IMG/VR virus record: IMGVR_UViG_3300037991_003250
DNA length: 64,000 nt
Source of the DNA: an uncultured virus (IMG/VR IMGVR_UViG_3300037991_003250)
Lineage: Duplodnaviria > Heunggongvirae > Uroviricota > Caudoviricetes
Strand: one strand, 5' to 3'
Part shown: positions 1-64,000 of the stretch, in pieces
How positions within the stretch are numbered: position 1 is the stretch's first letter
Layout: each line of letters begins with the position of its first letter
Position numbers and translations under genes: made by a program
Notes under the pieces: model-generated
The model's input: the letters and a program-made list of their open reading frames with translations, nothing else
Told to the model about the DNA's origin: nothing
Database searches by the model: none

Positions 1-429
1 CAGGGATTAGGGCCGAGCGAAACGCTCGCACCTTCTCCTTCTATTACCCATTCGTCTTACGCTGGCCCGTTGTCTAAATTGATATGCGGGCGCGAAGGGC
101 ATTTAGTGGGCCATCCCGAAGGAACATTACCTTCAAGAAAGGCCACAGATATTTTCACTAATGCTTGGCCCGCTTTTGAAGGGAGAAGACGCTCTAAAAA
201 TGGTATTCATGCAGGGGTTTACCACGCTTCCGCACCGAGAGGGGCTAAGACGGGCATACAGGGCTTGAACGATTGGATAGATGAAGAAAACGGTATTGTT
301 ATCGGAAAATATTGGCTTCGATCTTTGATTCCTTATGAATTAGGGTTTGATATGATAAATGCCGCAGAAGCAATTTTCAGCGAGGATTATGAATGGAATA
401 CCGACACCACCAATATGGGGTGGTTGTGA
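1..429 (+). CDS. Hypothetical protein, 5'-truncated by window edge
   Basis: Frame +1 is open from base 1 to TGA at 427-429, which overlaps the next ATG (TGATG). Confidence 0.55.
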   Translation, partial: QGLGPSETLAPSPSITHSSYAGPLSKLICGREGHLVGHPEGTLPSRKATDIFTNAWPAFEGRRRSKNGIHAGVYHASAPRGAKTGIQGLNDWIDEENGIVIGKYWLRSLIPYELGFDMINAAEAIFSEDYEWNTDTTNMGWL

Positions 430-767
430 TGCGTAAGTATAGCCCACCGCCGGATTTCAAAAGATACAACCATTGTGAGTGTGATGAAGGCACATTGTAT
501 GTATCGCATCAATACTTTTTACCGTTATATGTTTGTTCGACCTGCGGCTTTGCCGGACATGAACCTAATGTAAGAACCATAGATGGGGATATAGAAGACT
601 ATCCCGAAAGAGAAGCACACCTATTGCTCATCGAGCGTATGTATGAATGGATAGGTGTTGCCGCACCGAGAGCGCAAAAGGTATCGGGTCAAGCGAAAGA
701 ATACTTACAGGTATTGAAGGATTCAGCATTGGTGCTTCGGAATTGGAGATCGGAAAAGGGAGAATAA
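429..767 (+). CDS. Hypothetical Zn-ribbon protein
   Basis: CEC...CSTC motif; start coupled to upstream stop; ends just before the conserved promoter. Confidence 0.6.
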   Translation: MRKYSPPPDFKRYNHCECDEGTLYVSHQYFLPLYVCSTCGFAGHEPNVRTIDGDIEDYPEREAHLLLIERMYEWIGVAAPRAQKVSGQAKEYLQVLKDSALVLRNWRSEKGE

Positions 768-793
768 ACATCACCGCAAAAAGAGTTATAAAC
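766..793 (+). promoter_or_regulatory. Conserved viral early-type archaeal promoter
   Basis: AAACATCACCGCAAAAAGAGTTATAAAC; same motif recurs 8 times on the + strand. Confidence 0.8.
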
Positions 794-813
794 TACAAGA
801 TGCAGGAAAATTT

Positions 814-912
814 GTGAGGGAGTATGGCGTGGCTATCGAAAGCAAGGTGTTAGCCCAAAACCTATACCATGTTCGCTTCGGCGTATAAAAGAAGGATAAG
901 CCAGCCCCTCAC
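814..912 (+). ncRNA. Putative structured RNA / 5' leader, copy 1
   Basis: Starts 28 nt after the TATA; closed by GTGAGGGG/CCCCTCAC; nested stems shared with the copy at 2532. Confidence 0.65.
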
Positions 913-933
913 ACAAAAGAAGGAAATGAGAAT

Positions 934-1188
934 ATGATAGATGAAGAAGAAATAATTTACAAACAAAACGAGAACGAACACGCCATCCAGCGTTTTTCAA
1001 TGATGCTTGATGTGATAGAGAATGGAGATTGTGTCGAAGATTTTAGCGACTCAAAAATCATAACTAAAATACACACATTAACCATTTTGCTAAGGCAATA
1101 CATAAACGATCAAAATGATGAGATAGAACACCGAGCCATGTTTGAAAAGATGGTGGAAGAAAAGAAGAAACAATGGAGAGAGGCATGA
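934..1188 (+). CDS. Hypothetical protein
   Basis: 84-aa ORF downstream of the structured leader. Confidence 0.6.
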   Translation: MIDEEEIIYKQNENEHAIQRFSMMLDVIENGDCVEDFSDSKIITKIHTLTILLRQYINDQNDEIEHRAMFEKMVEEKKKQWREA

Positions 1189-1258
1189 ATGAGCCGTTGT
1201 CCGGTTGAACACGCAATCAGAAAGAAATGGGAACAAGACATGAAGGAGATGGAAAAAA

Positions 1259-1627
1259 ATGAGCATAACTAATTTTACAAGAGAAACAGGCTTTTGGGTC
1301 TGTGAAGATAAGACAGATGAAGAAACGATGGAAAGCCTATACCAATTTCTATTCAACACGAAATGGGGTTTGGTGGATAACATATACTTCGACCAATTGA
1401 AAACCTTTGAATCCTTTGAAGATTTCATAAAAAATAATACCCTCTTTTCTTTTAGATTGAAGGTGTGGGGCTTACAAGACCACATCACGATTAGGGTTAG
1501 AACAGAACACCAATCAATGATGCAACAAGCCTTCATGCACAATATCGCTCTCTCATGGTGGAAAGCGAATATGGATTCATTCATCAACCCATACCACTTA
1601 GATTTCAGCAAAGGTGAGGAAGAATGA
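1259..1627 (+). CDS. Hypothetical protein
   Basis: 122-aa ORF; ATGA overlap with next gene. Confidence 0.65.
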   Translation: MSITNFTRETGFWVCEDKTDEETMESLYQFLFNTKWGLVDNIYFDQLKTFESFEDFIKNNTLFSFRLKVWGLQDHITIRVRTEHQSMMQQAFMHNIALSWWKANMDSFINPYHLDFSKGEEE

Positions 1628-1845
1628 ATACACCGAAACCTCGATCTGTCGCCACACAAATTACACCGGACACAATTATAACCGGCGTTTTTTGTAATAG
1701 ATGCGGTAATGAATTACCACCGCATACTGCCGCAGAACACCTTGATAAAGATCATCCGGTGCATGAATGCCCGCACACAGATTCAATGTCCGACTACACG
1801 GTAGCGCACGACTATTTATTAGAAGACGAAGGAGAGGATGAATAA
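1624..1845 (+). CDS. Small Cys/His metal-binding protein
   Basis: CNRC...H...HEC; SD-like GGTGAGG upstream. Confidence 0.6.
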   Translation: MNTPKPRSVATQITPDTIITGVFCNRCGNELPPHTAAEHLDKDHPVHECPHTDSMSDYTVAHDYLLEDEGEDE

Positions 1846-1939
1846 TGCCGACCCGAAGACAGAAGGCCGCTCGCCGTTGGTTATACAGACAGAAATTCAA
1901 GGCACGAATAGCACATGAGATGATGGGGGAAGAAGAATA

Positions 1940-2095
1940 ATGGCTAAAAATTTTGAACCTAATTGCGAAGTCTATTTCAAACCTAATTACAAAGAATTAG
2001 CACGATTGGTTAAGGGTGTAAATCCAAAAAAAGTTACGGTTAAAATAATCATGGATGATGGAACAGAATACATAGGCAGGGTGGAACAACAATGA
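1940..2095 (+). CDS. Small hypothetical protein (51 aa, below ORF-track cutoff)
   Basis: MAKNFEPNCEVYFKPNYKELARLVKG...; ATGA-coupled to 2092. Confidence 0.5.
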   Translation: MAKNFEPNCEVYFKPNYKELARLVKGVNPKKVTVKIIMDDGTEYIGRVEQQ

Positions 2096-2397
2096 GCATA
2101 ATTGATAGATTCAAAGAAGGCAAATTAACATTGACCGATGCTATGTATGATGTATTCCTGCCTATCGTTAGCCACGAAAATAAGAATGTTGTTTTATTCC
2201 AGCATTTACACATGACCGAAGAATTGGTATTCCGAGCATTGAATGGATTACCATTGAAGGATTACGAAAGATTCGATAAACTCCGAAAGATGAACACAGG
2301 ATGGATTCTCGCCAACGGCGGGCAGGTCATGATCGTCAAGAGCGGAGAAGATACACAATTCATTTCCACCTTTAAATCAACAGGTGGATTAGTCTAA
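2092..2397 (+). CDS. Hypothetical protein
   Basis: 101-aa ORF in operon. Confidence 0.6.
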   Translation: MSIIDRFKEGKLTLTDAMYDVFLPIVSHENKNVVLFQHLHMTEELVFRALNGLPLKDYERFDKLRKMNTGWILANGGQVMIVKSGEDTQFISTFKSTGGLV

Positions 2398-2482
2398 CCC
2401 TTTGGGGTGAAGTCGCTATAAAAAACGAAGGGTATGTTCTTCTTTCTTCTTGTGTTATTGCCTCAACACAAGCGGCTCGCCC

Positions 2483-2509
2483 AAACATCACCGCTAAAAG
2501 ACTTAAGTA
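2483..2509 (+). promoter_or_regulatory. Conserved viral early-type promoter
   Basis: AAACATCACCGCTAAAAGACTTAAGTA. Confidence 0.8.
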
Positions 2510-2531
2510 GTATTACTATGTGATTTAATTT

Positions 2532-2626
2532 GTAGGAGGAATGGCGAGGCTACATCATAAGGCGTAGTCCAAACCAATAATACAATGCTCAATTTATTGA
2601 GAGCCATTGGATAAGCCACCCACTAC
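2532..2626 (+). ncRNA. Putative structured RNA / 5' leader, copy 2
   Basis: Shares TGGCGWGGCTA, TAGYCCAAA, ATACMATG and GGATAAGCCA with 814-912, with compensatory stem changes. Confidence 0.65.
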
Positions 2627-2642
2627 ACTAAAACATAAGGAG

Positions 2643-2924
2643 ATGAAGAAAATGGTTAGATCGAAGAAGAAATTACGCCGAGAAATAGGTTTGATTCTTG
2701 CAGAAGCAGAATCGCCCCTATATTCCGGCCAAATAGCAGACAGAATAGCAAACAGGGGTGTCGCATCGAGGACTGTTAATTTCAGTATTAACATAATTGC
2801 TGGCGCACTACGAGGCGCACATGGCGTTGAGGTTGTATATCCTCAAGGCGCGAGAATGAGAGGCGCGGCTATTCAATACAAAATGACGGACAAGAATGCG
2901 TTTGACGAGTGGGTGAATAAATGA
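2643..2924 (+). CDS. Winged-helix DNA-binding protein
   Basis: ILAEAESPLYSGQIADRI...IIAGALR pattern; SD AAGGAG before ATG 2643. Confidence 0.55.
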   Translation: MKKMVRSKKKLRREIGLILAEAESPLYSGQIADRIANRGVASRTVNFSINIIAGALRGAHGVEVVYPQGARMRGAAIQYKMTDKNAFDEWVNK

Positions 2925-3520
2925 ATATATTTGTGTTAGATGAAGACCCGATAAAGGCGGCTAAGATGTATTGTGATCGCCATATCCCGAAAATGTGTGT
3001 CGAATTACTACAACAAATTGGAAGCGCGGCAATCAAGCATGGCGCACAACCCGAACAATTGCCTCTCGCAAAGGCTACCCAAAAGCCGATACGAGGGGGC
3101 TACCACAACCACCCTTGCACAATTTGGGTGTCTATGTCGAGAGATAACTACCTATGGGCGGCACATCACGGTGCGGCTCTATGCGAGGAATACACAAAGC
3201 GATTCGGCAAAGAACATTACTGTGCTAACGGTATCGAGATTCTGTATGGTTTATCGTATCTCATACCCGAAGGCGACCTAACACCGTTTGCTCTCGCTAT
3301 GCCCGATGATTACAGACCACACTTGAACGAACATATAGGTGCGCCATTTGATATAGTGCCTAACGATGACTTTACTTTCATTAGCCACGCAAGCGGTGAT
3401 GATGCGGTTCAAGCATACCGCCGCTACTACCACGCTAAGGCATTCGCTAAGTGGGAGAAGGGGCGACCTATGCCCGATTGGTTCGATGTGGTAAAACAGG
3501 CGGTGTTGGCTGATGCGTAG
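2921..3520 (+). CDS. Pyrimidine-dimer DNA glycosylase / endonuclease V-like protein
   Basis: MNIFVLDEDP..AA..CDRH..KM..E, HNHPCTIW, EY..RFGK.H and AYR.YY motifs of the phage DenV-like family. Confidence 0.8.
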   Translation: MNIFVLDEDPIKAAKMYCDRHIPKMCVELLQQIGSAAIKHGAQPEQLPLAKATQKPIRGGYHNHPCTIWVSMSRDNYLWAAHHGAALCEEYTKRFGKEHYCANGIEILYGLSYLIPEGDLTPFALAMPDDYRPHLNEHIGAPFDIVPNDDFTFISHASGDDAVQAYRRYYHAKAFAKWEKGRPMPDWFDVVKQAVLADA

Positions 3521-3776
3521 TGAAGATGTATGGTATGGTTCAGACCCTTGCATTGACGCAGACTCTTTGCCTTCGTGGGTGTATGACTACGACAGATGTT
3601 CTGTGTGTGATAAGGCGCATCCAGATCAGGGTTATGACTTTGCTGAGTATGATATTGAGGTATGCGATTGTGTCGAATGCGAATCCTGCGGTGAATGGAA
3701 ATCCTTTGAAGACTTTTGTAATGTAGCCGAAATATGCGATTCATGTTATGATAAAGATCACCGCAAAAATACTTAA
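3513..3776 (+). CDS. Cys-rich acidic protein
   Basis: Multiple CxxC motifs. Confidence 0.55.
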   Translation: MRSEDVWYGSDPCIDADSLPSWVYDYDRCSVCDKAHPDQGYDFAEYDIEVCDCVECESCGEWKSFEDFCNVAEICDSCYDKDHRKNT

Positions 3777-3779
3777 ATA
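3753..3779 (+). promoter_or_regulatory. Conserved viral early-type promoter
   Basis: AAAGATCACCGCAAAAATACTTAAATA; ATG 28 nt downstream at 3801. Confidence 0.8.
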
Positions 3780-3800
3780 GAATTAATGAGAGGGAAAAAT

Positions 3801-4025
3801 ATGGGAAGTAGTTGGAATAGCAGACAACCTGCGAGAGATAAAGACGCATTGAAAAGAATTAGCAAGCGATATGATAGGTGGAAATCACGCTTTAGTGATT
3901 CAGTATCTTATCGCTTAGGCACGACTCACAAATGGAATGAGGCGAAAGTCAAGAAGTGGTTTGAATCGTTGCCTCGCACTATCGCCGCCCGCGAGAAGGC
4001 ATTTGTAAAGGAGATGAAGGAATGA
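3801..4025 (+). CDS. Basic hypothetical protein (leaderless start)
   Basis: Start chosen by the fixed 28-nt TATA-to-ATG spacing. Confidence 0.6.
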   Translation: MGSSWNSRQPARDKDALKRISKRYDRWKSRFSDSVSYRLGTTHKWNEAKVKKWFESLPRTIAAREKAFVKEMKE

Positions 4026-4095
4026 TTCCGATTTGTCCTAAGTGCAACCAATCAATCGGTTATTGTTCGGTGTATTCTTGTAGGAAGGTGGAACA

Positions 4096-4413
4096 ATGAG
4101 ATACCACACAGAACGAAGAAGAAAGGGAAAAATATCTAACGGTTGGAAATTACAAACCGTTGCTCGCTACCTGCGGGAGAATGGCGAGTCCAGCGCAATA
4201 AATATAGTCCAAAACGCAAGGAATAAGCGAGGAAGAAGCATCGATCTAACTACCAATTCATTAGCAAATAGAATGAAAAAGCACCCTTCTTTTTATGACC
4301 GTGTGCCGAAATTAGGAGATCCGCTTTACAATCGCAGAAACCCACAAAACAAGGTTTGGGGTGTCTATGATACCGAAGAAGTATTTGGAGAGAACGGTTG
4401 GGTTAAGTTATGA
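4096..4413 (+). CDS. Winged-helix protein, paralog of 7670-7999
   Basis: VARYLRENG...SLANRMKKHPSF versus AARYLVEQG...QVAARMQRCPAF. Confidence 0.6.
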   Translation: MRYHTERRRKGKISNGWKLQTVARYLRENGESSAINIVQNARNKRGRSIDLTTNSLANRMKKHPSFYDRVPKLGDPLYNRRNPQNKVWGVYDTEEVFGENGWVKL

Positions 4414-4501
4414 TTCGTGAATCATTTGAGGAATTGTTTGAGCGAGAAAAAGAAATAACCGTTGATTATATCCAAACAATCTCTTTAATAATACTCGCAA
4501 T

Positions 4502-5044
4502 ATGTTCTATTATCGTAGGATTATTCGTATGATAAAACAACGAGGGTTTTTTTTAACGCTTGAGAGTATTTGTGATGAGATTAACAAATCGCAATTAAGC
4601 ATTGATAATCATTTAGAGGCGGTTTACGATTACGAAGGCGATATGCCTATCAGAATACTTGTGCATGATAACCCACTAACACATCAGATTCAATTCTCAA
4701 TTGATTCTAAGCAAATGGTGGTATGTGGAAGGAAATACATGGCTATATGGTCTGACGACAAGCAAATGCGAATGCCCCTTCAACCCTTGAAGGCACAGGC
4801 ATACAAACCACCACATCTCTTAACCAAAGAGCAATTGAAAGGTATTATCACTAACTATTACCTTGCTTTAATTGAAGAATGGTATATTCCAACACAAGAC
4901 CAGCCGATCTTATTCAAGATGAATAGAGAGTGGGCTATCAAGTCAAGAGATAAAACACGGTCATTTTTAGAGCAAAATCAATTTGAAAATGATTTATTTC
5001 TTAACTTTGCAGAACCGCGAGAAAAAATAATTGCCTCGCAGTAA
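4502..5044 (+). CDS. Hypothetical protein
   Basis: 180-aa ORF; start uncertain. Confidence 0.55.
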   Translation: MFYYRRIIRMIKQRGFFLTLESICDEINKSQLSIDNHLEAVYDYEGDMPIRILVHDNPLTHQIQFSIDSKQMVVCGRKYMAIWSDDKQMRMPLQPLKAQAYKPPHLLTKEQLKGIITNYYLALIEEWYIPTQDQPILFKMNREWAIKSRDKTRSFLEQNQFENDLFLNFAEPREKIIASQ

Positions 5045-5165
5045 AGCGGTTTTGCTAATTCTTTTTTTACTTCAAAGGTAGTTAAGGAAACCTAACTAAT
5101 CTTACATACCTTTGAAGAAATAAAATAAATAAACAACAGGCTCGCAGTATCACGGTTATTTCTTT
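5020..5165. repeat. Palindromic AT-rich element, copy A (inverted copy at 52500-52641)
   Basis: CTTCAAAGGTA(5070-80)-N26-TACCTTTGAAG(5107-17), flanked by CGCAGTA direct repeats. Confidence 0.85.
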
Positions 5166-5220
5166 TTTGATTTTAGCGGTTTGTTGAAACAATTAAGAAG
5201 GGGAGAAAGTGGCCGGATAT

Positions 5221-5583
5221 ATGGCGAGTAAAACGAATAGACGATTTGTGGCTTCTGTTTGGAGTTATTTAGAACGAAACGGCGAGGCTACCACATCAGA
5301 AATAGCAGATTATATGATGACTAACGATAGAACGAAATTCCACGCGAGGCGTGAGAGATTAGGTGCGGTGCTTTCAAAATCTATATTGTTTGAAAAGGCG
5401 GGTGTTGTGAAAACGATAAACGCATCCGGCAATAATTCAACAAATGTCGTATGGAAATCAAGATCGTTAAAAGAAATCGTGGATAAAGCAATCAAGGGTA
5501 ATTTGAATAGTGATAAATTCCCTAAATTTTTCAAAGAAGCAATAGACAGAAGGAGAGAGATGAATGACCGTGAAAATTGTTGA
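5221..5583 (+). CDS. Winged-helix DNA-binding protein
   Basis: YLERNGEATTSEIADYM...LGAVLSKSILFEK. Confidence 0.6.
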   Translation: MASKTNRRFVASVWSYLERNGEATTSEIADYMMTNDRTKFHARRERLGAVLSKSILFEKAGVVKTINASGNNSTNVVWKSRSLKEIVDKAIKGNLNSDKFPKFFKEAIDRRREMNDRENC

Positions 5584-6349
5584 ATACAATCCTAATACTC
5601 CGTTCCCGTCTAAAATGATGGTGTTTGCGGATTCGACAGATGGCTTCGCCCCGTTCTTAGCGGGTATGTCTATGATAGGTAAAGACGAGGTATCAGAACC
5701 CGACCTTCGTATATTCTATTCCGGCACAGACGGGCAGACAGAAAATACAATCCCCGAACCTATGCCTATCGAATGGATGGGTTATTATGTTGAGAGCCGA
5801 GAAGGAGAAACCATACTTCTATTGAGGGTCGCTGGCGGTGATGTGTCGTGGGATAATGTCTTTACGAGTATTACCGCTTTCATGGATTCTAACTTGTCTT
5901 CGGATCTTGAAACGGTAGTGGTTTGTTCATCAATTATCTCAAGCACCTTTGCTAATACATTGGGTGAAGGAGAAATATGTATGTATGATTGGGTGGATGA
6001 TGAAAGAATCGGTATGTTTATGACTTCTGAGGGGTTCGCCGTTGATGGGGTGGCCGGAATACACGATGTAGGTTGGATGATACCGCACATCTTGAAGAAT
6101 ATTTACGGCTTCAATCAAGAGCAAGGAGATGAGAAGCAATTGTTTTCTATGTTGTATGCGCCTTCACAGACAAAAGATGTTGATGTGGATGCGGCTAAGA
6201 AGATGTGTGAATTTTACAATCAGTCATGGGATTTAGATACTGATATTGAGATGGTTGATGAAGTAGTCCTTGCTTTACTACAACAAATACGGCCAGCAGA
6301 ATCAGACGAATTTATGGGTAATGTCTTTGATTGGGGGGAATCGCATTGA
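5564..6349 (+). CDS. Acidic protein, possible divergent PAC2/Pba proteasome-assembly-chaperone fold
   Basis: 261 aa; C-terminal DVDAAKKMCEFYNQSWDLDTDIEMVDE resembles the PAC2-family DP.AA..l.e.l...l.id...L.e pattern. Confidence 0.4.
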   Translation: MTVKIVEYNPNTPFPSKMMVFADSTDGFAPFLAGMSMIGKDEVSEPDLRIFYSGTDGQTENTIPEPMPIEWMGYYVESREGETILLLRVAGGDVSWDNVFTSITAFMDSNLSSDLETVVVCSSIISSTFANTLGEGEICMYDWVDDERIGMFMTSEGFAVDGVAGIHDVGWMIPHILKNIYGFNQEQGDEKQLFSMLYAPSQTKDVDVDAAKKMCEFYNQSWDLDTDIEMVDEVVLALLQQIRPAESDEFMGNVFDWGESH

Positions 6350-7677
6350 ATATCTTTAACACGCTACACAAATTCGTTCAAGATAACCATTATGTTGATG
6401 TGGAAGATAAGTTAGACATATTCATTTGTTCTATTGGTTCTCACATATTCAACACGCTAAACAAATGTAGCCGATGCGACTTCGATCCCGATAGCGCATT
6501 AGTCAATGTTGAAGAAGGAGATTTCGCAATAGAGAATTGTCCGTTGCGACACGCCAATATGCCGTTTTACACACCTATGGCTCAATTGCCGGACACGCGC
6601 ATACACATACTAATTAGAGGCAACAAGGGTTCGGGTAAATCCGTTCTAATCAATCTGTTCTTAGCAGAACGCACAGGACTTCTTTATTATCAAAACTCCG
6701 ATTTAGGAGAAGGGTTTAGAACAATGCTTGCCCCTAACTCATTGACCGAAGCAGGTATGTTCGGTTCTGTTGGTGAAGAAGGAGATATTTTAGGCCGACC
6801 TTTAGCGAGGGAAATGTGCGGCGGATTCTTAGGCTTTGAAGAATTTTCTTCCATGTCTGATGCCGCCAAAAAAGACCATAGCCTTGATATGAAAAACCAA
6901 TTGCTGACTTCTCTTGATAACGGCAGGGTGCAGAAGGCCATGCGTAATGGGTGGGTGCGATACACTACACGCTACACAGTATGGGCTGGAACGCAACCCG
7001 CACGATTTGAGTTAGATTCGGGTCTTGACCGAAGATTCTTCATCATAGATATACAGATGACTCCCGAAAAAGAACGGTTGTTTAAACAGGCACAACACGC
7101 TCAAGCGAATACTTCGCCGGAAATGCGATTAGACATAGCCAATAGAACCATAGCGATTCGCACATGGTTTAGACAACGCATGGAACAGGCCGTAGCAAAT
7201 CCCCCGACAGGAATTATATTCAACGATGATGTGATGGAGTGGATTGACCGACCCGATGTGCGCTCGTTTGAGGCGGATCTATTCCGCAGGATATGTATTG
7301 GTTATGCTATGATGCAGGAAGAATATGTTGGTGGTGGCCCTCTCATCGTATCACTTGACGATGATTTGAGGCGTATTCTCAATCAGTCGCTTGAGATGAG
7401 GCGAAGGGTGATGGATGCAGACCTTGAATTGATACGCACGACTTTTTGGATGAAAGACCTTCCAAAGTCGCAGTTAGTCAAGGAAATTAGCAGAATGATT
7501 ACAAATGGCGACTATCAAATGGCTAAGGTGTGGATTGAAGAAAATCTTGAGGCTCGCTCATGGTATATGGAATACACACCAAAGAAAGCAGGGCGTGGTC
7601 GCAAAGGTATTACTTGCAGATTCGGCAATCCTGCCGAGCCTGTTAAGACTCAGAAGTGGGGTGAAAATAATGAGTAA
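6331..7677 (+). CDS. MCM-like AAA+ helicase lacking the canonical N-terminal OB domain
   Basis: Walker A GNKGSGKS, SLTEAGMFG, Walker B GFEEFSSM, sensor WAGTQP, Arg finger LDRRF; real start possibly TTG 6346. Confidence 0.75.
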   Translation: MGGIALNIFNTLHKFVQDNHYVDVEDKLDIFICSIGSHIFNTLNKCSRCDFDPDSALVNVEEGDFAIENCPLRHANMPFYTPMAQLPDTRIHILIRGNKGSGKSVLINLFLAERTGLLYYQNSDLGEGFRTMLAPNSLTEAGMFGSVGEEGDILGRPLAREMCGGFLGFEEFSSMSDAAKKDHSLDMKNQLLTSLDNGRVQKAMRNGWVRYTTRYTVWAGTQPARFELDSGLDRRFFIIDIQMTPEKERLFKQAQHAQANTSPEMRLDIANRTIAIRTWFRQRMEQAVANPPTGIIFNDDVMEWIDRPDVRSFEADLFRRICIGYAMMQEEYVGGGPLIVSLDDDLRRILNQSLEMRRRVMDADLELIRTTFWMKDLPKSQLVKEISRMITNGDYQMAKVWIEENLEARSWYMEYTPKKAGRGRKGITCRFGNPAEPVKTQKWGENNE

Positions 7678-7999
7678 TATTAAGAGAGCGAAATGGAGTA
7701 GGAGTAAAGCCCTTGAATGTGCGGCACGATACCTTGTGGAACAAGGCAGACCAATGAGTGCCGCTACTGTTTATGATAACATGAGATACAAGAATGATTT
7801 AAGGTCGGGTGAAATTGGAAAATTATACAGGGTAAATAGAAGCGCACAAAATTCTATGCAGGTTGCGGCAAGGATGCAACGATGCCCTGCTTTCAAGAAA
7901 GAAAGAATAAACCCAAGAGAACCGTATGTATTCTCCTGCGACAAGGAAACTTATGATAAGTGGTGGCCGGAAGACCCACTAAGGGGGTTGAGCCGATGA
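7670..7999 (+). CDS. Winged-helix protein
   Basis: Paralog of 4096-4413; SD GGGTGA before ATG 7670. Confidence 0.6.
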   Translation: MSNIKRAKWSRSKALECAARYLVEQGRPMSAATVYDNMRYKNDLRSGEIGKLYRVNRSAQNSMQVAARMQRCPAFKKERINPREPYVFSCDKETYDKWWPEDPLRGLSR

Positions 8000-8622
8000 G
8001 AACAAGGCGAGAAATAGAAGATCGAATGGTGCGTGAGGATGACCCATTCTCCGTTGAGGTTCTAAGGTGGGTTCTTGATGGCGGTTGTCCTATGTGTAAG
8101 CACAAGAACCGTAAGGAATACGAGATACAGATTCACACAGAAGAAGTGGGAACGCATTTCTTAGAAATCAAACATGGTTGGGCGGAAGGAACAATCGTTG
8201 AACACATGGAAAATCATATTGATTACGACCCGTCTGAGGCCGAACACATAGAGGATGCACGAAGACAATCTATCAACACATTAGATGCCGCAGAAGACAT
8301 TGTAAATAGGATTCGTGGCTATCTTGACGAGTTAGAGGAAGAAAAGGAAGCGAGCGGCGGTGGTATCACATCAGAATTTGTAGCCGATGCCGCCCGTCTG
8401 ATTGCACAGGCCAATTCAAGTCTAAAATTAGTGGGTCAATTGAAGAAAGAAATCGGCGTTGATTCTCAATTGCTTCTCGCGGAAGCACGATTGAATCAGA
8501 TGAACAGAATACTCGTTGATACTTTGATTGAGCAACCCGAATTATTAGACCGTATCGAAAATAAAATGCGGTTGTTAAATGAACCAACCGTAATAGATGC
8601 TAAATTTGAGGTTAAAGAATGA
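7996..8622 (+). CDS. Zn-HTH plus coiled-coil protein (terminase small subunit-like)
   Basis: CPMCKH..R...H...H motif followed by a long helical oligomerisation-type region. Confidence 0.4.
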   Translation: MRTRREIEDRMVREDDPFSVEVLRWVLDGGCPMCKHKNRKEYEIQIHTEEVGTHFLEIKHGWAEGTIVEHMENHIDYDPSEAEHIEDARRQSINTLDAAEDIVNRIRGYLDELEEEKEASGGGITSEFVADAARLIAQANSSLKLVGQLKKEIGVDSQLLLAEARLNQMNRILVDTLIEQPELLDRIENKMRLLNEPTVIDAKFEVKE

Positions 8623-8876
8623 AGACATGGCGCAAATCCTCAAACAAAACCCTATGGGCGAGGCCGATTTACGAACACGAATGGCCTAAGTTAATTCAAG
8701 CCATGAAGGAAGATGGGCTTCTCGCTATCATACAATCTGATGGTGTTAAGTGGTATGTCGGCGGCTACAAATTAACTGATGTGTCGGTTGCTGATGCGTG
8801 GGGCTTAAAACGAAAACAGATGAATAGGCTCAAGGATTACATCTTAGTTAATGATCCGTTTTTGAGGGATGAATAA
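8619..8876 (+). CDS. Hypothetical protein
   Basis: 85-aa ORF coupled to neighbours on both sides. Confidence 0.6.
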   Translation: MKTWRKSSNKTLWARPIYEHEWPKLIQAMKEDGLLAIIQSDGVKWYVGGYKLTDVSVADAWGLKRKQMNRLKDYILVNDPFLRDE

Positions 8877-9535
8877 TGATTATTTTTTCTTCTGACCCCG
8901 AACCGTTCAGAACGGAAAATTGCATTGAGATGTATGGGGAGATAGACACATTACCAACGACACCAAATATAACCTTTATTTTACACGCAGATAATTTCAC
9001 CGAGAAGAAGGCTAACGAATGGTTGCCGATTATCTCACACCGATTAGTGGTAATCACGGACAAATACCCTAAGTTATCTAAGAATCACGATGAGCGGATC
9101 GCAATTCATCCGAGCCTAAAGAAAAACAACGATGATTATTCACGCAGAATCAAATGGTTATTCGGTTGGACTGATAGACGAAGGGTGTATGAGCAAATCA
9201 AAGATATTCCTATGCCTCTTATGATGGCTTTTGTGAAAGAAAATGTGCATGATATTAACTTGCATCGTCTTTTTGCATCGTCTAATTTTGTTTTAGGTGA
9301 AGACAAGAGTAAATCGATCCTATCATACGGCATAAAACCGACAAACGATAGGATGAAATGGCCTAAGAAGAAGAAGAAAACAGAAGGTGCGCCCGCCCCA
9401 TTCCGTTCTGATGATTTGTATTGGGATAAAATAATTACAAAACAGGTTGCAGTAGCCAATGAAGTTAGAGTGCTTAATAAGGACATACCATCCGTGATTA
9501 AAAAGCGGAAGGAGAGGGAAACTAAATGGCTGTGA
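8876..9535 (+). CDS. Hypothetical protein (possible degenerate clamp-loader subunit)
   Basis: 219 aa in the replication module; ends ...ETKWL. Confidence 0.5.
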   Translation: MIIFSSDPEPFRTENCIEMYGEIDTLPTTPNITFILHADNFTEKKANEWLPIISHRLVVITDKYPKLSKNHDERIAIHPSLKKNNDDYSRRIKWLFGWTDRRRVYEQIKDIPMPLMMAFVKENVHDINLHRLFASSNFVLGEDKSKSILSYGIKPTNDRMKWPKKKKKTEGAPAPFRSDDLYWDKIITKQVAVANEVRVLNKDIPSVIKKRKERETKWL

Positions 9536-9699
9536 GTATTACAACCGTTTTTTTATGTATGTTGTATTTTCCCTTAGCGGCTTTTTTGTATGGTTTATTA
9601 GGTGGCGGTAATTCATCTGTGGTGTATCACCCTACCAAAAATAATTACGATGAATCTATTTCCGAAGGTATGATGTGGTATTCTTTAGGTGATGAGTAA
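9526..9699 (+). CDS. Small membrane protein (57 aa)
   Basis: MAVSITTVFLCMLYFPLAAFLYGLLGG hydrophobic helix; SD GGAG upstream. Confidence 0.5.
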   Translation: MAVSITTVFLCMLYFPLAAFLYGLLGGGNSSVVYHPTKNNYDESISEGMMWYSLGDE

Positions 9700-9735
9700 A
9701 ACTATTGAAATAACCACGACTGACTCTTAAATGTT

Positions 9736-10152
9736 ATGAGCGCGAACAACCGGCGCATACGCCGGATTGTTGTTGATTTGTTGTGGGAACACGGCGAAAG
9801 CACGAAAGAGCGCATGGCTAAACTTTTGGCTAAACACAAATCCGTTAGGAACATACCATCCCCGCATTCTCTTTCGTCTATCTTGAGAAAGAATACGCAG
9901 GTTATCATTGTTGGATCGGAGAAAGTCGAGAATGCCGTTGGTGTGTCGGCTAAACATCTTGTCTATGATATTGACCGATACCTTGTGCGTGAAAAAGAGG
10001 ACTTAATCTATACAAGAAGTCCGACTGTGATGACTCCTAAGCAACGAGAGGCGGCACAGAAATGTTCGTGTGGTAAATTGCGAGTATTTCCGCCGTATTC
10101 ACCCGATATGTGCCTTCATTGTTATAGAAACCCCGAAAACGATTTTGAATAA
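9736..10152 (+). CDS. Winged-helix plus C-terminal Zn ribbon protein
   Basis: LLWEHGESTKERMA...SLSSILRKN; CSC...CLHC. Confidence 0.6.
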   Translation: MSANNRRIRRIVVDLLWEHGESTKERMAKLLAKHKSVRNIPSPHSLSSILRKNTQVIIVGSEKVENAVGVSAKHLVYDIDRYLVREKEDLIYTRSPTVMTPKQREAAQKCSCGKLRVFPPYSPDMCLHCYRNPENDFE

Positions 10153-10178
10153 AGATCACCGCAAAAACAGTTATAAAG
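10151..10178 (+). promoter_or_regulatory. Conserved viral early-type promoter
   Basis: AAAGATCACCGCAAAAACAGTTATAAAG; ATG 28 nt later at 10199. Confidence 0.8.
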
Positions 10179-10198
10179 TATAACTGCGAGGACTATAT

Positions 10199-10429
10199 AT
10201 GAGAGCGAAGACGATACCCCATGTCGAATATGAAATTTTTAACCACCTTTTAGATACGGTGGATATTGAGCCATTACGCCGCCGCTTGTGTCCGGCTGGC
10301 GATACTGTGGCTAAGGAACGATTTGAGAAAGGGTTTGAGTCGGCGGCTAACTTGATTAACAATCTATGTGAGCGAAGACTACACCGATTGCCGGAACAAC
10401 ACCCCGACTACAAGGAGAAGGGCGAATGA
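10199..10429 (+). CDS. Hypothetical protein (leaderless)
   Basis: 76-aa ORF at the promoter-defined start. Confidence 0.65.
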   Translation: MRAKTIPHVEYEIFNHLLDTVDIEPLRRRLCPAGDTVAKERFEKGFESAANLINNLCERRLHRLPEQHPDYKEKGE

Positions 10430-10650
10430 GGCAACACATCATAGACGGATCGACAATGAAGCGAATATGCGGAGATGATACACAGTATGGTTATGTGTCT
10501 GATGAAGAATATAAGACATGGGAAAAATGCCCTGTATGTTTTTCCGAAGGAAGGATAGTATTACCCGCAAGGCGTGTTAAAGCACATACTAATATACCGG
10601 AGAATGAGCCACAGGTTAAGACGGCATTATACTTGAGGTCGGCACTATGA
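10426..10650 (+). CDS. Hypothetical protein with CxxC
   Basis: Coupled ORF containing CPVC. Confidence 0.55.
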   Translation: MRQHIIDGSTMKRICGDDTQYGYVSDEEYKTWEKCPVCFSEGRIVLPARRVKAHTNIPENEPQVKTALYLRSAL

Positions 10651-10726
10651 TACAGATATACAAAGATTGTTTTCCGTTGAGCATCACGCCCGAATCCTTA
10701 ATTATCGGTGTGAGTAAGTTAGTATC

Positions 10727-11095
10727 ATGCGTGATGAATGGGGCGATTTTATGAGCCACTTCATTTCATCCCTTGAGCAATCTTCGGGCCACCATACCCG
10801 ACTCATGGAAATACTAAACGATGAATCGCTAACTATGAGCAGAATCACCAAAGAAGCGATTATACAGGCTATTTCACCCAACCCATCTTATGAGAATGAG
10901 GGGTTGGAAACGATAATCGAAGGACTCGATTTCCAATACTTACAGGGTATGTTATTGGGTCTTGTTATGTCGTTAGACATAGTGCAAATCAAACAAGCAT
11001 TCACAACGCCTATGAGCGCAGAACAGAAAGATCTAATCAATCTCTATACTGCGGTCGAAGCGATATTGATAGAAAAAATTGGGGGAGAATTATGA
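10727..11095 (+). CDS. Hypothetical helical protein
   Basis: 122-aa ORF. Confidence 0.6.
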   Translation: MRDEWGDFMSHFISSLEQSSGHHTRLMEILNDESLTMSRITKEAIIQAISPNPSYENEGLETIIEGLDFQYLQGMLLGLVMSLDIVQIKQAFTTPMSAEQKDLINLYTAVEAILIEKIGGEL

Positions 11096-11107
11096 GGGGG
11101 GTTTGGA

Positions 11108-12088
11108 ATGACCGAAGTATGGTCGCAAAAATATAGGCCGAACAAATTAGAAGATATGGTGGGGCAACATCAGTTATTGAGTGAATTTGATTCACTTTTA
11201 GATGACGACTATAATTCGATTAAACCGAAATATGTAATGCAACACTACTTGTTCTATTCTCCCGAAGCGGGAGTCGGTAAAACTACATTGGCGAGAATCA
11301 TAGCCGAGAAATTGGGAATGCAATTGTTCTCATACAATGCCTCAACAAAGCATGAGCGGGGTATTGACTTCGTGGAGAATGAATTACTCCCTATGAGCAG
11401 GAATGGTAATTATCGCCAAATCTATTTGCTTGACGAAGCGGATCAATTAACTCCTGCCGCACAGTCGGCACTAAAGGGCGTTATAGAAAACGCTCAAGGT
11501 TATTTTATTCTGACCTGTAATGATTTGTCTAAGGTATCTCGTTGGCTACAATCCCGATGCAGGACACTTAGGTTTGAGCCGATACCCGAAGACGAGATGG
11601 TTGAGAGATTATCCTATATCGCGGCACATGAAAATGTTGATGTTAGATTAGCAGACCTGCATACAATTGCTAAGGCTCACAAGGGCGACTTACGCAATTC
11701 GATAAACGCGCTTCAAGCATTCGCGGGTCTTACTCCCCGCGATGGCGACAGATTTTTGCTATCTCTCAAGCCACAAGAAATTGACGCTAATTCTTTTCTC
11801 AAGTCCTGCGTAGCCGAAGGCGACTACGAGAAGGCTATGACCTATATTGGCGACAGACCAATACGACAAACAATAAATTCCATATTTTCTTATGCGGTGA
11901 ATAGCAACGCTAAACCTGCGGCCAAAATGAGAGTCATTGAGGCGGCGGTTCAGTCGGAACGGGATCTGCTTATCGGTGTTGATGAAGACATTGTGAAGCA
12001 TAACTTTGTAGTGATGTGTTGCGATACATCACAGTTATATACCGGAGAAAATGCGGAGAGGATAACCAAACAAGGTGTATTGTTATGA
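11108..12088 (+). CDS. rfcS: Replication factor C small subunit (clamp loader)
   Basis: WSQKYRP, GVGKTT, NAS..RGID, LLDEADQLT..AQSAL, LQSRC, GDLR.SIN.LQ. Confidence 0.93.
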   Translation: MTEVWSQKYRPNKLEDMVGQHQLLSEFDSLLDDDYNSIKPKYVMQHYLFYSPEAGVGKTTLARIIAEKLGMQLFSYNASTKHERGIDFVENELLPMSRNGNYRQIYLLDEADQLTPAAQSALKGVIENAQGYFILTCNDLSKVSRWLQSRCRTLRFEPIPEDEMVERLSYIAAHENVDVRLADLHTIAKAHKGDLRNSINALQAFAGLTPRDGDRFLLSLKPQEIDANSFLKSCVAEGDYEKAMTYIGDRPIRQTINSIFSYAVNSNAKPAAKMRVIEAAVQSERDLLIGVDEDIVKHNFVVMCCDTSQLYTGENAERITKQGVLL

Positions 12089-13266
12089 CCGAAGAAATGT
12101 TAGAGAAAGTAGCGAAGACTGTTGGTGTGTCGCCCGACACACTTAGAGAGAGAGCCGGTGAAGTGTTTGAAGCACAAAGCGCGGCTTGGCTTAACGCAGG
12201 TAAAACAGGAGAAGAAGCATCGGTGCTTGCTCTCCGTGTTGCCGCCCGCCAAATAGCCAATGAACAAGCCAAACTGCGAAGAAGTGGTGCGACCCTATAC
12301 GAAGGAATGTTCGTTCATGTTCCAAAGGCTAAGGAATGGGGTAAAATCCTATACAACAAGATGCAGGGCCAATTGAATAATGCGACAGACGAAGTAAAGA
12401 ATACTTTGATTGACGCTGGCCGCATCGTTTTGTTTGAAGATAACCACGATGGTTCTTTTACCCGATATGCGCGTGAGGATTTCTTCGGCGCATCCGAGTC
12501 CGAAGTATCAGACCTGCCGAGAGGAACGCAAAAGTTAGATGAAAGCACACACTATTACATTGTGTGGGATTCAAACAACCCAACCTTCCCATCCGGCGAT
12601 AAGAATTTCAAGTATGGTGCGGCTCGACCACACGATGAGCGAGAGCGCACTTCACTATTCTTTGGTCGCCCTCAAGGATCGAATGGCGATTGGATGCCTA
12701 TTACCATTAAGGGTAGCGGCAAAGAAGCCGATGTGCAATTCCCGACCTTTACCACAGGAACAATCGGTGTGCGCCCATCAAGAGATGGTATGACCGGCTA
12801 CCTAACGAGAGTATCGGACTTCACGGAAGATGAGAGCCTAACTTCTCTATTCCCTTCCGACCCATTGACTCTAATGCAGGAGTATTTGCCGGAAGACTTC
12901 TTAGTATCTCTTGATTCGTTGGGTGAATACTACGATAACTTCAACGGTAAAGACGGCTGGTGGGATAGGATTTGCTCTCTTGTAGCAGAAGTAATCCACA
13001 TTGACCCGCGAGATAACGGCGGATTTATTCTTGTCTGTTCAGACCCCGATATTACTTCGCTCGCAGAACCGGTTGATGTTTATGTTCCGGCCTCACAATC
13101 ACATTTGGTTGATTTCGCGGTCGGCACTAAGGTTCTATTGACCGGACAGGCATGGCGAACCCGCGAGGGTGATGACCGCATGAGCGTCAATGGTTGGTGG
13201 GCTTTCGATAAGATAGCACCTATTGTTGCATCACCCGATGTTGAAGACGAGGGGTGGGATGCGTGA
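12085..13266 (+). CDS. Single-stranded DNA-binding protein (RPA-like OB folds)
   Basis: Helical N-terminus like archaeal RPA, OB-like C-terminus, acidic tail; replication-module context. Confidence 0.55.
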   Translation: MTEEMLEKVAKTVGVSPDTLRERAGEVFEAQSAAWLNAGKTGEEASVLALRVAARQIANEQAKLRRSGATLYEGMFVHVPKAKEWGKILYNKMQGQLNNATDEVKNTLIDAGRIVLFEDNHDGSFTRYAREDFFGASESEVSDLPRGTQKLDESTHYYIVWDSNNPTFPSGDKNFKYGAARPHDERERTSLFFGRPQGSNGDWMPITIKGSGKEADVQFPTFTTGTIGVRPSRDGMTGYLTRVSDFTEDESLTSLFPSDPLTLMQEYLPEDFLVSLDSLGEYYDNFNGKDGWWDRICSLVAEVIHIDPRDNGGFILVCSDPDITSLAEPVDVYVPASQSHLVDFAVGTKVLLTGQAWRTREGDDRMSVNGWWAFDKIAPIVASPDVEDEGWDA

Positions 13267-14210
13267 GCGGTTGGGGTCAAGCGGCCTCCACCGCCGCACC
13301 TGCTAAGTCCGAAGCGGCTTCTCCTAAGCCTATCTATGGCGAGGACTACTACCGCCAAAGATTCGCTAATGTTCGATCTCAATCTGTGCCTGTGAGAATG
13401 GCTCTCGTTGGTGCGGAAAACACCGTTAAGACGGGTTCGGCATTATCTCTTTGCGACACAACAAAAAAGGTCGTCATTTTTGATATAGACAATTCCGCTA
13501 AAGCGACAATAGATCATGTCTATCCCGATAACGATAATATTATTTGTATTCCGTTGCACGATGAAACCGATGATTCAATCTTCAACGAGGATAACACAGT
13601 AAATTATACTGCGCTTCTCGACAAATTGAATTTTTACATCAACATTCTCGCTGATGATATTAAGGCCAATCCCGATGACTACGATGCAGTAATCCTTGAT
13701 GGCGGCTCAACATATCTAAAGTGGTGCGAACACGCTATGACTGATTGGTTGATGAACCGCTCTAAGAATCCCGTAAATGTGGATGACGGAGAGAAATTCA
13801 ATCAAGCCGAATGGCGAGTTAGAAATAAATTGTTCCGAGATACAATTAGCCGAATCCACAGTCTGCCGGTTGCTAAGGCATTCTTTACCTTCCATCTAAA
13901 GAAGATTCAAGAATATATGGATGACGGCACAGGCAAAAAGGTTCTAATGACCGTTGGTGAAAGACCGGAATGGGATAAGGGAACGATGAGATACTTTTCA
14001 CAACAGATTTTCCTAACTCGATACATGAAGAAGGCAGATCCAGCCGCCGGAGTCAAGGGTGATAAGACTCTTGCAGACGGCCAATGGGTAGTCAAGGGAA
14101 CGGTGGAAGAAATGAAGGGTCAAAACATGGAGTATGTTGGCTCAACCCATACTATTCTATCTGTTAAAGATGGTAATGTTGAATGGAAGGGCTATCCTTT
14201 TGCGTGGTGA
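13263..14210 (+). CDS. AAA_24 / Sak4-like RecA-fold ATPase
   Basis: Variant Walker A GAENTVKT, FDID, Walker B VILDG; adjacent to the SSB gene. Confidence 0.65.
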   Translation: MSGWGQAASTAAPAKSEAASPKPIYGEDYYRQRFANVRSQSVPVRMALVGAENTVKTGSALSLCDTTKKVVIFDIDNSAKATIDHVYPDNDNIICIPLHDETDDSIFNEDNTVNYTALLDKLNFYINILADDIKANPDDYDAVILDGGSTYLKWCEHAMTDWLMNRSKNPVNVDDGEKFNQAEWRVRNKLFRDTISRIHSLPVAKAFFTFHLKKIQEYMDDGTGKKVLMTVGERPEWDKGTMRYFSQQIFLTRYMKKADPAAGVKGDKTLADGQWVVKGTVEEMKGQNMEYVGSTHTILSVKDGNVEWKGYPFAW

Positions 14211-14214
14211 TTAC

Positions 14215-14403
14215 ATGGCTGATTATTTCGTTTGTGCTACTGATAGTGGCTTGAGTATGATTGCTTACGCCGAAGTAGCGGCTATCACCAGCCGAAGTGT
14301 TGGTTCTTCTGTGAGATACGATATTCACATGAAGTCCGGCACTATCTTTACCACATCAGACATAACCCAAAGACTCAAGGAGATGATGGAGAATGCAGAT
14401 TAA
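14215..14403 (+). CDS. Small hypothetical protein
   Basis: SD GGTGA then ATG; 62 aa. Confidence 0.55.
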   Translation: MADYFVCATDSGLSMIAYAEVAAITSRSVGSSVRYDIHMKSGTIFTTSDITQRLKEMMENAD

Positions 14404-15286
14404 AATTGACCGTAATAATTTAGTGCGCCTTCTCAAGAAAACACAACGGCCACAAACCGTTGCGGGCAAAGCCATAGATCAAGTCTATGGTTGTATGTTG
14501 TGCGGTCATTTTTTACATGATTCAATTCACACGGTATCGTTAGTGAAGGATGGCGTTACTTCTGTTGCTACCTTTTGGGAAGTGGCCGATATTGACGAAG
14601 GCGTTGTTTCGATTCCTGTTCCTAACATTAACGATTTGTTGGGTGTATTGTCTATGCACAACACCCCTGTTAATCTAAAATACACAGACGGAAAACTTCG
14701 TATCAAGTCGGGCGGCAAACAGACTACTTTAGCGGTGTCTGAGAATGCTTTAGCATTCCCGCATTCACCGGACTTGTTGAAGGAATGGTATGAGAAGTCT
14801 AAGAGGATAGCCGATAAATTCCATATTGACGGCGGCGATAAACAGACACCTTATCCCCAATACACTAAAAATGATGGTGAGGTTTTAGCACCCGTATATT
14901 CCTCAACCATTTCAGCGAATGTTCTCTATGAGGCATTAAGATGTGATGGGATTAACGGACAGAAGTTAAACAATTATACCTTTAGATTCGCTGAATCCGG
15001 CCTATCTGTTCAAGTCGGCAACGAATTAAAGGGGATGACTGAAAGCGTTATTCTTGATACGAAGTTAGGATCTTTCACACCCGAATACACAACCACCGTT
15101 AATGGCGGTCTTGAAAATGTGTTGAAGCACATGGATGGAGAAATTGTATTATCACTATTTGACTTTAGCGAGGCGGGCATGGGTTATCCTTTGGTGATTA
15201 CTGCTAAGAATGGAAGTAAAGACCATGCTTCACAGGAGTTAATCTATCAAGCGGCTAATTTGGGGGAATTAAATTATGTCCGTTGA
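14393..15286 (+). CDS. DNA sliding clamp (divergent PCNA/beta-clamp fold)
   Basis: MQIKIDRNNLVRLLKK N-terminus like DnaN; two-domain size; lies between RFC and PolB. Confidence 0.6.
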   Translation: MQIKIDRNNLVRLLKKTQRPQTVAGKAIDQVYGCMLCGHFLHDSIHTVSLVKDGVTSVATFWEVADIDEGVVSIPVPNINDLLGVLSMHNTPVNLKYTDGKLRIKSGGKQTTLAVSENALAFPHSPDLLKEWYEKSKRIADKFHIDGGDKQTPYPQYTKNDGEVLAPVYSSTISANVLYEALRCDGINGQKLNNYTFRFAESGLSVQVGNELKGMTESVILDTKLGSFTPEYTTTVNGGLENVLKHMDGEIVLSLFDFSEAGMGYPLVITAKNGSKDHASQELIYQAANLGELNYVR

Positions 15287-15590
15287 GTTAATTAGAATAG
15301 ATGATAATACCGTTAAGGGTATCATAACAGACATTGGATCGGATGAAATCTCATGGATTGACCCCGACACAGAATACGAATACAGGGCGAAGTTGGTTGT
15401 CGCAAAGCGAGAGCAAGACCCGATGTATAGAGATAAGGAGTGGCTTTATCACCATTATGTTGAGAAGGGCTTATCTATGTCCGACATATCAGAAATGTTT
15501 TGGGTATCTCCTATGGCTATATACAAGTGGCTTAAGAAGCACGACATACCTACCCGCCCGCGTGGTGGGGGTAATAGGTTTGATAATTGA
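15276..15590 (+). CDS. HTH protein
   Basis: YRDKEWLYHHYVEKGLSMSDISEMF.VS...IYKWLKKHDIPTR archaeal-virus HTH motif. Confidence 0.75.
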   Translation: MSVELIRIDDNTVKGIITDIGSDEISWIDPDTEYEYRAKLVVAKREQDPMYRDKEWLYHHYVEKGLSMSDISEMFWVSPMAIYKWLKKHDIPTRPRGGGNRFDN

Positions 15591-17821
15591 AAACATAAAC
15601 GGAAGAAATGTTGTCGTTAGGCATAGGGATGAAGACGGGAAAAGAATAACCACTAAATTAAGTGCCTTCCCCTATTGTTTTTTGCGAGAGGAAGATACTA
15701 AACAATTAGATGTATTGATAGACATAGTGGCTATCGAACACGGTTTTACAGGTCTTTACGGCGAAGCACTAAGCAAAGTATCTGTGTATCACCCAAAGGA
15801 TATACGAGCAATTAGAAACAATTTCCAGCACACATGGGAAGCAAACATACCTTTTGTTAATCGTGTGCTTGCAGATCGAATCAACAACGGCGAATCTCCT
15901 ATCAAGAATTACGAACACCGTAAATGGTATCTCGATGCCGAGTGGTGTCCGGCCACAGGAAGATTAAGGGTTATTGTTGTTTATGATTCCTTCACCGGAA
16001 ATGAATATGTGTGGGCGGTTGTTCCGGCGGCTCAACAGACTCAATGGCCTGTAAGTTATACTAAGGAATTAGGCGATTATGAATATGAAATACCCGCTAA
16101 ATTATTCTTGTCCGAGTCGGCCATGCTAAAAGACTTCGTGCAACACATGAAAAAACAAGACCCCGACATAATCACAGGATGGTTCGTTGTCGGTGCAGAC
16201 ATTAAGCAATTTATTACTCGCTTAGATGCTAACGGTATTGATGCTCGCTCGCTATCCCCTATGAATCGGCTACGCTATTCATACAAGGATTGGGCGCAAC
16301 CGATTGTCGGCGTGAATTGTATTGACTTGATGGTTGGATTCTCTAAATTGTGGGAATTGAAGAATGGTAAATTGCCTTCGTATGGGTTAGGTGATGTGGC
16401 GCAAGAAGTCTTAGGTGAAGCGAAGGTCGAATTACCCGATGGGCACGACACATACCATACCGATTTCCCGCTCTATGTGCATTACTGCCGACAAGATGTG
16501 AGGCTTTTGCCCCGCCTCGATGAGAAAGTAAATGCCCTTGATTATTACACGGCATTACAACACTTAGTCCAATGCGATATACGCTCAACACCATTTATCA
16601 CGAAGATGTTTTCTTCATTGGTGTTAGCGGATCCATTGTTCGACAGGAGAATACCAACAAGCCCGCAATTTGAGAAGGTGGATTATGAGGGTGCAGATGT
16701 AATGGAAGTCAATGCTGGTCTGTATGAAGGCGTGGGTATTCTTGATGTGAAGGCCATGTATCACAGTAATGCTTCGATGCACAACATATCGTGGGATTCT
16801 CTCGATGAGAACGGCGTTGATTGCGGCAACGGAACAAAATTCTCAAAAGAAAATAAGGGTCTTTTAATTAGACAGATGGATTACATGACTAATCTTCGCA
16901 ATAAATTCAAGCAATTGATGAAAGATGACCCACAGAATTATTCTCGTTGGGATTGTATGCAATTTGCCTGTAAATCTTTAGTAGCCTCTATGTATGGTGT
17001 GTGTGGTGATTCTAAGTATGGAATGTATCACCCCGAAGTGGCGGCGGCTATCACATTTACATCAAGACAGACGCTATACAAATTAAGAAAGGTTGCAGAA
17101 AAACAAGGGTTAGAAACTATTTACGGACACACAGACAGTATTTTTGTGCGGGGTCAGATTTTTTGCCCGCATGATTCGGGTTATAACGGTAAAATACGCG
17201 AGATAAACGAAATGATGCACCCAATAGAGGTCGAATTTGAAAGATACTGCGACCGTATGATCTTGATGGCTAAGAACCGTTATGCAGGTAATGTATCGTG
17301 GGAGAACGGTCAATGGCTTGACGAACCTAAACTTTATGTTAAGGGTATTGAATTGAAGCAATCAAGGATGCCGGAGATAATGAAGGAGTCAATGAAGACT
17401 GTTCTTCAAGTATTGGGTGGTGCAGAAGAAAGTTATGTATCGTCTTCGTTAATAACTTTGATTGATAATGTATTAACTGATGAAGAACCGATTGAGAATC
17501 TATGTTTGAAGGGCAAACTTGAGCGTGAATTACACGAATACAAGGTGCTATCCGGCTCGTCAGCCGCCGCTAAGTGGGCTAACGAAACCATAGGTAAAAA
17601 TTACCGTAAGGGTTCTTTCTTCTCCGTTGCNNNNNNNNNNGGGTAAATACATAGCATTCGATGACCCCGATGATTTACAAGGCGTAGCCGAAATCGGCAG
17701 GAGAAGGGTAGCCGAGAAATTTATCTTCGATAAGGTATCTCCTTATTATGAGGTATTGGGTTGGGATAAACAACCGTTAGAAAACGCATTGAATGGAGTT
17801 AGTGAAGTAGCATGGATATAG
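15580..17821 (+). CDS. polB: Family B DNA polymerase (spans N gap 17631-17640)
   Basis: Exo motifs LDAE and YCRQDV; pol motifs DVKAMYHS, K...ASMYG, YGHTDS, KNRY; start TTG 15580 inferred. Confidence 0.93.
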
Positions 17822-18861
17822 ATTTGAGATTAGGTAATTGTCTTGATGTATTGAAAACGATGGATGATAATTCCGTTGATTCTATCGTCTGCGACCCGCC
17901 GTATGGTTTGTCGTTCATGGGATCTAAATGGGATTACGATGTGCCGTCTGTTCAGATATGGCGAGAATGTTTGCGTGTGTTGAAGCATGGCGGTCATCTG
18001 TTGGCTTTCTCCGGCACACGAACCTATCACCGAATGGTAGTTAATATCGAAGATGCAGGGTTTGAAGTGAGAGATTGCATTCAATGGCTATATGGAAGTG
18101 GATTCCCAAAGTCATTAAATGTCGGCGGCGGTTGGGGAACGGCTCTCAAGCCCGCCAATGAACCGATTTGTCTTGCTCGTAAGCCATTGATAGGAACGGT
18201 GGCCGAGAATATTCTTGAGTATGGAACAGGGGCTATGAACATAGATGGGTGCAGGGTTGGTGATATAGTGCAGGACACATCGAAAAACGGAAGAAGTGCT
18301 GATAAGCACAAGAATACCGTTTATGAAAGCGGCTTGAAAGAGGATTTTGAAGGAGAAATTACCGTTGGTCGCTGGCCCGCTAATGTGATATTTGACGAAG
18401 AAGCCGCAGAAACATTAGAAGAATCACGGTTTTTTTACTGCGCCAAAGCCAACAAAAAAGAAAGAGAGGCTGGTCTTGACGCATTAGAAACAAAACTATT
18501 CGGACAATCCGGCGGCGCACAGGCGGCGTTAGGCCGTGAGGAAGGCGAATACGACAAGGATTCAGTCGGCCTTAATACTATCAAAAAGCGTAAGAATAAT
18601 CATCCCACAGTAAAGCCTGTTGATCTGATGCGGTATCTTTGCCGCCTAATCACACCGCCCGAAGGCATAGTCCTTGACCCGTTCATGGGTAGCGGCACGA
18701 CAGGCATAGCCGCTTGTCTTGAAGGGTTTAACTTCGTGGGTATCGAATTAAATGAGGATTATTTAGAAATAGCCCGCCATCGAATAGCACATTGGGGTGA
18801 TTATGAAATAACAGAATCAGATACATTGATTCCCCAAAAGCGGATAACGGAATGGTTATAA
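17812..18861 (+). CDS. N6-adenine/N4-cytosine DNA methyltransferase (beta class)
   Basis: DPPY, HPTVKP, DPFMGSGTTG. Confidence 0.92.
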   Translation: MDIDLRLGNCLDVLKTMDDNSVDSIVCDPPYGLSFMGSKWDYDVPSVQIWRECLRVLKHGGHLLAFSGTRTYHRMVVNIEDAGFEVRDCIQWLYGSGFPKSLNVGGGWGTALKPANEPICLARKPLIGTVAENILEYGTGAMNIDGCRVGDIVQDTSKNGRSADKHKNTVYESGLKEDFEGEITVGRWPANVIFDEEAAETLEESRFFYCAKANKKEREAGLDALETKLFGQSGGAQAALGREEGEYDKDSVGLNTIKKRKNNHPTVKPVDLMRYLCRLITPPEGIVLDPFMGSGTTGIAACLEGFNFVGIELNEDYLEIARHRIAHWGDYEITESDTLIPQKRITEWL

Positions 18862-18883
18862 ACCAAAGAAAGGAGATGAATTT

Positions 18884-19735
18884 ATGGAGTCAAGTTATAT
18901 CCCACATACTGCGCCATACTTACGGGTGGCTAAGTCATCATACATGACCTATGTAAAATGCCCCCGTCAGTATTATTGGCGATACTGTGCCGATTTACCA
19001 CGCATACCACCGACTGATGAGATGATTAGAGGAACGGATATTCACACAGTTATGGAAGACGGTTTGCTCGGCGGCGTTGATGCTCTTTGGTCTAAAGCGT
19101 CTGAATTAGGTTATGAGGAAGATGATGGCGTTTTCGCTATGTCTGAATTACTCCACGCAATAGCGACAGATCTCGGCGGATTAGAAGTGGTTGAATGCGA
19201 AGTCAAGCACGAAATCGCAGAAGAATATAACGGGCAAAAAATAATGTGGGTTGCTATCATAGACGGTGTGCTTAGACACCCCGATGGTGGCTTGATTCTT
19301 GTTGAATTGAAGACAGGCAACATGAATACAGGCAAACTCGGCAGGACACGAAAGGAATTGGCCTTCTATCGCAGGGTTCTATCCCTGCACCCCGAATACG
19401 AGAACGAAGAAGTATCGCACTTCCTTTACATTACGCCGGACTACATCGTGCCGGAAGTGTATTCGGCAGACAAATTACTCGATGAGATTAACAAGCGTGG
19501 TAAAACTGTGTGGTTGGGTTCTGAATATGGCGTTGCTATCATGGAACAGGTGTCCTCAAGGACTACAAACGCTTTTGAGAAATCACTAAAAACAACGATA
19601 GAAAAACTCCTTACTGAAGACTACACTATGAAATGGAATGATTACTTCTGCACGACATGGTGCGACTTTCACCTATCGTGCGAAGAAGAAATGCTATTTG
19701 GAGATAAATTATTTGGAGATGAAAACAATGGATGA
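18884..19735 (+). CDS. Cas4-like PD-(D/E)XK nuclease with Fe-S cysteines
   Basis: CPRQY, IDG, VELKTG, C-terminal C...C.....C. Confidence 0.85.
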   Translation: MESSYIPHTAPYLRVAKSSYMTYVKCPRQYYWRYCADLPRIPPTDEMIRGTDIHTVMEDGLLGGVDALWSKASELGYEEDDGVFAMSELLHAIATDLGGLEVVECEVKHEIAEEYNGQKIMWVAIIDGVLRHPDGGLILVELKTGNMNTGKLGRTRKELAFYRRVLSLHPEYENEEVSHFLYITPDYIVPEVYSADKLLDEINKRGKTVWLGSEYGVAIMEQVSSRTTNAFEKSLKTTIEKLLTEDYTMKWNDYFCTTWCDFHLSCEEEMLFGDKLFGDENNG

Positions 19736-19883
19736 TGAAAGAATAACTGTATGTGCTGGTTGTGAAGACGCGGGTGTATGGGTTGATGAGCGCGTTGTGT
19801 ATCGCGTGACCGGAGAAGAAGGATCGATACCCGAACAAATACTGCTTATCACTTGCGAATGCGGCCACGAACAAGAAGCATAG
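19728..19883 (+). CDS. Small Zn-ribbon protein
   Basis: CAGC...CECGH; SD GGAG. Confidence 0.55.
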   Translation: MDDERITVCAGCEDAGVWVDERVVYRVTGEEGSIPEQILLITCECGHEQEA

Positions 19884-19891
19884 GTGGTGAT

Positions 19892-20893
19892 ATGTTGTTT
19901 CCGCGAGAGATAGGTCTTAGGCGTAGCCTTTGCACTAATCAGAATGATTTTAACCGTTATATTACTTCGGTCAATGGTAAATCATCCTGTTATACATCTC
20001 TCTATTTCTATGAGAAAGCAGATCCCCGCCGTTCATGGCGGGCCGATACCGAGTCGGTAGTGATAGATAAAGCGTGGTGGGATTTTGATATTACAGACGA
20101 TACCACCTTTGACGATGTGCGCTCAGATGTGGGCGAGTTAGTTAATCGTCTTGAGGGTGATATTAGGATTGTAGCCACAGGGCGAGGATTTCATGTTTAT
20201 CAATTCTTTGACCGACCTGTTCATGGAACAGGGATGGTAAAACATCTCGATAGATACCAGCGAGAAATCTCTAAGGGGTTGAAGACCTTAGACGGCGTAG
20301 GTAATCCATCTAAACTCACACGCATACCGGACACATACAATCCAAAGCGGGGTAGGTGGGCGGTAAATATAGACCCCGTATTATTCAAGCAAGACCCTAT
20401 GGGCTATGCTATCCCTAAACAACCAATTCCCTCTCTTTCTAAGCACGATCCGTTTAGAGGTTCTGAACCAAACGGAACATTCAGTCTTGTTAGGTGGGCG
20501 GCTACTAACCCTTTGCCTGTTTTACCCGTTCTAACGGCGTTTGAGGGCGACATTGGCGGTTCGGGGGATATACCCCTGCCCCCATGCTTAGAACGCGCTA
20601 TACACGAAGAAAATCCACGCCATTTTACACGCATATTTTTGGCTACCCACCTTGCAGAAAACCTGCGTTGGTTTGCTAATCCCGACTCCCTAACTACCGA
20701 GCAAAAGGAGATGATTACTTCGGAGATTATTTCATTCATAAGTAAATTGGGTTGGCGTGATTTCAACGAGGGTGTGAGCCGAAAACATATTAAATCAGTC
20801 ATTGGCTACGACAACACCCCCACTTGCGCCAAAATACAATCCAACGGTTTGTGCATGGGGTCTTGTTGGCGTGATGATGGAACATTGAGATGA
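19892..20893 (+). CDS. Archaeo-eukaryotic primase, PriS fused to PriL Fe-S domain
   Basis: WDFD, TGRGFHVY and RIP.T.N, followed by LPPC, H..R..L and TC..I...GLC...C. Confidence 0.85.
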   Translation: MLFPREIGLRRSLCTNQNDFNRYITSVNGKSSCYTSLYFYEKADPRRSWRADTESVVIDKAWWDFDITDDTTFDDVRSDVGELVNRLEGDIRIVATGRGFHVYQFFDRPVHGTGMVKHLDRYQREISKGLKTLDGVGNPSKLTRIPDTYNPKRGRWAVNIDPVLFKQDPMGYAIPKQPIPSLSKHDPFRGSEPNGTFSLVRWAATNPLPVLPVLTAFEGDIGGSGDIPLPPCLERAIHEENPRHFTRIFLATHLAENLRWFANPDSLTTEQKEMITSEIISFISKLGWRDFNEGVSRKHIKSVIGYDNTPTCAKIQSNGLCMGSCWRDDGTLR

Positions 20894-21039
20894 TTAGAAT
20901 GCAGATATTAGGAACGATAAAGACTTGCTTTTGTGGATGGACCGGAGAGGTTGGCGTATTGATGCAACACGGCAAACCAATATGCCCCGCTTGTTTTAGA
21001 GAATTAAGTATGATGAGATGTGAAGGTTGCTCAGACTAA
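20890..21039 (+). CDS. Small Zn-finger protein (49 aa)
   Basis: CFCGW...CPAC...CEGC; ATGA overlap with primase stop. Confidence 0.5.
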   Translation: MIRMQILGTIKTCFCGWTGEVGVLMQHGKPICPACFRELSMMRCEGCSD

Positions 21040-21072
21040 CCCTTCATATATTCATCATTATTTTTACGGGTC

Positions 21073-21771
21073 ATGTTGATAGTGGATGACCGAGAAAACG
21101 AGGTCGTCATAAATAAAATAATGGCTAAATTAGGTGATGCTGATGCTAAAGGCGGCAAAGCCAAAGTCAGACGATTAACTGCGGCAGACTATATCATAGG
21201 CAATCGTGGTATCGAGGCTAAGGAAATAAATGACCTTTACCGTTCTATTCTCGGCATGGGAAGGACACGGACAATCTTAGATCAATTGAGAGATTTAGAC
21301 GAGGAATTTGACGAGCCTATGCTTGTCGTCTATGGAACAACCCTCAAGCCCTATGTGCGAGGTAAAATGACTAAGCGAGATTACGCTATCGAAACCGCTA
21401 AGATGAAAAAAACAATCCTTTCTTTTAAGCAGACCTTCTATCAAAGATTTCCACGAATCAAATACATGGAATTTGCTACGATGGAAGAATTTGTTGATTT
21501 CTTAGCGGTGTCGCACACACAAATGGAAGTAGTCAAGAAGGCTAAACAACCACGCCCTGTTGCTGGAAGGCCGCTCGATCCGAGAGTATCGGCACTAACA
21601 CACATACACGGTATTACACCGGAGAGGGCGGAAGCCGTCTTGAAGAAATTTGGTTCGATACCCAACCTTCTTCTCAAGAAAACCACACAGAAGGAATTGA
21701 TGGAGATAGAGGGAATAACCCGCACGATGGCGAGAAAAATACTCGCTCTTAGAAATGATTACTCAAATTGA
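21073..21771 (+). CDS. ERCC4/XPF-family structure-specific nuclease with HhH motifs
   Basis: IVDDRE, ADYII, IEAK..DL..SI; C-terminal tandem HhH. Confidence 0.88.
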   Translation: MLIVDDRENEVVINKIMAKLGDADAKGGKAKVRRLTAADYIIGNRGIEAKEINDLYRSILGMGRTRTILDQLRDLDEEFDEPMLVVYGTTLKPYVRGKMTKRDYAIETAKMKKTILSFKQTFYQRFPRIKYMEFATMEEFVDFLAVSHTQMEVVKKAKQPRPVAGRPLDPRVSALTHIHGITPERAEAVLKKFGSIPNLLLKKTTQKELMEIEGITRTMARKILALRNDYSN

Positions 21772-24700
21772 GAAAACTTATTCGATTGCGTTTCTGCTAT
21801 AAATGCAGATCTTCTTTGGTTTAATTTCACATCATGTATAACAACAGAATGGTTTGAGTTATCATTACCGACTCCCCGCCTTCTGTAAATCCTTACTCTT
21901 AGGTTATTACCAATCGTTCCTGCACCGTTCAAAGTCTGCGTATCAATAACGCTTATTGTTTGTTTATTCACGCCACTTTCTAATTCGACAAAACCGTTTA
22001 GCGTTGCGTTGGTTTCTATACACCTTATTTCAGCATAAATAATTGCTTTTCCTACAATATTACTATTTGGTCCGTGTGATAAGTTAAGAGATAAGCCGAC
22101 TTCATTAGTGATTACATCAGAAGACACTACGAAATCTCCGCTTATTTCTGATGTAGTGGAATATGCCGCATCAACATTAAAGTTAGAAGCGGATAAACTA
22201 AATCCGTCTGCCGTTTTAGTTGCTGATCCATCAGAAGGAGAAAACTTAGATGTTGCGTTTAGCGAAGAACGGATGGCCGAAGGTGCTACCTGTGGCTTCT
22301 TTTGACCTAAGATACCAAAATTACCTTGAGGGGTATAGGCATCCCCATCAAGAGCCATCCTACCTTTTATTTTTGAAAGGAAATTAGGGCTAAATTGATT
22401 CACGCTTAATTGCTTTGTATATTGTGTGGCGTTTCCACCATCCCTATTACCACTACCAGCGTCACCGCCGCCTTCGGGGTTTTGTTTGTTTGGGTCATCT
22501 TCTTCTCCTACTACTCCATCCGGTGTTGAGTCAAGACCAGCCGATGCGCCCGATTGCGAACCTGTAGGTTCTGTATTTCTTGGCTGATGTATATTCGATG
22601 GGAATGTTGGGAAAAGATAGGAAGTAATGCCGCCAGCAGACAACGATTCATCACGCTCTAAATCTAAGACTACATCTTCTATTTCCCTGCCTCTCACCGA
22701 CCAATCTATGCGGCGTATAACCATTGTTTCATTGTTAAGACCTAAACCTGCATCAGTATATTTTACATAAGTTGCTGGAACATAATTATAATCATAAGTA
22801 ATATGGACTCTTGGTGCATACCATTCCGTTCTATCATCTGCAAATGAAGACATTTCTGTGTATTTTCTCATGCCGAGAGGGAATATGCTATTTGTGTTAT
22901 ATGGAGAACCAAAAGAAGTTATGCCTGTAATATCGTGAGCATTCTTTAGAATGTTAGCACCGGTTGGGTCGCCGCATCTGTGGCGCAACAAAGCCCTGCA
23001 ATAGTCGGCGTTAAACGAGATAACAATAGAGCCGTCATTCAGTATTCCGTCAGCATCATAACTGTCCGGCACTTTGATTTCATAGAATCCGCTTTGAACC
23101 GCATCAGCCTTTTCATAGCCGTTAGTAGCAAGACTCGCAACCATTGTCGGTGCGCCGCCACCTTTTGCGCTACTGCTTGTTGAATAACTGTAATCGTAAA
23201 GACCGATTGTGAATTGTGCATCGTCAATTGTTGTGCCGCCCGAAAGATGAACCGCTACTTTCAATTCCTCTCCTGTTGTGTCGCTAACTAAAGGACACTT
23301 AGAAGGCACATGGACTATTTGCACCGCATGAGCCAATGAGTTAGCACCATAGAAATAATAATTATCATCATAATTTATTGTGCTACTACTACCAGCAGAC
23401 GCAGAATTGCCGTATCTGTTGTATATGTCTGTCGAAGTCTTTAGGTTGCCGTTTAGAGCGTTAGCCATACCTGTGAAGGGCGCACCACCAGCCGCAAGGG
23501 AAGTCCATGACGAACCACCGGCTATGGCGTTATTGTAGCCCTGTATAGCCCTGTATGGGTCTGCTATGTAGCCATACCTACCATGTGTTAACATTAAGTC
23601 GTCTGTGCTTGCATCTCGCATAGGTGTGGCCTTAACAGACAATCTCGATTCTTTCAATGAATCATAAGCCTTCTTAGCCACAGATAATGCTTCAAGATCA
23701 CCATTTATTTCGGGGTATTCTAATATCTTCCATCGTGTCGTATCGGTAAGTGCCGCTTCGGGGTAATCAACAAATGATTGTCCGTTTCTATAATACAACC
23801 TAACATGAGATACTTGACCTGCTACATTTGTTTTAAGGTTATTTATTTTTATGTTATCTCTCGATAAATCATGGCCGGAATTGTATTTAGGTCTGTATTC
23901 GATTCTTCCATCCCTACCTGCTAAGTAAGAAAATGTAGTCGGTAAACCATTGTTATAACCAACACCCGAACCATCTTTTATTTTCTTTATCGTTCCCCAC
24001 AGGGTTTTACCCCTGCTATCAACAATTGATCCGTATGAATCGTTGCTTGTCTTGTCGTTGTATGTAGTCATGTTTGTGGTGATAGGCACATTGTTAATGT
24101 CGAATATAACAGGTAGTCTTGTTTGCGGCATCCATGTTTGCATAAGTCCAGCATTCCAAAGCAAGCGGAATTTGTCGCTATCCCAATAAGAACCCATGTT
24201 AGGTGAGCGCACGAAGCCGTCAATATCCATTATTAACCTTAATAGATAAAGAGGGGCTAAAGAAATACTAACAGTTAGCGTTCCATTTGTTCCACTAATA
24301 GAAGAATTTACACACCTTTTACTATGGGTTACCGTTGAAAACGCATTTCCTATTTCGTCAATCAATTCTGAGGGGGTCATGTTATACGAATCGGCTATAT
24401 CAACAGTAATTACATCATAAAGTTGTGTCGGTATTTCGTAATTATCTCCACTACTCCAATATGCCTGTTCATGGACTCTTAAATCCCTCATGTCGCTTAC
24501 TTTGTGAAAACCTGCCGTCATATCCCCATCCCTCATACCCAATATATCAGACTCGGTGTAATACATTAAATCAACAGTTAATTGTGTTTCGCTAACTACA
24601 GATCTAACTCTAAACATTAAACTCAATGAATATACCACACCATCAACAGTATAGGTTTCATTAGTAAGTGGGGTTGTTGTATTCTTAATACACATACCAG

Positions 24701-27700
24701 CCTTTACTCCATCTGTTACAAATGTTGCTGATGAATCGGTTAATGTATAATACTCCACAGTTGCCGCCTTACCCGTTAATGTGCCGCTAACAGAAGATGA
24801 TAATTTACCATCCCATGTAAAAAATCTATCAGAAGCGGTTTGTTGTCTTGTTGAATCTGATGTTACTAAAGTCAGTCTTCCAAAGCCGCCGTCTTCGTCA
24901 AAATTAGTAATAGCATCAGAAGGAATTTCGATAAAGAAATCGCCTATATTTACATCTGCTTCTAAGACAAAGGGTTCATTTATTATGTAATTGTAATTTG
25001 GGTGGGGGGCGTATGGTGTGCCGGTTCTTAGAGGGCTGGAAAGCATTTCCGACCAATAGTTATCAATAAGTGTGGGGTAACCCTTTATCGTTGCTACGAA
25101 ATCCCCTAAGTCTGTTCTTCCGCCAGCAAATTGCCCCGTCTTACCACCATTAACCAAAGTGTTCATATTGAAAAACTTAGAGCAATCAATCACCAAAAAT
25201 GATCCCCCTTTGTCTTCCCAATCTTGATATTGTGATAAGTCTTGGTCGCTTCCTGTGGTGGCGCAGTAAAACGCGCCGCCGGTATTAGTTGTTGTTGAAA
25301 TGAAATCAGTATCTAAGTCAAAATGTGTATTGCCCGATACCGCCGTTACCTTGTGTAACCCATCGTGGTTAAGTGAATTTATAATATGGATATAATCATT
25401 AGCCACTACACTTCCTGTATTGCTTGTTGTAATTCTTAATTTACCGCTATTATCTTGAAGGGCTGATACGGCCACAGAATTAGTGTAATCTGCTGGTTTA
25501 GAAAAAGCACCATTTGTTGATGGGTCATTTTTTGAATTGATATTCCAAATGTCTAATTCTTCTCCTATTTTTAAGTCTGTAAATTTATCGTAATTACCGT
25601 CTAAATCAGTATCTTGATCTGCGTAAAGCATAGATACTTCGTAGTTATCACTTGTAGGATAAATAAGCCCAAAATCTTCTTTTCTATACCCACCATCTGC
25701 ATTCGCTTTACCATTGTTTCTCATATCCGACCAAAGCAACCAAATGTGTTTGTAGTCATTACTTATGTTGCAGATATGAACCTTAGTGTTAATACTCGTT
25801 CCCAATTCACTATAACTCGTTGCATGGGATTGTGAAAGGTATTCACAACCAATAAGATAATAATTACCGCCGCTTTGAACCTTACCTTTGTAAATAAATT
25901 TATCTCTAATTTTATTTTTTTCTAATCTTCCTTTATCTTCTATTTCTGCGATACCTGCCGTTGGTATATTATTAAATTGAGTCGAAGTAAAAGACACCCT
26001 AACTGTTGTCGCACCGGAAGTATTTATTGTTGCCCCTAAATCGGCGGATTCTGAAGGGCTATTTTGTATGTCGCCAAAGTGATATTTGAACCAAAGCGAT
26101 TTAGGCAAATCTCGCATCCAAACCGCATGAACGGGTTTGCTATCTAAACCTTTATCGTTTGTGGTAGGTATGTTTGTGGTTCGGCCTCTATCTGTTGAAA
26201 AGGCCGCTCTATCCGTTCCGTCTTTTAATCCCGTATTGCTTGTATATGTTCCAAACTCAGAACCCACATCGTCATATAATGTAAATGTGTCTGCTACCCA
26301 AAGATAAGGAGTTGTTGAAAATGTCGAATAATAATTCTGTATTCTTGTTACCTTTTTTATTTTATGAAAACCACACAACGCTTGAGGGCTAAGTAATCTA
26401 TCTGTTCTTGTTCCGCTTGTGCTTAAATCAAAATTAGAAATATAGATTTTATCATTTGGTAATAATTGGGGGTCTGCGTCAAACGCAATAGTTAAATTTC
26501 TTCCGGTCGGATCATCTGAACGAGGATAAGAAGCGAGAGTCGCTTGATAAACCCCTCTTTCGATATAACCAGATATATTTATATCTGTCTTAATCCTTCT
26601 AAATTTACCCGAACCGGCATAAACAATTTTAGCGGTTTCCGGTGTATATGTTCCTGTGAAAGTAGCAGTTTGGTTTCCGTCTTCTGTTCCTGTTGTAGTT
26701 ATAAACCCATAAATAGCATCATGGTTTTCAGAATTAACTATTGTTAAAGCATCTGATGTGGTGTAACCCGGATTACCATTAAAGATTATTTTTAATGATG
26801 GAGTATATGGTATTCCGAGAGAGTATTCTTGCCCGAATCCTAAAATACCTGCCGCTTCATATTCCGTTTCTATATTATTAGGCCCATAATCAGAATCCTC
26901 ATTGTTATACATTTGGATTGGGTGTGCGGTGTTTAATTTTAACCGTTGGTTTTTTAATTCTTTGTAATTGTTATCAACATCAAATCCAACGGAATTATCT
27001 AATGTTTGTAAAGGACTTGCACCTAAATTCATTATGTCTTTCATACCTTTTGCGTCAGATAACCAATATGGAGTTTGCATTTCATCATCGTTCAATCCTT
27101 TTTGCCCTACTTCCCATAACGGGATTTGTCTATCGAGTAAAGAAGTCTTGTCCGTTGCCTTTAATTTGATTAAACGGTCTTTTGTTTCTTGGCGTATATC
27201 CATGTCTTCGACAACACCCATCCATGTTGGTCTGTCTATTGTATGTGTTTCGTTTGTAAATCCTCTTGTCGGATTCGTAAATAACAACAAGTAAATATCT
27301 GATATAGACGACCGATTAAAAAGAGATATTAAATCGTGTGCGTAATCATTACTATTAACGCCAATATTTGCCCCACCTTCCGGCGCAGGTTCGTCTTCTA
27401 TGGATAATTCAAAAGATGAAAAACCATTGACCGGTTGAACCATTCTCATTTGTTTTAATGGTGGTAATTCCCTTCCATCGGGGTGATCTGTGAGAGGCCT
27501 ACACATAGCGGCTCGGTCGAGCATTAGCACACAATTTACATTTGTTTGTGATGATGCGGGTTTGACTTCCATTTCCCAACCATACATATTAGCCGCCGTT
27601 GCGCTCGTTAAAGCGTAGCCCGATGAATAAGAGCCGCCGAGAGAGTTTGTTGAAGTTACTTCTGTTCCGTCTTGATAAACCTTAAATTTACTGTTGGTAT

Positions 27701-28748
27701 AATCGAGAACGAAATCAAGGTCAATCCAATGTGTTACTTCGTCTGTTTCTGTGGTGCTATTGCCGTATTTGAACGGGTGTGTGTTGTAAGAAGAAAGGTC
27801 AATCTCCCATTGGACTTTCGGTGTTCCGGTTAGCCCATCTTCAAGGTCTGTTCCTGCACCGCTTGTGTAGCCAAATTTGACCGTAGCAGTTGGTGTTAAT
27901 TTACCCTCGCTTGCAGTAGCCCCGCTATATGCTCGCACCGCAAATCTAACTGTGAATACATCACCATCACCAACGCTATTCAAAGATCCATCATAAGCAA
28001 TAGATGGGATAGACGAACCCTTTGACGAATCGCTGGCGTGGAATGATTGCACTACAAGGAATGGTTGCCCCGATGGTGATTTAACGGGCTGGAATACATT
28101 TCGTGGGCTTTCGACTGTGCCGCCGTCTTTGTGTGCATATTCCACCGTTTCTCCCATCCAAACACCCGCAAGATGCGCTCGCTGAACAAACCCTGCCGTC
28201 TGAGTATGAACCCCTGTGTCTTTTGTTGCGTTGTATGATCCCGCACCGTAATTCTTCATCGTGGCTCGGCCAAAGGTTGCGTCATCATCACCGAGAGGAA
28301 CAATGTATTTTCCTAAAGAATCATGCCCGTTAGAAAAAAGAAGGTAGGCATCACTACCGCTTGCGTCAAATCGCCATTTGTTTCCGACATTTCCATCGGG
28401 ATATTGTAATTGCGCTCGGCCTTCGTATTCAAGAGGTTTCTGTCTTATAGTGTCGAGAGATAACCATTCAAATGTTCCGTTATTTTGTAAATTTTTGGTT
28501 TCATCACTCGATCCAATTAGAGCAGTATTATAGCCGTTACTTTTATTTATTTCATTGTTAGACCAACGATAGCGGGGATTTAGAATAGCCTCGCCGTTCA
28601 TCGGGTTTCCATAGTGTGTTTTATCCTTGTCGTATGCAACAGTAGCAGACGGAACATTATCGTCATTTGCTATGGCTCTCGCACTTGCGAAGTCATCGTA
28701 ATAGGTTGCTATCCAAGCACCATATTTACTATTGACTGTCCTTACCAT
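21759..28748 (-). CDS. Giant tail tip / baseplate-associated virion protein (~2330 aa)
   Basis: Directly follows the tape measure gene; beta-rich; hub-like segments. Confidence 0.65.
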   Translation of the reverse strand: MVRTVNSKYGAWIATYYDDFASARAIANDDNVPSATVAYDKDKTHYGNPMNGEAILNPRYRWSNNEINKSNGYNTALIGSSDETKNLQNNGTFEWLSLDTIRQKPLEYEGRAQLQYPDGNVGNKWRFDASGSDAYLLFSNGHDSLGKYIVPLGDDDATFGRATMKNYGAGSYNATKDTGVHTQTAGFVQRAHLAGVWMGETVEYAHKDGGTVESPRNVFQPVKSPSGQPFLVVQSFHASDSSKGSSIPSIAYDGSLNSVGDGDVFTVRFAVRAYSGATASEGKLTPTATVKFGYTSGAGTDLEDGLTGTPKVQWEIDLSSYNTHPFKYGNSTTETDEVTHWIDLDFVLDYTNSKFKVYQDGTEVTSTNSLGGSYSSGYALTSATAANMYGWEMEVKPASSQTNVNCVLMLDRAAMCRPLTDHPDGRELPPLKQMRMVQPVNGFSSFELSIEDEPAPEGGANIGVNSNDYAHDLISLFNRSSISDIYLLLFTNPTRGFTNETHTIDRPTWMGVVEDMDIRQETKDRLIKLKATDKTSLLDRQIPLWEVGQKGLNDDEMQTPYWLSDAKGMKDIMNLGASPLQTLDNSVGFDVDNNYKELKNQRLKLNTAHPIQMYNNEDSDYGPNNIETEYEAAGILGFGQEYSLGIPYTPSLKIIFNGNPGYTTSDALTIVNSENHDAIYGFITTTGTEDGNQTATFTGTYTPETAKIVYAGSGKFRRIKTDINISGYIERGVYQATLASYPRSDDPTGRNLTIAFDADPQLLPNDKIYISNFDLSTSGTRTDRLLSPQALCGFHKIKKVTRIQNYYSTFSTTPYLWVADTFTLYDDVGSEFGTYTSNTGLKDGTDRAAFSTDRGRTTNIPTTNDKGLDSKPVHAVWMRDLPKSLWFKYHFGDIQNSPSESADLGATINTSGATTVRVSFTSTQFNNIPTAGIAEIEDKGRLEKNKIRDKFIYKGKVQSGGNYYLIGCEYLSQSHATSYSELGTSINTKVHICNISNDYKHIWLLWSDMRNNGKANADGGYRKEDFGLIYPTSDNYEVSMLYADQDTDLDGNYDKFTDLKIGEELDIWNINSKNDPSTNGAFSKPADYTNSVAVSALQDNSGKLRITTSNTGSVVANDYIHIINSLNHDGLHKVTAVSGNTHFDLDTDFISTTTNTGGAFYCATTGSDQDLSQYQDWEDKGGSFLVIDCSKFFNMNTLVNGGKTGQFAGGRTDLGDFVATIKGYPTLIDNYWSEMLSSPLRTGTPYAPHPNYNYIINEPFVLEADVNIGDFFIEIPSDAITNFDEDGGFGRLTLVTSDSTRQQTASDRFFTWDGKLSSSVSGTLTGKAATVEYYTLTDSSATFVTDGVKAGMCIKNTTTPLTNETYTVDGVVYSLSLMFRVRSVVSETQLTVDLMYYTESDILGMRDGDMTAGFHKVSDMRDLRVHEQAYWSSGDNYEIPTQLYDVITVDIADSYNMTPSELIDEIGNAFSTVTHSKRCVNSSISGTNGTLTVSISLAPLYLLRLIMDIDGFVRSPNMGSYWDSDKFRLLWNAGLMQTWMPQTRLPVIFDINNVPITTNMTTYNDKTSNDSYGSIVDSRGKTLWGTIKKIKDGSGVGYNNGLPTTFSYLAGRDGRIEYRPKYNSGHDLSRDNIKINNLKTNVAGQVSHVRLYYRNGQSFVDYPEAALTDTTRWKILEYPEINGDLEALSVAKKAYDSLKESRLSVKATPMRDASTDDLMLTHGRYGYIADPYRAIQGYNNAIAGGSSWTSLAAGGAPFTGMANALNGNLKTSTDIYNRYGNSASAGSSSTINYDDNYYFYGANSLAHAVQIVHVPSKCPLVSDTTGEELKVAVHLSGGTTIDDAQFTIGLYDYSYSTSSSAKGGGAPTMVASLATNGYEKADAVQSGFYEIKVPDSYDADGILNDGSIVISFNADYCRALLRHRCGDPTGANILKNAHDITGITSFGSPYNTNSIFPLGMRKYTEMSSFADDRTEWYAPRVHITYDYNYVPATYVKYTDAGLGLNNETMVIRRIDWSVRGREIEDVVLDLERDESLSAGGITSYLFPTFPSNIHQPRNTEPTGSQSGASAGLDSTPDGVVGEEDDPNKQNPEGGGDAGSGNRDGGNATQYTKQLSVNQFSPNFLSKIKGRMALDGDAYTPQGNFGILGQKKPQVAPSAIRSSLNATSKFSPSDGSATKTADGFSLSASNFNVDAAYSTTSEISGDFVVSSDVITNEVGLSLNLSHGPNSNIVGKAIIYAEIRCIETNATLNGFVELESGVNKQTISVIDTQTLNGAGTIGNNLRVRIYRRRGVGNDNSNHSVVIHDVKLNQRRSAFIAETQSNKFSQFE

Positions 28749-28752
28749 AAGA

Positions 28753-31700
28753 TCACACACTCGCACCGGAGAGGTTGATACCCCTTACTCCCGCTTCACT
28801 CTCTATCGCATCAAGAACGATGTTAGCCATCTCTCTTGTAGTCATGCCGTTGAAGTTATTAGTCTGTATAACTTCTGTGTTGGCTATAAATGTTTCAACG
28901 CCTTGTTGTTGTATTTGCTTTACTAATGCGCCCTGCACATTACCTGCCTTGAACCCAAAGAATAATTCTTCTCGGCTATTGTTAAAGTTTTGTTGTGCTT
29001 CTGTCGCAGAATTTAGGCTATCTGCATAACCATCTATACTTGTCGTATCAAAAGTTGGAATTTCATAATCTATATCTTCCAAATTAGACCCTAATTTTTC
29101 CACTTCAAAATTAAGACCGAATAATTCTTTAGCCGCATAAATCGCCGCAAACGCAATTCCGACCAATACAAGACCTGCAACCGTTAAAGCCGCAATACCT
29201 ACTAACGCCGTAAAAGCAAAAGAAGCCGCCGTTCCGAGCGCACCAAAACCAACCGATGCTAACCAAGCCGCCGCTTGCGTAGCGAGCAATCCGGCTATTT
29301 GAGCAACATAAGCCACTACTAATTTACCATAAGAAAGAAGCAAACCACTATTTACAACAATTAACGATCCAATAGCAGTTTGATTAAGCCAATAAGCAAG
29401 TGTATTTTTAGCCAAAGCCGCAGTATCTATTATCACCGCTTTTATTTGAGCATATTTAGTAACTAAATATGTTCCGGCCACAAATAAATAAGAATTAGTC
29501 ATTATCGCATTCTTTAATAACATGGCTTGTTCAACCGCCATCGCAGCAACATGAGCATAAATCTGAGCAATCAAAGTCGAATAAATAAGGGCTATGTTTG
29601 CTAATGTTGCCGAATTGATAATACTTAATGCGATTGTTTTTATCATTTCTATTTGACTGTGCATTAAAGATAAAACAAACAAAAACATAGCCCCCGCCAT
29701 TGTTTCTGCTTGGTTTTCAAAGTGCATAAATGACGGTAAAATATTATTTATTTCTGTTCCTAAAATCATTAAAGCACTTGAAGCAATCATAAAGCCCATA
29801 GAGATAAACATAGACATACCAACGACCTTTGTTAGGGAATGGCTTAGACCTTCTGCCGCCATACCACCTGCCTTTAATTCAGCATTAAACATTTTTTGAG
29901 CATTTGCGCCCTGTGAGGAATATACCGCAGATCTTTGTGATAAATCATTTAATTGTATTTGTAGCCCTTCTCTTTCTTCTAAAAGAAGATTTATTGCTTT
30001 TTGAATATCAACGGTGCTATCTAATATGATTGCTTCTTGCTCACCTTTTCTTGCCTTTCTTTCTCCGAGAAGCAACGATATTTCTTCTAATCTATTTTTA
30101 GTTACGCTTAGTGCGTTTGATCTATTTTTACCCAAGTCAATGTTCTCTTGATGTTGTCTTTGTTTTGTTAGTAATAAATTGACTCTTTCTTCGATTAGGC
30201 TTTTTCTTTGCCCTTCAATGTTTTGTTTCTTAGCAACCAGCAAGTTATAATTAGATAAGTTATTTGTTTTTTGTTGTTTTATGGCCTTTATTTCAGCGTT
30301 AAGTATTTGTTGTTTTTCTTGTATTAGTATTAACTGATTATTAGATACTTGATCGCGTATAAATGCTATGTTTTCACCGGATATTGCCCGCATAACCGCT
30401 CGCATAGCCTGTAGTGCGATTTGCACCGACATTAAGTTAAGTTGTAAAGTTACAAATGGCGCAACCAATTGAGTTACTATCAATCTTGCTTCGTATAAAT
30501 CTTCAACAAATTCACCAAAGCCGCCCATTTCTGAAAACCCTTCTATTATCGCATCCATAGCGATTAACATATCCTCTTGAGCCTTTAGTGCCTCTAACTG
30601 TGCAGGTAACAAACGCTCACCGATTGCGGCTTGTAAGTTTGTTATTCTTGCTTCTGTCTGTTCTATTTGGAAAGCGGTATTAGCGAATAAATCAGCAAGA
30701 TAACCTGCGGCCTCTCCGTTTTCTTCCATTACTTTTCCAGACTCATTTAGTGCTTCATTGTAAAGCATATTTGATCTTTCAAGGTCTTGCATCAAAAGAA
30801 GCAAACGAGCATAATGTCTGTTACCAGCCATAGTCTGTGCGAGAGCCTGTTGTTGTTGGTCGTTCATTTGATTAAATGCTGGTGCTAACTCGTTGAGAAT
30901 CTGTTGCATCGGCCTTAATTCGCCGTTTGCATCGTGTGTTGCTACGCCTAAATCTCTCAAGGCTTGACCTGCACCGTTAATATCACCACCGACTCTTGCG
31001 TAAGTAAATCTAAGAGCCGTTCCCGCAGTTTCAGCACGAATACCACGCTCAATCAATGTAGCCGACATAGCGGCCATAAACCCAATGTCTTCTCCGGCTA
31101 ATCTTGCTACACCACCAAAATGATTCATGGCTTCGATGATTTCCGGCATACGAGCCGCCGATCTATCTTCAACGCTGTTTAGTTTGTTTAGTGTTTTGGC
31201 TACAGATGCAGTTACTACTTCTCTTTGTGCGAGGGCATCCATAGCGGCAAATTGAGCCTGTGTTAAATCTCCTGTTACGAGAGCATTCTGTTGCATTAGA
31301 GAAATCAAAGCCTGTTGTGCTTCCACACCGCCCATATCACCAACGAATCCGAGAGCCAAACCACCCTTTGTTAGTGGCTCAACAACACCCGGACCGTAAA
31401 GAGCCTGTAGTTGCGCCGCCCTACCACCTGCGGCTAATGCCTCATCACCTACGAACCCAAATTCTGCACCAATGCTTTTAACACTATCAGCGATACTTTG
31501 CATTTGTATTTCAGTCAGAACCGCAGTATCAAAGAATTTCTCAAATTCAATTGTGGCTATTTCTAATTCTCTTGCTACGGGTATTACTGCATTTTCTAAC
31601 TCAACAATTTGTTGGTTTAATTCACCTACGGCTTCTAAAACATTAGAAAACGAATCAACAAATAAACCTTGAAGCGCAGTTGAGGCCGCTTCTGCATCAT

Positions 31701-31836
31701 GGATAAGACGAGTTGCTTGAAATGTTCCGACAATATCGAAGAATATACGAGATATTCCACCACGAAGAACAATCATGGTTATTGCGGCAGTAGCCATAAC
31801 CCAAATTGGAGAAAAGAAAAAAACCGGTTCTATCAT
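28753..31836 (-). CDS. Tail tape measure protein
   Basis: TP901-like core (GIRAETAGTALR...LGV...DANGELRPMQQIL); Ala/Leu helical; hydrophobic C-terminal part. Confidence 0.88.
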   Translation of the reverse strand: MIEPVFFFSPIWVMATAAITMIVLRGGISRIFFDIVGTFQATRLIHDAEAASTALQGLFVDSFSNVLEAVGELNQQIVELENAVIPVARELEIATIEFEKFFDTAVLTEIQMQSIADSVKSIGAEFGFVGDEALAAGGRAAQLQALYGPGVVEPLTKGGLALGFVGDMGGVEAQQALISLMQQNALVTGDLTQAQFAAMDALAQREVVTASVAKTLNKLNSVEDRSAARMPEIIEAMNHFGGVARLAGEDIGFMAAMSATLIERGIRAETAGTALRFTYARVGGDINGAGQALRDLGVATHDANGELRPMQQILNELAPAFNQMNDQQQQALAQTMAGNRHYARLLLLMQDLERSNMLYNEALNESGKVMEENGEAAGYLADLFANTAFQIEQTEARITNLQAAIGERLLPAQLEALKAQEDMLIAMDAIIEGFSEMGGFGEFVEDLYEARLIVTQLVAPFVTLQLNLMSVQIALQAMRAVMRAISGENIAFIRDQVSNNQLILIQEKQQILNAEIKAIKQQKTNNLSNYNLLVAKKQNIEGQRKSLIEERVNLLLTKQRQHQENIDLGKNRSNALSVTKNRLEEISLLLGERKARKGEQEAIILDSTVDIQKAINLLLEEREGLQIQLNDLSQRSAVYSSQGANAQKMFNAELKAGGMAAEGLSHSLTKVVGMSMFISMGFMIASSALMILGTEINNILPSFMHFENQAETMAGAMFLFVLSLMHSQIEMIKTIALSIINSATLANIALIYSTLIAQIYAHVAAMAVEQAMLLKNAIMTNSYLFVAGTYLVTKYAQIKAVIIDTAALAKNTLAYWLNQTAIGSLIVVNSGLLLSYGKLVVAYVAQIAGLLATQAAAWLASVGFGALGTAASFAFTALVGIAALTVAGLVLVGIAFAAIYAAKELFGLNFEVEKLGSNLEDIDYEIPTFDTTSIDGYADSLNSATEAQQNFNNSREELFFGFKAGNVQGALVKQIQQQGVETFIANTEVIQTNNFNGMTTREMANIVLDAIESEAGVRGINLSGASV

Positions 31837-32147
31837 TCACCCACGCTCTTACTATCTGCGGCTTGAATCGGAACGCCGCTATCGCTCATCATCTGAAATA
31901 AATCACGGTTGTTATTTATGCGTTTGCGTTGCTCTCTCCTTCGATCCCGTCTTGCTACCGCACTTTTAGCCGCCGCAGAACCTTTTGCGCCTTCTGTGGC
32001 TTCATTTATTCTGTCGCCCATTTCAGCCGCTACGAGTAAATCTAAATTGAGGCTTTGTAAGCCGCCTTCTTCTTGGTATCTCCAAAAAAAATCCGAAGCC
32101 GTTTGGCCCTTATACGCCATACACAAAGTCGGGGCGGCGTGGGCCAC
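31833..32147 (-). CDS. Tail assembly chaperone, frameshift extension (gpT-like)
   Basis: In the -1 frame relative to the upstream chaperone; sits before the tape measure gene. Confidence 0.7.
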   Translation of the reverse strand: MAHAAPTLCMAYKGQTASDFFWRYQEEGGLQSLNLDLLVAAEMGDRINEATEGAKGSAAAKSAVARRDRRREQRKRINNNRDLFQMMSDSGVPIQAADSKSVGE

Positions 32148-32159
32148 TACTCCAAAGGG
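32104..32159 (-). other. Programmed -1 frameshift signal
   Basis: Slippery C CCT TTG (32159-32153), 6-nt spacer, then stem TGGCCC-ACGCC...GGCGT-ATAA-GGGCCA. Confidence 0.75.
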
Positions 32160-32506
32160 GGCGCACCTTCCGGTGCTATGGTTTCATCCCCTCTAACAAA
32201 CGCCAAAACACGGAGTAATTCTTCTGTGTTTAAATCGTTTATATCAACATCTTCGGATATAATACAATTAGATAGCCACGCATCTATTTGGTCGGCTATT
32301 CCACACCCTGCTTCATCGAGGGCATCTGAAAATTCTAACTGTTGGTCTTCGGACCATGAGGAAGGTTCGCCAAAGTGCCTAAAATCTCTTAGGACTCTTG
32401 CTTGCTTACTCTCAAGCCTAATCTTTTCAACACCCGATGCTTGACGCACAAGTATTTTTCTTTCATCGTTCAATTCAATTTCCTTTTGCAGAACCGGCAC
32501 TTTCAC
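32147..32506 (-). CDS. Tail assembly chaperone (gpG-like)
   Basis: Acidic 119 aa between tail tube and tape measure; slippery site at its 3' end. Confidence 0.72.
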   Translation of the reverse strand: MKVPVLQKEIELNDERKILVRQASGVEKIRLESKQARVLRDFRHFGEPSSWSEDQQLEFSDALDEAGCGIADQIDAWLSNCIISEDVDINDLNTEELLRVLAFVRGDETIAPEGAPPLE

Positions 32507-32648
32507 TCACCTTCGCTTTCTTTTTCTTTGGTGCGGCTTTCTTAGCCGCCTTTTTCACTACTTTTGGTTCAACCAAAACATCTTTGACTCGGCCTTCGAT
32601 AACTTTTTTTTCCCAAACGCCATGTTCGTCTTCATATCTTTCAGTCAT
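32475..32648 (-). CDS. Small Lys/Ala-rich protein (57 aa)
   Basis: MTERYEDEHG...KKAAKKAAPKKKKAK; SD GGTGAG. Confidence 0.5.
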   Translation of the reverse strand: MTERYEDEHGVWEKKVIEGRVKDVLVEPKVVKKAAKKAAPKKKKAKVSESAGSAKGN

Positions 32649-32659
32649 TTATCTCACCA

Positions 32660-32851
32660 TCATTGATCTTCGTATGTTACATTGATAACAATTCGATTTG
32701 AATTTTTGTTTTGCATATAATTGATGCTTACTACATCATCACTTGCCGCAAGGGTTCTTAAGAAAGTCTGTAGGTCTGTATTTGCAGACTCCATAGTGGT
32801 CTTAATCTCATGCACCGTCATTTTTGTCGGGTCAGCAATTGTATGACTCAT
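32660..32851 (-). CDS. Small virion-module protein
   Basis: 63 aa; SD GGTGA. Confidence 0.55.
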   Translation of the reverse strand: MSHTIADPTKMTVHEIKTTMESANTDLQTFLRTLAASDDVVSINYMQNKNSNRIVINVTYEDQ

Positions 32852-32861
32852 TTAATCACCA

Positions 32862-33875
32862 TCAGTATGCGCCGGATTGCAGACTGTTTCCTGTTAGAAC
32901 ACAAGTCATAGCCTTAGCCGCACCACCGCTTGTTGCATCGTATAGTCCTCTAAAATTGACGGTCATTGTGTTTGTATCTCGACCACTTACTGATGCTTCC
33001 GGTGCTTCAAAGAAAACCTTTTTGAAATCAAAGGTTATGCTTTCTGTGCCGCCTTCATCCTTTAATACAAGAGTCATAGCCGCATCTGCACCACTTGGGT
33101 TATCCACATCACCATCAGCCGCAATTAGTGTGCTGTATGTTGGTTCACCATCAGTAGCGGTGTATAGGACTTGGTTAAACTCGATTGTTCCGCTAATTTC
33201 CCTGCGTTGCTTAGGTATCTTTCTTTGTGGTCCTGCGCCACCGAGAGCGTAAGCATTGTCGGGGTCTTGGTTTAGGTTAATATCAAAAGAAAATGACTTA
33301 ACGGTTGCTACTGCGCTACCGCTTCCAAACTTGACTTCACCGTTAGCGAAGTAAAGTGCGTCAAGAGCCGCACCATCATAGGTAGGTGTGGCGAGAGAGG
33401 CTACGGCAGACTCTCCTTTACCGTAAAAACCAACGCTCATCATAACATACTCGCCTACATTTGCGGCGACATTTAGTGTGTTAGCACATAGACCTGTAAA
33501 GGTGTGTTGCTTTTGCTCACGACCAACCTTCATAGTGTAAGAAGGGTATTCATCAGAAGCAGAAGACGGTTCAAGTAATGTGTGTGTGTATGGACCGCTA
33601 CCCGATACGCTATCGGTTGGGAAAAAACCCAAAAGACAAGTTGCTACGAAGTCATCCACTTGCATAGCGAGGTTAATATCTCCTTCGCTGTATTCCTTAC
33701 CGGTTACTGCTTTTGAAGAAATTGCCCTGCTCATATCCTCACGAACCATCAAGTCAAACTTGTGTCCGAGAGATTCTTCATCCACTTCTCCATAGATATA
33801 ACCCGAACCCGGATCTGTTCCATAGGAAGATTCTTTTACTATTCCGACATAACGATTTAGAAAGTCATCAGCCAT
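32862..33875 (-). CDS. Major tail tube protein
   Basis: VGIVKESSYGT N-terminus, YTHT, SYTM.VG, REISGTIE; position in tail module. Confidence 0.85.
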   Translation of the reverse strand: MADDFLNRYVGIVKESSYGTDPGSGYIYGEVDEESLGHKFDLMVREDMSRAISSKAVTGKEYSEGDINLAMQVDDFVATCLLGFFPTDSVSGSGPYTHTLLEPSSASDEYPSYTMKVGREQKQHTFTGLCANTLNVAANVGEYVMMSVGFYGKGESAVASLATPTYDGAALDALYFANGEVKFGSGSAVATVKSFSFDINLNQDPDNAYALGGAGPQRKIPKQRREISGTIEFNQVLYTATDGEPTYSTLIAADGDVDNPSGADAAMTLVLKDEGGTESITFDFKKVFFEAPEASVSGRDTNTMTVNFRGLYDATSGGAAKAMTCVLTGNSLQSGAY

Positions 33876-33927
33876 ACTATCACCTATTATTGTATAGACG
33901 CACGAATCATGCGTCATTTAAAGGTTA

Positions 33928-35001
33928 TCAACGATGCCTCATGTCTATGAGCCTTTGATAAGTGAAAGTCATTTGGTGTGTGCATACCGTGTCGTCATCA
34001 TCTAATTTTAAATCCAATCCTGCGCTATACGATATAATGCTATCTGTTGTCGCCAAAACACCTGTATTGGTGTATATTTCATCGAATACTTCACCGGCTA
34101 TATTTAGTCCTTCTCGGTATGCGTCTTCGTAATTAGTGCCTCTTGTTGTAATCAATACTCGCACTTCATAATTTTGCCTAACTTTTGTGCCGCCTAATGT
34201 ATCAAATGAAGGAGAATCTATGCCTTCTATCACGACATGAATAACGGGCGGTAGCATTTTAGTTAATCTATTCATTGAAAGGTCATAACCATACACGATA
34301 GAATCATTATCAACCTGCGTCTTCAAATACATTCTCTTACTATTTTTAATCTGATTAACAATGGCTATACCCATACGAGATAGCGTGTCCTGTGCAAAAT
34401 CAGAAGGCATCAATTCTTCGGGTGTAAATGCACCGAATTTACTGTAATATACAGAAGCCCATTTTACCGTTCCGTCAGTATTGCCCCACGATGCAGTAGC
34501 ACTTGATGAAGACGAACCAACCACCGAATAAAATACCGTATTAGTATCGTCATCGTAAATCATTTCTCTTGCGTATAATTTACCATTTCCGCTTGAATCG
34601 AGAGTTAATCTAAGGATTAAATCTATTGCATCATCTTCTTGTTTTGTAATATCTAAACTGCGTGTAGTTACTGTTGATGCGCCGACTAAATCTAATTTAT
34701 CACCGTTGCCTTTAGATCTTACTTCAACCCTTTTTGTTCCGTTATCAAGAGCCATAAGCACCGTTCCAGCCGCCGGTATATCGCTGGTATTACTAAAAGA
34801 AAAAACGGCGACTAAAGTTAAATCATTTTCGTCTGCGGCTGGCGTAATAGAATAGGTGGTGGATGATGTAGCCAACCAATAATCGCCCGATGCAGAACCA
34901 CCGCTACCGGACCAATCATCATTAAACGAACCGGATAGTGAAGTGGGGTCTGTGCCGTTCATACGGCTATTCCAATACTGAGTCTTTGTTGCTACGGCCA
35001 T
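33928..35001 (-). CDS. Tail-completion/terminator-like protein with N-terminal beta domain
   Basis: Upstream of tail tube; C-terminal PVIHV...YEVRVLI alpha/beta pattern. Confidence 0.5.
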   Translation of the reverse strand: MAVATKTQYWNSRMNGTDPTSLSGSFNDDWSGSGGSASGDYWLATSSTTYSITPAADENDLTLVAVFSFSNTSDIPAAGTVLMALDNGTKRVEVRSKGNGDKLDLVGASTVTTRSLDITKQEDDAIDLILRLTLDSSGNGKLYAREMIYDDDTNTVFYSVVGSSSSSATASWGNTDGTVKWASVYYSKFGAFTPEELMPSDFAQDTLSRMGIAIVNQIKNSKRMYLKTQVDNDSIVYGYDLSMNRLTKMLPPVIHVVIEGIDSPSFDTLGGTKVRQNYEVRVLITTRGTNYEDAYREGLNIAGEVFDEIYTNTGVLATTDSIISYSAGLDLKLDDDDTVCTHQMTFTYQRLIDMRHR

Positions 35002-35663
35002 TATCTATTCATCTCCGAAAATACTCTCTTTGAGGCTTTATTAAAACCTTCCCTTATTTTTTCGCCGTATTTATCAAACTTTTCTTTTTGATTATCCCAC
35101 GATTGACTCTCATACCCTTCTTCTAATCTGTATGTTCCAGCCGTTCTTCCATCTTGTAATTCGGTTCTTCGTGTGGTTCTAAACACACCCCGTAAGAATC
35201 TTGTTTTTGGCGGATTGCCTTTTGTTGATTGACCGAATACTGTTTTTTTCTGTGGATCACCTTTTCCTTTTCCGTAATAGTATAATTCCGGCAAATTTGC
35301 GCCGCCGCCACCGCTTTTTGTCGTAGCAGTAATATAATTATTAAAACCGGTTTTTACATCAAAAATAGTCCTTTCAGAAGCCGTAAGAAATGGCTCGCTT
35401 ATAGAAATGGGTTGTATGTCTTCTGCGAATAGGGCGTTAGACAGTCTTTTGTAAAATGAAGCCCATTTATTTTTTGTCCTGCCTCTATACAAAGATTTCT
35501 TGGTGCGAGCCAATCCGCTTTTGTAATTTTTCATTTCTTTTTGTAAGACTTCATTATATGCTTTTGATAACCTATTGGCTATCCTTCCGTTTAATTTTTT
35601 AACTTCCGCCGACATTTCTATTGGAAAGTCGCCGTCAATTTCAAAATCAATATCATTTACCAT
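35001..35663 (-). CDS. Neck-region protein (HK97 gp10-like position)
   Basis: Basic 220 aa; synteny only. Confidence 0.4.
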   Translation of the reverse strand: MVNDIDFEIDGDFPIEMSAEVKKLNGRIANRLSKAYNEVLQKEMKNYKSGLARTKKSLYRGRTKNKWASFYKRLSNALFAEDIQPISISEPFLTASERTIFDVKTGFNNYITATTKSGGGGANLPELYYYGKGKGDPQKKTVFGQSTKGNPPKTRFLRGVFRTTRRTELQDGRTAGTYRLEEGYESQSWDNQKEKFDKYGEKIREGFNKASKRVFSEMNR

Positions 35664-35673
35664 TTACTCACCC

Positions 35674-36210
35674 TCAATCAACCGACCCTAAATGGGCCAA
35701 CCGCCGAAGGTTCATTGTGCCTCTATCACGAAGGCTTGAGCCACGCATAGATCCTTCCGTTGTAGCGGTTTGGAACATAGACTCGTCTTCAAAATAATAC
35801 GAAGCCGCTAAATCAGCGCATACTTCTCTAAGCACATGAGCAAACTCCCCTTCTTCAACGGTTACACCGTCTGCATGGTCGAATGAAATACCCGCTACGC
35901 CGGTCAGATCGTTAGAAGATTTGCCGGTCCATGAAATAGAATCACCGTCAATATTACCATTACCGGCAGAAGAAAATGCGCTTGCAGAAGTCAAAGTAAT
36001 AGTGTTAGCACCAGCCGCTACTGCGCCGCTAAGTGTAGTGCTTGCGATTTCTCTTGACGGCACATCGCGCCCATAATCACGAAAGCATTGGTCTATGTCT
36101 ATTGTAGCCCTGCGTATAGCCGAAGTTAATCGTGTGTTAGCCTTATCTCGCTGGCCGCTATTTAACCCCAATCGAGAGCCAACATCACTTATAGAACAAT
36201 AATAAGCCAT
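35674..36210 (-). CDS. Head-tail adaptor protein
   Basis: MAYYCSISDV...AIRRAT..ID...LREVCADLAA pattern. Confidence 0.7.
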   Translation of the reverse strand: MAYYCSISDVGSRLGLNSGQRDKANTRLTSAIRRATIDIDQCFRDYGRDVPSREIASTTLSGAVAAGANTITLTSASAFSSAGNGNIDGDSISWTGKSSNDLTGVAGISFDHADGVTVEEGEFAHVLREVCADLAASYYFEDESMFQTATTEGSMRGSSLRDRGTMNLRRLAHLGSVD

Positions 36211-36352
36211 TACACAACACCGCCACAAATCCTACCAATACCACATAAAGCATTCGCTTCTGTCGCTTGTCTATGATTGTTAGTGTCTTTTCAACATTTG
36301 TGAGGCGTTTTACCACATTTCGACACCATGCGTTCCATTGGTTTTCATCCAT
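36185..36352 (-). CDS. Small coiled-coil plus TM protein
   Basis: RLTNVEKTL then MLYVVLVGFVAVL. Confidence 0.55.
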   Translation of the reverse strand: MDENQWNAWCRNVVKRLTNVEKTLTIIDKRQKRMLYVVLVGFVAVLCNGLLLFYK

Positions 36353-36356
36353 TGTA

Positions 36357-36599
36357 TCACATCTGAGTTGAGATACCCATAGCACCTGCGACAATAGCAA
36401 TCAAGGCTAAAGTAATCTTTTGGGTGTTAGACATATAGGATGCGATAAGACCGTTAGTAACTTCTAATTCAGTAGCCACTTGAGCCAAACCGGTTTTCAT
36501 ATCCATGTTAGACTGAACCAATTGTTCGATTAGTCTTTCATGTCTTTTTGCCGTTTCTTCTAAGTTATCAAGTCTTAAATCTATTACTTCATCACTCAC
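36357..36599 (-). CDS. XhlA-like coiled-coil plus TM protein
   Basis: RLDNLE...H..LIEQL; C-terminal hydrophobic helix. Confidence 0.55.
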   Translation of the reverse strand: MSDEVIDLRLDNLEETAKRHERLIEQLVQSNMDMKTGLAQVATELEVTNGLIASYMSNTQKITLALIAIVAGAMGISTQM

Positions 36600-36969
36600 T
36601 ATCGTCACCCATGCTTGCTTCAAGTCGGGCGATTAAATCAGCCTTTTTGCCGGTTACGGCGAGGCCCTTTTCCTTTAACATAGCCTTCAATTCAGCCACA
36701 TTTCGTGATTCCAATGTGTCTTCAATAGTTTTCAATTCAGCCTTTGCTTCTGCGGCCTTTTCTTTTACATCGTCTATTGAATCAACGATTTCGTCAAGTG
36801 TGATCTTTCCATCAGCATTCAATGTCTTATACTTTTTCAAAGCCCATACTGCGATACCCAAAAGGGCCGCACCTGCTACCAAAAGCACTTCTATATCATC
36901 TAACAAGGATGACGATTCACTTATACAATCTATACAATCTTCAATTATTGTGGTATTATTCGCTTGCAT
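36592..36969 (-). CDS. Membrane protein with EF-hand-like loop and SAP domain
   Basis: TM helix, ADGKITLDEI, NVAELKAMLKEKGLAVTGKKADLIARL. Confidence 0.8.
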   Translation of the reverse strand: MQANNTTIIEDCIDCISESSSLLDDIEVLLVAGAALLGIAVWALKKYKTLNADGKITLDEIVDSIDDVKEKAAEAKAELKTIEDTLESRNVAELKAMLKEKGLAVTGKKADLIARLEASMGDDSE

Positions 36970-37134
36970 CTTAATCTCTCTCATATACAATTTGTTTTAC
37001 TGCGGAAATAGGAATGACGGCAAAATGTCTGTTATCGCTACCCCGATAAAGTTTATACCCATGCGGTGTTTCTTCAATGTTTATGTTAGTCCATGACTTT
37101 TCGGGCGGGGTATAGACTATTTTTCCTTTTCTTT

Positions 37135-37491
37135 TCACTCATTCACTTCCATAATACCTGCGTCTAATAATTCATCAATTATGGTTTTTATCTCATTTAG
37201 ATAAGCCAATTCGCAGGTTATCCGCTCGTATGTTTCTCCTACATCGTGATTTTTATATGTTTCTTCTGTAACATACAAAGCGTAGCCTTCTTTTTCGCCA
37301 TCTATTTCTGTTATAACATATAAAATATAATCATTATTTATTTCTTCTTTCGCTATTACTTCTCCTTTCACAGTATAGCATGGAAGTGCATGGTGTTCTG
37401 ATTCCGCAAGATCAAAACCAACAGGATAATTGCTCAAATAAACAACCAAAAAAAGAACTACTGCAACAAATTGCTTTTCTTCTTTTTCCAT
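37135..37491 (-). CDS. Membrane-anchored hypothetical protein
   Basis: N-terminal hydrophobic helix. Confidence 0.55.
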   Translation of the reverse strand: MEKEEKQFVAVVLFLVVYLSNYPVGFDLAESEHHALPCYTVKGEVIAKEEINNDYILYVITEIDGEKEGYALYVTEETYKNHDVGETYERITCELAYLNEIKTIIDELLDAGIMEVNE

Positions 37492-37520
37492 GTTTTATGG
37501 TCGTAATACCGATAGTTAAA

Positions 37521-38069
37521 TTATCGCCATCTTGGACCTTCAAACCACCCAACAAGGCTCGTTCTTGAGCCGGAAGTAATAGGTGATACGCCGTGTTCTA
37601 AGTATGAAATAAAGCATATAATAGATCCGCGTTTAATTAGTGCTTCGGGGTCGGGGTTTTGTGTGTGAGCAAAAGATAAGATTCCGCCTTCGTAATCATC
37701 GGGGTCGGTTAATTGAACAACAATACTTAATTTTCTATGTTTGCCGTCTTGTCTGTTATAATCAACATCATGGTGCATATCATACTTATGCCCTACATCT
37801 GCATATTCAGTAAATTGTAATGGTGGTAAATCTGTAAGAGTAAGGTTGAATTGTTTGTTAGCATCCATAGCAACCTTCATCAAAAAATCGTGCATTTCAG
37901 CGTATGGTCCAACATTAGGAAGCCACCTAATATCTGTTTTACGGTGGCTATCATGCCCGCCAAAGGTTTTTGCATCTTGAATAGGTGCTTGTCTTCCTAA
38001 CTCAAGCCAACGCTCGCAATCTTCTTTGCTAAGGATTCCTTCATATAATAACCAATTTGGGTGTTCCAT
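37521..38069 (-). CDS. 2OG-Fe(II) oxygenase (prolyl-hydroxylase-like)
   Basis: HxD, RKLSIVVQL, YEGG, H.V.PIT.G.R.SLV.W. Confidence 0.9.
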   Translation of the reverse strand: MEHPNWLLYEGILSKEDCERWLELGRQAPIQDAKTFGGHDSHRKTDIRWLPNVGPYAEMHDFLMKVAMDANKQFNLTLTDLPPLQFTEYADVGHKYDMHHDVDYNRQDGKHRKLSIVVQLTDPDDYEGGILSFAHTQNPDPEALIKRGSIICFISYLEHGVSPITSGSRTSLVGWFEGPRWR

Positions 38070-38106
38070 TATATGTTAAGAAAACACGGTGTCTATTTAA
38101 TGGGTT

Positions 38107-38643
38107 TTACCAACACCAACCATTTATTTTTGTAATATAAGGACCATATTTTTCTTTCATGTTAGTCTTATATTCGCCCCAATCACCATCTGAAATCCAT
38201 GTATCAAACCAACCAATATCCCAATGACTATCGGCAGGTATCTCCCATGTGTTTATGTCTGCGTGGATTAGATTAAAACGCTCATCTTTAACGCAGTTAT
38301 CCCATACTAAATCTATCACATCTTGATATTTTTCAATAATGGTAATTGATGTAATGTTTGGGTTTTTTATCAAAATGTGATGAGTCATACCGATCCCCAA
38401 ACCACCAATTAACACATCTCCCTTTGCATTATCCCATAGCCATTGGTGGTCGTTGTATTCTGCTTCTGAATCTTGCATTAACGGCATACTGTGGCCCTTT
38501 TTTAATAACACAGTATAATTATCATAAGCCTCATTGGTATGAAGTAAATAAAGAGGCCACCTGTTATCGGTCGTGTCTTTAGTGTAGTGGGCTATTTCAA
38601 AATCGCCCGATACACCGACAGGGATATTAACATCTATTTTCAT
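38107..38643 (-). CDS. SAM-dependent methyltransferase (spermidine-synthase-like)
   Basis: VLIGGLGIG, IIEK..DVI, ADI, WFDTW. Confidence 0.8.
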   Translation of the reverse strand: MKIDVNIPVGVSGDFEIAHYTKDTTDNRWPLYLLHTNEAYDNYTVLLKKGHSMPLMQDSEAEYNDHQWLWDNAKGDVLIGGLGIGMTHHILIKNPNITSITIIEKYQDVIDLVWDNCVKDERFNLIHADINTWEIPADSHWDIGWFDTWISDGDWGEYKTNMKEKYGPYITKINGWCW

Positions 38644-38652
38644 ATTATCGCT

Positions 38653-39234
38653 CTAATTAGTAAATGAATACTTTACATATAAATCAGCAGAAGTGCTACC
38701 ATCAGAATTAGTAGCCGTTCCCGTCAATTTAAAAATAACATTATCTCCGTTTGTAGGCCAATTCAAAGAACCACCCCTGCCCGAACCGGGAGTTATTTTA
38801 AAAGTAATACCTGTTCCAACAAGCCCGCCGGTTGAATCTTGAGAATTACTTGAACTCCCACCTGTTGAAGCGGTTGGGTCGCCACTACCCGAACCAAAAG
38901 TATGAGCATAAACAGACCCACTCCATGAATAAGATGTAGCCCCTGTTGCTCGTAAATAAGCATAAGTTAAGAAATTAACATAACCTGCATCTTCCCAATC
39001 ATCAAACTCCGCACTAACGGATATTTCTAACTGTGTTCCAAAAGATTCACTCGTTGCAGAAGTCCAATCGGAGTAATCTCTATCGAATTTATCGTCAATA
39101 CCAGCAGATTCATAAATCTTAAACGCATTATTTTGCCCGCTACTTGCGTTTTCGGCAATACTTACTGCGGTTGGTGGAGAACCCGCCGCGCTTGCGGCTA
39201 TACAACCAACAACACCTAAGTTAATTGAGGCCAC
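38653..39234 (-). CDS. Ser/Gly-rich virion protein
   Basis: Follows the fibre gene; beta-rich. Confidence 0.5.
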   Translation of the reverse strand: MASINLGVVGCIAASAAGSPPTAVSIAENASSGQNNAFKIYESAGIDDKFDRDYSDWTSATSESFGTQLEISVSAEFDDWEDAGYVNFLTYAYLRATGATSYSWSGSVYAHTFGSGSGDPTASTGGSSSNSQDSTGGLVGTGITFKITPGSGRGGSLNWPTNGDNVIFKLTGTATNSDGSTSADLYVKYSFTN

Positions 39235-39238
39235 TTAA

Positions 39239-42200
39239 TCACCCCACGAAGAACCATGTATTCGCGGCAACCCCAATATAGGTTCTCGCTGCATCATCAG
39301 ATATGGCGGTGTGGCTACTCGGAATGCTACTGTTGCTTGTTCCCAATCCGGGTGTTAAGTCTGAACCTGTATTGTTAATTATCGTATATTGTTGGCCTAC
39401 TTCTGCGGTTGCAGGTAGGGTAGGCGCACCGCTACCTGTTACATACACATACGAACCGGATTGTGCGTCAGTTAGTGTTGTTGTGCCTGTTATGGCTACT
39501 ACACTAATTTTGTTTGCTTTGGAAGCACCCGCTAAAACCACTTCTCCTGTTCCGCCCGGCGTAATTTCTATATCTTGGTTTTCACGCCCAATGTGTATTG
39601 TTCCGGGCGCACTTGAACCACCGCTTCTTAATTCTAAATCAACGCTCGCACTATCACATTTTATTACTTGTGGGTCGGTTGTTCCATCTAATCTAAAATT
39701 ATCAGCATATATTCTAAACTTTCTTGAGCCGCCGAGAGCGACACCTATTGTATCGTTTCCATCCCGATAAAATCCTGTATCGGTATCAGAAGAAAAACTG
39801 TAAGAAGGCGCACCTGCGCTACCGTCAGCCGCCGGAGATGCGGCAGGTCCGGTAGGACCAGCAGGTCCGGTTGGACCCGTAGGTCCTGTTCCACCAGCAG
39901 GACCCGTAGGTCCTGTGCTTCCATCCGAGCCGTCTGAGCCGTCTGAACCAGCCGGTCCGGTAGGTCCTGTTGGCCCCGTTGGTCCTGTTGGCCCCGTTGA
40001 TCCGGTAGGTCCTGCGGGTCCTGTTGGCCCCGTTGCACCCGCCGGTATAGAGAAAGCAAATACTTTTGCGGTGGCTGGACCGGAAGCAGTAACTCCTATC
40101 GGCCCTGTGCTGGCGGTCGGCGTTCCGAATCCTGCCGCCGCACCATCGCTACCGTCTGAACCGTCATCACCTGCTGGTCCTGTAGGTCCGGTAGGACCGG
40201 TTGGCCCCGTAGGGCCGGTTGGCCCTGTTGGACCTGCTGGTCCTGTTGGACCAGCCGCGCCAGCAGGAATACTGAAAGCAAATACCTTCGCTGTAGCAGG
40301 ACCGCTTGCAGTAACGCCTATTGGTCCGGTGGAAGCGGTAGGTGTTCCAAAGCCAGCCGCCGTTCCGGTTGGTCCGGTTGGACCTGTAGGTCCGGTAGGT
40401 CCGGTAGGTCCTGTCGAACCGTCAGATCCGTCACTTCCTGCTGGTCCGGTCGGCCCATTAGGACCTGTAGGACCGGTAGGACCGGTAGGACCTGCTGGTC
40501 CGGTTGAGCCGGTATTTCCTGTATCTCCTTTTGAAGCCAAAATATTCCAATAAGAAGCATTAGGTGGCTCTTGGTCGCTATGATTTGCCGTTGCTATAAA
40601 TGACGTTCCGTTATGTATAACCGCGTTATCAATAACATAACTTTTACTACTATTCCACGAACCTTCCCACGTTAAACCTTCCGGCCCTGTAGGACCGGTA
40701 GGTCCTGTAGGACCGGTAGGTCCTGTAGATCCCGTTGGTCCAGCAGGACCGGTTGAACCCGTAGGACCGGCAGGTCCGGTTGAACCGTCAGAACCGTCAG
40801 AACCGTCAGAACCAGCAGGGCCGGTTGGACCTGTGGGTCCTGTGGGTCCTGTAGGACCTGTGGGTCCTGTCGCGCCCGCCGGAATACTAAACGCGAATAC
40901 TTTAGCGGTATCGGGGCCGGATGCAGTAACACCGATAGGTCCGGTGCTTGCAGAAGGAGTGCCGAATCCAGCCGCCGCGCCCGCAGGACCGGTAGGACCG
41001 GTTGGTCCTGTTCCACCAGCAGGGCCGGTGGGTCCTGTAGCACCATCTGAACCGTCAGACCCGTCTGAACCAGCAGGACCACTTGGCCCTGTCGGACCTG
41101 TAGGACCCGTAGGGCCAGCAGGACCGGTAGGTCCGGTAGGCCCTGTTGAACCGGTATCTCCTTTATCACCGGTTCGGGCAAAGGTTACGGCAATATCTTC
41201 ACCGTCTGAAAACGGCGAAGAAGCCGATGAATCAACGGCACTTACTGTAATATCAAAGTAGCCGCTTTCTTCTGTAAGAGAAGATATAGTGAATAAAATA
41301 AATTGGCTTGAGTCGGTTAAATTACTTATCTTTACATGACCTTTAATAGTCGAAGTTGAATCGTCAATCGTGCGAAGGAATGATTGAATATCTGTGCCGT
41401 CTAAATCAGAATCGTCAATGTAAATACCTGTTGCAGTATTTTGTGTGGAGTTATCAAGCCTCAGTTTTCCTGCGGTTGGGTCAGCCTTACTTGTAGTAGT
41501 GCTAAAATCATATTTGAAAGTAGCACCACCAAAAGAACCTTGAGGCCCTGTAGGTCCTGTAGGTCCTGTAGGTCCTGTTGAACCGCTTGGCCCTGCTGGT
41601 CCTGTCGGACCTGTTGGGCCGGTTGAGCCATCTGAACCATCCGAACCATCACTTCCTGCCGGACCACTTGGGCCTGTGGGTCCTGCCGGACCGGCTGGTC
41701 CTGTTGGCCCTGTTGAACCTGCCGGACCACTTGGGCCTGTAGGACCGGTAGGTCCTGTTGCCCCTGCGGGTATAGTAAAAGCAAACACTTTTGCTGTATC
41801 TGGGCCGGATGCGGTTACGCCAATAGGCCCTGTTGAAGCAGTAGGCGTATCAAACCCTGCCGCCGCACCTGTTGAACCCGTAGGTCCGGTAGGACCTGTA
41901 GGACCCGTAGGACCTGTTGAGCCATCGCTACCATCTGAGCCATCACTTCCTGCTGGACCACTTGGACCCGTTGGCCCACTTGGTCCTGTAGGTCCTGCTG
42001 GTCCGGTTGGACCCGTTGGTCCTGTATTACCTGTGTTTCCTTTGGAAGCAAGTATATTCCAATAAGAAGCGTTTGGCGGCTCTTGATCGCTATGTGAAGC
42101 GGTTGCGATATATGATGTGCCGTTGTGTATAACTGCATCATCAATAGAATAAGTAGTCGAAGAAGACCATGTGCCTTCCCATATAAGACCTTCCGGTCCT

Positions 42201-44080
42201 GTGGGTCCTGTCGGCCCTGTCGAACCCGCCGGACCTGTTGGGCCCGTTGGTCCTGTTGGGCCAGCCGGTCCTGTGCTACCATCCGAACCATCACTTCCAG
42301 CCGGTCCTGTAGGACCACTTGGTCCTGTTGGTCCTGTAGGCCCTGTTGGGCCTGTAGCCCCCGCAGGTATAGAGAATGCGAAAACCTTTGCGGTGTCCGG
42401 CCCGCTTGCCGTTATGCCTATTGGTCCTGTGCTTGCTGATGGTGTTCCAAACCCTGCGGCTGGTCCTGTAGGACCTGTAGGACCTGTTGAACCATCCGAC
42501 CCATCCGATCCATCTGAACCTGCCGGACCTGTGGGTCCTGTTGGGCCTGTAGGTCCTGTAGGACCTGCCGGACCTGTTGCACCGGCTGGAATAGAAAAGG
42601 CAAAAACCTTAGCGGTATCGGGGCCACTTGCTGTTACACCAACAGGGCCGGTCGAAGCAGTAGGCGTATCAAATCCTGCGGCTGGTCCGGTTGGGCCACT
42701 TGGTCCTGTAGGGCCTGTTGCGCCCTGTGGTCCTGTCGGGCCTGTAGCACCATCTGAGCCATCTGAACCATCACTTCCAGCAGGACCGGTAGGTCCTGTA
42801 GGGCCTGTAGGACCTGTTGGTCCGGTTGGCCCACTTGGTCCTGTTGGTCCGGTTGCACCAGCAGGAATGCTAAATGCGAATACTTTAGCCGTGTCCGGCC
42901 CACTTGCTGTTACACCTATTGGACCTGTGGATGCAGTAGGTGTATCAAAACCTGCCGCCGCGCCGGTAGGTCCTGTGCTTCCCGTAGGTCCTTGAGGACC
43001 GGTTGGACCTGTTGCGCCCGTATCTCCTGTAGGCCCTTGAGGACCGGTTGGACCACTTGGGCCTGTAGGCCCTGTTGGTCCTGTAGCACCGGCTGGAATT
43101 GTAAAAGCGAAGATTTTTGCAGTATCGGGGCCGCTTGATGTAATACCTATTGGTCCTGTTGAAGCGGTTGGCGTTCCGAATCCGGCGGCACTTCCTGTTG
43201 GGCCTGTTGGGCCTGTCGGTCCGGTCGGCCCTGTCGAACCATTAGAACCCGCAGGGCCGGTAGGCCCTGTCGGTCCGGTCGGTCCGGTCGGTCCGGTTGC
43301 GCCGGTATCACCCTTAGCAGATAATACCGCCCAATAATCACCGTTAGGTGGCTCTTGGCCGGAATGCGCCGCCGTAGCAATATATGAATTTCCATTGTGA
43401 GTAACTGCATCGTCAATAGAATAAGATGTGCCGCTACTCCACGCACCCTCAAAGACTAATCCTTCCGGTCCTACTGCACCCGCCGGACCTGTAGGTCCTG
43501 TCGGGCCGCTTGGTCCTGTTGGACCTGTAGGTCCTGTCGGACCGGTGCTTCCTGTGGTTCCTGTTGGTCCTGTATTACCTTGTGGTCCGGTTGGGCCTGT
43601 CGGACCGGTTGGTCCTGCTGGACCCGTAACACCAACAGAAGAAAAGACTACCCATGCGTCAGATCCTACTTTACGAATAGTAGCGAGAGAATATTGGGCG
43701 ATACTTGTTGTTCCGCTAACTGTAACACCACCACCTGCGGCAAGTGTTAGTGTTCCAGCCCCTTTGTTCATAACCTTTAATTCGGTTTTATCAACAGGAA
43801 ATGCAACACTACTATTTGGTGGAACGGTAAAAGAAATAGCCGAGCCTTTGTTAGCCATTACTACTCGGCCTTCGTCTGTGCGTGTAAAGGTGTAATCATC
43901 GGTTTTATCAACAACGGGTCTTACATCAGCCGATTGTCCGGCGGTGGTGCTACCATCACCGAAGAAAACGAATCCGCTATCAGCATCCTTGAATAACTGT
44001 GCGGCGTGTGGTGTTACAGTCAGCCTATCGGCTTGTGTAGTAAAAAGAAGGTTTTTGTTATCCGTTAGAACATCAACCAT
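39239..44080 (-). CDS. Collagen-like fibre protein (1613 aa)
   Basis: Long Gly-Pro-Thr tracts interrupted by 8 AAGF.TP..STGP...KVFAF.IP modules and 3 CBM-like W..Y...D.V.HNG.SY modules. Confidence 0.92.
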
Positions 44081-44129
44081 GCTAACCGCACCTTACCCCT
44101 ATTGTGTTCTGTGTGTCGTATTAACATTT

Positions 44130-45641
44130 TTAGTCGAATTGAATCCATATTGTCGCTTCCGCATCATTTAAGTCAGTAGTGCCGCTTTTTCTCCTAAGAG
44201 ATAATGTGTCGCCAGCGACAAAAGATAGAGAAGGAACATCCGTAACTTTTGAATTATTACTGTTTAATGTATTTGCCGCAAAAGAAATATCAACATCTGA
44301 TGTGCTACCGTCTGATGCGAGGGTTTTTCTTATTGTAAATGTATTATTTGCAGACCCGCTTATTGTTCCCGAAAAATGAAGGCTTATTGTATGCGGCGAT
44401 CCAGCGTAAGGCATAACGATTTCTGCGGGTGTAAATGCAACACCTGTGTTTGTGTCTAAAGAAGCCTTTGAATAATATAACGGGTGTAGTCTAAAGCGAT
44501 TAGTTACTAATCTTTCGCCTGTTCCGCCGTAAGCAGTAGGTAATAATTCATCTGTTCCGCGCACACGATAAATACCATCAGATATTTGTTGGAAATTCCA
44601 ATCACCGTTAATTATAGGTGGTTTTATTGTATGTATTTCTGCGGTATTAGTCGATCCATAATCAGCATTACCATAAAAACGACCGTTAATTACTAACTCA
44701 TTACAATTTAAGCGAGTATTAGCATTTATTTTATAGTAATAAGATGTAGTGGTTGATTCTTCAATTACCAATTTATTATATTTAGCCGTAAATAAAGATG
44801 TGCTAACTCCGAAATTTGTATCGCCTGTTACGGGTAATGTTGAGTTAGCAGTAGGTCTTAAATGTAAGCATGAATAACCCCAATCAAAAGTATTATTGGC
44901 TATGTTTTGTATAGCACCGTTGATTTCAAATATTTTATTTTTATCATCATGTGTTTTTGAAAGAGGCTGGACTCTAACATTAGGGTTATTATTAAAATTT
45001 AGACTTAACATAGATACATAACCAAAGTCTGTATCTTTTGTTAATTTAGGTATAGTATCAGCGTCATAATTTTGATAATCGTTAGAAGTTACAAAAGTTG
45101 TAACACCGGAAGCAGGATCGATTTTAACATTAGGATAAACACCGTCTGCTAAAGAAAATTCAACCGCACCACCATTAACAAAAGAAAATGTGGTATTTTC
45201 TCTTGACGCTTCTCTATCAAAAATACCATTTGTGCTTGTATCGAATTTACTATCTGTAGTATATCTTACGGCGTATTTACTTGTTGAGCCACCTGCGTTA
45301 TCGTAATTTGCGCCTGTTGGTGTTGTTTCAAAATTAAATACTGTTCCACTACCCATTGAAAATACTTCTGCTTGTTCAACAATCAAACCAACACCATTTG
45401 ATAGCGTTATTGTTTGGCCGCTAAATTGGACTAACGGTGTTGCACCACCAAAAATAGCATAATCATTATGCACATGGATTGCTTGAAATCCTATATCACC
45501 TAAATTAGTCATATCACAAATACGGGTGCAAACACCATCAAAATGCACTTCATCAGAAGCAGTAGGTAAAACACCGCCGCCCCAATTTGCGGCCACGCTT
45601 GCATCTGTTGATGTGCCGCCAGCCCATTTAATTGTCGCCAT
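44130..45641 (-). CDS. Adhesin-like virion protein
   Basis: WAGG.STD.S..ANW....LP...D.V.F N-terminus; Asn/Thr-rich. Confidence 0.55.
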   Translation of the reverse strand: MATIKWAGGTSTDASVAANWGGGVLPTASDEVHFDGVCTRICDMTNLGDIGFQAIHVHNDYAIFGGATPLVQFSGQTITLSNGVGLIVEQAEVFSMGSGTVFNFETTPTGANYDNAGGSTSKYAVRYTTDSKFDTSTNGIFDREASRENTTFSFVNGGAVEFSLADGVYPNVKIDPASGVTTFVTSNDYQNYDADTIPKLTKDTDFGYVSMLSLNFNNNPNVRVQPLSKTHDDKNKIFEINGAIQNIANNTFDWGYSCLHLRPTANSTLPVTGDTNFGVSTSLFTAKYNKLVIEESTTTSYYYKINANTRLNCNELVINGRFYGNADYGSTNTAEIHTIKPPIINGDWNFQQISDGIYRVRGTDELLPTAYGGTGERLVTNRFRLHPLYYSKASLDTNTGVAFTPAEIVMPYAGSPHTISLHFSGTISGSANNTFTIRKTLASDGSTSDVDISFAANTLNSNNSKVTDVPSLSFVAGDTLSLRRKSGTTDLNDAEATIWIQFD

Positions 45642-45651
45642 TAGTTATCCC

Positions 45652-46140
45652 TCATTTCGTTGGGTGCAACGAACCGGATAACTGACTACTTGTTGTTCCA
45701 CTTATTCGGGAATCAGTCTTCTTTACCGAGAATGCCGTTCCGCCTTTTTCTTCAATTAAACTCAATGCTTCTTCCGCTTGCTTTTCAAACGAAGCCAATT
45801 GTTTGTTAAATCTAATATCTGATACTCCCTGTTCTTTTTCCGGCACAACGGCAGGTATAGTATCAATGAGGACACGAAGACAATCAACACATACGAGAAG
45901 TTTGATAGCATTCTCTATGTCTGTTGTCGAAGGCGCATTTGTCGAAGTTACTCCGACATAATTTGCCTGTCGTGTCTTTTTTGTTACCTGTGAATTACGA
46001 AGATTAACATACTCAATAACTGTGCCGCTATTCAAACCTCTCGGTCTGTTAAGGAGATTGCGAATTGTATTTACTGTAATTTGCGTATCAAAGAGAGTGT
46101 CGCCGTCTTCGATTACCAAATCTCCCATTACGAAGCCCAT
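45652..46140 (-). CDS. Head-completion protein
   Basis: ITVNTIRNLL adaptor-like helix; synteny. Confidence 0.45.
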   Translation of the reverse strand: MGFVMGDLVIEDGDTLFDTQITVNTIRNLLNRPRGLNSGTVIEYVNLRNSQVTKKTRQANYVGVTSTNAPSTTDIENAIKLLVCVDCLRVLIDTIPAVVPEKEQGVSDIRFNKQLASFEKQAEEALSLIEEKGGTAFSVKKTDSRISGTTSSQLSGSLHPTK

Positions 46141-46496
46141 TATGCAAACCTCATGTCGTAGTCCAACGGCACATCAAGAAATGTAGTGTCTGATGAAGGT
46201 TTCTCCGTTCTATCCATTACAAAAACAATTTTTGATTCTATGATCCTTTTAGCCATGTCGCTATTAGGAATCCAATATATTGCCTTTCTATCAGTCAAAA
46301 GACTAACAGGGTGGTCGGGTTTGCCTTGAGAAGATTTAATCAAGCGAACTAAAAAACCTTTTCCACCAATCCAATGCTTAAGTCGGTGTTCCATATCAGC
46401 CTTGTTTGCTGATTCGGGAATTGGTATCTCATTCTTTTTTAGTTGAGATACTAACTTCGCTTTCGTTGGTGCTTTCTTTTGGCTTTTCTTCGACAT
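46140..46496 (-). CDS. Hypothetical protein (HeH/LEM-like N-terminus)
   Basis: TKAKLVSQLKKNEIPIPESANKADM. Confidence 0.5.
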   Translation of the reverse strand: MSKKSQKKAPTKAKLVSQLKKNEIPIPESANKADMEHRLKHWIGGKGFLVRLIKSSQGKPDHPVSLLTDRKAIYWIPNSDMAKRIIESKIVFVMDRTEKPSSDTTFLDVPLDYDMRFA

Positions 46497-46683
46497 TCAC
46501 TTTCACTTCCTTTGTCTTACGACTCTTTGTCTTTACTTCGGCTACCGCGCAATTGCGGATAACCCAACGCTTAATCTTGAAATCAGATTTAACATTTACC
46601 AATACATCGGGTAATTCATCGGGGCATTCACGCCCTAATTCCTTGCAGATTTCTTTAAGCAAATCCATGTCCTTCACCTTCAC
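46429..46683 (-). CDS. Hypothetical protein
   Basis: 84 aa; coupled to upstream stop. Confidence 0.5.
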   Translation of the reverse strand: MKVKDMDLLKEICKELGRECPDELPDVLVNVKSDFKIKRWVIRNCAVAEVKTKSRKTKEVKVNVEEKPKESTNESEVSISTKKE

Positions 46684-47096
46684 GCGATAGCGTAGGCGAG
46701 AACATATACTACCAAAGCAGGAACATCTGTGCCGCCACCATCAGTTGCGGTTACCTTGAGTGTTCCACCTGCGGCGACTTCGTGTCTTGCGTCATCAATC
46801 TCGCCAATTCTAACAACATCTTTATCACCAGCAGATGCAATAGATACTGCATCACTAATAGCGTTTGATCCGTTGAATACTTGGTATGTATCGCTTGTTG
46901 TTCCTGCACCCTTCAATACTGCGTGTGCATCAACGACACGGATTGCTCTATCAACCACAACAGACTCGCTTTCAGTAGCCCCACCATCAGTTGTAAATAC
47001 ATACAAAAGAGGGATTAGGCCACTTGTGCCGCCTGTGTTGGTTCTCTTAGGCATTACTCCTGTTAGGAGATTTTGCATTTTACGGTTCTGAGGCAT
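46680..47096 (-). CDS. Minor capsid / decoration protein
   Basis: Beta-rich; directly after the MCP; SD GGGTGA. Confidence 0.5.
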   Translation of the reverse strand: MPQNRKMQNLLTGVMPKRTNTGGTSGLIPLLYVFTTDGGATESESVVVDRAIRVVDAHAVLKGAGTTSDTYQVFNGSNAISDAVSIASAGDKDVVRIGEIDDARHEVAAGGTLKVTATDGGGTDVPALVVYVLAYAIA

Positions 47097-47111
47097 CCTC
47101 AATCACCCCGA

Positions 47112-48020
47112 TTATGCCCTTACGCCTGTTATCTTAACAATCCTGTTTGAAGTGCCGCTTGATGCGCCGTCTTGATGCTCATGCACTACGCTTCCCATGA
47201 AAGAAGTTAGTAGCCAATCGAACCCAACACCCGGTAGCCGAGTCAATTCTGTTTCTTGGAATCCCGGTCCGTTGTATTGGAAGAACTCAGCAGTTTCAGC
47301 ACCCGGAATTAGTAGTAGTGCATCGTTTCCGATAGCATTTCCGCTTCCGTAATCGCGGGTGTAGTAAATTGTTAGGTTAGCAACACGGCCTAAGTGAGAT
47401 TGTAGCGACTCAACAACGTTACCGTATAGTTGAGTGTTCATCATAACACTTCTCTTGTCTGCTGGTAGGATTAGAGCGAGTGGCTCATCACCGCTAACTC
47501 TTGCGTTAGCAAAGATAAGGTCCATAGCCTCTAAGATATCCTGTTCCTCGTCTGCGGCGGCTGAACCAAAGGTCGAAGTTGCGGCCTTTGTCTGTCCTGC
47601 ACCTGCATAAAGGGTGGATAGGATATGGTTATCGATCTTGTCTGCCCTTGCTTGGATAATTCCGAGTTGTTGTCGGTCAATGTTCTCAAAAGACTCACCG
47701 CGTAGTCTTACGGAGTCAAGGAAAGTGCATCGGCCCTGTCCTTTCTCTAACTTAACGGTGTAGTTTTCTGTTCCAATCTTGGTTGGGTCTGTGGTTGCGT
47801 TATCATCCAATGGGTAGGAGAATGAACCGGTAGCACCTGTGAACCACTTGAACTCAAGCCATCCGACTGAGCGTGTTCCAACAACATTTGTTCCTACTGC
47901 AATAGTAGTGGACTGTAGTTGGATAAAATCTCTTAGTGTTTGCTCAAGGACCGAATCTCCTGTGGAGAAAGGACCGGAAGCCGCTTCAACATTCAATATA
48001 TCTTCTAAACTTTGCGCCAT
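47112..48020 (-). CDS. Major capsid protein (HK97 fold)
   Basis: 302 aa after protease and decoration genes; A...D..IL..L spine helix; SD AAGGAG. Confidence 0.75.
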   Translation of the reverse strand: MAQSLEDILNVEAASGPFSTGDSVLEQTLRDFIQLQSTTIAVGTNVVGTRSVGWLEFKWFTGATGSFSYPLDDNATTDPTKIGTENYTVKLEKGQGRCTFLDSVRLRGESFENIDRQQLGIIQARADKIDNHILSTLYAGAGQTKAATSTFGSAAADEEQDILEAMDLIFANARVSGDEPLALILPADKRSVMMNTQLYGNVVESLQSHLGRVANLTIYYTRDYGSGNAIGNDALLLIPGAETAEFFQYNGPGFQETELTRLPGVGFDWLLTSFMGSVVHEHQDGASSGTSNRIVKITGVRA

Positions 48021-48036
48021 TTCATCATCTCCTTAA

Positions 48037-48459
48037 TCAAGCAATCTCCGCACCTGCGGTCATAACGGGGATTAAATCACCGTTAGCAGAAGATGTGGTT
48101 TGACCCTCTCCTACATATAGTCCGAGTTTCTTTGCGGAAGAACCGCTTGAAGTTGTAGCAAGACCGCTTGATGCAATATAGACTGTTGCACCTGTGGTCC
48201 ATGTTTGTGAAGCAGTAGCCGCTACCATCAACATTCCGCCCAATGGGTAGTATGCTACTGTAGCACCTGTTGTTTCGTAATCAAGGTTTGCATCTCGGCT
48301 GGATTCACCAGCAGATACACCGATTGCGACTTCGCTAACTGCGGTTAGATCTAACTTATTGTTAGTGCTATCGTTAGTCAAAAGATAGCCCGGACCACTA
48401 ACTGTGGTCGCATCCTTTAGTGTTGCATTTCGTGGGTCTGCGCCTTCTCCGTAAGCCAT
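48037..48459 (-). CDS. Capsid cement / decoration protein
   Basis: AIGV..., G..VY....G..T and A.GD.I.V pattern like DUF2190-type cement proteins. Confidence 0.65.
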   Translation of the reverse strand: MAYGEGADPRNATLKDATTVSGPGYLLTNDSTNNKLDLTAVSEVAIGVSAGESSRDANLDYETTGATVAYYPLGGMLMVAATASQTWTTGATVYIASSGLATTSSGSSAKKLGLYVGEGQTTSSANGDLIPVMTAGAEIA

Positions 48460-48460
48460 C

Positions 48461-50326
48461 TTAAATCATCTCCTTTATTTCTGAGTATTTTCCTGCTCGC
48501 ATATCATCTTTTTCGTTGCGAGCGAGAGTGTTATTCCATGCAGAAGCCCATGCGTTCCATGCCTTCTCATATAGGTCTTCATCAGTTTCAACCATTTTTC
48601 CGTTTAGGTAGTTTGCTACTACCGACTTAGGGGCTGGTGCTGATGCTTCCACTACTGTTTCAGAAGCAACGGCTTCCTCAACAGGTTTCATCTCAACAGG
48701 TTCGGGGGTAGGGTGTGCCTCAGCCCACGAAGCGATCAAGCCTCTTAGCGTTTCAGTTGAAAGGTCTTCGTGGCCCTTCATACCCATTTCGCTGGCCTCA
48801 GTTACGAGAACTTGTCGCTCATCTTCCGCTCTTGCTTCGTCTGCCGCTTCAAATTCAGCAACACGACTGTTAGCGAGAACTACTTGAGCCTTCAAGTCTT
48901 CGATTTGAGAAGCGAGGGCTTCCATTTCGTTTGTATCATCAATAATCTCATCAGTCATAATCTTCACCGATTGTTGTTTTCCCTCAGAAGCCGAGTGATA
49001 TTTAATGGTTGTCTGTGCTTCAACCCTTTTTACGCTTTCTATGTTGGCTTCATTGTATGCCGGTTTATGCACGATAGCCAAATGGTCGAAGGTAAAATCT
49101 TCCCCAAAGACTAAACCATCATCGTCTGCCTTTACCGGCACACCCGATCCGCCAATACTTACGCCATACCCTGCTCTTAACCAAAGGCCGGATTCTAATG
49201 CTTCAAATAATTCTGTTCTCACAACATGAGCGGCATATTTAACAATGTAACCTTCTTCTCTTTCTTCAAAGGTTGCTTCTGTAATATATCCTACAACGGC
49301 TTCATCTATGTCGCCTTTCATGTTGCGCGTGAAGCCGCCGCCAGCCGTAGCCTTCGGGTGATTTAGTGTTAAATCGGAATCAACCATTTGCTCGGCAACA
49401 AATCGTGCGCCTTCTTTTGTTAAGGACCATTTGTTTTTATTCATGCCTTCATGGAATGCTATTCCTCTAATTTCGATAACGGTTTTTCCTGTGGTGGCCT
49501 CAAGTATTGCTTCGGCCTCTCCGATTTCTAATTCAAGAGTTACTGCGACTTTTCGGCATTCGCCGTCAATCAATTCTTCACCGATACCGCAGGTTTGAGA
49601 AGCATACTCATCTTTCTTTTTGTAGCCCTCAACCTTAAATTCATGTCCTTCATGTGCGGCCATACATTCGTCTTTTGAATATCCCATAGCCATACATCGG
49701 CTCATGTATTCTTCATGTGATTCATCATCTTTTGGAGTTGGTTCTGCCGCTTCTTTGCTTTCCATTTTACAAGTCTTATGGTCTGCACAGTAGGCTTGAG
49801 ATGTGCAAGAAGCGCATACATCATATCCTGCTTCCGCTTTTTGCTTGATAGGAATACAGTTAGGCACACGGCGACCATTCTTTGTTTTCATGCCGTATTG
49901 CTCGTAGCCTTCTGTGCATGGGTCATCAGCGTCTTTGGCTTCAACAGATTCGTCTTCATTACAACCGCAACCACAAGGGCTACCGTCTTCGGCTTCAACC
50001 TTTTTACCGCCTCGCCATTGTCTGCAAGACCAATAACGGGCCTTCCATTTTGGGCCGGGAGAATCACAGTTATGTCGTGAGCGAAAAGATTTTCTTCTTG
50101 CGGGGTCATCTCTTTTAATTTCCATGTTAGGGTCGCCAAACCTTACAAGAACGACATTACCTTTTTCATTTTTAGTATAAACGCCGAATTTTTTGTTTGC
50201 GCCTTTTGTCCTAAATGGTTTGTTTAGAGTTACTGAGCGGCCTTGATATTCCGCCGCTTCAACATCTATTTCTTCCCAATCCTCATAAGCGACTACTTCT
50301 CCGCCGCAACCACAACCGCAAGACAT
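48461..50326 (-). CDS. Prohead protease fused to scaffold, with Cys-rich N-terminal modules
   Basis: GIAFHEG.NKN.W, LNH, VSIG, HLAIV.KPAY..A protease motifs; acidic coiled-coil C-terminus. Confidence 0.85.
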   Translation of the reverse strand: MSCGCGCGGEVVAYEDWEEIDVEAAEYQGRSVTLNKPFRTKGANKKFGVYTKNEKGNVVLVRFGDPNMEIKRDDPARRKSFRSRHNCDSPGPKWKARYWSCRQWRGGKKVEAEDGSPCGCGCNEDESVEAKDADDPCTEGYEQYGMKTKNGRRVPNCIPIKQKAEAGYDVCASCTSQAYCADHKTCKMESKEAAEPTPKDDESHEEYMSRCMAMGYSKDECMAAHEGHEFKVEGYKKKDEYASQTCGIGEELIDGECRKVAVTLELEIGEAEAILEATTGKTVIEIRGIAFHEGMNKNKWSLTKEGARFVAEQMVDSDLTLNHPKATAGGGFTRNMKGDIDEAVVGYITEATFEEREEGYIVKYAAHVVRTELFEALESGLWLRAGYGVSIGGSGVPVKADDDGLVFGEDFTFDHLAIVHKPAYNEANIESVKRVEAQTTIKYHSASEGKQQSVKIMTDEIIDDTNEMEALASQIEDLKAQVVLANSRVAEFEAADEARAEDERQVLVTEASEMGMKGHEDLSTETLRGLIASWAEAHPTPEPVEMKPVEEAVASETVVEASAPAPKSVVANYLNGKMVETDEDLYEKAWNAWASAWNNTLARNEKDDMRAGKYSEIKEMI

Positions 50327-50527
50327 TGGCCTTCGGTCGCAAATAGTGATTTATTAAACTCCCGTTTCCATTTGTTTTTCAAAATCGCTAAGATTATCCC
50401 ACCACGCCCAAAATTCGGCATCCAATTCTTCGTCAGACAATTACTCACCATCCTTTTGAGGATAGCCACCGTTCCAAAGCGTATGAGATGAATCCAGCGA
50501 TAATAAGAAATAAGATGTGTTCATACA

Positions 50528-51043
50528 TCACTTACCGCCTTTCTTGCCGTTAGTAATTTGGAATGCCTCCATGTCGAGGGTGTGTTGCTTTTGCATTTTC
50601 TCCATTTCTAAGTCGTGCTTTAGTTTGTGTTCCTCAAGCATTCTTGTGTGGTTCTTTTCTGCATCCGTAGCGGCTACATCAGAAGACAATTGGTCCGGCA
50701 AAACATTTATTTTTGCGGTTTCTTTACCCTTAAACAAATCAAGGACTGATGTAATGATAAGAAGTGCAGGACCGCCGAGAAGACCGATAACTGTTAATTG
50801 ACTGTCGGATATTTCTCTTTGCTCAACGATACTAAAATAAGATGCAGTAGCCGCAATAACTACCCAAGCCATAACGACTCCCATACCGAAAGTTAGCATC
50901 AAAGCCTCGTTAGGGTTACCCATTTTTGTTCGACTCATGCGCTTCCAAGCCTTGAGTTGATTTATCAAGGTTTCAATTATCATTACCAAAATAACACCGT
51001 AAACAAAAGGAATTAAAGGTAATAATACATCATTCGATAACAT
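50528..51043 (-). CDS. Membrane protein (holin-like) with coiled-coil tail
   Basis: 2-3 hydrophobic helices; start uncertain. Confidence 0.55.
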   Translation of the reverse strand: MLSNDVLLPLIPFVYGVILVMIIETLINQLKAWKRMSRTKMGNPNEALMLTFGMGVVMAWVVIAATASYFSIVEQREISDSQLTVIGLLGGPALLIITSVLDLFKGKETAKINVLPDQLSSDVAATDAEKNHTRMLEEHKLKHDLEMEKMQKQHTLDMEAFQITNGKKGGK

Positions 51044-52424
51044 CAGAAGGTCCTTGTTGTGAATTTTCTCTCGGTAATTCACCTGTGCCTACTGATGATT
51101 CTTTTCTTTCATCTCCACTTCGCCCTGCGCTCGGTAGGTTAAGAATTTCTAAGGATTGATTTAGTGTGAGAATGCCGGACTGATACCCCAACGATACTCT
51201 TTGCATTGTGTTTAGTGGTGTTTCGGTGTCCATAGCGTCAAAGATAATTGTTGGTAGGTCTTGCTTGCGGTGTTCAATTCCTAACAATTCAAGATGTAGC
51301 GAGAATAGCCCCATAACTGCATCTGAAAGTATGCGGTGCATACGGGATATAGCACCAACCGCCCATAGGTTCGCGTTGTATGTTGCGGCAAAGGTTGAAC
51401 CGCGCTCTTGACCTGCGGCTACTCTCGGCACTTGAAGAACGGCGGCAATATCGCCATTTACTGCATCGAGGAAATCATTACTGTTTGGTATGGTGTTTTC
51501 CAAATTAACATGGTGTAATTCAACATAATGCGGTAGGACAGGGATTTGGTCGCCACGCAGACCCTCAAACAATGAGATAACTTCATCCATAATATGAACG
51601 AGCCTTTCCTGTTGCTCGGCTGGGTCTTGAATATGCTCGATAGCAGATCTGTCTATTGTTACATACTGCTTAGTCATAGCGTCTTCAAGAGATAGCCTGT
51701 TATTCATTGTGTTATACTTCATGCGTATTGCTTGCTTTAGAGAAGTAAATCGGGATGCACCCCATATACCATAGGTTTTTCGACCTTTGTTATCAACAAA
51801 CCAATTACTGCGATAATCAATTCGTATGTGCATGATTTCGTTTGCCGGAAATTCGGCTTCGGTCATTTTTGTTTCGCGTAGCATATATGTTACCGGCCTT
51901 GTTATCGGCGTGTCTTCATCGGCTACGAAGTAAGAGCCAAGCCCGCCGCGCTCATCAACAATTGTGATTTGCTTTACGGGTAGGCTTTGTAGGTTTGTGA
52001 TACCGACTCCGGCTCGCCCTACAATTTTATTTATGTCGTTCCCATACACCATAAGGCCACGCATAGCGTTGATTAGGAAATCGTCAAAGTCTAAGTCGCC
52101 TTCTTCGACTAATTCTCTAATCGCATTTCGGATGCGAGCGTTTTTGCCGCGTGAATAATTGATTTCGTAATTGTTTGCAGTTAGCGATACTGCACGAACC
52201 GCACCGTTCAATTCGGGGTCTAACTTCAACATCGAATCATACAAGTCAAATTCGTTATCAAAATTGCTATCGGTTCTTATCTTCTCAGTATCACGGACAA
52301 TATCGGGTATTCCTGCCGCTACTGAAAACGACTTGTTAGTGGGTAATCTCTTTGTTTGCGCTACTACCGGCTCTTTTTTCTGAAAGGTTCGGAAGAAGGG
52401 AAAACGCCTTCGCTCATCAGCCAT
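51030..52424 (-). CDS. Portal protein
   Basis: 464 aa; LMVYGN, EIMHIR, YG..G.S, I.A.L.VP, GILT.N...E.L.LP. Confidence 0.88.
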   Translation of the reverse strand: MADERRRFPFFRTFQKKEPVVAQTKRLPTNKSFSVAAGIPDIVRDTEKIRTDSNFDNEFDLYDSMLKLDPELNGAVRAVSLTANNYEINYSRGKNARIRNAIRELVEEGDLDFDDFLINAMRGLMVYGNDINKIVGRAGVGITNLQSLPVKQITIVDERGGLGSYFVADEDTPITRPVTYMLRETKMTEAEFPANEIMHIRIDYRSNWFVDNKGRKTYGIWGASRFTSLKQAIRMKYNTMNNRLSLEDAMTKQYVTIDRSAIEHIQDPAEQQERLVHIMDEVISLFEGLRGDQIPVLPHYVELHHVNLENTIPNSNDFLDAVNGDIAAVLQVPRVAAGQERGSTFAATYNANLWAVGAISRMHRILSDAVMGLFSLHLELLGIEHRKQDLPTIIFDAMDTETPLNTMQRVSLGYQSGILTLNQSLEILNLPSAGRSGDERKESSVGTGELPRENSQQGPSDVIE

Positions 52425-52499
52425 ATTTACAAGGTATGTTAGTTATCCTATAAAGGTTGGTTTTTATTTTTTTAATGATTTTGCGTTTTTTAGAAAGAA

Positions 52500-52641
52500 T
52501 AAAACGCTTTACTGCGGATTTATTGTTTATTTATTTTATTTCTTCAAAGATATGTAAGGGAAATAGAGGGGGAACAAAAATACCTTTGAAGAAAAAAAAG
52601 AATAATGGTAATCGTTATACTGCGACTCGTTTATTTTTTCT
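52500..52641. repeat. Palindromic AT-rich element, copy B (inverted relative to copy A)
   Basis: CTTCAAAGATA(52542-52)-N28-TACCTTTGAAG(52581-91); 52523-52558 is the reverse complement of 5101-5136 at 35/36. Confidence 0.85.
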
Positions 52642-52715
52642 GAGGCCGGAAAAAACATTGGAAATAATATGTGTTTATACTAACCTTTAATAAATACCCG
52701 AACATCGTTAGGTTC

Positions 52716-54125
52716 ATGGGGAAACGCTATCACGGTGGAGAAGACCTTATCGCCCAACACATAAACAAAGGTTTTCCAAATGATAAAGAATTTGCAGTAT
52801 TTTTGAACGAATTAGAACCAAGACGATCAATTGACTCATGGCGTATTAAAGTCGGCAGGTATCGCAAGGCTAATCCCTACGAACAACCAAAACAGGAAGT
52901 AATACACACATACTATGACGAAGGTAAAGACCAATACTTGACCTTCTTATCTCATATTGATAACATATTAGTCATTAGTGGTAAAGACCATAGGAATATG
53001 CGCCGCTCTTATTCTAATGAAGGCGGCGGTTTAACTATTGACGAAATGTGCGCTGAGTATGAAATGGATAGCATTACAATGTCTGCGTATATACGCGCAT
53101 ACAATTGGAAGCATACCATGAATCCTTTAACCGATGAAGAAATCACTTTGAAGGACACATCAAGTCTTGTGCAGGATTACCTTTCAATTAAGCGACAAGA
53201 AGTGGTCCTAAAGGCACAGAAGCAATTGAAAAAGGACTTAGAGGCTGATGCAACGGCATGGAGAGAGTTTAAGCATACTATTTATGATGATTTCCAGACC
53301 CTTGTGCCGAAGATTAAATCAACGGCTAAGAAGCCTAAGACTAAGGCGGCACACGAATACGCTCTCGTCTTATCCCCAACAGATCTTCACTTTGGAAAAT
53401 ACGGCTGGAAGGATGAAGTCGGAGAAGAATACGATATGGATATTGCTAAAGAGCGACTTATCGCAAGCACCGAAGCACTACTAACTCGACTACCACACCT
53501 GCCGGAAAAGATAATCCTAACTGCTGGTAGCGATTGGTTCCATGTTGATAACGACAACGGCACTACTACCAAAGGCACACCGCAAGATACCGATGCGACA
53601 CCTGCTGAAATCTTGATGAAGGGTTGCTCTTTGGCTCGCCAGCATATTGATATGTTAAGAAAGGTAGCACCCGTTGATGTAGTCCTCATGGCCGGTAATC
53701 ACGACAGGCATACTTCTCTTATGCTTATGATGTATCTTGAAGCGGCATACGAACAATGCGAAGATGTATCAGTAGTAATTAGTCCTCAATCACGACAATA
53801 TGTGCAGTATGGCGACAACCTGCTCGGATTTACTCATGGTGATAAGATTCGGCTTAACACACTACCTGCTATTATGTCTAACGAAAAAAGAGAGGCATGG
53901 GGTGAATGCCGTAATCATGTATGGTTTCACGGTCATTTGCATCATCTCAAGATTGCCGATACAAACGGTGCTACCGTAATTCAATTGCCGAGTCTTAGCG
54001 GCCACGACAGATACCACGCTCGTTCCGGCTATGTTATGGAACGTAAAGGTCTGTGCGGCCACATGATAGACAAGACTCTCGGTGTAGTGGGTAACTTCTT
54101 CATACCGGTGGTTAAAGATGAGTGA
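52716..54125 (+). CDS. Calcineurin-like metallophosphoesterase with N-terminal helical extension
   Basis: DLHFG, GSDWFH, GNHD, THGD, GHLH. Confidence 0.85.
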   Translation: MGKRYHGGEDLIAQHINKGFPNDKEFAVFLNELEPRRSIDSWRIKVGRYRKANPYEQPKQEVIHTYYDEGKDQYLTFLSHIDNILVISGKDHRNMRRSYSNEGGGLTIDEMCAEYEMDSITMSAYIRAYNWKHTMNPLTDEEITLKDTSSLVQDYLSIKRQEVVLKAQKQLKKDLEADATAWREFKHTIYDDFQTLVPKIKSTAKKPKTKAAHEYALVLSPTDLHFGKYGWKDEVGEEYDMDIAKERLIASTEALLTRLPHLPEKIILTAGSDWFHVDNDNGTTTKGTPQDTDATPAEILMKGCSLARQHIDMLRKVAPVDVVLMAGNHDRHTSLMLMMYLEAAYEQCEDVSVVISPQSRQYVQYGDNLLGFTHGDKIRLNTLPAIMSNEKREAWGECRNHVWFHGHLHHLKIADTNGATVIQLPSLSGHDRYHARSGYVMERKGLCGHMIDKTLGVVGNFFIPVVKDE

Positions 54126-55614
54126 TACTAACTTTTCTATGGAGAGAAGCAGGAAGGACATTTCCTATTTCTATAAATGGCTCGGCTACACATGGGGTAA
54201 GCACATCGGAGAATGGATGGAGTTATATTCCGATAGAAAAGGTGCATCCGTTCATCGTGTCTGTATTATCGCACCGAGAGATCATTCCAAATCAACAACC
54301 CTTCGTGTTAAATTATTGCACCAATGCCTCTTTGAAAAGAAGGGTGATGGTTCGCCTTTTACCTGCTGGCTTATCTCAGCGAGTAAAGATACTGCCGCCC
54401 AAAGACTTGAGGAAATACGAGGCGACCTAAAAAAACACCCACAGTTAAGAAAATACATTAGCCCCTCTAAAGGCAACAAATTAGAATTGCATTTTACTAA
54501 CGGCGCATGGATTCGTGCTACATCTGTTGGTTCTGCGATTCGTGGGGCGCACCCTGCCTGTGTAGCATTTGACGATGTGTTGGTTGATTCAGACGATACC
54601 AGCCCTAAAGCCCTGCAATCATGGTATAAGAAAGCAATTATTCCTATGTTAAGCCCCGATTCGTGGTTTTACTGTGTGGGAACCCCAATGAGTATGGTTG
54701 ATTTATACCACACGGAAATGTTAGAAAACCCCGTTTGGAAATCAGCCGTGTATTCCGCTATTACTAACTATGATGAATGGCGAGCAAGTGATGGCGAGAT
54801 AGAACCCGAAGTGCTTTGGGAAGAATATCGAAGCGCGGCTTATCTTCTTGAGCAACGAGAAGGTATGGGTGAATTGGCTTTTGTGCAGGAGTATTTGTGC
54901 AGGGTTATTGATGACGAAGCCGCAGTATATCCGAGAGAGTTAGTAAGAAAACATCTCGACATGGAAGGAATATTCCAAACAGAAAAAGATGATAACTGCA
55001 AGTATAGTATTGGGTTTGACCCCGCACACGGTTTAGGAAAGGACTTTTCAGTTATGGTTGTCCTCAAGCAAGACCAAGAGGGCTTTATCCACTTTGTAAA
55101 TATGTGGCGGCGTAATGATTTCCCACCGGACAGACAAGCAGACATGATTATCGAATGGAATAAGAGATATGGTTATCCTGCCTTCGCATCCGAAGATGTG
55201 GGATTCCAGCAATTATACAAGAGTCTTATTGAGCAAAAGAATGCAAATGTGGATTATCGCGGTAGCAAAGTTAGCAACCGCACACTAAAACAAGGTTTGC
55301 TTAACAGACTTCGTGTTTGGTTTGAGCGGGAGTTAATTATATTCCCATACGGCGACCACAACACACGAATGCAAGTGAATACTCTCTTTGACGAATTGGA
55401 AACACACGCATGGAAAAACGGCCTCATTGAAGACTTAGGAAAACACAACGACTGTGTTATGGCCTTTGCACACGCAATAGACCAATTCCAAGCAAAGGAA
55501 TTTGAAATGCCCGTTATTATGAAGAAGGCGGAAGCCGGAGAATGGTTGGGCGGCTCTAAAACAAGACTAAATCGTGGGGCTAAAGGTATAGGCGGGAAGG
55601 TGATTAACAGATGA
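54118..55614 (+). CDS. terL: Terminase large subunit
   Basis: APRDHSKST, IRG, FDD, VGTP, QEYLC, GFDPA, HNDCVMA. Confidence 0.92.
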   Translation: MSDTNFSMERSRKDISYFYKWLGYTWGKHIGEWMELYSDRKGASVHRVCIIAPRDHSKSTTLRVKLLHQCLFEKKGDGSPFTCWLISASKDTAAQRLEEIRGDLKKHPQLRKYISPSKGNKLELHFTNGAWIRATSVGSAIRGAHPACVAFDDVLVDSDDTSPKALQSWYKKAIIPMLSPDSWFYCVGTPMSMVDLYHTEMLENPVWKSAVYSAITNYDEWRASDGEIEPEVLWEEYRSAAYLLEQREGMGELAFVQEYLCRVIDDEAAVYPRELVRKHLDMEGIFQTEKDDNCKYSIGFDPAHGLGKDFSVMVVLKQDQEGFIHFVNMWRRNDFPPDRQADMIIEWNKRYGYPAFASEDVGFQQLYKSLIEQKNANVDYRGSKVSNRTLKQGLLNRLRVWFERELIIFPYGDHNTRMQVNTLFDELETHAWKNGLIEDLGKHNDCVMAFAHAIDQFQAKEFEMPVIMKKAEAGEWLGGSKTRLNRGAKGIGGKVINR

Positions 55615-55898
55615 GAACGAAATTCGGACCAAAGAAAAGAAAGGAATTAGCCAACGATGCAATCGTAAAATTGTTTAACGAGGGCTACTTTGACGAATGG
55701 CGATTGGCGCGTGAAATCTCCGAACAAATCACAAAAAATATCCCCTCTCGATGGGGTAACTTTAGACCGGAAGCCGTTAGATTCGCTATGCTCAAAACAA
55801 AATTACCATTCGTAACACGCAATAAGCACCAAAGACTTGAATGGCGAGCCGATGAGGGGAATGAGGGGATCGGCTCAAATACAGATGAGCAAAAGTGA
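55611..55898 (+). CDS. Winged-helix-like basic protein
   Basis: WRLAREISEQI...PEAVRFAM...LEWR. Confidence 0.5.
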   Translation: MRTKFGPKKRKELANDAIVKLFNEGYFDEWRLAREISEQITKNIPSRWGNFRPEAVRFAMLKTKLPFVTRNKHQRLEWRADEGNEGIGSNTDEQK

Positions 55899-56169
55899 TT
55901 TAAAAAAATTTGTAAAAAATTTCGCGTGAGGGTAGCCATACCACAACGCCGGACTGCGGCTGATCTTTGGCGGCAAATTGCAGACCATAGCGGCGAGGGC
56001 GTATGGTTAGGCATGAGATGCAGGGGTGACCCCCCTTGAGTCCATCCAGCGAGGCCCACAGGGTGATTTTAGGGGTATTCCCCGATTATCTCCGCCGAGC
56101 AAATGATCATTGAATTTTCAAATCTCAATCGAGCCTTTCGGCCAAATCAAGAATTTGATTTTGAAAGGT

Positions 56170-56202
56170 GGGCTGGTGGCGGTTATCCGCCGCCACCAAC
56201 CC
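56170..56202 (-). terminator. GC hairpin after the 56216 gene
   Basis: GGGCTGGTGGCGG...CCGCCACCAACCC. Confidence 0.55.
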
Positions 56203-56215
56203 GATTTTATTTCGT

Positions 56216-57352
56216 TCAGACTTTGAACATAGACCAGCGACCGAGAACCGAAGTCGTCAATCGTGCCGTTTCGTAATTCTTGTTTGACTTATCCTTGAGG
56301 GTTGGGCTTAGTCCAATCCTCAAAGCATGAACCAAAGGTGCGACCCTTTGAACGTCAGCGATAGTCGCATCAACCACGCCTCTTTCAAAGCCAGCCTCAA
56401 ACACCCAAAACAGGAAGGTGAACGGTTCTCCGTTTGGGGTGGTTGCGTTGCCGATATATCGAACCATTTTACCAGCAATTGACTTCACGGTTCGCGCACC
56501 GCTTGTCGGTGCGATATCAATATCTAATTCCGGCACTACTAACCCGTTGGTTCTCTCGTATGCGAGAACGACTCTCGCGCCGGTCTTCTTCTGAACCTGC
56601 ACCTTGATGGGTTGGCGGTATTCTCCACCAATCAAGGCATAGGTCTTGAGGGTCGAGAACATATTGCCGCCGACTTCTCTTGATGACTCGACAACATCGC
56701 CGCCACAGGTCGGGCAACCCATGAACGGAGATGAGCCGAGCGGTAGCCATGATTCGGTTCCGCTCGGAGTATAGCAGCCGACACCATCGGCCACCTTTTC
56801 GCATACATATCTCGCACCCTGCTTAACCTGCTTAACCAATGAACGAGTTAATTTCTGTTCTTTGGTGTAGCCGTTGATGGCGTAAAGGTTGTTTTCTATC
56901 GCGTTCCCCCTGCTCAATTCAAACAGGACAGGCATTGACTCAAGAGGGCCAATGTTGCCTTTACCGGCCCACTTTACTAATTCCTTGATGCCGTCTGATT
57001 TAGCATTGTTTAGAACGACCTTGACCTTTCGGCCAATGGTTGAATGAAGAAGCCCCATTTGGCCCATTTCCACCACGTCAGCGAATGAAAACGGGGTCGG
57101 CCATACCGGAACATTTGCTTGAGGGCTAACTGCCTCAATTATTGCATCAATGTGGCTCGTCTTCTTTGCCTTGTTCTTTGGTGCGGCTTCGACCCTCTCC
57201 GAGAGAGCCTTAACCTTCTTCATCGGAAGAAGGCTAAGAGCCGCAACGATAAGGGATTTTAGCCACCCTATCGTTTTGACCTCAGCCGCCGCATTAACGG
57301 CGGTTGAGGCGTTCGTTTGTTGTGCCTCGTAGGTAATCGCATCGGATTCCAT
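56216..57352 (-). CDS. Hypothetical protein with central Zn ribbon (leaderless)
   Basis: TATATAC about 28 nt upstream of ATG 57352; YVC...GC...CPTCGG. Confidence 0.7.
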   Translation of the reverse strand: MESDAITYEAQQTNASTAVNAAAEVKTIGWLKSLIVAALSLLPMKKVKALSERVEAAPKNKAKKTSHIDAIIEAVSPQANVPVWPTPFSFADVVEMGQMGLLHSTIGRKVKVVLNNAKSDGIKELVKWAGKGNIGPLESMPVLFELSRGNAIENNLYAINGYTKEQKLTRSLVKQVKQGARYVCEKVADGVGCYTPSGTESWLPLGSSPFMGCPTCGGDVVESSREVGGNMFSTLKTYALIGGEYRQPIKVQVQKKTGARVVLAYERTNGLVVPELDIDIAPTSGARTVKSIAGKMVRYIGNATTPNGEPFTFLFWVFEAGFERGVVDATIADVQRVAPLVHALRIGLSPTLKDKSNKNYETARLTTSVLGRWSMFKV

Positions 57353-57447
57353 GAGCCGAGCGACTTCATGCGTAGTATATATGGCGTTCGTTTTTCGTAA
57401 CTCCTTTGGTTTGATTTCTTGAGGGTATGAATCCAACGAAATTTTAG

Positions 57448-57745
57448 CCGTTACAATAATAATAATATTTCTCGGATTTTTATTAAATTGCTCGATCTGA
57501 GCGTTACAATAATTTTTCCCACAGAAGCGTTACAAAAAAGAAAATCGTTACAATAAATAGAGTTACAATAAAAAAAGTTACAATAAAAGAAATCCGTTAC
57601 AAAAAAAGAAATCCGTTACAAAAAAGAGATTTGGGCGGGGCGTTACAATGATCAATGTAACGTGAGGCGGCGTTACAAAACGCCCCACCCGTTGAGTGTT
57701 ACAATTAGTATATGTTACAATTAAGCGGGGTTGGATCGTTACAAT
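57448..57745. repeat. GTTACAA box array, block A (~13 copies)
   Basis: Direct GTTACAAW copies separated by A-tracts. Confidence 0.9.
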
Positions 57746-57769
57746 TTTTTGGTTTCGGATTTTTCTTTT

Positions 57770-58195
57770 TCATTCTGACTTCACCCCGAAGTAGTTATCC
57801 CAATCTGTAAGGGATAGAGGCTGCCGACAGGCGGTGCAGTTAGGGCACTCCCATATTGGATATGATTCAAGGGTTTCTTCACCAGCAAGGCCGAAATAAT
57901 CGGTTTCAACGGACATTTTGAAATCGTGCTGGTTGTCTTTGCATAGCACCGGCCCAATCTTTTCTGATGGCTCAAATTTAACTTCCCATGCGATTCCGTC
58001 TTCGTCTTCGTATGTGTAAGACTTGATGATTTTACACGCCTTCGTAAAACGGCGTGATTGGAATGCGGGATTAGGGAAGGCCATGATGAATTGATAGAAT
58101 GCGTCATGTATTGCTTGTTGAATTGCGTAGTCCTTAGAGGGGTGATTAGCAACAATCTCAGCCATTTTGTTGAAGTCGCGGCGTGAGAGCATCAA
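57770..58195 (-). CDS. Hypothetical early protein
   Basis: SRRDF..MAEI...NPAF...RF.KAC motif seen in phage early proteins; C-terminal CPNC. Confidence 0.65.
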   Translation of the reverse strand: MMLSRRDFNKMAEIVANHPSKDYAIQQAIHDAFYQFIMAFPNPAFQSRRFTKACKIIKSYTYEDEDGIAWEVKFEPSEKIGPVLCKDNQHDFKMSVETDYFGLAGEETLESYPIWECPNCTACRQPLSLTDWDNYFGVKSE

Positions 58196-58665
58196 TTCAC
58201 CCCCCGACTCTCTAACTCGTCTTCAATGTCGCAGGAATAGCCTTGAACGCGCACCCCTTCCAATACGCAAGTTATCTCGGCTTGATGGTCGCAAGTGCCT
58301 TCAAACACGCAAGAACAGGTCTTGATTATCAATTGCTTGATGTTATGATAGAGGGAAAGTGGGTCGCTATCTTCGCCAGCGTCTAAGTCGGAGTCCTTGC
58401 GGATATTTTCGCGGGTAGCCGCTCTCAAGGAATCAATTTCTTCGTCTTCTCCGTTCCAGCCGTCATCGTCTTTGATTTTGGTTGTGATAATTCGCCCGTT
58501 GCATCCTGCTTCGGGGCATATTTCCCCGAATGAATCGGGGCTATTGTTAAGGTCGGTATGAACGAAATATTCGGTCATACCCCACATTTCGTCACTCGGT
58601 GTGCGGTAGTATTCGCGGTGACCGTGTTTCGCATACATGAAGGGCGTTGTGTCTGATTTTTCCAT
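58192..58665 (-). CDS. Acidic Cys-containing hypothetical protein
   Basis: SD GGGGTGG before ATG 58665. Confidence 0.6.
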   Translation of the reverse strand: MEKSDTTPFMYAKHGHREYYRTPSDEMWGMTEYFVHTDLNNSPDSFGEICPEAGCNGRIITTKIKDDDGWNGEDEEIDSLRAATRENIRKDSDLDAGEDSDPLSLYHNIKQLIIKTCSCVFEGTCDHQAEITCVLEGVRVQGYSCDIEDELESRGVN

Positions 58666-58820
58666 CAAACCACCCCCAAAACGCAGGTGCATAATGTTAG
58701 CACCGCATCTGTGCGACCAACGCACGAATTAAAGTCAATTGTTAGGGCCTCATCTATGGGGTTGCATCCGCAAGCCATGACCCGCCGTTAGCATTGTTGC
58801 TTATCAATACTATGCTAATT

Positions 58821-59195
58821 TATTGTAACGGTTATTGTAACGCAAATGATCATTTATTGTAACGCTCAAGCAGTAGCGAAGCGATCATGTTACAATAATT
58901 TCGTAACGCGGATCTAAGCCCGTTACAATAAAAAAAAGTTACAAAAAAAGCGTTACAATAAAAAAAAGTTACAATAAAAAAGTTACAATAACTCAGACCG
59001 TTACAATAAAACCGGTCTATAATATATGTCCTACCGTTACAATAAAAAAAATACCTAAAAAAACCGTTACAAAAAAGAGAAAAAAAGAGTTACAAAAAAC
59101 AAGCCAGATCTGGCGTTACAATAGCACGACTAAGGGAGTTACAATTAACCCCCTTAGCCGCTTGCGTTACAATCAATGATCTTCTGTTACAATAT
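58821..59195. repeat. GTTACAA box array, block B (3 reverse + ~14 forward)
   Basis: Orientation switch at 58857-58895. Confidence 0.9.
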
Positions 59196-59621
59196 TCAGT
59201 CTAAAGTGGAAATGTATGAATGAACGAATTTGAATCTGTATTTGTAAATCGTAGGCCAATCGCGCAAATCATAGTAATGTCTGCTGACTTTAGTTACAAT
59301 CATTTTTGCTTCGTGTGGTATTGAAGAATATCTCAAATTTATGATTTCTGGTGTCGTCTTTGATTTGCCCCCATCAGCATACATTCCTTCTTCACCTTTC
59401 AGTATGTTTTCAACATAACAGCAGATATCCGCCATCCTATCCGCGTCATCATCGTCTAAGTCGTTCCAATCCATTTGGTCTTGCTGGTGAATTACCTTGA
59501 ATCGGTTATTTATCCCATCCCATGATTTTGCGAGTAATCCTTCCTCGCTACGAGCGAGGATAACCCGCTCATACTCTCTATTGCCGTTCTTCTCCTTGAT
59601 GATGCCCCAATGCAACCTCAT
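59196..59621 (-). CDS. Hypothetical protein (leaderless)
   Basis: Promoter variant AAACCACCGAAGCACTTATAT, with TATA 28 nt before ATG 59621. Confidence 0.65.
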   Translation of the reverse strand: MRLHWGIIKEKNGNREYERVILARSEEGLLAKSWDGINNRFKVIHQQDQMDWNDLDDDDADRMADICCYVENILKGEEGMYADGGKSKTTPEIINLRYSSIPHEAKMIVTKVSRHYYDLRDWPTIYKYRFKFVHSYISTLD

Positions 59622-59663
59622 AATTAGTCGTAGGCGGGGTTGGATATAAGTGCTTCGGTGGTT

Positions 59664-60497
59664 TATTGTAACGGCATATTTCGATCTGGATTTAGCAGTT
59701 ACAATAATTTCGTAACGCATGATCGCTTTTTACCGTTACAATAATTCAGATCAGGGGATCGGGAGTTACAATAACTCGGACAACCACCTATATAACCTTT
59801 TAGTTACAATAACTCGGACAGGGAGTCTATAAAGATTACCCGTTACAATAGCGATTCTCGCCGGTTTAAGTCTTTCGTTTGTAACACCCAATTTCATTTG
59901 TGGTAAACAGGCTCGCAGTATAGCGTTTTTATGTGGTGCGTTACAATAATTAACAAAATTGGCGATTTTGCGGCCCAAGTGGGGGGGTTGAGCGTCATTT
60001 TTTCGTTACAATAAATTTAAATCGATCTACGCAATTTTTCCCCAAAAAAACGCAAATTTCGCAGGGTTACAAAAAAATTGTAACTTTTTGATTTGTAACT
60101 ATTTTACCCTTATTGTAACGTTTTATTGTAACATCCGTCTGTTACAATTATTATTGTAACAACGACTTTTTTTTGTAACTCCCCAAATCAAATAGTGCAA
60201 AAAAGAAAGCGAGTGTTGTAAATAAAACTGACTGAAAAAAGTAAAGCCGATGTGCTTAATGCACTAAGGGTTTTTATTGTAACTTAATGTGGGTGAATGC
60301 AAATTATTGTAACTATTATTTATATCTTCGATCCTGAGCGTTACAATAAAAAATCATGGTTTTTTCCTGCGTTACAATAAGCCGTTACAAAAAGAACCAC
60401 CCGTTACAAAAATGTTCATGCGTTACAATATATAAATCTCGATCTAAACCGTTACAATATACCGAGAGAAATTTTCGCATAAAAGATCCGTTACAAT
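59664..60497. repeat. GTTACAA box array, block C (~26 copies, mixed orientation)
   Basis: ~830-bp non-coding gap between divergent genes. Confidence 0.9.
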
Positions 60498-60563
60498 AGG
60501 GCTAAAATTAAGTGAGAATGCCGCGTAGTAAAGTATATATAGTAGTTATTTCCTGCTCTAATT

Positions 60564-61085
60564 ATGAGAAAAGTCATACCTACGCGCATATGTCCTATAT
60601 GTAGTGGAGAATTTGAGGCAAATACGAGAGGCCGACCACGCCGCTTCTGTTCTCCCGAATGCACCACCAAAGCAAAGAATACTAACTTTCAACGCTATGA
60701 AAGATTTGACCGGCCAAAGTCAAAGGGCGGTCGGGGAAATAAAATCCTTCGACCGTGTGGGTGTCCTACTCGCCAACATAAACCCGATTGCGTTTTATCT
60801 CGCGCATTCCATGTGTATGAAAATTCCAATGCACACCATGACGCAATATCAGCCAGCAACGCTTCAAAGATTGCTAAAGCAAACAGAAGACTTGAGGCTC
60901 AACGACTACGGGCGGCAAACAAGCGAGCCGCCGCAATCAAGAAAGCCGGAATGATTCCGGTTGATTCAATCAGTAAAAATCTCCCTATCTATATCGCGTG
61001 TGTGAAATGTAAGGGGCGAGGCCCGATAAGGGATTTCACCGCATGGAAGCAAGCAGACAGAACGGGAGTATGTAAGAATTGTTAG
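60564..61085 (+). CDS. Multi-Zn-finger basic protein
   Basis: CPIC...F...GRPRRFCS.EC, CGC...H..C, CVKC...CKNC; TATATATA upstream. Confidence 0.7.
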   Translation: MRKVIPTRICPICSGEFEANTRGRPRRFCSPECTTKAKNTNFQRYERFDRPKSKGGRGNKILRPCGCPTRQHKPDCVLSRAFHVYENSNAHHDAISASNASKIAKANRRLEAQRLRAANKRAAAIKKAGMIPVDSISKNLPIYIACVKCKGRGPIRDFTAWKQADRTGVCKNC

Positions 61086-61096
61086 GAGATGAAAAG

Positions 61097-61429
61097 ATGG
61101 ATAGACACATTGAGAAAATAGACGAATTGAACAATGAAGAATTGAGGATGATTGCTCATGCGTTAGGCGACAAAGAATCCCGCATGAGAGAATTGGCTCA
61201 CGATGAGAACCACTTGAATTTATGTGCGGTTCGGCAAATAAGATTAGGTAAAAAACAAGGCCGCGATTACGCTAAGGAATGCGAGGAACGAAATAATCAT
61301 CGAACATGGTTCGTTGAAATGATGGAATTTTACAAGTCGGAACGCAAAAACCAATACCTACAAGACGCGAGAAAATACAGGAGATTATCAAATCTGTTTT
61401 TTGATGTAGTCTGTGAAAGAATAGAATAA
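61097..61429 (+). CDS. Hypothetical helical protein
   Basis: SD AGGAG before ATG. Confidence 0.6.
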   Translation: MDRHIEKIDELNNEELRMIAHALGDKESRMRELAHDENHLNLCAVRQIRLGKKQGRDYAKECEERNNHRTWFVEMMEFYKSERKNQYLQDARKYRRLSNLFFDVVCERIE

Positions 61430-61454
61430 AGATCACCGCTAAAAGATATAAATA
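61428..61454 (+). promoter_or_regulatory. Conserved viral early-type promoter
   Basis: AAAGATCACCGCTAAAAGATATAAATA; ATG 61476. Confidence 0.85.
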
Positions 61455-61475
61455 CTAAGATAAAGAGGACTAATT

Positions 61476-61811
61476 ATGGAAAGAAGCCACACCAACGCAA
61501 CCGTCTTACACTTGATGAACAAGACCCAAAAATTCATGGGCATTCATTCAAATGAATGTGATGCGATAGCCGCCTTTCATATCATAACGGGCGAGCAATT
61601 CAATTATGTTTTCGGCCATACTTTCAAGGGTAGCCGAAACCACCTTTCTTTTGATATGTGCATTGAGTCTATGATAAGAAACGATTTCCCGCGCCTAAGT
61701 GATGATGAAGTCAATGATATGTATTTCAAAGTCATGGAAGTGAGAGATAAATTGCGAGCGTTTAGAGAGAACCTATGCCTTGAGTATGGGAACGACAAGC
61801 AGGACTCGTAA
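61476..61811 (+). CDS. Hypothetical protein (leaderless)
   Basis: Single-gene cassette bounded by promoter and terminator. Confidence 0.65.
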   Translation: MERSHTNATVLHLMNKTQKFMGIHSNECDAIAAFHIITGEQFNYVFGHTFKGSRNHLSFDMCIESMIRNDFPRLSDDEVNDMYFKVMEVRDKLRAFRENLCLEYGNDKQDS

Positions 61812-61819
61812 TCGGATCA

Positions 61820-62012
61820 TTGTAACGGGTCGGTGGGGTTAGAACCCCATCGGCCCTAAATTTTTTTTGTCTATCAAAAATTATTGTAACGGATCTGGAT
61901 CCGAAATTATTGTAACGCTTTGTATCGGCCAGCACGAAGCGTTACAAAAAAAGATGATCTGAAAAAGTTACAATAAAAAAAGAAAAAAGCGCGTTACAAA
62001 AAAGTTACAAAA
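61820..62012. repeat. GTTACAA box array, block D (3 reverse + 4 forward)
   Basis: Lies between terminator and next promoter. Confidence 0.88.
61827..61868 (+). terminator. Hairpin plus T-tract terminator
   Basis: GGGTCGGTGGGGTT-AG-AACCCCATCGGCCC then TAAA-T8. Confidence 0.75.
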
Positions 62013-62031
62013 AAACAAATTCAATCTAAAA

Positions 62032-62058
62032 AAAGATCACCGCTAAAAGGGTTAAATA
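62032..62058 (+). promoter_or_regulatory. Conserved viral early-type promoter
   Basis: AAAGATCACCGCTAAAAGGGTTAAATA; ATG 62080 opens a 38-aa ORF. Confidence 0.85.
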
Positions 62059-62508
62059 CTAAGAAGAAAACGGAATATCATGGTTGAAACATACACCAAA
62101 GAGGATTTACCCGCGACCGACCTTAACGAATGGGGCTACCCATCCGATGACTATATGCACATCGGCAACGGATTATTCGTAAAGAGGGGAGAGTAAAAAT
62201 TATGAATCAGACTAAGATATTTTACACGGACATGACTAAAAAAACAGACGCTAAAACCTGCAAGATTCACCACCCAAAAATTAGCGGTGAAAACCGTTGC
62301 CGGATATGCAATAAAAGCAGGAGTGAGGAAGAATGAATGAGGAAGAAAAAATAATCGTGGATGCTTTAAGGTATTATGCCGCAGGTTTGAAAATTGCTTA
62401 TGATAGACAATTCACTTCACATCACCCCCCCAACAAACCACGCTCAGAAAGAAATTTAATCAAGTCAAAAAAATGCCGAGATATTATTAAAAAAATGGAG
62501 AGTTAAAA

Positions 62509-62709
62509 ATGAAAGTTAGATGTAGTAATTGCCTATTTGGATTTCATGTCGCCGCGCCCGATAGAAGCGTTTGGAATAGAAACGGTAAATTTGATATTAT
62601 CACCTGCTTTGAATGTGGCTTCGACAATTGGAGAAAGATTCCTCATTCAGACAAAAAGATTTCAAAGAGGCCCGACAAAATAACCACCGTTGTTTTGATT
62701 GACGATTGA
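62509..62709 (+). CDS. Small Zn-ribbon protein
   Basis: CSNC...CFECG; SD GGAG. Confidence 0.6.
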   Translation: MKVRCSNCLFGFHVAAPDRSVWNRNGKFDIITCFECGFDNWRKIPHSDKKISKRPDKITTVVLIDD

Positions 62710-62714
62710 TCTAT

Positions 62715-62741
62715 AAAGATCACCGCTAAAAGGGTTAAATA
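62715..62741 (+). promoter_or_regulatory. Conserved viral early-type promoter
   Basis: Identical 27-mer to 62032-62058; ATG 62763 opens a 44-aa Cys-rich ORF. Confidence 0.85.
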
Positions 62742-62893
62742 GTAGTAATGAGAGGGTTAATTATGGGAGAAGAAGTCCATACAGAAGGAATGCTGACTAA
62801 TGAATTATTTAGGCGAATGATGGAAGCCGAGAATTGGTGTTGTGGCCGATTCTGTGATGTTCCAAATTCCCCTTTATGCACCTGCGAGGATAA

Positions 62894-63289
62894 GTGAAAA
62901 AAATGTATATGAAGATAGATGAACAAGATTTTGTAAATGCCTTTGATAGAATGAATCGGTCTAATAATTTCTCGGTGATTGGTCGCCGTATGTTATTTGA
63001 ATACTTGACCGGTGTTGAAGATGATGTGGGAGAAGAAATGGAGTTAGATGTAATCGCATTCTGTTCTTCTTTTACCGAGTATGAATCAATTGATGAATAC
63101 TGCGACACCTATGATTCAAGCCCGCTCACACGCGACCGCTTGAACCATGCCGTGAAAGAAGAAGATATTGACTACCTAAGAGAAATCTTAGGTCATAAGC
63201 ACCATGCCGTTATAACATGGTTTAATCACCCATTAGTGGGTTATGGTGGCTACCAAAGGGTTTTCAGAATGATTCTGAGTGATTTCTAA
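62894..63289 (+). CDS. Acidic hypothetical protein of a widespread phage early family
   Basis: F..AF....R..NFS..G...LFEYL...E...GEE.ELDVIA.C..F.EY. Confidence 0.65.
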   Translation: MKKMYMKIDEQDFVNAFDRMNRSNNFSVIGRRMLFEYLTGVEDDVGEEMELDVIAFCSSFTEYESIDEYCDTYDSSPLTRDRLNHAVKEEDIDYLREILGHKHHAVITWFNHPLVGYGGYQRVFRMILSDF

Positions 63290-63522
63290 TGCTTTACACA
63301 AAAAGATACGATAGAAAAACTAAGACCTATCATTACAGAAAGCACGATGGCTCAAATGTCTTTTACGGATTTAGGGCCGGTTTTGGTGGTGATGAAGAAT
63401 GGACTTTTTGCTCGGCATTAGATAATTCGGCTTTTGGTATGCCTTCATTTGAGCAGGGAGTCTATACAATGATGGGGTATAAAGATTTCATGGTTTGGAT
63501 GGAAAACAGAAAGAGGCCATGA
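63289..63522 (+). CDS. Hypothetical protein
   Basis: TAATG-coupled 77-aa ORF. Confidence 0.55.
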   Translation: MLYTKRYDRKTKTYHYRKHDGSNVFYGFRAGFGGDEEWTFCSALDNSAFGMPSFEQGVYTMMGYKDFMVWMENRKRP

Positions 63523-63529
63523 TTGGTTA

Positions 63530-63695
63530 TTGTAACGCCTCGCCGTCTAAATGGCGGCGGGGCTAAATTTTTTTTTCGGCTAAAAAATTATTGTAACGCT
63601 TCTGGATCGATCCCGCGCCAGCGTTACAATAAAAATATATCATAACTCGTTACAAAAAAAGAAATCCAAAAAAGAGTTACAAAAAAGTTACAAAA
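63530..63695. repeat. GTTACAA box array, block E (2 reverse + 4 forward)
   Basis: Same architecture as block D. Confidence 0.88.
63537..63576 (+). terminator. Hairpin plus T-tract terminator
   Basis: GCCTCGCCGTC...GGCGGCGGGGC then TAAA-T9. Confidence 0.7.
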
Positions 63696-63702
63696 AAAGA
63701 AA

Positions 63703-63729
63703 AAAGATCACCGCTAAAAGATATAAATA
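63703..63729 (+). promoter_or_regulatory. Conserved viral early-type promoter
   Basis: Identical 27-mer to 61428-61454. Confidence 0.85.
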
Positions 63730-63750
63730 ATATGACGATGAGGATTTATT

Positions 63751-64000
63751 ATGTCGAAAGAAGACTACTTCCTATGCACATGGAATGGAAATGAAATAAT
63801 AGAATTACACACGAAAGAAAGCCTTTGGGAACAATACAAAGAAACGGGTTTGTTTGAAGATGATGATTGGTTTTATGAAACGGAAAATATAGAAAACGTA
63901 AGCCTAACGGATTTGATGAGCCTATGTATCTATAATGAAGATAAAGATACGGTTCATTACAACGATAATATGACTATCATGTATGTCGGAAATGATTTTC
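63751..64000 (+). CDS. Acidic hypothetical protein, 3'-truncated
   Basis: MSKEDYFLCTW... open to the window end. Confidence 0.55.
   Translation, partial: MSKEDYFLCTWNGNEIIELHTKESLWEQYKETGLFEDDDWFYETENIENVSLTDLMSLCIYNEDKDTVHYNDNMTIMYVGNDF

Follow-up and report, generated by a model that had tools for sequence, protein, structure and literature searches.

An uncatalogued structured RNA family with two diverged copies in an uncultured marine tailed-phage genome

Two elements behind promoter-like sequences

The window analysed here is the whole stretch of 64,000 nucleotides from an uncultured tailed virus (IMG/VR IMGVR_UViG_3300037991_003250). Its genes include those for the large terminase subunit, the portal and the tape measure protein; the genome size is ~65-70 kb. 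Two homologous elements, el1 and el2, had been proposed at 814-912 and 2532-2626 (Table 1), and our analysis confirmed them: MAFFT aligned them with ~60% identity over the elements, and they were the sole window matches of a two-copy nhmmer profile and of the covariance models R1 and R2. The two are diverged copies, el1 of subtype A and el2 of subtype D, in an RNA family that has not been catalogued before and is carried by a clade of uncultured marine tailed phages. Near-identical copies of el1 occur in L001, L002, L038 and L031, and the R2 score of el2 is the lowest among the true members. As had been noticed before, each element precedes a downstream ORF.

Table 1. Features of the locus (window positions)
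Feature	Position	Strand	Details
Promoter-like motif copy 5' of el1 (AAACATCACCGCAAAAAGAGTTATAAA...)	766..796	+	1 of 8 aligned copies
el1, family member of subtype A, 99 nt	814..912	+	R1 109 bits; R2 64 bits, E 7e-17
el1 P1, outer helix	814-820 (GUGAGGG) with 906-912 (CCCUCAC)	+	sequence, folding
el1 closing stem (P2)	825-828 (UGGC) with 900-903 (GCCA)	+	GGC/GCC invariant in 41/41
el1 P3 hairpin	831..855	+	GGCUA 831-835, UAGCC 851-855, loop 836-850
el1 junction strand CAAAA	856..860	+	J3/4 tally over 41 members
el1 P4	861-863 (CCU) with 893-895 (AGG)	+	third pair Watson-Crick in 41/41
el1 internal-loop UACC	865-868	+	tentative; candidate pseudoknot partner of P3-loop GGUG 846-849
el1 P5 hairpin	870..887	+	UGUUCGC 870-876, UUCG loop 877-880, GCGUAUA 881-887
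el1 junction strand AUAA	896..899	+	J4/2 is AUAA in 34/41
First gene after el1, 84 aa, no family hit	934..1188	+	ortholog follows element in L006, L024, L026
Small Arg-rich ORF, 31 aa, ends GEEE	1845..1940	+	homologs are first gene after subtype-B elements
Promoter-like motif copy 5' of el2	2483..2513	+	1 of 8 aligned copies
el2, family member of subtype D, 95 nt	2532..2626	+	R2 55 bits, E 4.5e-14
el2 P1	2532-2535/2623-2626 and 2538-2539/2619-2620	+	
el2 closing stem; P3	2542-2545/2615-2618; 2548-2553/2564-2569	+	
el2 junction strands	2570-2573; 2611-2614	+	CAAA; AUAA
el2 P4; P5	2574-2578/2606-2610; 2588-2593/2596-2601	+	P4 CCAAU/AUUGG; P5 with UU tip
First gene after el2, 93 aa, no family hit	2643..2924	+	basic N-terminus

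A promoter-like motif, AAA[C/G]ATCACCGC[T/A]AAAAG..TTA.A, occurs in eight copies on the + strand (766, 2483, 3753, 10151, 61428, 62032, 62715 and 63703); at two or fewer mismatches it gave 14 matches against 5.5 expected, and 0 of 100 shuffles reached 14. In agreement with the sequence-only reading, six of the eight copies lead to GAGG and an ATG (alignment columns 65-67), whereas the two AAAC copies, at 766 and 2483, lead to AATTTG and an element. From the fixed distance to the Shine-Dalgarno (SD) sequence and ATG in the six other copies, we infer that the motif is a promoter, and by analogy with these six the transcription start would not coincide with P1 but precede it by ~13-15 nt. The earlier claim that the elements start at transcription starts can be kept for the window and for subtypes A and B only, not as a family property: in the most numerous subtype, C, the element takes up the space from a stop codon to the SD of a clamp-loader gene. 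Contigs from two metatranscriptome runs cover 1372-1597 and 2079-2476 at a depth of 3-6, and the elements lie outside these covered parts.

Downstream of 37 of the 41 distinct family members there is an ORF on the same strand, preceded by an SD-like motif; in about two-thirds of cases it begins 22-36 nt past the closing stem. The element is a part of the mRNA, as 5' leader or as intergenic spacer. The downstream genes are varied and include the clamp loader, a Dcm-like methyltransferase, small basic proteins and uncharacterised ORFs. Subtype B has the order promoter, element, Arg-rich ORF; Arg-rich ORFs follow the subtype-B elements and L174, a basic ORF follows L044, and zinc-ribbon ORFs ending in EEE follow L170 and L132. 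Behind the same promoter, L009 lacks both the element and the Arg-rich ORF, although a functional link between the two is only a lead.

The layout in the window brings to mind putL/putR of HK022 and nutL/nutR of lambda. The put RNA of HK022 consists of two adjacent stem-loops, of ~70 nt, in the nascent early-operon transcript, and downstream terminators are read through. The nascent element might likewise bind RNA polymerase, alone or with an Arg-rich protein, and permit read-through of early-operon terminators; the window has two diverged copies, each right after an early promoter copy, and the subtype-B order resembles PL-nutL-N, with the joint loss in L009. However, the three-way junction differs both from a pair of hairpins and from boxB, and the element is promoter-proximal in the window and in subtypes A and B only, with many members, including subtype C, lying elsewhere and most genomes carrying one copy. 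Terminators for such a system were not seen either: in scans for Rho-independent sites, positions 1-12000 hold 11 terminator-like sites, no excess over the 9.4 expected by chance, the two operons that follow the elements have none on the + strand, and 39 of 41 members have none between element and gene (exceptions, L150 and L154). We regard antitermination as very unlikely.

A covarying three-way junction

Comparison of the 41 distinct members that could be parsed shows that the core is a three-way junction in an RNA that has the same orientation as the genes around it. It consists of a closing stem GGC/GCC, a P3 hairpin GGYUA/UAGYC with a loop of 9-13 nt, and P4 with CCN/N'GG, joined by the strands GA, CAAA(A) and AUAA. 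The P5 arm is variable, ranging from a UUCG tetraloop to inserts of >200 nt (the tip tolerates 4 to >200 nt), and a long outer helix P1 and an accessory hairpin are each present in some members only. Pairs outward of the invariant closing stem covary (UA, AU, GC, CG; 0/2000 shuffles match), and so does the third P4 pair (AU17, GC14, UA10; 0/2000 shuffles). The sixth P3 pair is formed in 40 of 41 members with four Watson-Crick types (CG21, GC9, AU5, UA4, besides UG1); in el1 this position is U.U. The J3/4 strand reads CAAAA in 26, CAAA in 11 and CACAAAA in 4 of the 41. In the R2 alignment, 91.9% of cells are paired compared with 83.0% in shuffles, the covariation score is 0.252 compared with 0.112 (0/500), and a control with slid partners left 8-47% paired. 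Compensatory changes among homologs are found in every helix, so that the predicted structured RNA with covariation is strongly borne out; the junction strands and the pairs next to them hardly change, in contrast to the freely variable distal stems.

The helices first drawn by eye were essentially right, and the relatives now support them. One correction concerns P1 of el1, which had been written GUGAGGGG/CCCCUCAC; the sequence reads GUGAGGG/CCCUCAC, 7 bp. The P1 sequence is wholly different yet complementary in L008 (GGGGGUGUAGUGGG/CCCACACACCCCC), L044 (GGGGGAAUAGCAAC/GUUGCUAUUCCCCC) and L133 (GGGGGUCGUGUAGG/CCUACACACCCCC), and the strain variants A2537G and C2619T of el2 retain P1 pairing. 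The base of P5 covaries (CGC/GCG, CGG/CUG, CGG/CCG), and the four loop bases 877-880 are swapped for 57 bases in otherwise identical DNA contigs from two runs. Of the unpaired strands that had been called conserved, CAAA(A) and AUAA are so family-wide, as is GG alone of AAGG, whereas AUACMAUG is subtype-specific.

The GG of the P3 loop probably pairs with the CC of the 5' internal loop between P4 and P5. Of 23 distinct loop combinations, 22 could form 3 bp or more built on GG/CC, and within subtype D the candidate pseudoknot switches from UUUGGG/UCCAAG to UUCGGG/UCCGAG, one clean U-A to C-G change. A generic run-length control gave a weak result, 57/1000; pair counting on the MAFFT alignment was set aside, since 4 of the 11 subtype-D rows are out of register by one base there. 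Only el2 lacks the pseudoknot CC in the internal loop, and this copy may be in decay.

Single-sequence folding energies are modestly better than those of shuffles, with z of -1.9 and -2.7 for the window elements and a range of -0.6 to -3.2 across the elements examined. Because the energies beat shuffles only modestly, the evidence for structure is covariation, not energy. These values also weigh against a simpler role, that of a 5' or intergenic stabiliser and insulator of mRNA, which would block RNases that depend on the 5' end or scan the RNA and would shield the downstream ribosome-binding site from the sequence before it. Such a role is in keeping with P1 beginning ~0-15 nt from the inferred transcription start in subtypes A and B, with the subtype-C element filling the spacer from stop codon to SD, with an SD that folding predicts to be largely free (median unpaired probability 0.75, n=37), and with the dispensability of the element described below. 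For this purpose, however, a stable hairpin would suffice, and the invariant junction, the covarying three-way junction and the loop contact are left unexplained. A stabiliser is in our view distinctly unlikely.

P3 pair 2 is G.U in 18 of the 41 members, and the opposite strand would give A.C mismatches; therefore, these pairs point to an RNA folded from the + strand and not to a DNA element. This also weighs against the alternative that the conserved object is a short ORF or a DNA-level site. Each window copy does contain a tiny ATG ORF (MAWLSKARC and MARLHHKA), and subtype B, as read from the sequences, has an in-frame GUG behind the SD-like UAAGGGGGU. However, the ATG is changed to AAG in L006, L008 and L005 and is absent in subtypes C and D, the P5 insertions are not multiples of three and break the frames, and covariation preserves pairing, not codons. 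The tiny ORF, offered at first as a mere alternative, is contradicted as a coding reading, with neither start, frame nor stop conserved, and an explanation by an ORF or a DNA site is extremely improbable.

Distribution and comparison with known RNAs

About 50 viral contigs of IMG/VR and 9 contigs of marine metagenomes supplied the members; more than the 41 parsed were seen, further ones being found with R2. One copy per genome is usual, and tandem copies, some with swapped cores, occur in L163/G038. The element is dispensable, as some close relatives with complete genomes lack it or carry it in degraded form: it is missing from the near-complete G011, G014 and G018, and a 45-nt remnant with an internal deletion is left in G003. 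At the el2 site of L002, the element is replaced. Weak R2 matches were also seen in G028 and G025. Chance pattern hits were discarded, namely L020, L022, L138, L152, L166, L247 and 9 of 18 metagenome loci, as was L134 (R1 E 0.002), a GC-rich, coding-like sequence missed by R2. In bacterial and archaeal genomes, scanned with R1 only, 48 pattern hits yielded six weak R1 matches (E 0.005-0.1), which we take as chance. Cultured phages gave no DNA match to the window region or to a subtype-C locus, and in the cultured-phage collection all relatives of the large terminase subunit, TerL, are <60% identical, with 23-25% for the best places listed. A literature search by keyword and by sequence words of the core and accessory hairpin turned up nothing relevant, and on that search alone we consider the motif not in print.

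The proposal of a new motif held against Rfam 15, which includes hammerhead, HDV, twister, twister-sister, pistol, hatchet, pRNA and THF as well as purine, c-di-GMP, C4, 6S and Y RNA-like models. At gathering score the whole window has no match, nothing overlaps 814-912 or 2532-2626 even at E<=10, and 15 relatives of subtypes B, C and D have none at E<=1. ARAGORN likewise found 0 tRNA or tmRNA genes in the window, in line with the first impression that the elements are not tRNA, hammerhead or HDV. A tRNA-like NCCA end was rejected as a family trait: ACC(A/U) after the outermost helix is confined to members that have the outer P1 scaffold, and the corresponding sequence is ACAA in el1 and ACUA in el2.

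Small ribozymes in phages have a similarly sporadic, intergenic and sometimes tandem distribution. The element could represent a new small self-cleaving or self-processing class that cuts the polycistronic phage mRNA beside it: it has so far been met in phages only (the bacterial and archaeal R1 hits are weak), lies between genes before unrelated downstream ORFs, and in its minimal size of 70-100 nt combines a conserved junction, a probable tertiary loop contact and variable distal stems. Unlike the phage hammerhead, twister-sister, pistol and hatchet ribozymes, it matches no model, including HDV, twister and the others in Rfam; its junction strands of 2, 4-5 and 4 nt are at odds with the hammerhead core; it is mostly single copy; and a new ribozyme class is improbable a priori. 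Self-cleavage of this kind is rather unlikely. The broader reading, in which the family forms a separate and new class of functional RNA, is unlikely too; it would be a self-cleaving ribozyme of a new type or a phage aptamer that senses a host-state or defence signal, and as an aptamer it might use a nucleotide, alarmone or cyclic oligonucleotide to time early and replication genes.

Members with a long outer P1 (13-14 bp) suggest another possibility, a trans-acting small RNA freed from the leader by host RNases, which would serve as a decoy or sponge for a host factor or defence system or would assemble with itself. Their P1 has conserved flanks (ACAUAAG before the G..., ACC(U/A) after the ...C), and in L241 and L009 the same scaffold holds other 'cargo' RNAs, which suggests a processing cassette. 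The turnover is like that of accessory elements (the replacement in L002, remnants, tandems with swapped cores and a mobile accessory hairpin), and the complementary loop segments GGU(U)/(A)ACC might just as well pair between molecules. However, subtype C has only a 6-bp closing stem without the scaffold, and neither a terminator nor a separate promoter was found; we consider an excised RNA quite unlikely. A well-known precedent for pairing between molecules is the phi29 pRNA, an RNA of ~120 nt from phages that package protein-primed DNA, which binds the connector and whose loops pair between molecules. Both are phage RNAs, usually single-copy, with a three-way junction and two loops complementary over ~4 nt. 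The element, in contrast, has no match to the Rfam pRNA model, lies inside mRNAs and is dispensable, and its carriers have the usual terminase and portal; the packaging and tail genes of the window and its genome size are not those of a phi29-type phage.

A possible cis-acting receptor

Our best guess, which we hold tentatively and at somewhat less than an even chance, is that the element is a cis-acting receptor domain for a ligand or a small phage protein. The invariant junction and the tertiary lock would form a specific receptor, in which the contact between the P3-loop GG and the internal-loop CC would hold the two arms side by side. The receptor would bind a trans-acting factor, either a small molecule or an adjacent small basic phage protein of the Arg-rich or zinc-ribbon type, and would act in cis on its own mRNA, setting the translation or survival of the following genes, which in most members would be those starting 22-36 nt after the closing stem. 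In the window, the targets would be two early operons, 934-2397 and 2643 onward.

Several results are consistent with this model: the junction is near-invariant while the distal stems and P5 tip are free, the candidate pseudoknot covaries in subtype D, the position is in cis before ORFs with an SD, and small basic proteins are encoded next door, L009 having deleted the element and the Arg-rich ORF together. There is a likeness to orphan riboswitch-like aptamers with a three-way junction and a long-range loop contact, for which the THF-I riboswitch is an example. Like these, the element has ~70-100 nt, a closing helix, conserved three-way junction strands, a candidate pairing of hairpin loop with internal loop, and a sense 5' UTR position; unlike them, it has no Rfam match and no expression platform, precedes mixed genes, is so far confined to phage contigs and is dispensable. 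Of what generally marks a riboswitch, a conserved aptamer with covariation was found, but neither an expression platform, by SD sequestration or terminator, nor genes of one pathway. Sequestration of the SD by the C-rich P1 strand was considered and rejected, as the sequences show no consistent complementarity.

These points also weigh against the receptor model: the SD is predicted to be open, no terminator was found, and the functionally mixed downstream genes are unlike those of a metabolite riboswitch. In addition, no RNA-binding family was found in the window, el2 is without the pseudoknot CC, and relatives do without the element. If a phage protein is the factor, the translational operators of T4 offer a comparison; these comprise the gene 32 leader pseudoknot and the RegA sites on the gene 44/45 mRNAs, and they are simple or unstructured. 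The family resembles them in lying just 5' of replication genes (clamp loader), where control by a phage protein is possible, but it has no homology to them and its fold is far from simple.

Complex covarying RNA motifs without an Rfam match are rare, and most new classes of riboswitch and ribozyme have come from them. In this family, the minimal forms of 70-100 nt (L163a, which is of subtype D and has 70 nt, L169 and el1) are small enough for direct testing, L173 of subtype C has 93 nt, and natural 'mutants' exist in el2 without its loop contact, in the internal deletion of G003 and in P5 tips of varied length. The family also provides a compact three-way-junction scaffold that tolerates inserts of >200 nt. 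If the element is indeed a functional class of its own, the P1 scaffold with its swappable 'cargo' would be a modular RNA display at the 5' ends of phage early transcripts. The carriers are abundant uncultured marine phages, and even if it only serves a small phage protein as leader or operator, the element would offer a handle on the regulation of this clade.

A conserved RNA fold and its phage family

The sequence-only reading had proposed that two structured elements of the window, el1 (subtype A) and el2 (subtype D), represent a new RNA motif; this was upheld, and the family proved far larger than its two copies. Both elements lie at the coordinates claimed and are homologous in alignment, with ~60% identity over their full length, and single-sequence folding recovered the proposed helices, but with energies only modestly better than those of shuffles (z -1.9 and -2.7). 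No third copy was found in the window by a two-copy profile or by the covariance models R1 and R2, the latter broader. The motif matches no known family: Rfam 15 gave no match in the window at the gathering score and none overlapping el1 or el2 at E<=10. Fifteen relatives from other subtypes likewise had no match at E<=1, ARAGORN found no tRNA or tmRNA in the window, and keyword and sequence-word searches of the accessible part of the literature returned nothing relevant.

Searches with the flanking proteins and with an initial strict pattern retrieved close relatives and no others. A looser pattern recovered nine true members among 18 metagenome loci, plus one (L044) among viral contigs, and R1 run on whole related records detected diverged members in G009 and G021. 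The core pattern taken from these two (GGCGNGGYTA...TAGYCCA...AACC) occurred at 49 viral loci; of the 44 submitted, R1 recognised 36 and R2 added four (L135, L143, L150 and L154). Three candidates (L138, L152 and L166) look like chance matches and were rejected. In total, 41 distinct members were parsed, and a scan with an accessory hairpin then contributed others (L250, L238/L249 and L252). The core pattern also matched 48 bacterial or archaeal contigs, among them six weak R1 matches (E 0.005-0.1); with these loci scanned by R1 only, the family is phage-only on present evidence. No close cultured phage was found.

In all members, the closing stem below the three-way junction ends in GGC/GCC, the P3 arm has the form GGYUA-N/N'-UAGYC with a loop of 9-13 nt, and a CAAA(A) strand precedes P4 (CC-N/N'-GG) and then the P5 arm. 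The two junction bases after the closing stem are GA in 34/41 members, and an AUAA strand leads back to this stem in 34/41. That stem sequences change while pairing is kept, as had been suggested, was confirmed by covariation tests on 13 sequences and on 41 members. In the former (subtypes A and B), eight pairs carried double changes (0/500), including the outer helix P1 and the base of P5. In the latter, P4 pair 3 is formed in 41/41 (A-U 17, G-C 14, U-A 10; 0/2000 shuffles), P3 pair 6 varies (C-G 21, G-C 9, A-U 5, U-A 4, U.G 1), with U.U in el1 alone, and two pairs outside GGC/GCC covary (0/2000 shuffles). In A8, the R2-made alignment, 91.9% of cells are paired versus 83.0% in shuffles, and the covariation score is 0.252 versus 0.112 (0/500); with slid partners, 8-47% of cells pair. 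Eleven subtype-D cells appear unpaired because at P4 this subtype is shifted by one column in the alignment. P3 pair 2 is G.U in 18/41 members; G.U pairs in P3 would be A.C mismatches on the other strand, so it is the + strand RNA that folds. P1 is optional across the family and, where present, complementary despite quite different sequences. Together, these data show that the element is a cis-encoded RNA domain, conserved and folded, whose junction is invariant. The alignment is at odds with the tiny ORFs offered earlier as an alternative and contradicts a coding sequence or DNA site, a reading that is scarcely credible.

Variable parts and a candidate pseudoknot

The P5 tip can be as short as UUCG or exceed 200 nt, and in contigs from two DNA runs that are identical in other respects, a 57-base stretch stands in place of el1 bases 877-880. 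The accessory hairpin (GGUCGGRGAGAGAUWARA...), absent from the window, takes one of three positions (the tip of P5, downstream of the closing stem or upstream of the element), and 16/18 viral occurrences lie beside or inside a family member. Of the two others, one (L241) shows a different interior enclosed by the same outer P1 scaffold. The long hairpins of L241, L009 and L146 share conserved flanks (5' ACAUAAG|G, 3' C|ACC), and their interiors bear no relation to the core of the family. P1, the outer helix, looks like a reusable scaffold.

A CC in the internal loop between P4 and P5, on its 5' strand, stands opposite a GG close to the 3' end of the P3 loop; el2 alone lacks this CC. With GG/CC as its anchor, a helix of 3 bp or more can form in 22/23 distinct loop combinations, and in subtype D it reaches 5-6 bp, switching between UUUGGG/UCCAAG and UUCGGG/UCCGAG. 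Since a generic run-length control is weak (57/1000 shuffles reach the observed mean), we regard this pseudoknot as probable and no more.

Genomic distribution and gene context

Features with coordinates (window unless a locus or record is named)
Feature	Position	Strand	Remarks
el1	814-912	+	subtype A
el2	2532-2626	+	subtype D
ORF84	934-1188	+	84 aa, right after el1
Arg-rich ORF	1845-1940	+	acidic tail (EEE stop)
Promoter-like motif	766, 2483, 3753, 10151, 61428, 62032, 62715, 63703	+	8 copies, ~31 nt each; AAA[C/G]ATCACCGC[T/A]AAAAG..TTAAATAGTAT
Strain skip	1771-1805		33 bases, DNA contigs of related strains
Strain skip	1935-2091		155 bases, same source; removes 51-aa ORF
51-aa ORF	1940-2095		
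2335-aa ORF	21759-28766	-	adjoins tape measure gene; no PHROG or Pfam match
Tandem members	L163 273-578 (= G038:25499-25804)	-	subtype D, then subtype C
Zinc-ribbon ORF	L002:3585-3720		at el2 site
Long G-rich/C-rich hairpin	L241 ~195-345	-	
Long G-rich/C-rich hairpin	L009 ~3730-3920		
Long G-rich/C-rich hairpin	L146 ~530-600		
Accessory hairpin	L142, L145, L157, L163, L181, L044, L133, L027, L005, L174, L183		GGGUCGGAGAGAGAU[U/A]AGA...GCGCCC

By R1 or R2, 13 related records carry a single copy (G002, G004, G005, G006, G009, G021, G035, G036, G037, G039, G040, G041 and G042) and G038 carries two in tandem; the near-complete relatives G011, G014 and G018 have none, and the complete G003 retains a 45-nt remnant. 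The tandem pair has near-identical 5' and 3' flanks (~35-40 nt each) around different cores, which suggests duplication followed by core exchange. In L002, a near-identical relative, a small zinc-ribbon ORF (CxxC...CxC), bordered on both sides by TTTAATTTG, occupies the el2 site and no RNA is present; this is a cassette-like replacement. In L009, a 199-aa gene directly follows the subtype-B promoter, with neither the element nor the Arg-rich ORF in between. The strain skips show gene-content polymorphism of the early operon.

A clamp loader gene lies downstream of ~15 distinct members; elsewhere the downstream gene is an Arg-rich or zinc-ribbon small ORF, a basic MVR... protein, a Dcm-like gene or ORF84. 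An acidic tail closes many of the small basic ORFs next to the element, including those in L170, L132, L142, L144, L153 and L157.

The promoter-like motif gives 14 matches at <=2 mismatches versus 5.5 expected (0/100 shuffles as many). Alignment of the eight copies bore out the fixed spacing to GAGG and ATG in six, and the replacement of GAGG/ATG by AATTTG and then the RNA element in both AAAC-variant copies. This motif is likely a phage-specific promoter; it does not resemble a sigma-70 -35/-10 pair, and no gene for an RNA polymerase or a sigma factor was recognised within the window. The window encodes a tailed phage (terminase, portal, tape measure, DNA polymerase and clamp loader), and the rest of its genes mostly lack a family match. 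A position just behind a promoter copy holds for the window's two elements but not as a family trait: subtype C elements start ~9 nt past the upstream stop codon, with the next SD ~10-15 nt after the closing stem, and promoter proximity is therefore no general feature.

Possible function

The SD is predicted to be open (median unpaired probability 0.75, n=37), and among the members L150 and L154 alone are followed by a terminator. Tentatively, we favour an element that may serve as a receptor for a ligand or small phage protein and would act on the mRNA that carries it. A new self-cleaving ribozyme is unlikely. An excised RNA acting in trans is distinctly unlikely, a stabiliser or insulator is hardly less doubtful, and a put- or nut-like antiterminator is improbable. 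The element represents a new RNA family whose general kind is familiar, that of orphan riboswitch- or ribozyme-like phage RNA motifs.

Follow-up and report, generated by a model that had tools for sequence, protein, structure and literature searches.

The 64-kb window, that is, the whole stretch of marine phage DNA analyzed here, carries between its early gene cassettes arrays of a short exact word, GTTACAA. These arrays are conserved among relatives, differ in box type from lineage to lineage, and are linked to and co-vary with a zinc protein; in three relatives, the boxes also overlap recurrent promoter-like hexamer pairs. As the best explanation, which we regard as quite possible although short of probable, we propose from sequence comparison that the boxes are operator-like sites for the zinc protein, controlling and insulating the early gene cassettes.

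Exact boxes in five intergenic blocks

An earlier note on this DNA had reported about 69 GTTACAA copies in five intergenic blocks, with few elsewhere, and had named word enrichment as a check. Counted on both strands of the window, the word occurs 74 times, against 9.16 ± 2.80 (in round figures, 9.2) expected from 100 dinucleotide-preserving shuffles, the richest of which held 16 copies. Seventy of the 74 copies fall within 57450-63693, 69 of these between genes, in blocks A to E (Table 1); the four others are at 24715, 30449, 45088, and 45098, so the reported distribution was accurate. The GTTACAA(T/A) consensus and the A-tract spacing described earlier hold as well: 51 of the 70 boxes have T as the eighth base and the other 19 have A, giving GTTACAAW, and the 3′ flanks are A-rich (82-84% A at +8/+9).

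Table 1. Features of the array region (positions in the window)
Feature	Position	Strand	Description
Block A	57450-57744	+	13 GTTACAAW boxes, 13 forward, 0 reverse; GC 0.33; between gene 56216-57436(-) and 3′ end of cassette 57770-58665(-)
Leftward early cassettes	57770-59621	-	ORFs 57770-58195, 58192-58665, 59196-59621
Block B	58823-59192	.	3 reverse boxes, adjoining the start of gene 58192-58665(-), then 14 forward, reaching the stop of gene 59196-59621(-)
Switch pair TTGTAAC-N25-GTTACAA	58857-58895	.	Orientation switch in block B
Lone box	59293-59299	+	Within ORF 59196-59621(-); sole non-intergenic box of the 70
Block C	59666-60496	.	Densest array, mixed orientation, 16 forward and 10 reverse boxes; between leftward cassettes and rightward operon
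Further switch pairs	59666-59704, 60307-60346, 61910-61947, 63591-63629
Zinc-protein gene	60564-61085	+	173 aa; first gene past block C
Block D	61820-62010	.	Reverse box, terminator hairpin 61827-61856 with T-run, 2 reverse, 4 forward
Promoter-like motif GATCACCGCTAAAAGnnTTAAATA	62035-62060	+	Downstream of block D
Block E	63530-63693	.	Reverse box, terminator hairpin 63537-63563 with T-run, 1 reverse, 4 forward

Local composition and faulty assembly had been raised as possible trivial causes of the arrays. Composition does not account for the box density: blocks A-E have 33-37% GC, and one-mismatch variants of GTTACAA are no denser inside the arrays than outside (2.69 per kb in both). In 12 of 14 family genomes, one-mismatch variants are at most about 1.1 times as dense inside the arrays as outside. 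The arrays are not an assembly artefact, because independent metagenome contigs from four runs span them. Given the 70 perfect copies, the background density of one-mismatch variants, and the conservation of box positions, the boxes are all-or-none, selected as exact words. Box-to-box spacing is irregular (11-39 bp) and thus shows no fixed geometry for cooperative binding. A set of 70 perfect cores out of 70 is atypical of transcription-factor sites, which usually show degeneracy.

Conservation and spread among relatives

In six genome pairs, the box positions are the best-conserved bases of an otherwise hypervariable region. Between the window and its relative G002, blocks A-C differ at 11 of 392 box positions against 128 of 1,413 non-box positions, with no difference at the 91 box positions of block A or the 182 of block C; in five more pairs, 0-4.7% of box positions differ compared with 7.5-22.8% in the remaining array span. 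The leftward early cassettes, for the ORFs of which a family search gave no match, are highly variable among close relatives.

Comparable arrays of the same or a different word, which the earlier note had suggested looking for, are present in 29 of the 37 relatives' loci in which 3 kb or more of sequence follows TerL (one 7-mer at 20 or more copies; the maximum across 44 upstream control stretches was 17). In every case, the array is found no more than a few kb downstream of terL, and each lineage has its own box variant (GTTACATAA, CTACAAAA, ACTACATAAC, and others); the TerL-71% clade has kept the zinc protein with only small arrays. Among the matches listed from a viral scan for array loci (123 reported, 124 records read), variably spaced arrays of GTTACAA occur only in this TerL family, and the other loci contain regular tandem repeats. 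The phage is apparently lytic, because no integrase or repressor family was found in gene-family scans.

Orientation, promoters, and terminators

The boxes of the window point at the cassettes much as had been claimed: convergent boxes enclose all four complete cassettes (57770-58665, 59196-59621, 60564-61811, and 62080-63522), and nine of ten block edges aim at the neighboring cassette, the exception being 57450, next to gene 56216-57436. This convergent grammar does not extend to the whole family: several relatives have head-to-head palindromes instead, GTTACAA-N6-TTGTAAC. Blocks B, D, and E each contain one orientation switch pair, and block C contains two; their start-to-start offsets are 31, 32 (three times), and 33, and the pairs form stems of 10-14 bp when folded (z -1.6 to -5.1). 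Block C, with 35% GC, is located at the divergence point of transcription and also carries two head-to-head pairs (60066/60078 and 60141/60154) and one GGCTCGCAGTATAGCG element, at 59910. The single grammar that the earlier note had seen in blocks D and E (stop, reverse box, terminator, one or more reverse boxes, four forward boxes, promoter-like motif) was borne out; the two are paralogous modules with 80% column identity and different terminator stems, and in both TTGTAAC is 0-1 nt ahead of the stem.

Other copies of the promoter-like motif in the region have the CACCGCTAAAAG core starting at 61434, 62721, and 63709, and the core also starts at 772, 2489, 3759, and 10157, distant from any box. 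In the window, the boxes keep no fixed distance to the CACCGC-type promoter motif (19 vs 32 nt), and a standard sigma-70 scan of the region showed no promoter excess (16 vs 20.1 expected). Of 14 GTTACAA-N6-TTGTAAC palindromes in the relatives G003, G005, and G006, eight have TATAGT or TATAGG exactly 17 nt past TTGTAA, in the direction of the neighboring gene; a protein bound at such a palindrome would cover a -35-like hexamer. From terL to the zinc gene, 12 genomes contain 354 forward against 108 reverse boxes, so leftward transcripts would read TTGTAAC.

The zinc protein and its co-variation with box type

The zinc-protein family is the sole array-region gene found conserved across lineages, its profile matching the window and 22 other contigs. 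In 12 genomes (the window and 11 relatives), the gene is on the plus strand, right after the arrays, and heads a rightward operon; a short ORF precedes it in G007 and G008, and it is on the minus strand in G004, L175, L190, and L200. The protein consists of an N-terminal CxxC...CxxC ribbon with an RGRP motif, which we take to be AT-hook-like, a middle part with an invariant C65-G-C67...H72...C76 knuckle followed by a long helix (88-127; 40 residues), and a C-terminal C146/C149/C170/C173 ribbon, joined by basic linkers, a combination that makes it look like a DNA binder. The order C-x-C-x4-H-x3-C presumably resembles that of retroviral-type knuckles. Pfam, PDB, and fold searches gave the protein no match, the 18 Pfam families hit at E ≤ 1 by 16 members of alignment A1 did not include zf-CCHC, and no helicase-loading, ATPase, or initiator-like domain was found. 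The protein is novel and of no known family.

Box type tracks the zinc protein, not TerL or virion genes. In partial Mantel tests on 18 genomes, box type correlated with the zinc protein given TerL (r = 0.64, p = 0.0002), and not significantly with TerL given the zinc protein (r = -0.21). The window and G007 have TerL 96% identical, most genes 80-99% identical, and zinc proteins 36% identical, with boxes GTTACAAt and GTTACATAAt, respectively. Two groups of phages (L182/196/197/203 and L187/204/210), with TerL at least 95% identical between them, have zinc proteins 62% identical across groups and 80-95% within; their boxes (aACCCTACAAAAtA and cTGcCTACAAAAcat, respectively) differ in the flanks only, and box flanks of 10-13 bp are conserved. 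The earlier note had treated viral wHTH and Zn-finger proteins as mere reagents; on the above features, the zinc protein stands out as a candidate and appears to be the most likely reader of the boxes.

The window and G007 differ by a swap of the entire early module (8-9 kb), so that the co-variation may reflect physical linkage alone. Overall zinc-protein similarity is no predictor of the core, since the same GTTACAA core accompanies proteins only ~16-34% identical (window, G003, G004, L175, and L200); the G003 protein is closest to those of CTACA-type phages. Two replication-module proteins (5209-5583 and 5564-6349) co-vary likewise with the boxes in the three genomes that are comparable, being 99 and 98% identical to those of the window in G002 (same boxes) and 26 and 37% in G007 (different boxes), with neighbors ~90% identical. 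Tail proteins of the window and G007 are 38-64% identical, so the two may infect different hosts, which leaves room for a host-specified motif. A large variable neighbor gene was considered as the determinant of the box and rejected: L190 and L200 share boxes, with the neighbor 34% and the zinc protein 79% identical.

Proposed role and alternatives

We propose that the GTTACAAW boxes act in cis as the sites of a DNA-recognition system that is phage-encoded and lineage-specific. The zinc protein would be made early and would occupy the ~70 exact boxes in every intergenic control region of the hypervariable host-takeover cassettes, assembling into nucleoprotein complexes that span several sites and cover promoters as well as terminator-promoter junctions. 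Such complexes would turn down the early cassettes, including the zinc-protein operon itself, and insulate adjoining transcription units from one another. In this scheme, we infer the binding of the boxes by the zinc protein, repression rather than activation, and the timing. The dedicated nucleoprotein platform postulated in the earlier note, as opposed to compositional noise, is supported by the exactness, conservation, lineage variants, and zinc co-variation of the boxes; the specific functions suggested for it there are hypothetical.

The boxes could instead be sites for a host protein (nucleoid-associated protein, response regulator, or RNA polymerase subunit) that the arrays would recruit or titrate, so that box variants among phages would mirror different hosts. 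The divergent tail proteins of the window and G007 and the same core alongside very different zinc proteins fit this possibility, as does the agreement of both box orientations at four of six bases with TTGACA, the -35 consensus; moreover, the Planctomycetaceae MAG G011 contains TTTGTAACRA 1,472 times, enriched outside ORFs, against 27 for the control. We nevertheless consider host recognition unlikely, given that groups with TerL at least 95% identical differ just in box flanks, in step with the zinc protein, that variably spaced arrays are confined to this TerL family among the matches listed, and that no TerL relative was found in 185,579 species genomes; G011 is unrelated to anything here, and its motif, which 60 other genomes of the order lack, is not followed by -10-like hexamers beyond background (11% vs 10%). 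Recognition of single strands, whereby the CCHC-like knuckle protein would bind UUGUAAC arrays in transcripts, downstream of each cassette and just ahead of terminators, and tune termination, read-through, or mRNA decay, is suggested by the strong strand bias, the TTGTAAC next to the D and E terminator stems, and the invariant knuckle-like motif. It appears quite improbable: forward boxes right upstream of promoters would not be transcribed from those promoters, palindromic pairs suit duplex binding, and zf-CCHC is missing from the Pfam matches of the 16 A1 members. Equally, it is quite unlikely that the arrays are origin iterons or copy-control sites to which the zinc protein, or else the fast-evolving protein 5564-6349 encoded next to a putative helicase, would bind. 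Exact direct repeats with inverted repeats at promoters are the classical iteron/operator duality of Rep proteins, iterons and initiators co-evolve, the two replication-module proteins here vary with the boxes in the genomes compared, and block C is AT-rich at a transcription divergence point; but 70-90 boxes in at least five gene-interleaved blocks over 4-8 kb go far beyond known origins, the spacing is irregular whereas iterons are usually phased, DnaA boxes were looked for in the region and none was found, the zinc protein lacks a recognizable helicase-loading or ATPase domain, and the arrays are 6-8 kb away from the replication genes. The iteron or origin suggested by the earlier note thus fares poorly, and its partition array is unlikely, with no ParA-like gene in family scans.

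It is very unlikely that the arrays form an extended lineage-specific pac region, with the zinc protein as the missing small terminase. No small terminase is recognizable (the gene overlapping the terL start encodes a 484-aa phosphoesterase-like protein), the arrays keep close to terL, and the zinc protein, retained even in the small-array clade, has the general layout of small terminases, in which a DNA-binding-like N-terminal part is followed by a long central helix and the C-terminal domain is small; its C-terminal part is the best conserved between the window and G007. GATC is also enriched in the blocks (24 per 2.3 kb vs ~7 expected from composition by simple arithmetic), and P1 pac uses GATC-containing hexamer repeats. 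However, the pac and cos recognition regions we know of are single and at most ~300 bp, unlike five blocks tied to terminators and promoters; the zinc gene heads an early-type operon, not a packaging module; searches of Pfam (E ≤ 1, 16 members of alignment A1) and PHROGs (E ≤ 0.001, window protein) matched no terminase family; and the N-terminal 160 residues of 52671-54125 and the 95-aa ORF 55611-55898 are rival small-terminase candidates. Polar DNA-processing signals (Chi-like end protection or T5-like entry stop) or homology tracts for cassette exchange seem highly improbable. The boxes are exact, strand-biased words, some breakpoints between variants abut them (57457/57460 and 59173/59193), and the T5 injection-stop region is likewise large, untranslated, and repeat-rich (10.1101/866236). 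Against this, the near-complete assemblies G007 and G008 pass straight through the arrays and break elsewhere, and only ~3 of ~10 window-G002 breakpoints abut a box, the others being at gene boundaries or the promoter motif, which also undermines the cassette-shuffling scaffold proposed earlier; homology tracts require neither purifying selection on every box nor conserved 10-13 bp flanks, and the palindromes at promoter-like sites would go unexplained on this view.

Comparison with known systems

Operator-like boxes read by the zinc protein would share features with several known systems. Iteron origins with autoregulatory inverted repeats (P1 RepA, F RepE, and lambda O) likewise combine exact direct repeats and promoter inverted repeats with co-evolving protein and sites, but differ in repeat number, spread, spacing, and gene interleaving, and the candidate here has no initiator-like domain. 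T4-type phages have mobile regulatory cassettes with promoter-early stem-loops (PeSL), in which, as here, small hypervariable early genes lie between repeated terminator and promoter modules; blocks D and E are two such modules, paralogous to each other, and cassettes differ between close relatives. Unlike the boxes, PeSLs have no tandem arrays of a short exact word, and we know of no dedicated binding protein for them.

Cluster A mycobacteriophages have 20-30 stoperators with a subcluster-specific consensus, motif distance correlating with repressor distance (PMC6550527). Like the boxes, stoperators (L5 gp71 type) are short and asymmetric, number in the dozens in each genome, and fall mainly between genes; a minority are in promoters, one orientation is dominant relative to transcription, and the consensus of each lineage tracks its own repressor (here, putatively, the zinc protein). 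Unlike the boxes, they are single 13-bp sites distributed genome-wide in temperate phages and read by an HTH immunity repressor; the boxes number 70-90, follow one another at 11-39 bp in tandem arrays spread over 4-8 kb of early region, and belong to an apparently lytic phage, and the candidate reader belongs to no known family. In pSM19035, Omega binds six sites of 7-10 WATCACW heptads each, overlapping three promoters (PMC9499535). These heptads are similarly non-palindromic 7-bp repeats, direct and inverted, in promoter-overlapping arrays read by one small protein (ParB-pSM); they are, however, contiguous, with at least four contiguous heptads required, their reader is a ribbon-helix-helix dimer, and together with a ParA partner they also serve as a centromere, whereas the boxes have variable spacers, no ParA-like gene was found in family scans, and the protein is unrelated. 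The T5 injection stop signal region contains many repeats, inverted repeats, and eight DnaA boxes (10.1101/866236). Like the array region, it is large, non-coding, and rich in repeats, lies near early genes, and has arrays of a short protein-binding box, but the T5 boxes are sites for host DnaA and occupy a single untranslated region of a terminal repeat. In contrast, the array region has no DnaA boxes, no evidence of terminal repeats was seen at the arrays, and the boxes form at least five blocks between genes.

Box arrays of the early region

The word GTTACAA is present 74 times on the two strands of the window, compared with 9.16 ± 2.80 copies in dinucleotide-preserving shuffles, and 70 of these boxes lie within a single region. 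An earlier note on this DNA had placed about 70 boxes in five intergenic blocks (A to E); when set against the ORFs, 69 of the 70 proved to be intergenic. The eighth base, recorded there as T or A, is T in 51 boxes, A in 19, and G or C in none, and the 3' flank of the boxes is A-rich. The GC content of the blocks is 33-37%. Composition was checked with one-mismatch variants of the box, which are equally dense inside and outside the region (2.69 per kb), so that the signal is the exact word; in 12 of 14 genomes, the in-array density of such variants is at most about 1.1 times the outside density.

The + orientation of the boxes dominates in the array region (52 vs 18) and family-wide (354 vs 108). 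The proposed enclosure of the cassettes, the small early gene units between the blocks, was borne out: convergent boxes surround all four complete cassettes, and nine of the ten block edges are aimed at the neighboring cassette. Blocks D and E are paralogs of each other, differ in their terminator stems, and follow the order read earlier by eye: stop, reverse box, terminator, reverse box(es), four forward boxes, and a conserved promoter-like motif. Neighboring boxes on the same strand are separated by a minimum of 11 bp start to start, mostly by 14-39 bp. The orientation switches have the form TTGTAAC-N25-GTTACAA, an offset of about three helical turns, with one each in blocks B, D, and E and two in block C. 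The TTGTAAC...GTTACAA pairs are foldable; a hairpin or integron-like reading of them was rejected, the stems being only the boxes themselves.

Distant from the arrays, a head-to-head box pair, GTTACAAAAGTTGTAAC, is found inside an ORF of the structural region. GATC is enriched in blocks A-E (24 per 2.3 kb vs about 1 per 640 bp in the remaining window), frequently at a short distance of a few bases upstream of boxes or within the switch spacers, and the phage encodes an N6/N4 DNA methylase.

Coordinates of the box arrays and other features of the window
Feature	Coordinates	Strand	Description
Box arrays	57450-63693	both	70 boxes in blocks A-E
Block A			13 boxes, all +
Block B			3 - then 14 +
Block C			16 + and 10 -
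Block D			3 - then 4 +
Block E			2 - then 4 +
Lone non-intergenic box			inside ORF 59196-59621
Terminator, block D	61827-61856
Terminator, block E	63537-63563
GATC-enriched span	57437-63750		blocks A-E
Zinc protein gene	60564-61085	+	173 aa, candidate box reader
CACCGCTAAAAG	starts 772, 2489, 3759, 10157, 61434, 62038, 62721, 63709	+	core of the GATCACCGCtAAAAGnnTTAAATA motif
Second repeated element	5020-5200	+	about 150 nt
Second repeated element	52490-52640	-	about 150 nt
Second repeated element	59910-59925		single box copy, block C
Head-to-head box pair	45088-45104		inside ORF 44130-45641 (-)
Co-varying genes	5209-5583; 5564-6349		second swapped specificity module
Putative helicase	6331-7677
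DNA methylase	17812-18861		N6/N4
Collagen-like tail fiber	39239-44080		1613 aa
Phosphoesterase/exonuclease-like	52671-54125		484 aa, overlaps terL start

Lineage-specific words in an uncultured phage family

The window belongs to a siphovirus-like phage of roughly 65 kb that encodes terminase, portal, tape measure, a collagen-like fiber, family-B polymerase, clamp, and clamp loader. No cultured relative was found, TerL matches in cultured phages being at most 26% identical, and no TerL relative was detected in the genome contigs of species genomes. The 55.9-64 kb stretch contains tiny ORFs without family matches, with the cassettes directed leftward toward terL and rightward toward the replication genes from a divergence point at block C. 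The collagen-like fiber gene has 55% GC in a genome of 42% GC, and the near-complete assemblies of two relatives (G007 and G008) break within the repeats of this fiber.

A TerL search of IMG/VR yielded at least 213 related stretches, of which 80 were kept as loci. Comparable arrays, which the earlier note proposed to look for in relatives, are present: of 37 loci that extend for at least 3 kb on the downstream side of terL, 29 contain a 7-mer in at least 20 copies there, against a maximum 7-mer count of 17 in 44 upstream control stretches. A clade with TerL about 71% identical carries small arrays only. The box word differs by lineage.

Box words of the phage lineages
Genomes or contigs	Word
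Window, G002	cGTTACAAtAA
G007, G008	aaGTTACATAAt
G003	cGTTACAAAAc
G005	tGTTACAAAAc
L200, L190, L181	GGTTACAAAAACa
G004	aGGTTACAAtttt
L156	aACTACATAACA
L182, L196, L197, L203	aACCCTACAAAAtA
L187, L204, L210	cTGcCTACAAAAcat
Other lineages	GGACAAAAA, ATCTACAAAT, AAATCCAAA

The blocks are not assembly artefacts, a concern raised in the note: independently assembled contigs from four public runs (three studies) cover the arrays with an identity of at least 99%, and a single 7437-nt record spans 56000-61803. No RNA run was listed for 56000-64000. The cassette genes of the window share 63-96% DNA identity with those of the close relative G002. In this pair, 128 of 1413 non-box positions of blocks A-C differ, compared with 11 of 392 box positions, all in block B, where a G002 deletion takes out one box. 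In five other genome pairs, 0-4.7% of the box positions differ vs 7.5-22.8% of the other aligned positions of the array span. The arrays also account for non-coding DNA being the best conserved portion of a region that is hypervariable elsewhere.

The window and G007 are collinear, with 80-94% DNA identity outside the early stretch. From 55.9 kb to the window end and on to the replication genes (G007 17690-27233, about 9.5 kb), they share almost nothing; the word therefore changes by module replacement rather than by drift. The tail proteins of the two phages differ as well, so their hosts may differ. In the same marine samples, contigs depart from the window at 57460, 58155, 59193, 61097, 62188, 62334, 62755, and 62769, so that strains with alternative cassettes co-exist; a loose end among these contigs resembles the G007-type promoter motif.

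A candidate reader of the box

The gene of the zinc protein, the first after block C, is the only gene of the array region found to be conserved across lineages. Its product consists of an N-terminal CxxC...CxxC ribbon with RGRP, a knuckle with invariant R63-x-C65-G-C67...H72...C76, a helix (residues 88-127), and a C-terminal ribbon of four cysteines. The profile of 16 members matches the window and 22 other family contigs. The gene lies on the + strand right after the arrays and heads the rightward operon in the window and 11 relatives (12 genomes), a short ORF preceding it in G007 and G008; in four genomes (G004, L175, L200, and L190), it is on the - strand. The protein family is tiny and unannotated (35 clusters among 1.84 billion representatives). 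In Pfam, nothing was found beyond a zf-CGNR match below threshold (22.3 bits vs a cut-off of 24), and eleven longer family members showed no domain; PHROGs gave no match, and a PDB sequence profile search gave nothing below E = 1.5; Foldseek returned nothing at E ≤ 0.001, a wide VIA-align fold search only the long helix (Z ≤ 5.6), and the ESM Atlas only unnamed viral clusters.

The box co-varies with this protein. The window and G007, with different boxes, have TerL proteins 96% identical and zinc proteins 36% identical. In the CTACAAA clade, where TerL is at least 95% identical throughout, two box-flank types coincide with two zinc-protein types (62% identity across types, 80-95% within). With TerL distance removed, box and zinc-protein distances are correlated across 18 genomes (partial Mantel r = 0.64, permutation p = 0.0002), a co-variation that does not separate linkage from recognition because the zinc gene is physically linked to the arrays; the converse correlation of box with TerL distance, zinc-protein distance removed, fails (r = -0.21). 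G003 is an exception: its box is window-like, and its zinc protein is most similar to those of CTACA-type phages. Among same-clade proteins with different boxes, the differences are scattered over the whole length and point to no particular reading head. A large variable neighbor gene was rejected as box determinant, given that L190 and L200 have common boxes and neighbor proteins only 34% identical.

The products of two overlapping genes near the window start co-vary with the box likewise in the three comparable genomes: they are 98-99% identical in G002 and 37% and 26% identical in G007, with flanking genes at about 90%. They make up a second swapped specificity module, possibly an origin-binding protein adjoining a putative helicase.

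Proposed function and alternative explanations

Made from the first rightward gene, the zinc protein may, as we tentatively propose, read the word of its own lineage and coat the intergenic control regions of the early cassettes; the coated early promoters, its own included, would be repressed, and read-through between transcription units would be blocked. Of the readings considered, this one is the likeliest, at somewhat less than even odds, and every step from binding onward is inferred. Such logic would be comparable to that of stoperator repressors (PMC6550527) and of omega on heptads (PMC9499535). As with stoperators, there are many intergenic copies of an asymmetric site, one orientation dominates, and the consensus differs by lineage and, by comparison of genomes, appears to track the candidate protein, with the exception of G003. 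Unlike the HTH immunity repressor of a temperate phage, the candidate here is a zinc protein with no Pfam match above cut-off; no integrase or repressor family was found in the window in PHROGs and Pfam scans. Omega-type arrays, of the RHH/ParB centromere kind, consist of contiguous repeats without spacers, whereas the boxes are spaced. A logic in which numerous oriented operators co-evolve with a single protein has precedents; what is new is the packing of an exact word into tandem arrays with variable spacing, restricted to the early region in a marine phage family that is apparently lytic, together with an unclassified zinc protein. A narrow literature search found no description of these arrays, the word matches listed being of primer type and the intergenic-repeat matches unrelated.

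That the boxes are sites of a host factor is unlikely. A bacterial genome with about 1,500 copies of the word does exist: in G011, a Planctomycetaceae genome assembled from metagenomes (5.2 Mb, 38% GC), 1472 copies of TTTGTAACRA compare with 27 of the reversed control; they are enriched outside ORFs and have the consensus aTTTtTTGTAAC(a/g)AtAAat. The word was absent from 60 other genomes of the order and, taken as a -35, is not followed by -10-like hexamers. We take G011 as a lead and not as the host, its genome having no zinc-protein homologue and its word locus no genes in common with the phage; its genome-wide motif stands on its own. A search of genome contigs for the three-box pattern returned 42 loci, nearly all strict tandem repeats with a period of 10, 20, or 21, with G011 as the exception. 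An iteron origin is improbable. Such origins have phased direct repeats beside an AT-rich unwinding region and an initiator gene; here, direct repeats and AT-rich spacers are present, but the box spacing of 11-39 bp is without phasing and the five blocks extend over 6 kb. None of the 22 matches to the DnaA box TTATCCACA at one mismatch or less falls within 56-64 kb. The partition array suggested in the note is unlikely, since PHROGs and Pfam scans of the window ORFs found no ParA/ParM-like NTPase and the only P-loop matches were the clamp loader, AAA_24, and a weak FtsK-like match.

We give little weight to recognition at the RNA level, which the dominant strand would suit. Still less probable is an extended pac region for which the zinc protein would act as small terminase. 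The zinc protein has no small-terminase family match in Pfam or PHROGs at the thresholds used, and fold searches retrieved only its long helix. No small terminase is recognizable anywhere in the window; the gene overlapping the terL start encodes a phosphoesterase/exonuclease-like protein conserved across the family. Polar or recombination signals are the most remote of these alternatives. Cassette breakpoints adjoin the boxes at only about 3 of about 10 junctions, so that the shuffling for which the note had proposed a scaffold looks like a by-product. Integron attC sites follow each cassette as an imperfect palindrome with the inverse core RYYYAAC and the core GTTRRRY at its ends, and work with an IntI integrase; this reading was rejected, as the box words misfit both, sit in tandem arrays, and are accompanied by no tyrosine recombinase in PHROGs and Pfam searches.

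In uncultured marine phages, the early region is regarded as a string of tiny unknown genes that cannot be read. Here, this region is given a grammar of exact, lineage-specific words at every early control region in a family of at least 213 related contigs, and of one conserved candidate reader. If confirmed, the pairing would provide a new zinc module for DNA binding that comes in naturally reprogrammed specificities (GTTACAAT, GTTACATAA, CCTACAAAA, and others), offer a culture-free means of delimiting early cassettes and control regions in metagenomic phage genomes, and serve as a test case for the joint change of a regulator and some 70 sites. More speculatively, and with only a small chance of being correct, boxes and zinc protein could form a private address code, an immunity-group system of lytic marine phages, read by a zinc DNA-binding fold that would be new. 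With an exact word of 10-13 bp that is rewritten wholesale from one near-identical phage to the next, a phage would mark its early host-takeover cassettes as its own to control, and relatives that co-infect with a different word would be mutually blind or mutually repressible.

Promoter-like motifs and a second repeated element

A promoter-like motif, GATCACCGCtAAAAGnnTTAAATA, is located 25-30 nt before strong ribosome-binding sites of + strand genes and is used by the rightward cassettes and, farther on, by the replication genes at the window start. Six of its eight copies in the window have no nearby box, and therefore the boxes are not part of that promoter. Its TATAAATA/TTAAATA part resembles T4 late promoters. 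The G007 variant is AACTCACGATAAAAAAAnTTAAATACT, and the extra cassettes of G002 sit between duplicated copies of the motif. Sigma-70 -35/-10 pairs at 16-18 bp show no excess in 55500-64000 (16 vs 20.1 ± 4.6 in shuffles). In G005, G003, and G006, GTTACAA-N6-TTGTAAC is followed exactly 17 nt on by TATAGT or TATAGG in 8 of 14 cases; the resulting TTGTAA-N17-TATAG(T/G) points at the adjacent small gene and, in these three relatives, occurs on palindromic pairs only. Judging from the sequence, a protein bound at these palindromes would occupy the -35-like hexamer.

A second repeated element precedes the replication genes and the portal/late operon. It consists, in order, of a CGCAGTAnAGCG box, a T-run, a hairpin (CTTCAAAGGTA...TACCTTTGAAG), a aaataaaataaataaaca spacer, a GGCTCGCAGTATCACGG box, and a T-run, and gave five matches at three mismatches or less, where 0.2 would be expected. 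The element may represent a class of promoter or control site for the main operons. One copy of its box is found in block C and one in the G007 array region.

Follow-up and report, generated by a model that had tools for sequence, protein, structure and literature searches.

Phage master regulators that bind repeated operator words are already known, from the stoperators and from the SPbeta repeated element (SPBRE). The stoperators of Cluster A mycobacteriophages such as L5 and Bxb1 are short asymmetric sites with many intergenic copies per genome, and the protein bound to them halts transcription besides repressing promoters (PMC6550527, PMC9283540). As these sources describe them, the motif variant is particular to each phage and tracks the binding protein (an HTH immunity repressor of temperate phages), and the sites are dispersed genome-wide, one per gap, mostly in a single orientation relative to transcription. 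SPBRE, bound by the master repressor MrpR, is a phage-specific repeat at the promoter regions of many operons that was recognised in silico long before its binder (PMC10516654). It is a 15-bp element at ~9–10 promoters, one each, its binder is a recombinase-fold repressor of a temperate phage, and in that account it comes without dense arrays or fixed-spacing inverted pairs. The promoter-early stem-loop (PeSL) cassettes of T4-type phages are small units of terminator and promoter that recur among the small early genes of a hypervariable region and, as described there, lack an array of an extra asymmetric word and a lineage-specific code (PMC2839356).

The window analysed here is a 64,000-nt stretch of a ~68-kb uncultured marine tailed phage, whose family is without a cultured member. 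Like stoperators, the word repeated in it is a short asymmetric site with many intergenic copies and is specific to each phage lineage, and a candidate binder co-diverges with it. Unlike stoperators, its copies are mostly packed into arrays, their orientation is that of the genome strand, and the candidate binder is a zinc-ribbon protein; the ORFs put through PHROGs or Pfam scans (not every small one among them) include no integrase, repressor or partition family. Dense arrays and fixed-spacing inverted pairs also distinguish the locus from SPBRE. Two strong terminators and eight promoter-like boxes in a hypervariable region recall PeSLs, although the boxes do not resemble sigma-70 promoters and the arrays come in addition.

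Iteron systems (lambda O, P1 RepA, pSC101) place Rep monomers on direct repeats and dimers on an inverted-repeat operator, so that one half-site serves in both arrangements, as it does here. Iteron specificity co-varies with the protein, and GATC clusters lie beside iterons in P1 and oriC. Known iteron systems have ~3–14 sites at one or two loci, whereas here 70 sites form five operon-interleaved arrays; direct repeats and A/T runs are present, and no initiator was recognised among the ORFs scanned.

Five polar arrays of one word

The window holds 74 copies of TTGTAAC/GTTACAA (F/R) against 10.2 ± 3.5 expected, and 70 of them lie within 57450–63693 (6.3 kb), spread over five intergenic arrays (Table 1). 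All but one of these 70 are non-coding, the exception falling in an ORF. The full word is an asymmetric ~11-mer, about CGTTACAATAA followed by an A-run. With 52 R and 18 F copies in the arrays, orientation tracks the genome strand and not local transcription, R prevailing upstream of leftward and rightward genes alike, and every array is convergent in polarity around a relatively GC-rich junction. The arrays are positioned at a divergent early control region, the first ~1.8 kb downstream of the terminase gene. Array 1 is flanked by two ORFs on the minus strand, the 406-aa ORF (Table 1) and one at 57770–58195.

Promoter-like elements accompany the arrays. The element AAAACGCTnTACTGCG is kept across the family, and in the window it lies inside a 61-bp F→R junction. 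In one relative (L159) the proximal copy of the word precedes TATAGT by 17 nt in every cassette read; in another (L202) all five cassettes read have, after the last copy, a constant stretch of 21 nt and next a AAGTATATATACC box. The rightward box in Table 1 has further exact copies starting at 62035, 62718 and 63706, and copies with one or two mismatches at 769, 2486, 3756 and 10154. Only two of the eight GATCACCGC promoter boxes are preceded by an array (Array 4 is upstream of the box at 62035, Array 5 of that at 63706), and in the window terminator, array and promoter box form a recurring cassette. The count of sigma-70-like promoters in the array region is not above that in shuffles.

Table 1. 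Arrays, inverted pairs and associated features, in window coordinates.
Feature	Position	Strand	Description
406-aa ORF	56216–57436	−	Last gene of leftward block; second fast-diverging module protein
Array 1	57450–57744		13 GTTACAA, all R on + strand; no inverted pair
Array 2	58823–59192		3 F copies then 14 R; extra R copy at 59293 inside next ORF
Head-to-head pair A	58857–58895		N25 spacer, GATC inside
Array 3 (block C)	59666–60496		26 mixed-orientation copies, divergent control region; contains pairs B and C, also 15-bp and 61-bp F→R junctions and tail-to-tail pairs 60066/60078 and 60141/60154
Head-to-head pair B	59666–59704		N25 spacer, GATC inside
Leftward promoter-like element	59905–59946	−	TTGTAA-N18-TATACT then GCGAGCCTGTT; −35-like hexamer is an array copy
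Head-to-head pair C	60307–60346		N26 spacer, GATC inside
Zinc-ribbon gene	60564–61085	+	Basic Cys-rich protein, 173 aa, RGRPRR motif; first gene past Array 3
Conserved promoter-like box	61431–61456	+	GATCACCGCTAAAAG-N3-TAAATA
Array 4	61820–62010		F copy, intrinsic terminator with T-run, 2 F, pair D; 4 R in all
Terminator in Array 4	61827–61856		Intrinsic, with T-run
Head-to-head pair D	61910–61947		N24 spacer without GATC; arms reach 11 bp
Array 5	63530–63693		F copy, intrinsic terminator with T-run, F, pair E; 4 R in all
Terminator in Array 5	63537–63563		Intrinsic, with T-run
Head-to-head pair E	63591–63629		N25 spacer with GATCGATC; arms reach 13 bp

Inverted pairs at the left edge of the arrays

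The sequence-only reading had pointed to an inverted unit of fixed geometry, repeated five times, and the unit is real: five of the seven adjacent F→R junctions have spacers of 24–26 nt (pairs A–E). Start-to-start distances at the seven junctions are 32, 32, 61, 15, 33, 31 and 32, the values of 61 and 15 being two off-spacing flips in block C that the same reading had correctly set apart. Shuffles predict 0.02 matches of TTGTAAC-N15-45-GTTACAA and the window has seven, five of them these pairs and the other two non-adjacent combinations in block C, ending at 60141. With seven gaps drawn from the arrays' own gap distribution, P is 0.002–0.008 for at least five of seven junctions falling within 3 bp.

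The proposed extension of the arms to TTATTGTAACG/CGTTACAATAA holds for most arms but fails for some. The spacer core is variable, as had been said, with a mean pairwise identity of 0.51 against 0.42 ± 0.09 in shuffled spacers; identity peaks in D–E, the sole pair at 0.72, and the other spacers are largely unrelated. Units A and B have an identical 21-nt right flank in common and D and E a left flank, so the five units are paralogous and are not counted as independent events. At the pairs a few F copies stand to the left and many R copies to the right, heads facing the junction. The inverted pairs are not the whole object: they bound, on the left, direct-repeat arrays that are much larger, and they are the version that one lineage has of a feature of the whole family.

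Words and geometries in related phages

Relatives were collected through the large terminase (TerL). Of 38 loci linked to the terminase and at least 9 kb long, 22 carry an 8-mer with at least 15 copies, and the word varies by lineage: at least 12 different words, with an nTACAAA core common to them, include CGTTACAATAA, AGTTACATAA, GGTTACAAAAAC, TGTTACAAAAC, AACCCTACAAAA, TGCCTACAAAAC, AACTACATAACA, TCTACTACAAAT and others besides. There are 40–100 copies per genome in the family. Relatives that carry a different word turn up in the same samples.

Preferred geometries are sharp, tail-to-tail at 11 or 7 bp and head-to-head at 33, 34 or 36–38 bp according to lineage. A tail-to-tail geometry of 11 bp is found 7–10 times in each of L148, L159, L204, L230 and L237, and one of 7 bp 15 times in L170. 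Head-to-head spacing is 33 bp in 10 of 13 cases in L202, whose word differs from that of the window, 33–35 bp in five of seven in the window, and 36–38 bp in L148 and L174; it is variable in G004/G005 (36, 41, 60) and G006 (11–54). Three lineages have no inverted copies (0 F among 20, 24 and 19 copies). Since pairs are variable or absent in some lineages, the inverted pair is dispensable for whatever the arrays do.

GATC sites were likewise compared. They had been reported in four of the five spacers, and they are indeed present in A, B, C and E, while D is without one and has GGATCTGGATCC just upstream. Between 57437 and 64000, 26 of 27 GATC are non-coding; the 2241 bp of the arrays contain 24 (shuffles, 7.0 ± 2.6), a density of 10.7 per kb against 1.62 per kb elsewhere. 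GATC thus lies within or beside the sites and is enriched over background, as at the regulatory sites of Dam/GATC systems (pap, agn43, SeqA-type). The hint of methylation sensitivity gains from this confinement to non-coding DNA and loses from the relatives, 16 of 19 related genomes or loci with the same kind of arrays having no GATC. Because most array-bearing relatives are without it, GATC is a lineage-specific add-on, outside the core mechanism. The window lineage carries an extra lineage-specific putative methyltransferase, and GATC confined to the arrays together with this putative methylase makes a testable case of newly recruited methylation control.

A swapped module and its candidate regulator

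Most proteins of the window are 85–99% identical to those of G004/G005. The stretch at 56.1–62.1 kb is without homologs there, except for the zinc-ribbon ORF (35–39%) and the 406-aa ORF (31% over 106 aa), homologs of the latter being confined to the closest relatives. L202 and L174 repeat the pattern, with TerL 95% and the zinc-ribbon protein 60% identical. The hypervariable part of the genome coincides with the array region, and the arrays sit within a swapped early-gene module, ending just upstream of the zinc-ribbon gene.

We tentatively prefer to read TTGTAAC/GTTACAA as the recognition sites of a phage-encoded, lineage-specific DNA-binding protein, and the arrays as high-density operator arrays that would control early operons; both the binding and the function are what we infer. 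The word differs between phages with 95–98% identical terminase, so the binder would not be a host factor. To judge from gene position and divergence, it is most likely the zinc-ribbon protein, encoded directly downstream of the largest array. In 24 pairs with TerL at least 95% identical, zinc-ribbon identity is 77–96% in the 10 same-word pairs and 38–61% in the 14 different-word pairs, a co-divergence that comprises only two independent contrasts, the whole module swapping together. This ORF is the sole intramodule ORF widespread in the family (19 loci, with HMM matches in 18), and in the 14 loci fetched with the protein 79–100% of array copies are upstream of its gene. Relative to the zinc-ribbon gene and the terminase strand, 13 of 14 lineages have an R majority, irrespective of which way the local genes run. 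The predicted structure is mediocre (pLDDT 69.5) and gave no significant match in a fold search, and the match to Pfam zf-CGNR is sub-threshold (22.3 bits, where the cut-off is 24). Across the window, G002, G004 and G005, the word is tracked just as closely by two further proteins, those of the 406-aa ORF and ORF 5564–6349. The latter encodes an acidic protein of 261 aa, 99% and 94% identical within word type and 26% between, which had no family match in a profile scan and looks non-DNA-binding; it adjoins a P-loop protein (6331–7677). Changes of word are not followed by the winged-helix ORF 5209–5583 of the replication block, in which G004 and G005, despite having one word in common, are only 66% identical.

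Under the operator reading, the regulator would be made early and would then fill the arrays. One array copy would overlap the −35 region of the conserved leftward promoter (59946–59917). Protein bound at Arrays 2 and 1, inside the leftward transcription unit, would block RNA polymerase, and at Arrays 4 and 5, between a terminator and the next rightward promoter, it would insulate or tune that promoter. The five pairs would be head-to-head double sites with centres ~three helical turns apart, marking the left edge of the arrays. The 'dimeric binding or nucleation site' of the sequence-only reading fits here, given an asymmetric, highly enriched and lineage-specific word, preferred inverted geometries in several lineages, and the link to the fast-diverging zinc-ribbon gene. 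Enrichment and intergenic placement, the module swap and the contacts with promoter-like elements also favour this reading. Orientation by genome strand, unlike that of known roadblock operators, speaks against operators, as do the variable or missing inverted pairs of some lineages, the few promoter boxes preceded by an array and the unremarkable count of sigma-70-like promoters.

Alternative explanations

The arrays could instead be replication origins, which we consider unlikely: iterons for a phage initiator, whose head-to-head junctions, with a T-rich half on the left and an A-rich half on the right, would load two opposed helicases, as at dyad origins. Convergent polarity around GC-rich junctions, GATC clustering and a position at the divergent early control region would all suit origins, as would the divergence with the word of ORF 5564–6349 beside the P-loop protein, given that initiators and the specificity of their iterons commonly change together. 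The number of separate arrays (five in 6.3 kb) and of copies per genome is, however, far above known origins, the winged-helix ORF fails to track the word, the 261-aa ORF is acidic and without a family match, and array copies stand at fixed distances from promoter-like boxes.

It is less likely still that the arrays are mainly recombination substrates, that is, repeated regulatory cassettes shuffling early genes in the manner of PeSLs (PMC2839356), with a spacing inherited by cassette duplication and not selected. Their hypervariable setting, the recurrent cassettes and the flanks common to A/B and D/E would be expected of shuffling; moreover, G002 has one additional 26-bp unit in Array 4, strain variants in contigs swap 49 bp at 58837–58887, and one contig links the box at 61446 to that at 62715, the short side being 21 nt. 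Duplication alone is nevertheless inadequate, as the paralogous units keep arms and length while their spacers are unrelated, and the 33-bp geometry arises again, ten times, in L202 with a different word. Nor can the arrays serve for exchange between close relatives, which have different words.

It is improbable that the copies are polar signals read by a DNA-handling machine (packaging, genome entry, a translocase). One-way reading along the genome would explain the constant strand bias, with its R-majority in 13 of 14 lineages regardless of local gene direction, and the arrays do start close to the terminase gene. Against this, the word changes though the terminase (95–98%) and an adjacent 95-aa winged-helix-like protein are nearly identical, opposite-orientation copies occur in every array in most lineages, and contigs assemble through the array region without ends. 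A site-specific inversion (Hin/Gin/Fim type) or excision switch at the pairs, possibly GATC methylation-sensitive, which had been suggested from the inverted arms, constant spacer, variable core and GATC in four of five spacers, is very improbable, as no recombinase family matched among the ORFs scanned in the window and in the 4.2-kb gap, a 24–26-nt spacer holds nothing to invert, contigs of four runs show no strand-changing joint (a weak point, as contigs can miss rare forms), and there are array-bearing relatives without GATC or without inverted pairs.

Implications for the phage family

What differs here from repeated operator words already described is the scale, 40–100 copies in polar arrays with set inverted geometries, and that the word shifts together with one small zinc-ribbon gene between phages 85–99% identical in most proteins. 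A more speculative and, as a whole, unlikely extension of the operator reading is that a virulent marine phage family uses a private DNA 'barcode', in which a fast-evolving zinc-ribbon protein would read a lineage-specific word of 10–12 nt, nucleate at the inverted double sites and coat the 40–100 early-region sites, giving early transcription or replication a self-specific switch that would also discriminate against close relatives infecting the same cell. If true, this would amount to heteroimmunity or incompatibility of a kind that needs no lysogeny. Should the pairing of word and protein hold, it would provide a ready-made natural series of orthogonal protein–DNA recognition pairs, a way to study the diversification of early gene control in abundant uncultured marine phages, and a possible mechanism of competition among co-circulating relatives.

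Word copies and inverted pairs in the window

The heptamer TTGTAAC (F) or its complement GTTACAA (R), here called the word, was observed 74 times in the window against an expectation of 10.2 ± 3.5, and five non-coding arrays hold 70 of these copies, one of which lies inside an ORF. On the plus strand, the array copies comprise 52 R and 18 F. Only four copies fall outside the arrays, against a chance expectation of about nine, and these include a lone tail-to-tail pair within an ORF. The positions of these and other features are collected in the table below.

Features of the window and of the adjoining gap
Feature	Position	Strand	Remarks
Arrays 1–5	57450–63693		intergenic clusters of word copies
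Pairs A, B, C, D, E	58857, 59666, 60307, 61910, 63591		TTGTAAC-N24-26-GTTACAA, head-to-head
Lone tail-to-tail pair GTTACAAAAGTTGTAAC	45088–45104		within ORF 44130–45641
Promoter-like box GATCACCGCTAAAAG	769, 2486, 3756, 10154, 61431, 62035, 62718, 63706	+	8 copies, 0–2 mismatches
Promoter-like element TTGTAA-N18-TATACT-GCGAGCCTGTT		leftward	in array 3, divergent control region
Conserved promoter element, ~40 bp	59898–59938		loose ends of G004-like strain at 59898 and 59938
Repeated non-coding segment, ~170 bp	52500–52670	+	first copy
Repeated non-coding segment, ~170 bp	5040–5200	-	second copy, inverted
Zinc-ribbon protein, 173 aa	60564–61085	+	candidate word binder
406-aa ORF	56216–57436	-	rival word tracker
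Acidic 261-aa ORF	5564–6349		rival word tracker; replication block
Replication-block ORFs	5209–5583, 10727–11095		
95-aa winged-helix-like protein	55611–55898		after terminase
2335-aa ORF	21759–28766	-	adjoins tape measure gene; no PHROG or Pfam match
Collagen-like repeat tail fibre gene	39239–44080	-	GC 55% vs about 42% for the genome
321-aa putative DNA methyltransferase	L005:416–1381	-	in 4.2-kb gap; PHROG E 2e-6 to 7e-5 (weak), no Pfam match

The five inverted pairs described in the sequence-only reading were confirmed, with spacers of 25, 25, 26, 24 and 25 nt, as were two further flips that do not follow this spacing (15 and 61 bp start-to-start, among seven adjacent F-to-R junctions). 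When gaps were drawn from the arrays' own gap distribution, at least five of seven junctions fell within 3 bp with P = 0.002–0.008. The spacers do differ in sequence, being mostly unrelated (identity 0.51 vs 0.42 ± 0.09 shuffled), with the arms retained. The units are paralogous, with a 21-nt right flank common to pairs A and B and a left flank common to D and E, so the pair data are evidence that the length has been maintained and do not count as five separate origins. Folding does not mark the pairs out as hairpins or terminators in any consistent way, as only D (z −2.7) and E (z −2.0) beat spacer-shuffled controls and A, B and C do not. A single promoter with the F copy as −35 and the R copy as −10 was rejected because 28 nt separate the two hexamers.

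The suggestion that the pairs are recombination sites found no support, as no recombinase was present among the ORFs scanned, and strand-changing joints, including inversion joints at the pairs, were absent from the contigs of four sequencing runs (in which strain variants were seen). Array growth by unit gain is seen in the related genome G002, which has an extra 26-bp unit, and parts of arrays are replaced in the strain variants. A strain resembling the related genome G004, with another word, is present in two of the four runs; in the contigs of runs X1 and X5, similarity to the window is confined to the ~40-bp conserved promoter element, on both sides of which they run on into G004-like sequence with the other word, so that two word lineages co-occur in the same samples.

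Phage identity and source

The window carries the genes of a tailed phage (tape measure protein, collagen-like tail fibre, portal and large terminase (TerL)), and also encodes a family-B-like DNA polymerase, a clamp loader and DNA methylases. The contigs of G004 and G005 break at the collagen-like tail fibre gene, as is expected of repeats in assembly. The genome map closes at about 68.2 kb, because the IMG/VR contig G003, 99.4% identical, bridges window positions 64000 to 1 over 4.2 kb. A DNA search of cultured phage genomes gave no match to the window, and at the protein level the best terminase identity among cultured phages is under 26%. A search of bacterial and archaeal genomes, one per species, turned up no relative and so pointed to no host; the sequencing runs containing the window sequence are marine metagenomes. 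No Rfam family scored above threshold on 56000–64000, and no tRNA genes were found.

Lineage-specific words and pair geometry

There are 213 terminase relatives in IMG/VR, and the analysis used the best 80 loci of these. Among them, 38 loci span 9 kb or more, and 22 of these have an 8-mer with at least 15 copies; most of the others extend only a short way downstream of the terminase gene. The word varies by lineage around a common nTACAAA core, being CGTTACAATAA in the window, G002 and G003, AGTTACATAA in G004 and G005, and GGTTACAAAAAC, GGTTACAATTTT, TGTTACAAAAC, AAGTTACAAAT, AACCCTACAAAA, TGCCTACAAAAC, AACTACATAACA, TCTACTACAAAT, AGACTACAAAA, TATCTACAAAT, GGGACAAAAA or AAATCCAAA in other lineages. 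Most proteins of the complete genomes G004 and G005 are 85–99% identical to those of the window, and the stretch at 56.1–62.1 kb is without a homologue in them, bar the zinc-ribbon ORF (173 aa, 35–39%) and a distantly matching 406-aa ORF. The same pattern is found between loci L202 and L174, where TerL is 95% and the zinc-ribbon protein 60% identical and the remaining module genes are replaced. Three replication-block ORFs are diverged from G004 and G005 (26–45%, with neighbours at about 90%), one of them winged-helix-like. Literature searches found no account of such arrays in marine phages, which is not proof of absence.

Preferred distances between word copies across the family, with the C of ACA as the reference point of each copy
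Configuration	Distance	Genomes or loci
Tail-to-tail	11 bp	L148 (7x), L159 (8), L204 (8), L230 (8), L237 (10), L202 (5), L240/L245 (5–6)
Tail-to-tail	7 bp	L170 (15x), L205, G007, L167
Head-to-head	33 bp	L202 (10/13), L179 (9–10)
Head-to-head	33–35 bp	window, 5/7
Head-to-head	36–38 bp	L148, L174
Head-to-head	25–29 bp	L240, L245
Head-to-head	61–63 bp	second class, many genomes

Tail-to-tail spacing is very sharp and takes one of two values by lineage, and head-to-head distances are narrow inside a lineage and different between lineages. The 61–63 bp class encloses a terminator-like hairpin in L202 and L179 and a leftward promoter in the window. Preferred distances recur in several lineages, but there is no universal spacing: head-to-head distances are 36, 41 and 60 bp in G004/G005 and 11–54 bp in G006, and three lineages have no inverted copies (0 F among 20, 24 and 19 copies). 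Because of this variation and these absences, the fixed inverted pair is a real and recurrent element of array design, but one that is specific to certain lineages and can be dispensed with.

Array anatomy and promoter-like elements

Every array on the genome has the same polarity, in which a few F copies lead through a head-to-head junction to many R copies, with an A-run after each R. The order in arrays 4 and 5 is F, a strong intrinsic terminator, one or more F copies, the pair, R copies and the box GATCACCGCTAAAAG-N3-TAAATA. This box is phage-specific and in excess of the 0.17 copies expected; all its copies precede rightward early or replication genes and are without a sigma-70-type −35, and an array lies upstream in only two of the eight cases. 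Array 3 takes up the divergent control region, and in its leftward element the −35-like hexamer is itself an array copy, and the core AAAACGCTnTACTGCG is conserved family-wide. No leftward terminators are predicted, and therefore arrays 2 and 1 may sit within a leftward transcription unit.

Among the relatives, each leftward gene cassette read in L159 has a tail-to-tail pair with its proximal TTGTAA 17 nt upstream of TATAGT. In all five L202 cassettes read, a constant 21 nt separates the last copy from the box AAGTATATATACC; in L202, L179 and L174, a word copy ends 12 nt upstream of TGTACT in the conserved element. As the offsets between copies and promoter-like elements are fixed, they favour a role for the arrays in transcription control. 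The ~170-bp non-coding segment that is present twice, inverted, aligns at 75% identity around a perfectly conserved 36-nt core (TTGTTTATTTATTTTATTTCTTCAAAG.TATGTAAG), and each copy contains two promoter-like boxes nTACTGCG.

GATC and possible methylation control

The GATC sites in the pairs had been read as a hint of methylation sensitivity. Between 57437 and 64000, 26 of 27 GATC lie within 2346 bp of non-coding DNA and one within 4218 bp of coding DNA; the density is 10.7 per kb in the arrays vs 1.62 per kb elsewhere, with 24 array sites observed vs 7.0 ± 2.6 in shuffles. Palindromes were counted in the window, G002, G004–G007 and 13 family loci. GATC is 0 in 16 of these 19 genomes or loci, among them G004 and G005, which are complete, and is numerous (124) only in the window lineage; AGCT is 0 in all 19, and GTAC and CTAG are missing from the window lineage. 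Avoidance of 4-mer palindromes in the 64-kb window is extreme, with 0 each for GTAC, CTAG and AGCT and 9 for ACGT. Both G002 and G003, which belong to the lineage with GATC, have the 321-aa putative methylase; G004 and G005, complete genomes free of GATC, lack it. GATC is thus a lineage-specific layer on the arrays, possibly one of methylation control, and not the core mechanism.

Candidate readers of the word

The zinc-ribbon protein is the only family-wide conserved ORF within the swapped module. In pairs of phages with TerL at least 95% identical (n = 24), it is 77–96% identical where the word is the same (10 pairs) and 38–61% where it differs (14 pairs), all of which reduces to only two independent contrasts. 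An alignment scan found 35 loci with this protein; of the 34 analysed, 23 have an 8-mer of at least 12 copies, although in three of these the 8-mer may belong to a promoter box instead of being a word, and one GA microsatellite was left out of the tally. In 14 loci studied in detail, 79–100% of copies lie upstream of the zinc-ribbon gene, and R copies are in the majority in 13 of them. The protein is basic; its sequence contains an RGRPRR motif as well as three clusters of Cys, and in its model a zinc ribbon at the C-terminal end is predicted with confidence. Foldseek of the model against the PDB gave no match at E ≤ 0.001, 13 longer or related members of the family had no Pfam match, and an atlas search returned only unnamed viral clusters; the family is small, with 39 clusters among 1.84 billion representatives.

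Rival word trackers are the acidic 261-aa ORF and the 406-aa ORF. A host factor is unlikely to read the word, because words differ among phages with 95–98% identical terminase. The 95-aa winged-helix-like protein was rejected as specificity factor, being nearly identical across three word types, as were ORFs 5209–5583 and 10727–11095, neither of which tracks the word.

Relation to known systems

Iteron plus inverted-repeat systems are among the closest in logic to the arrays. So too are the stoperators of Cluster A mycobacteriophages (PMC6550527, PMC9283540), SPBRE/MrpR of SPbeta (PMC10516654) and PeSL cassettes (PMC2839356). The window arrays appear to depart from each of the four in defining features. 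We class the arrays as a variant form of phage operator-array control, the mechanism of which we infer.
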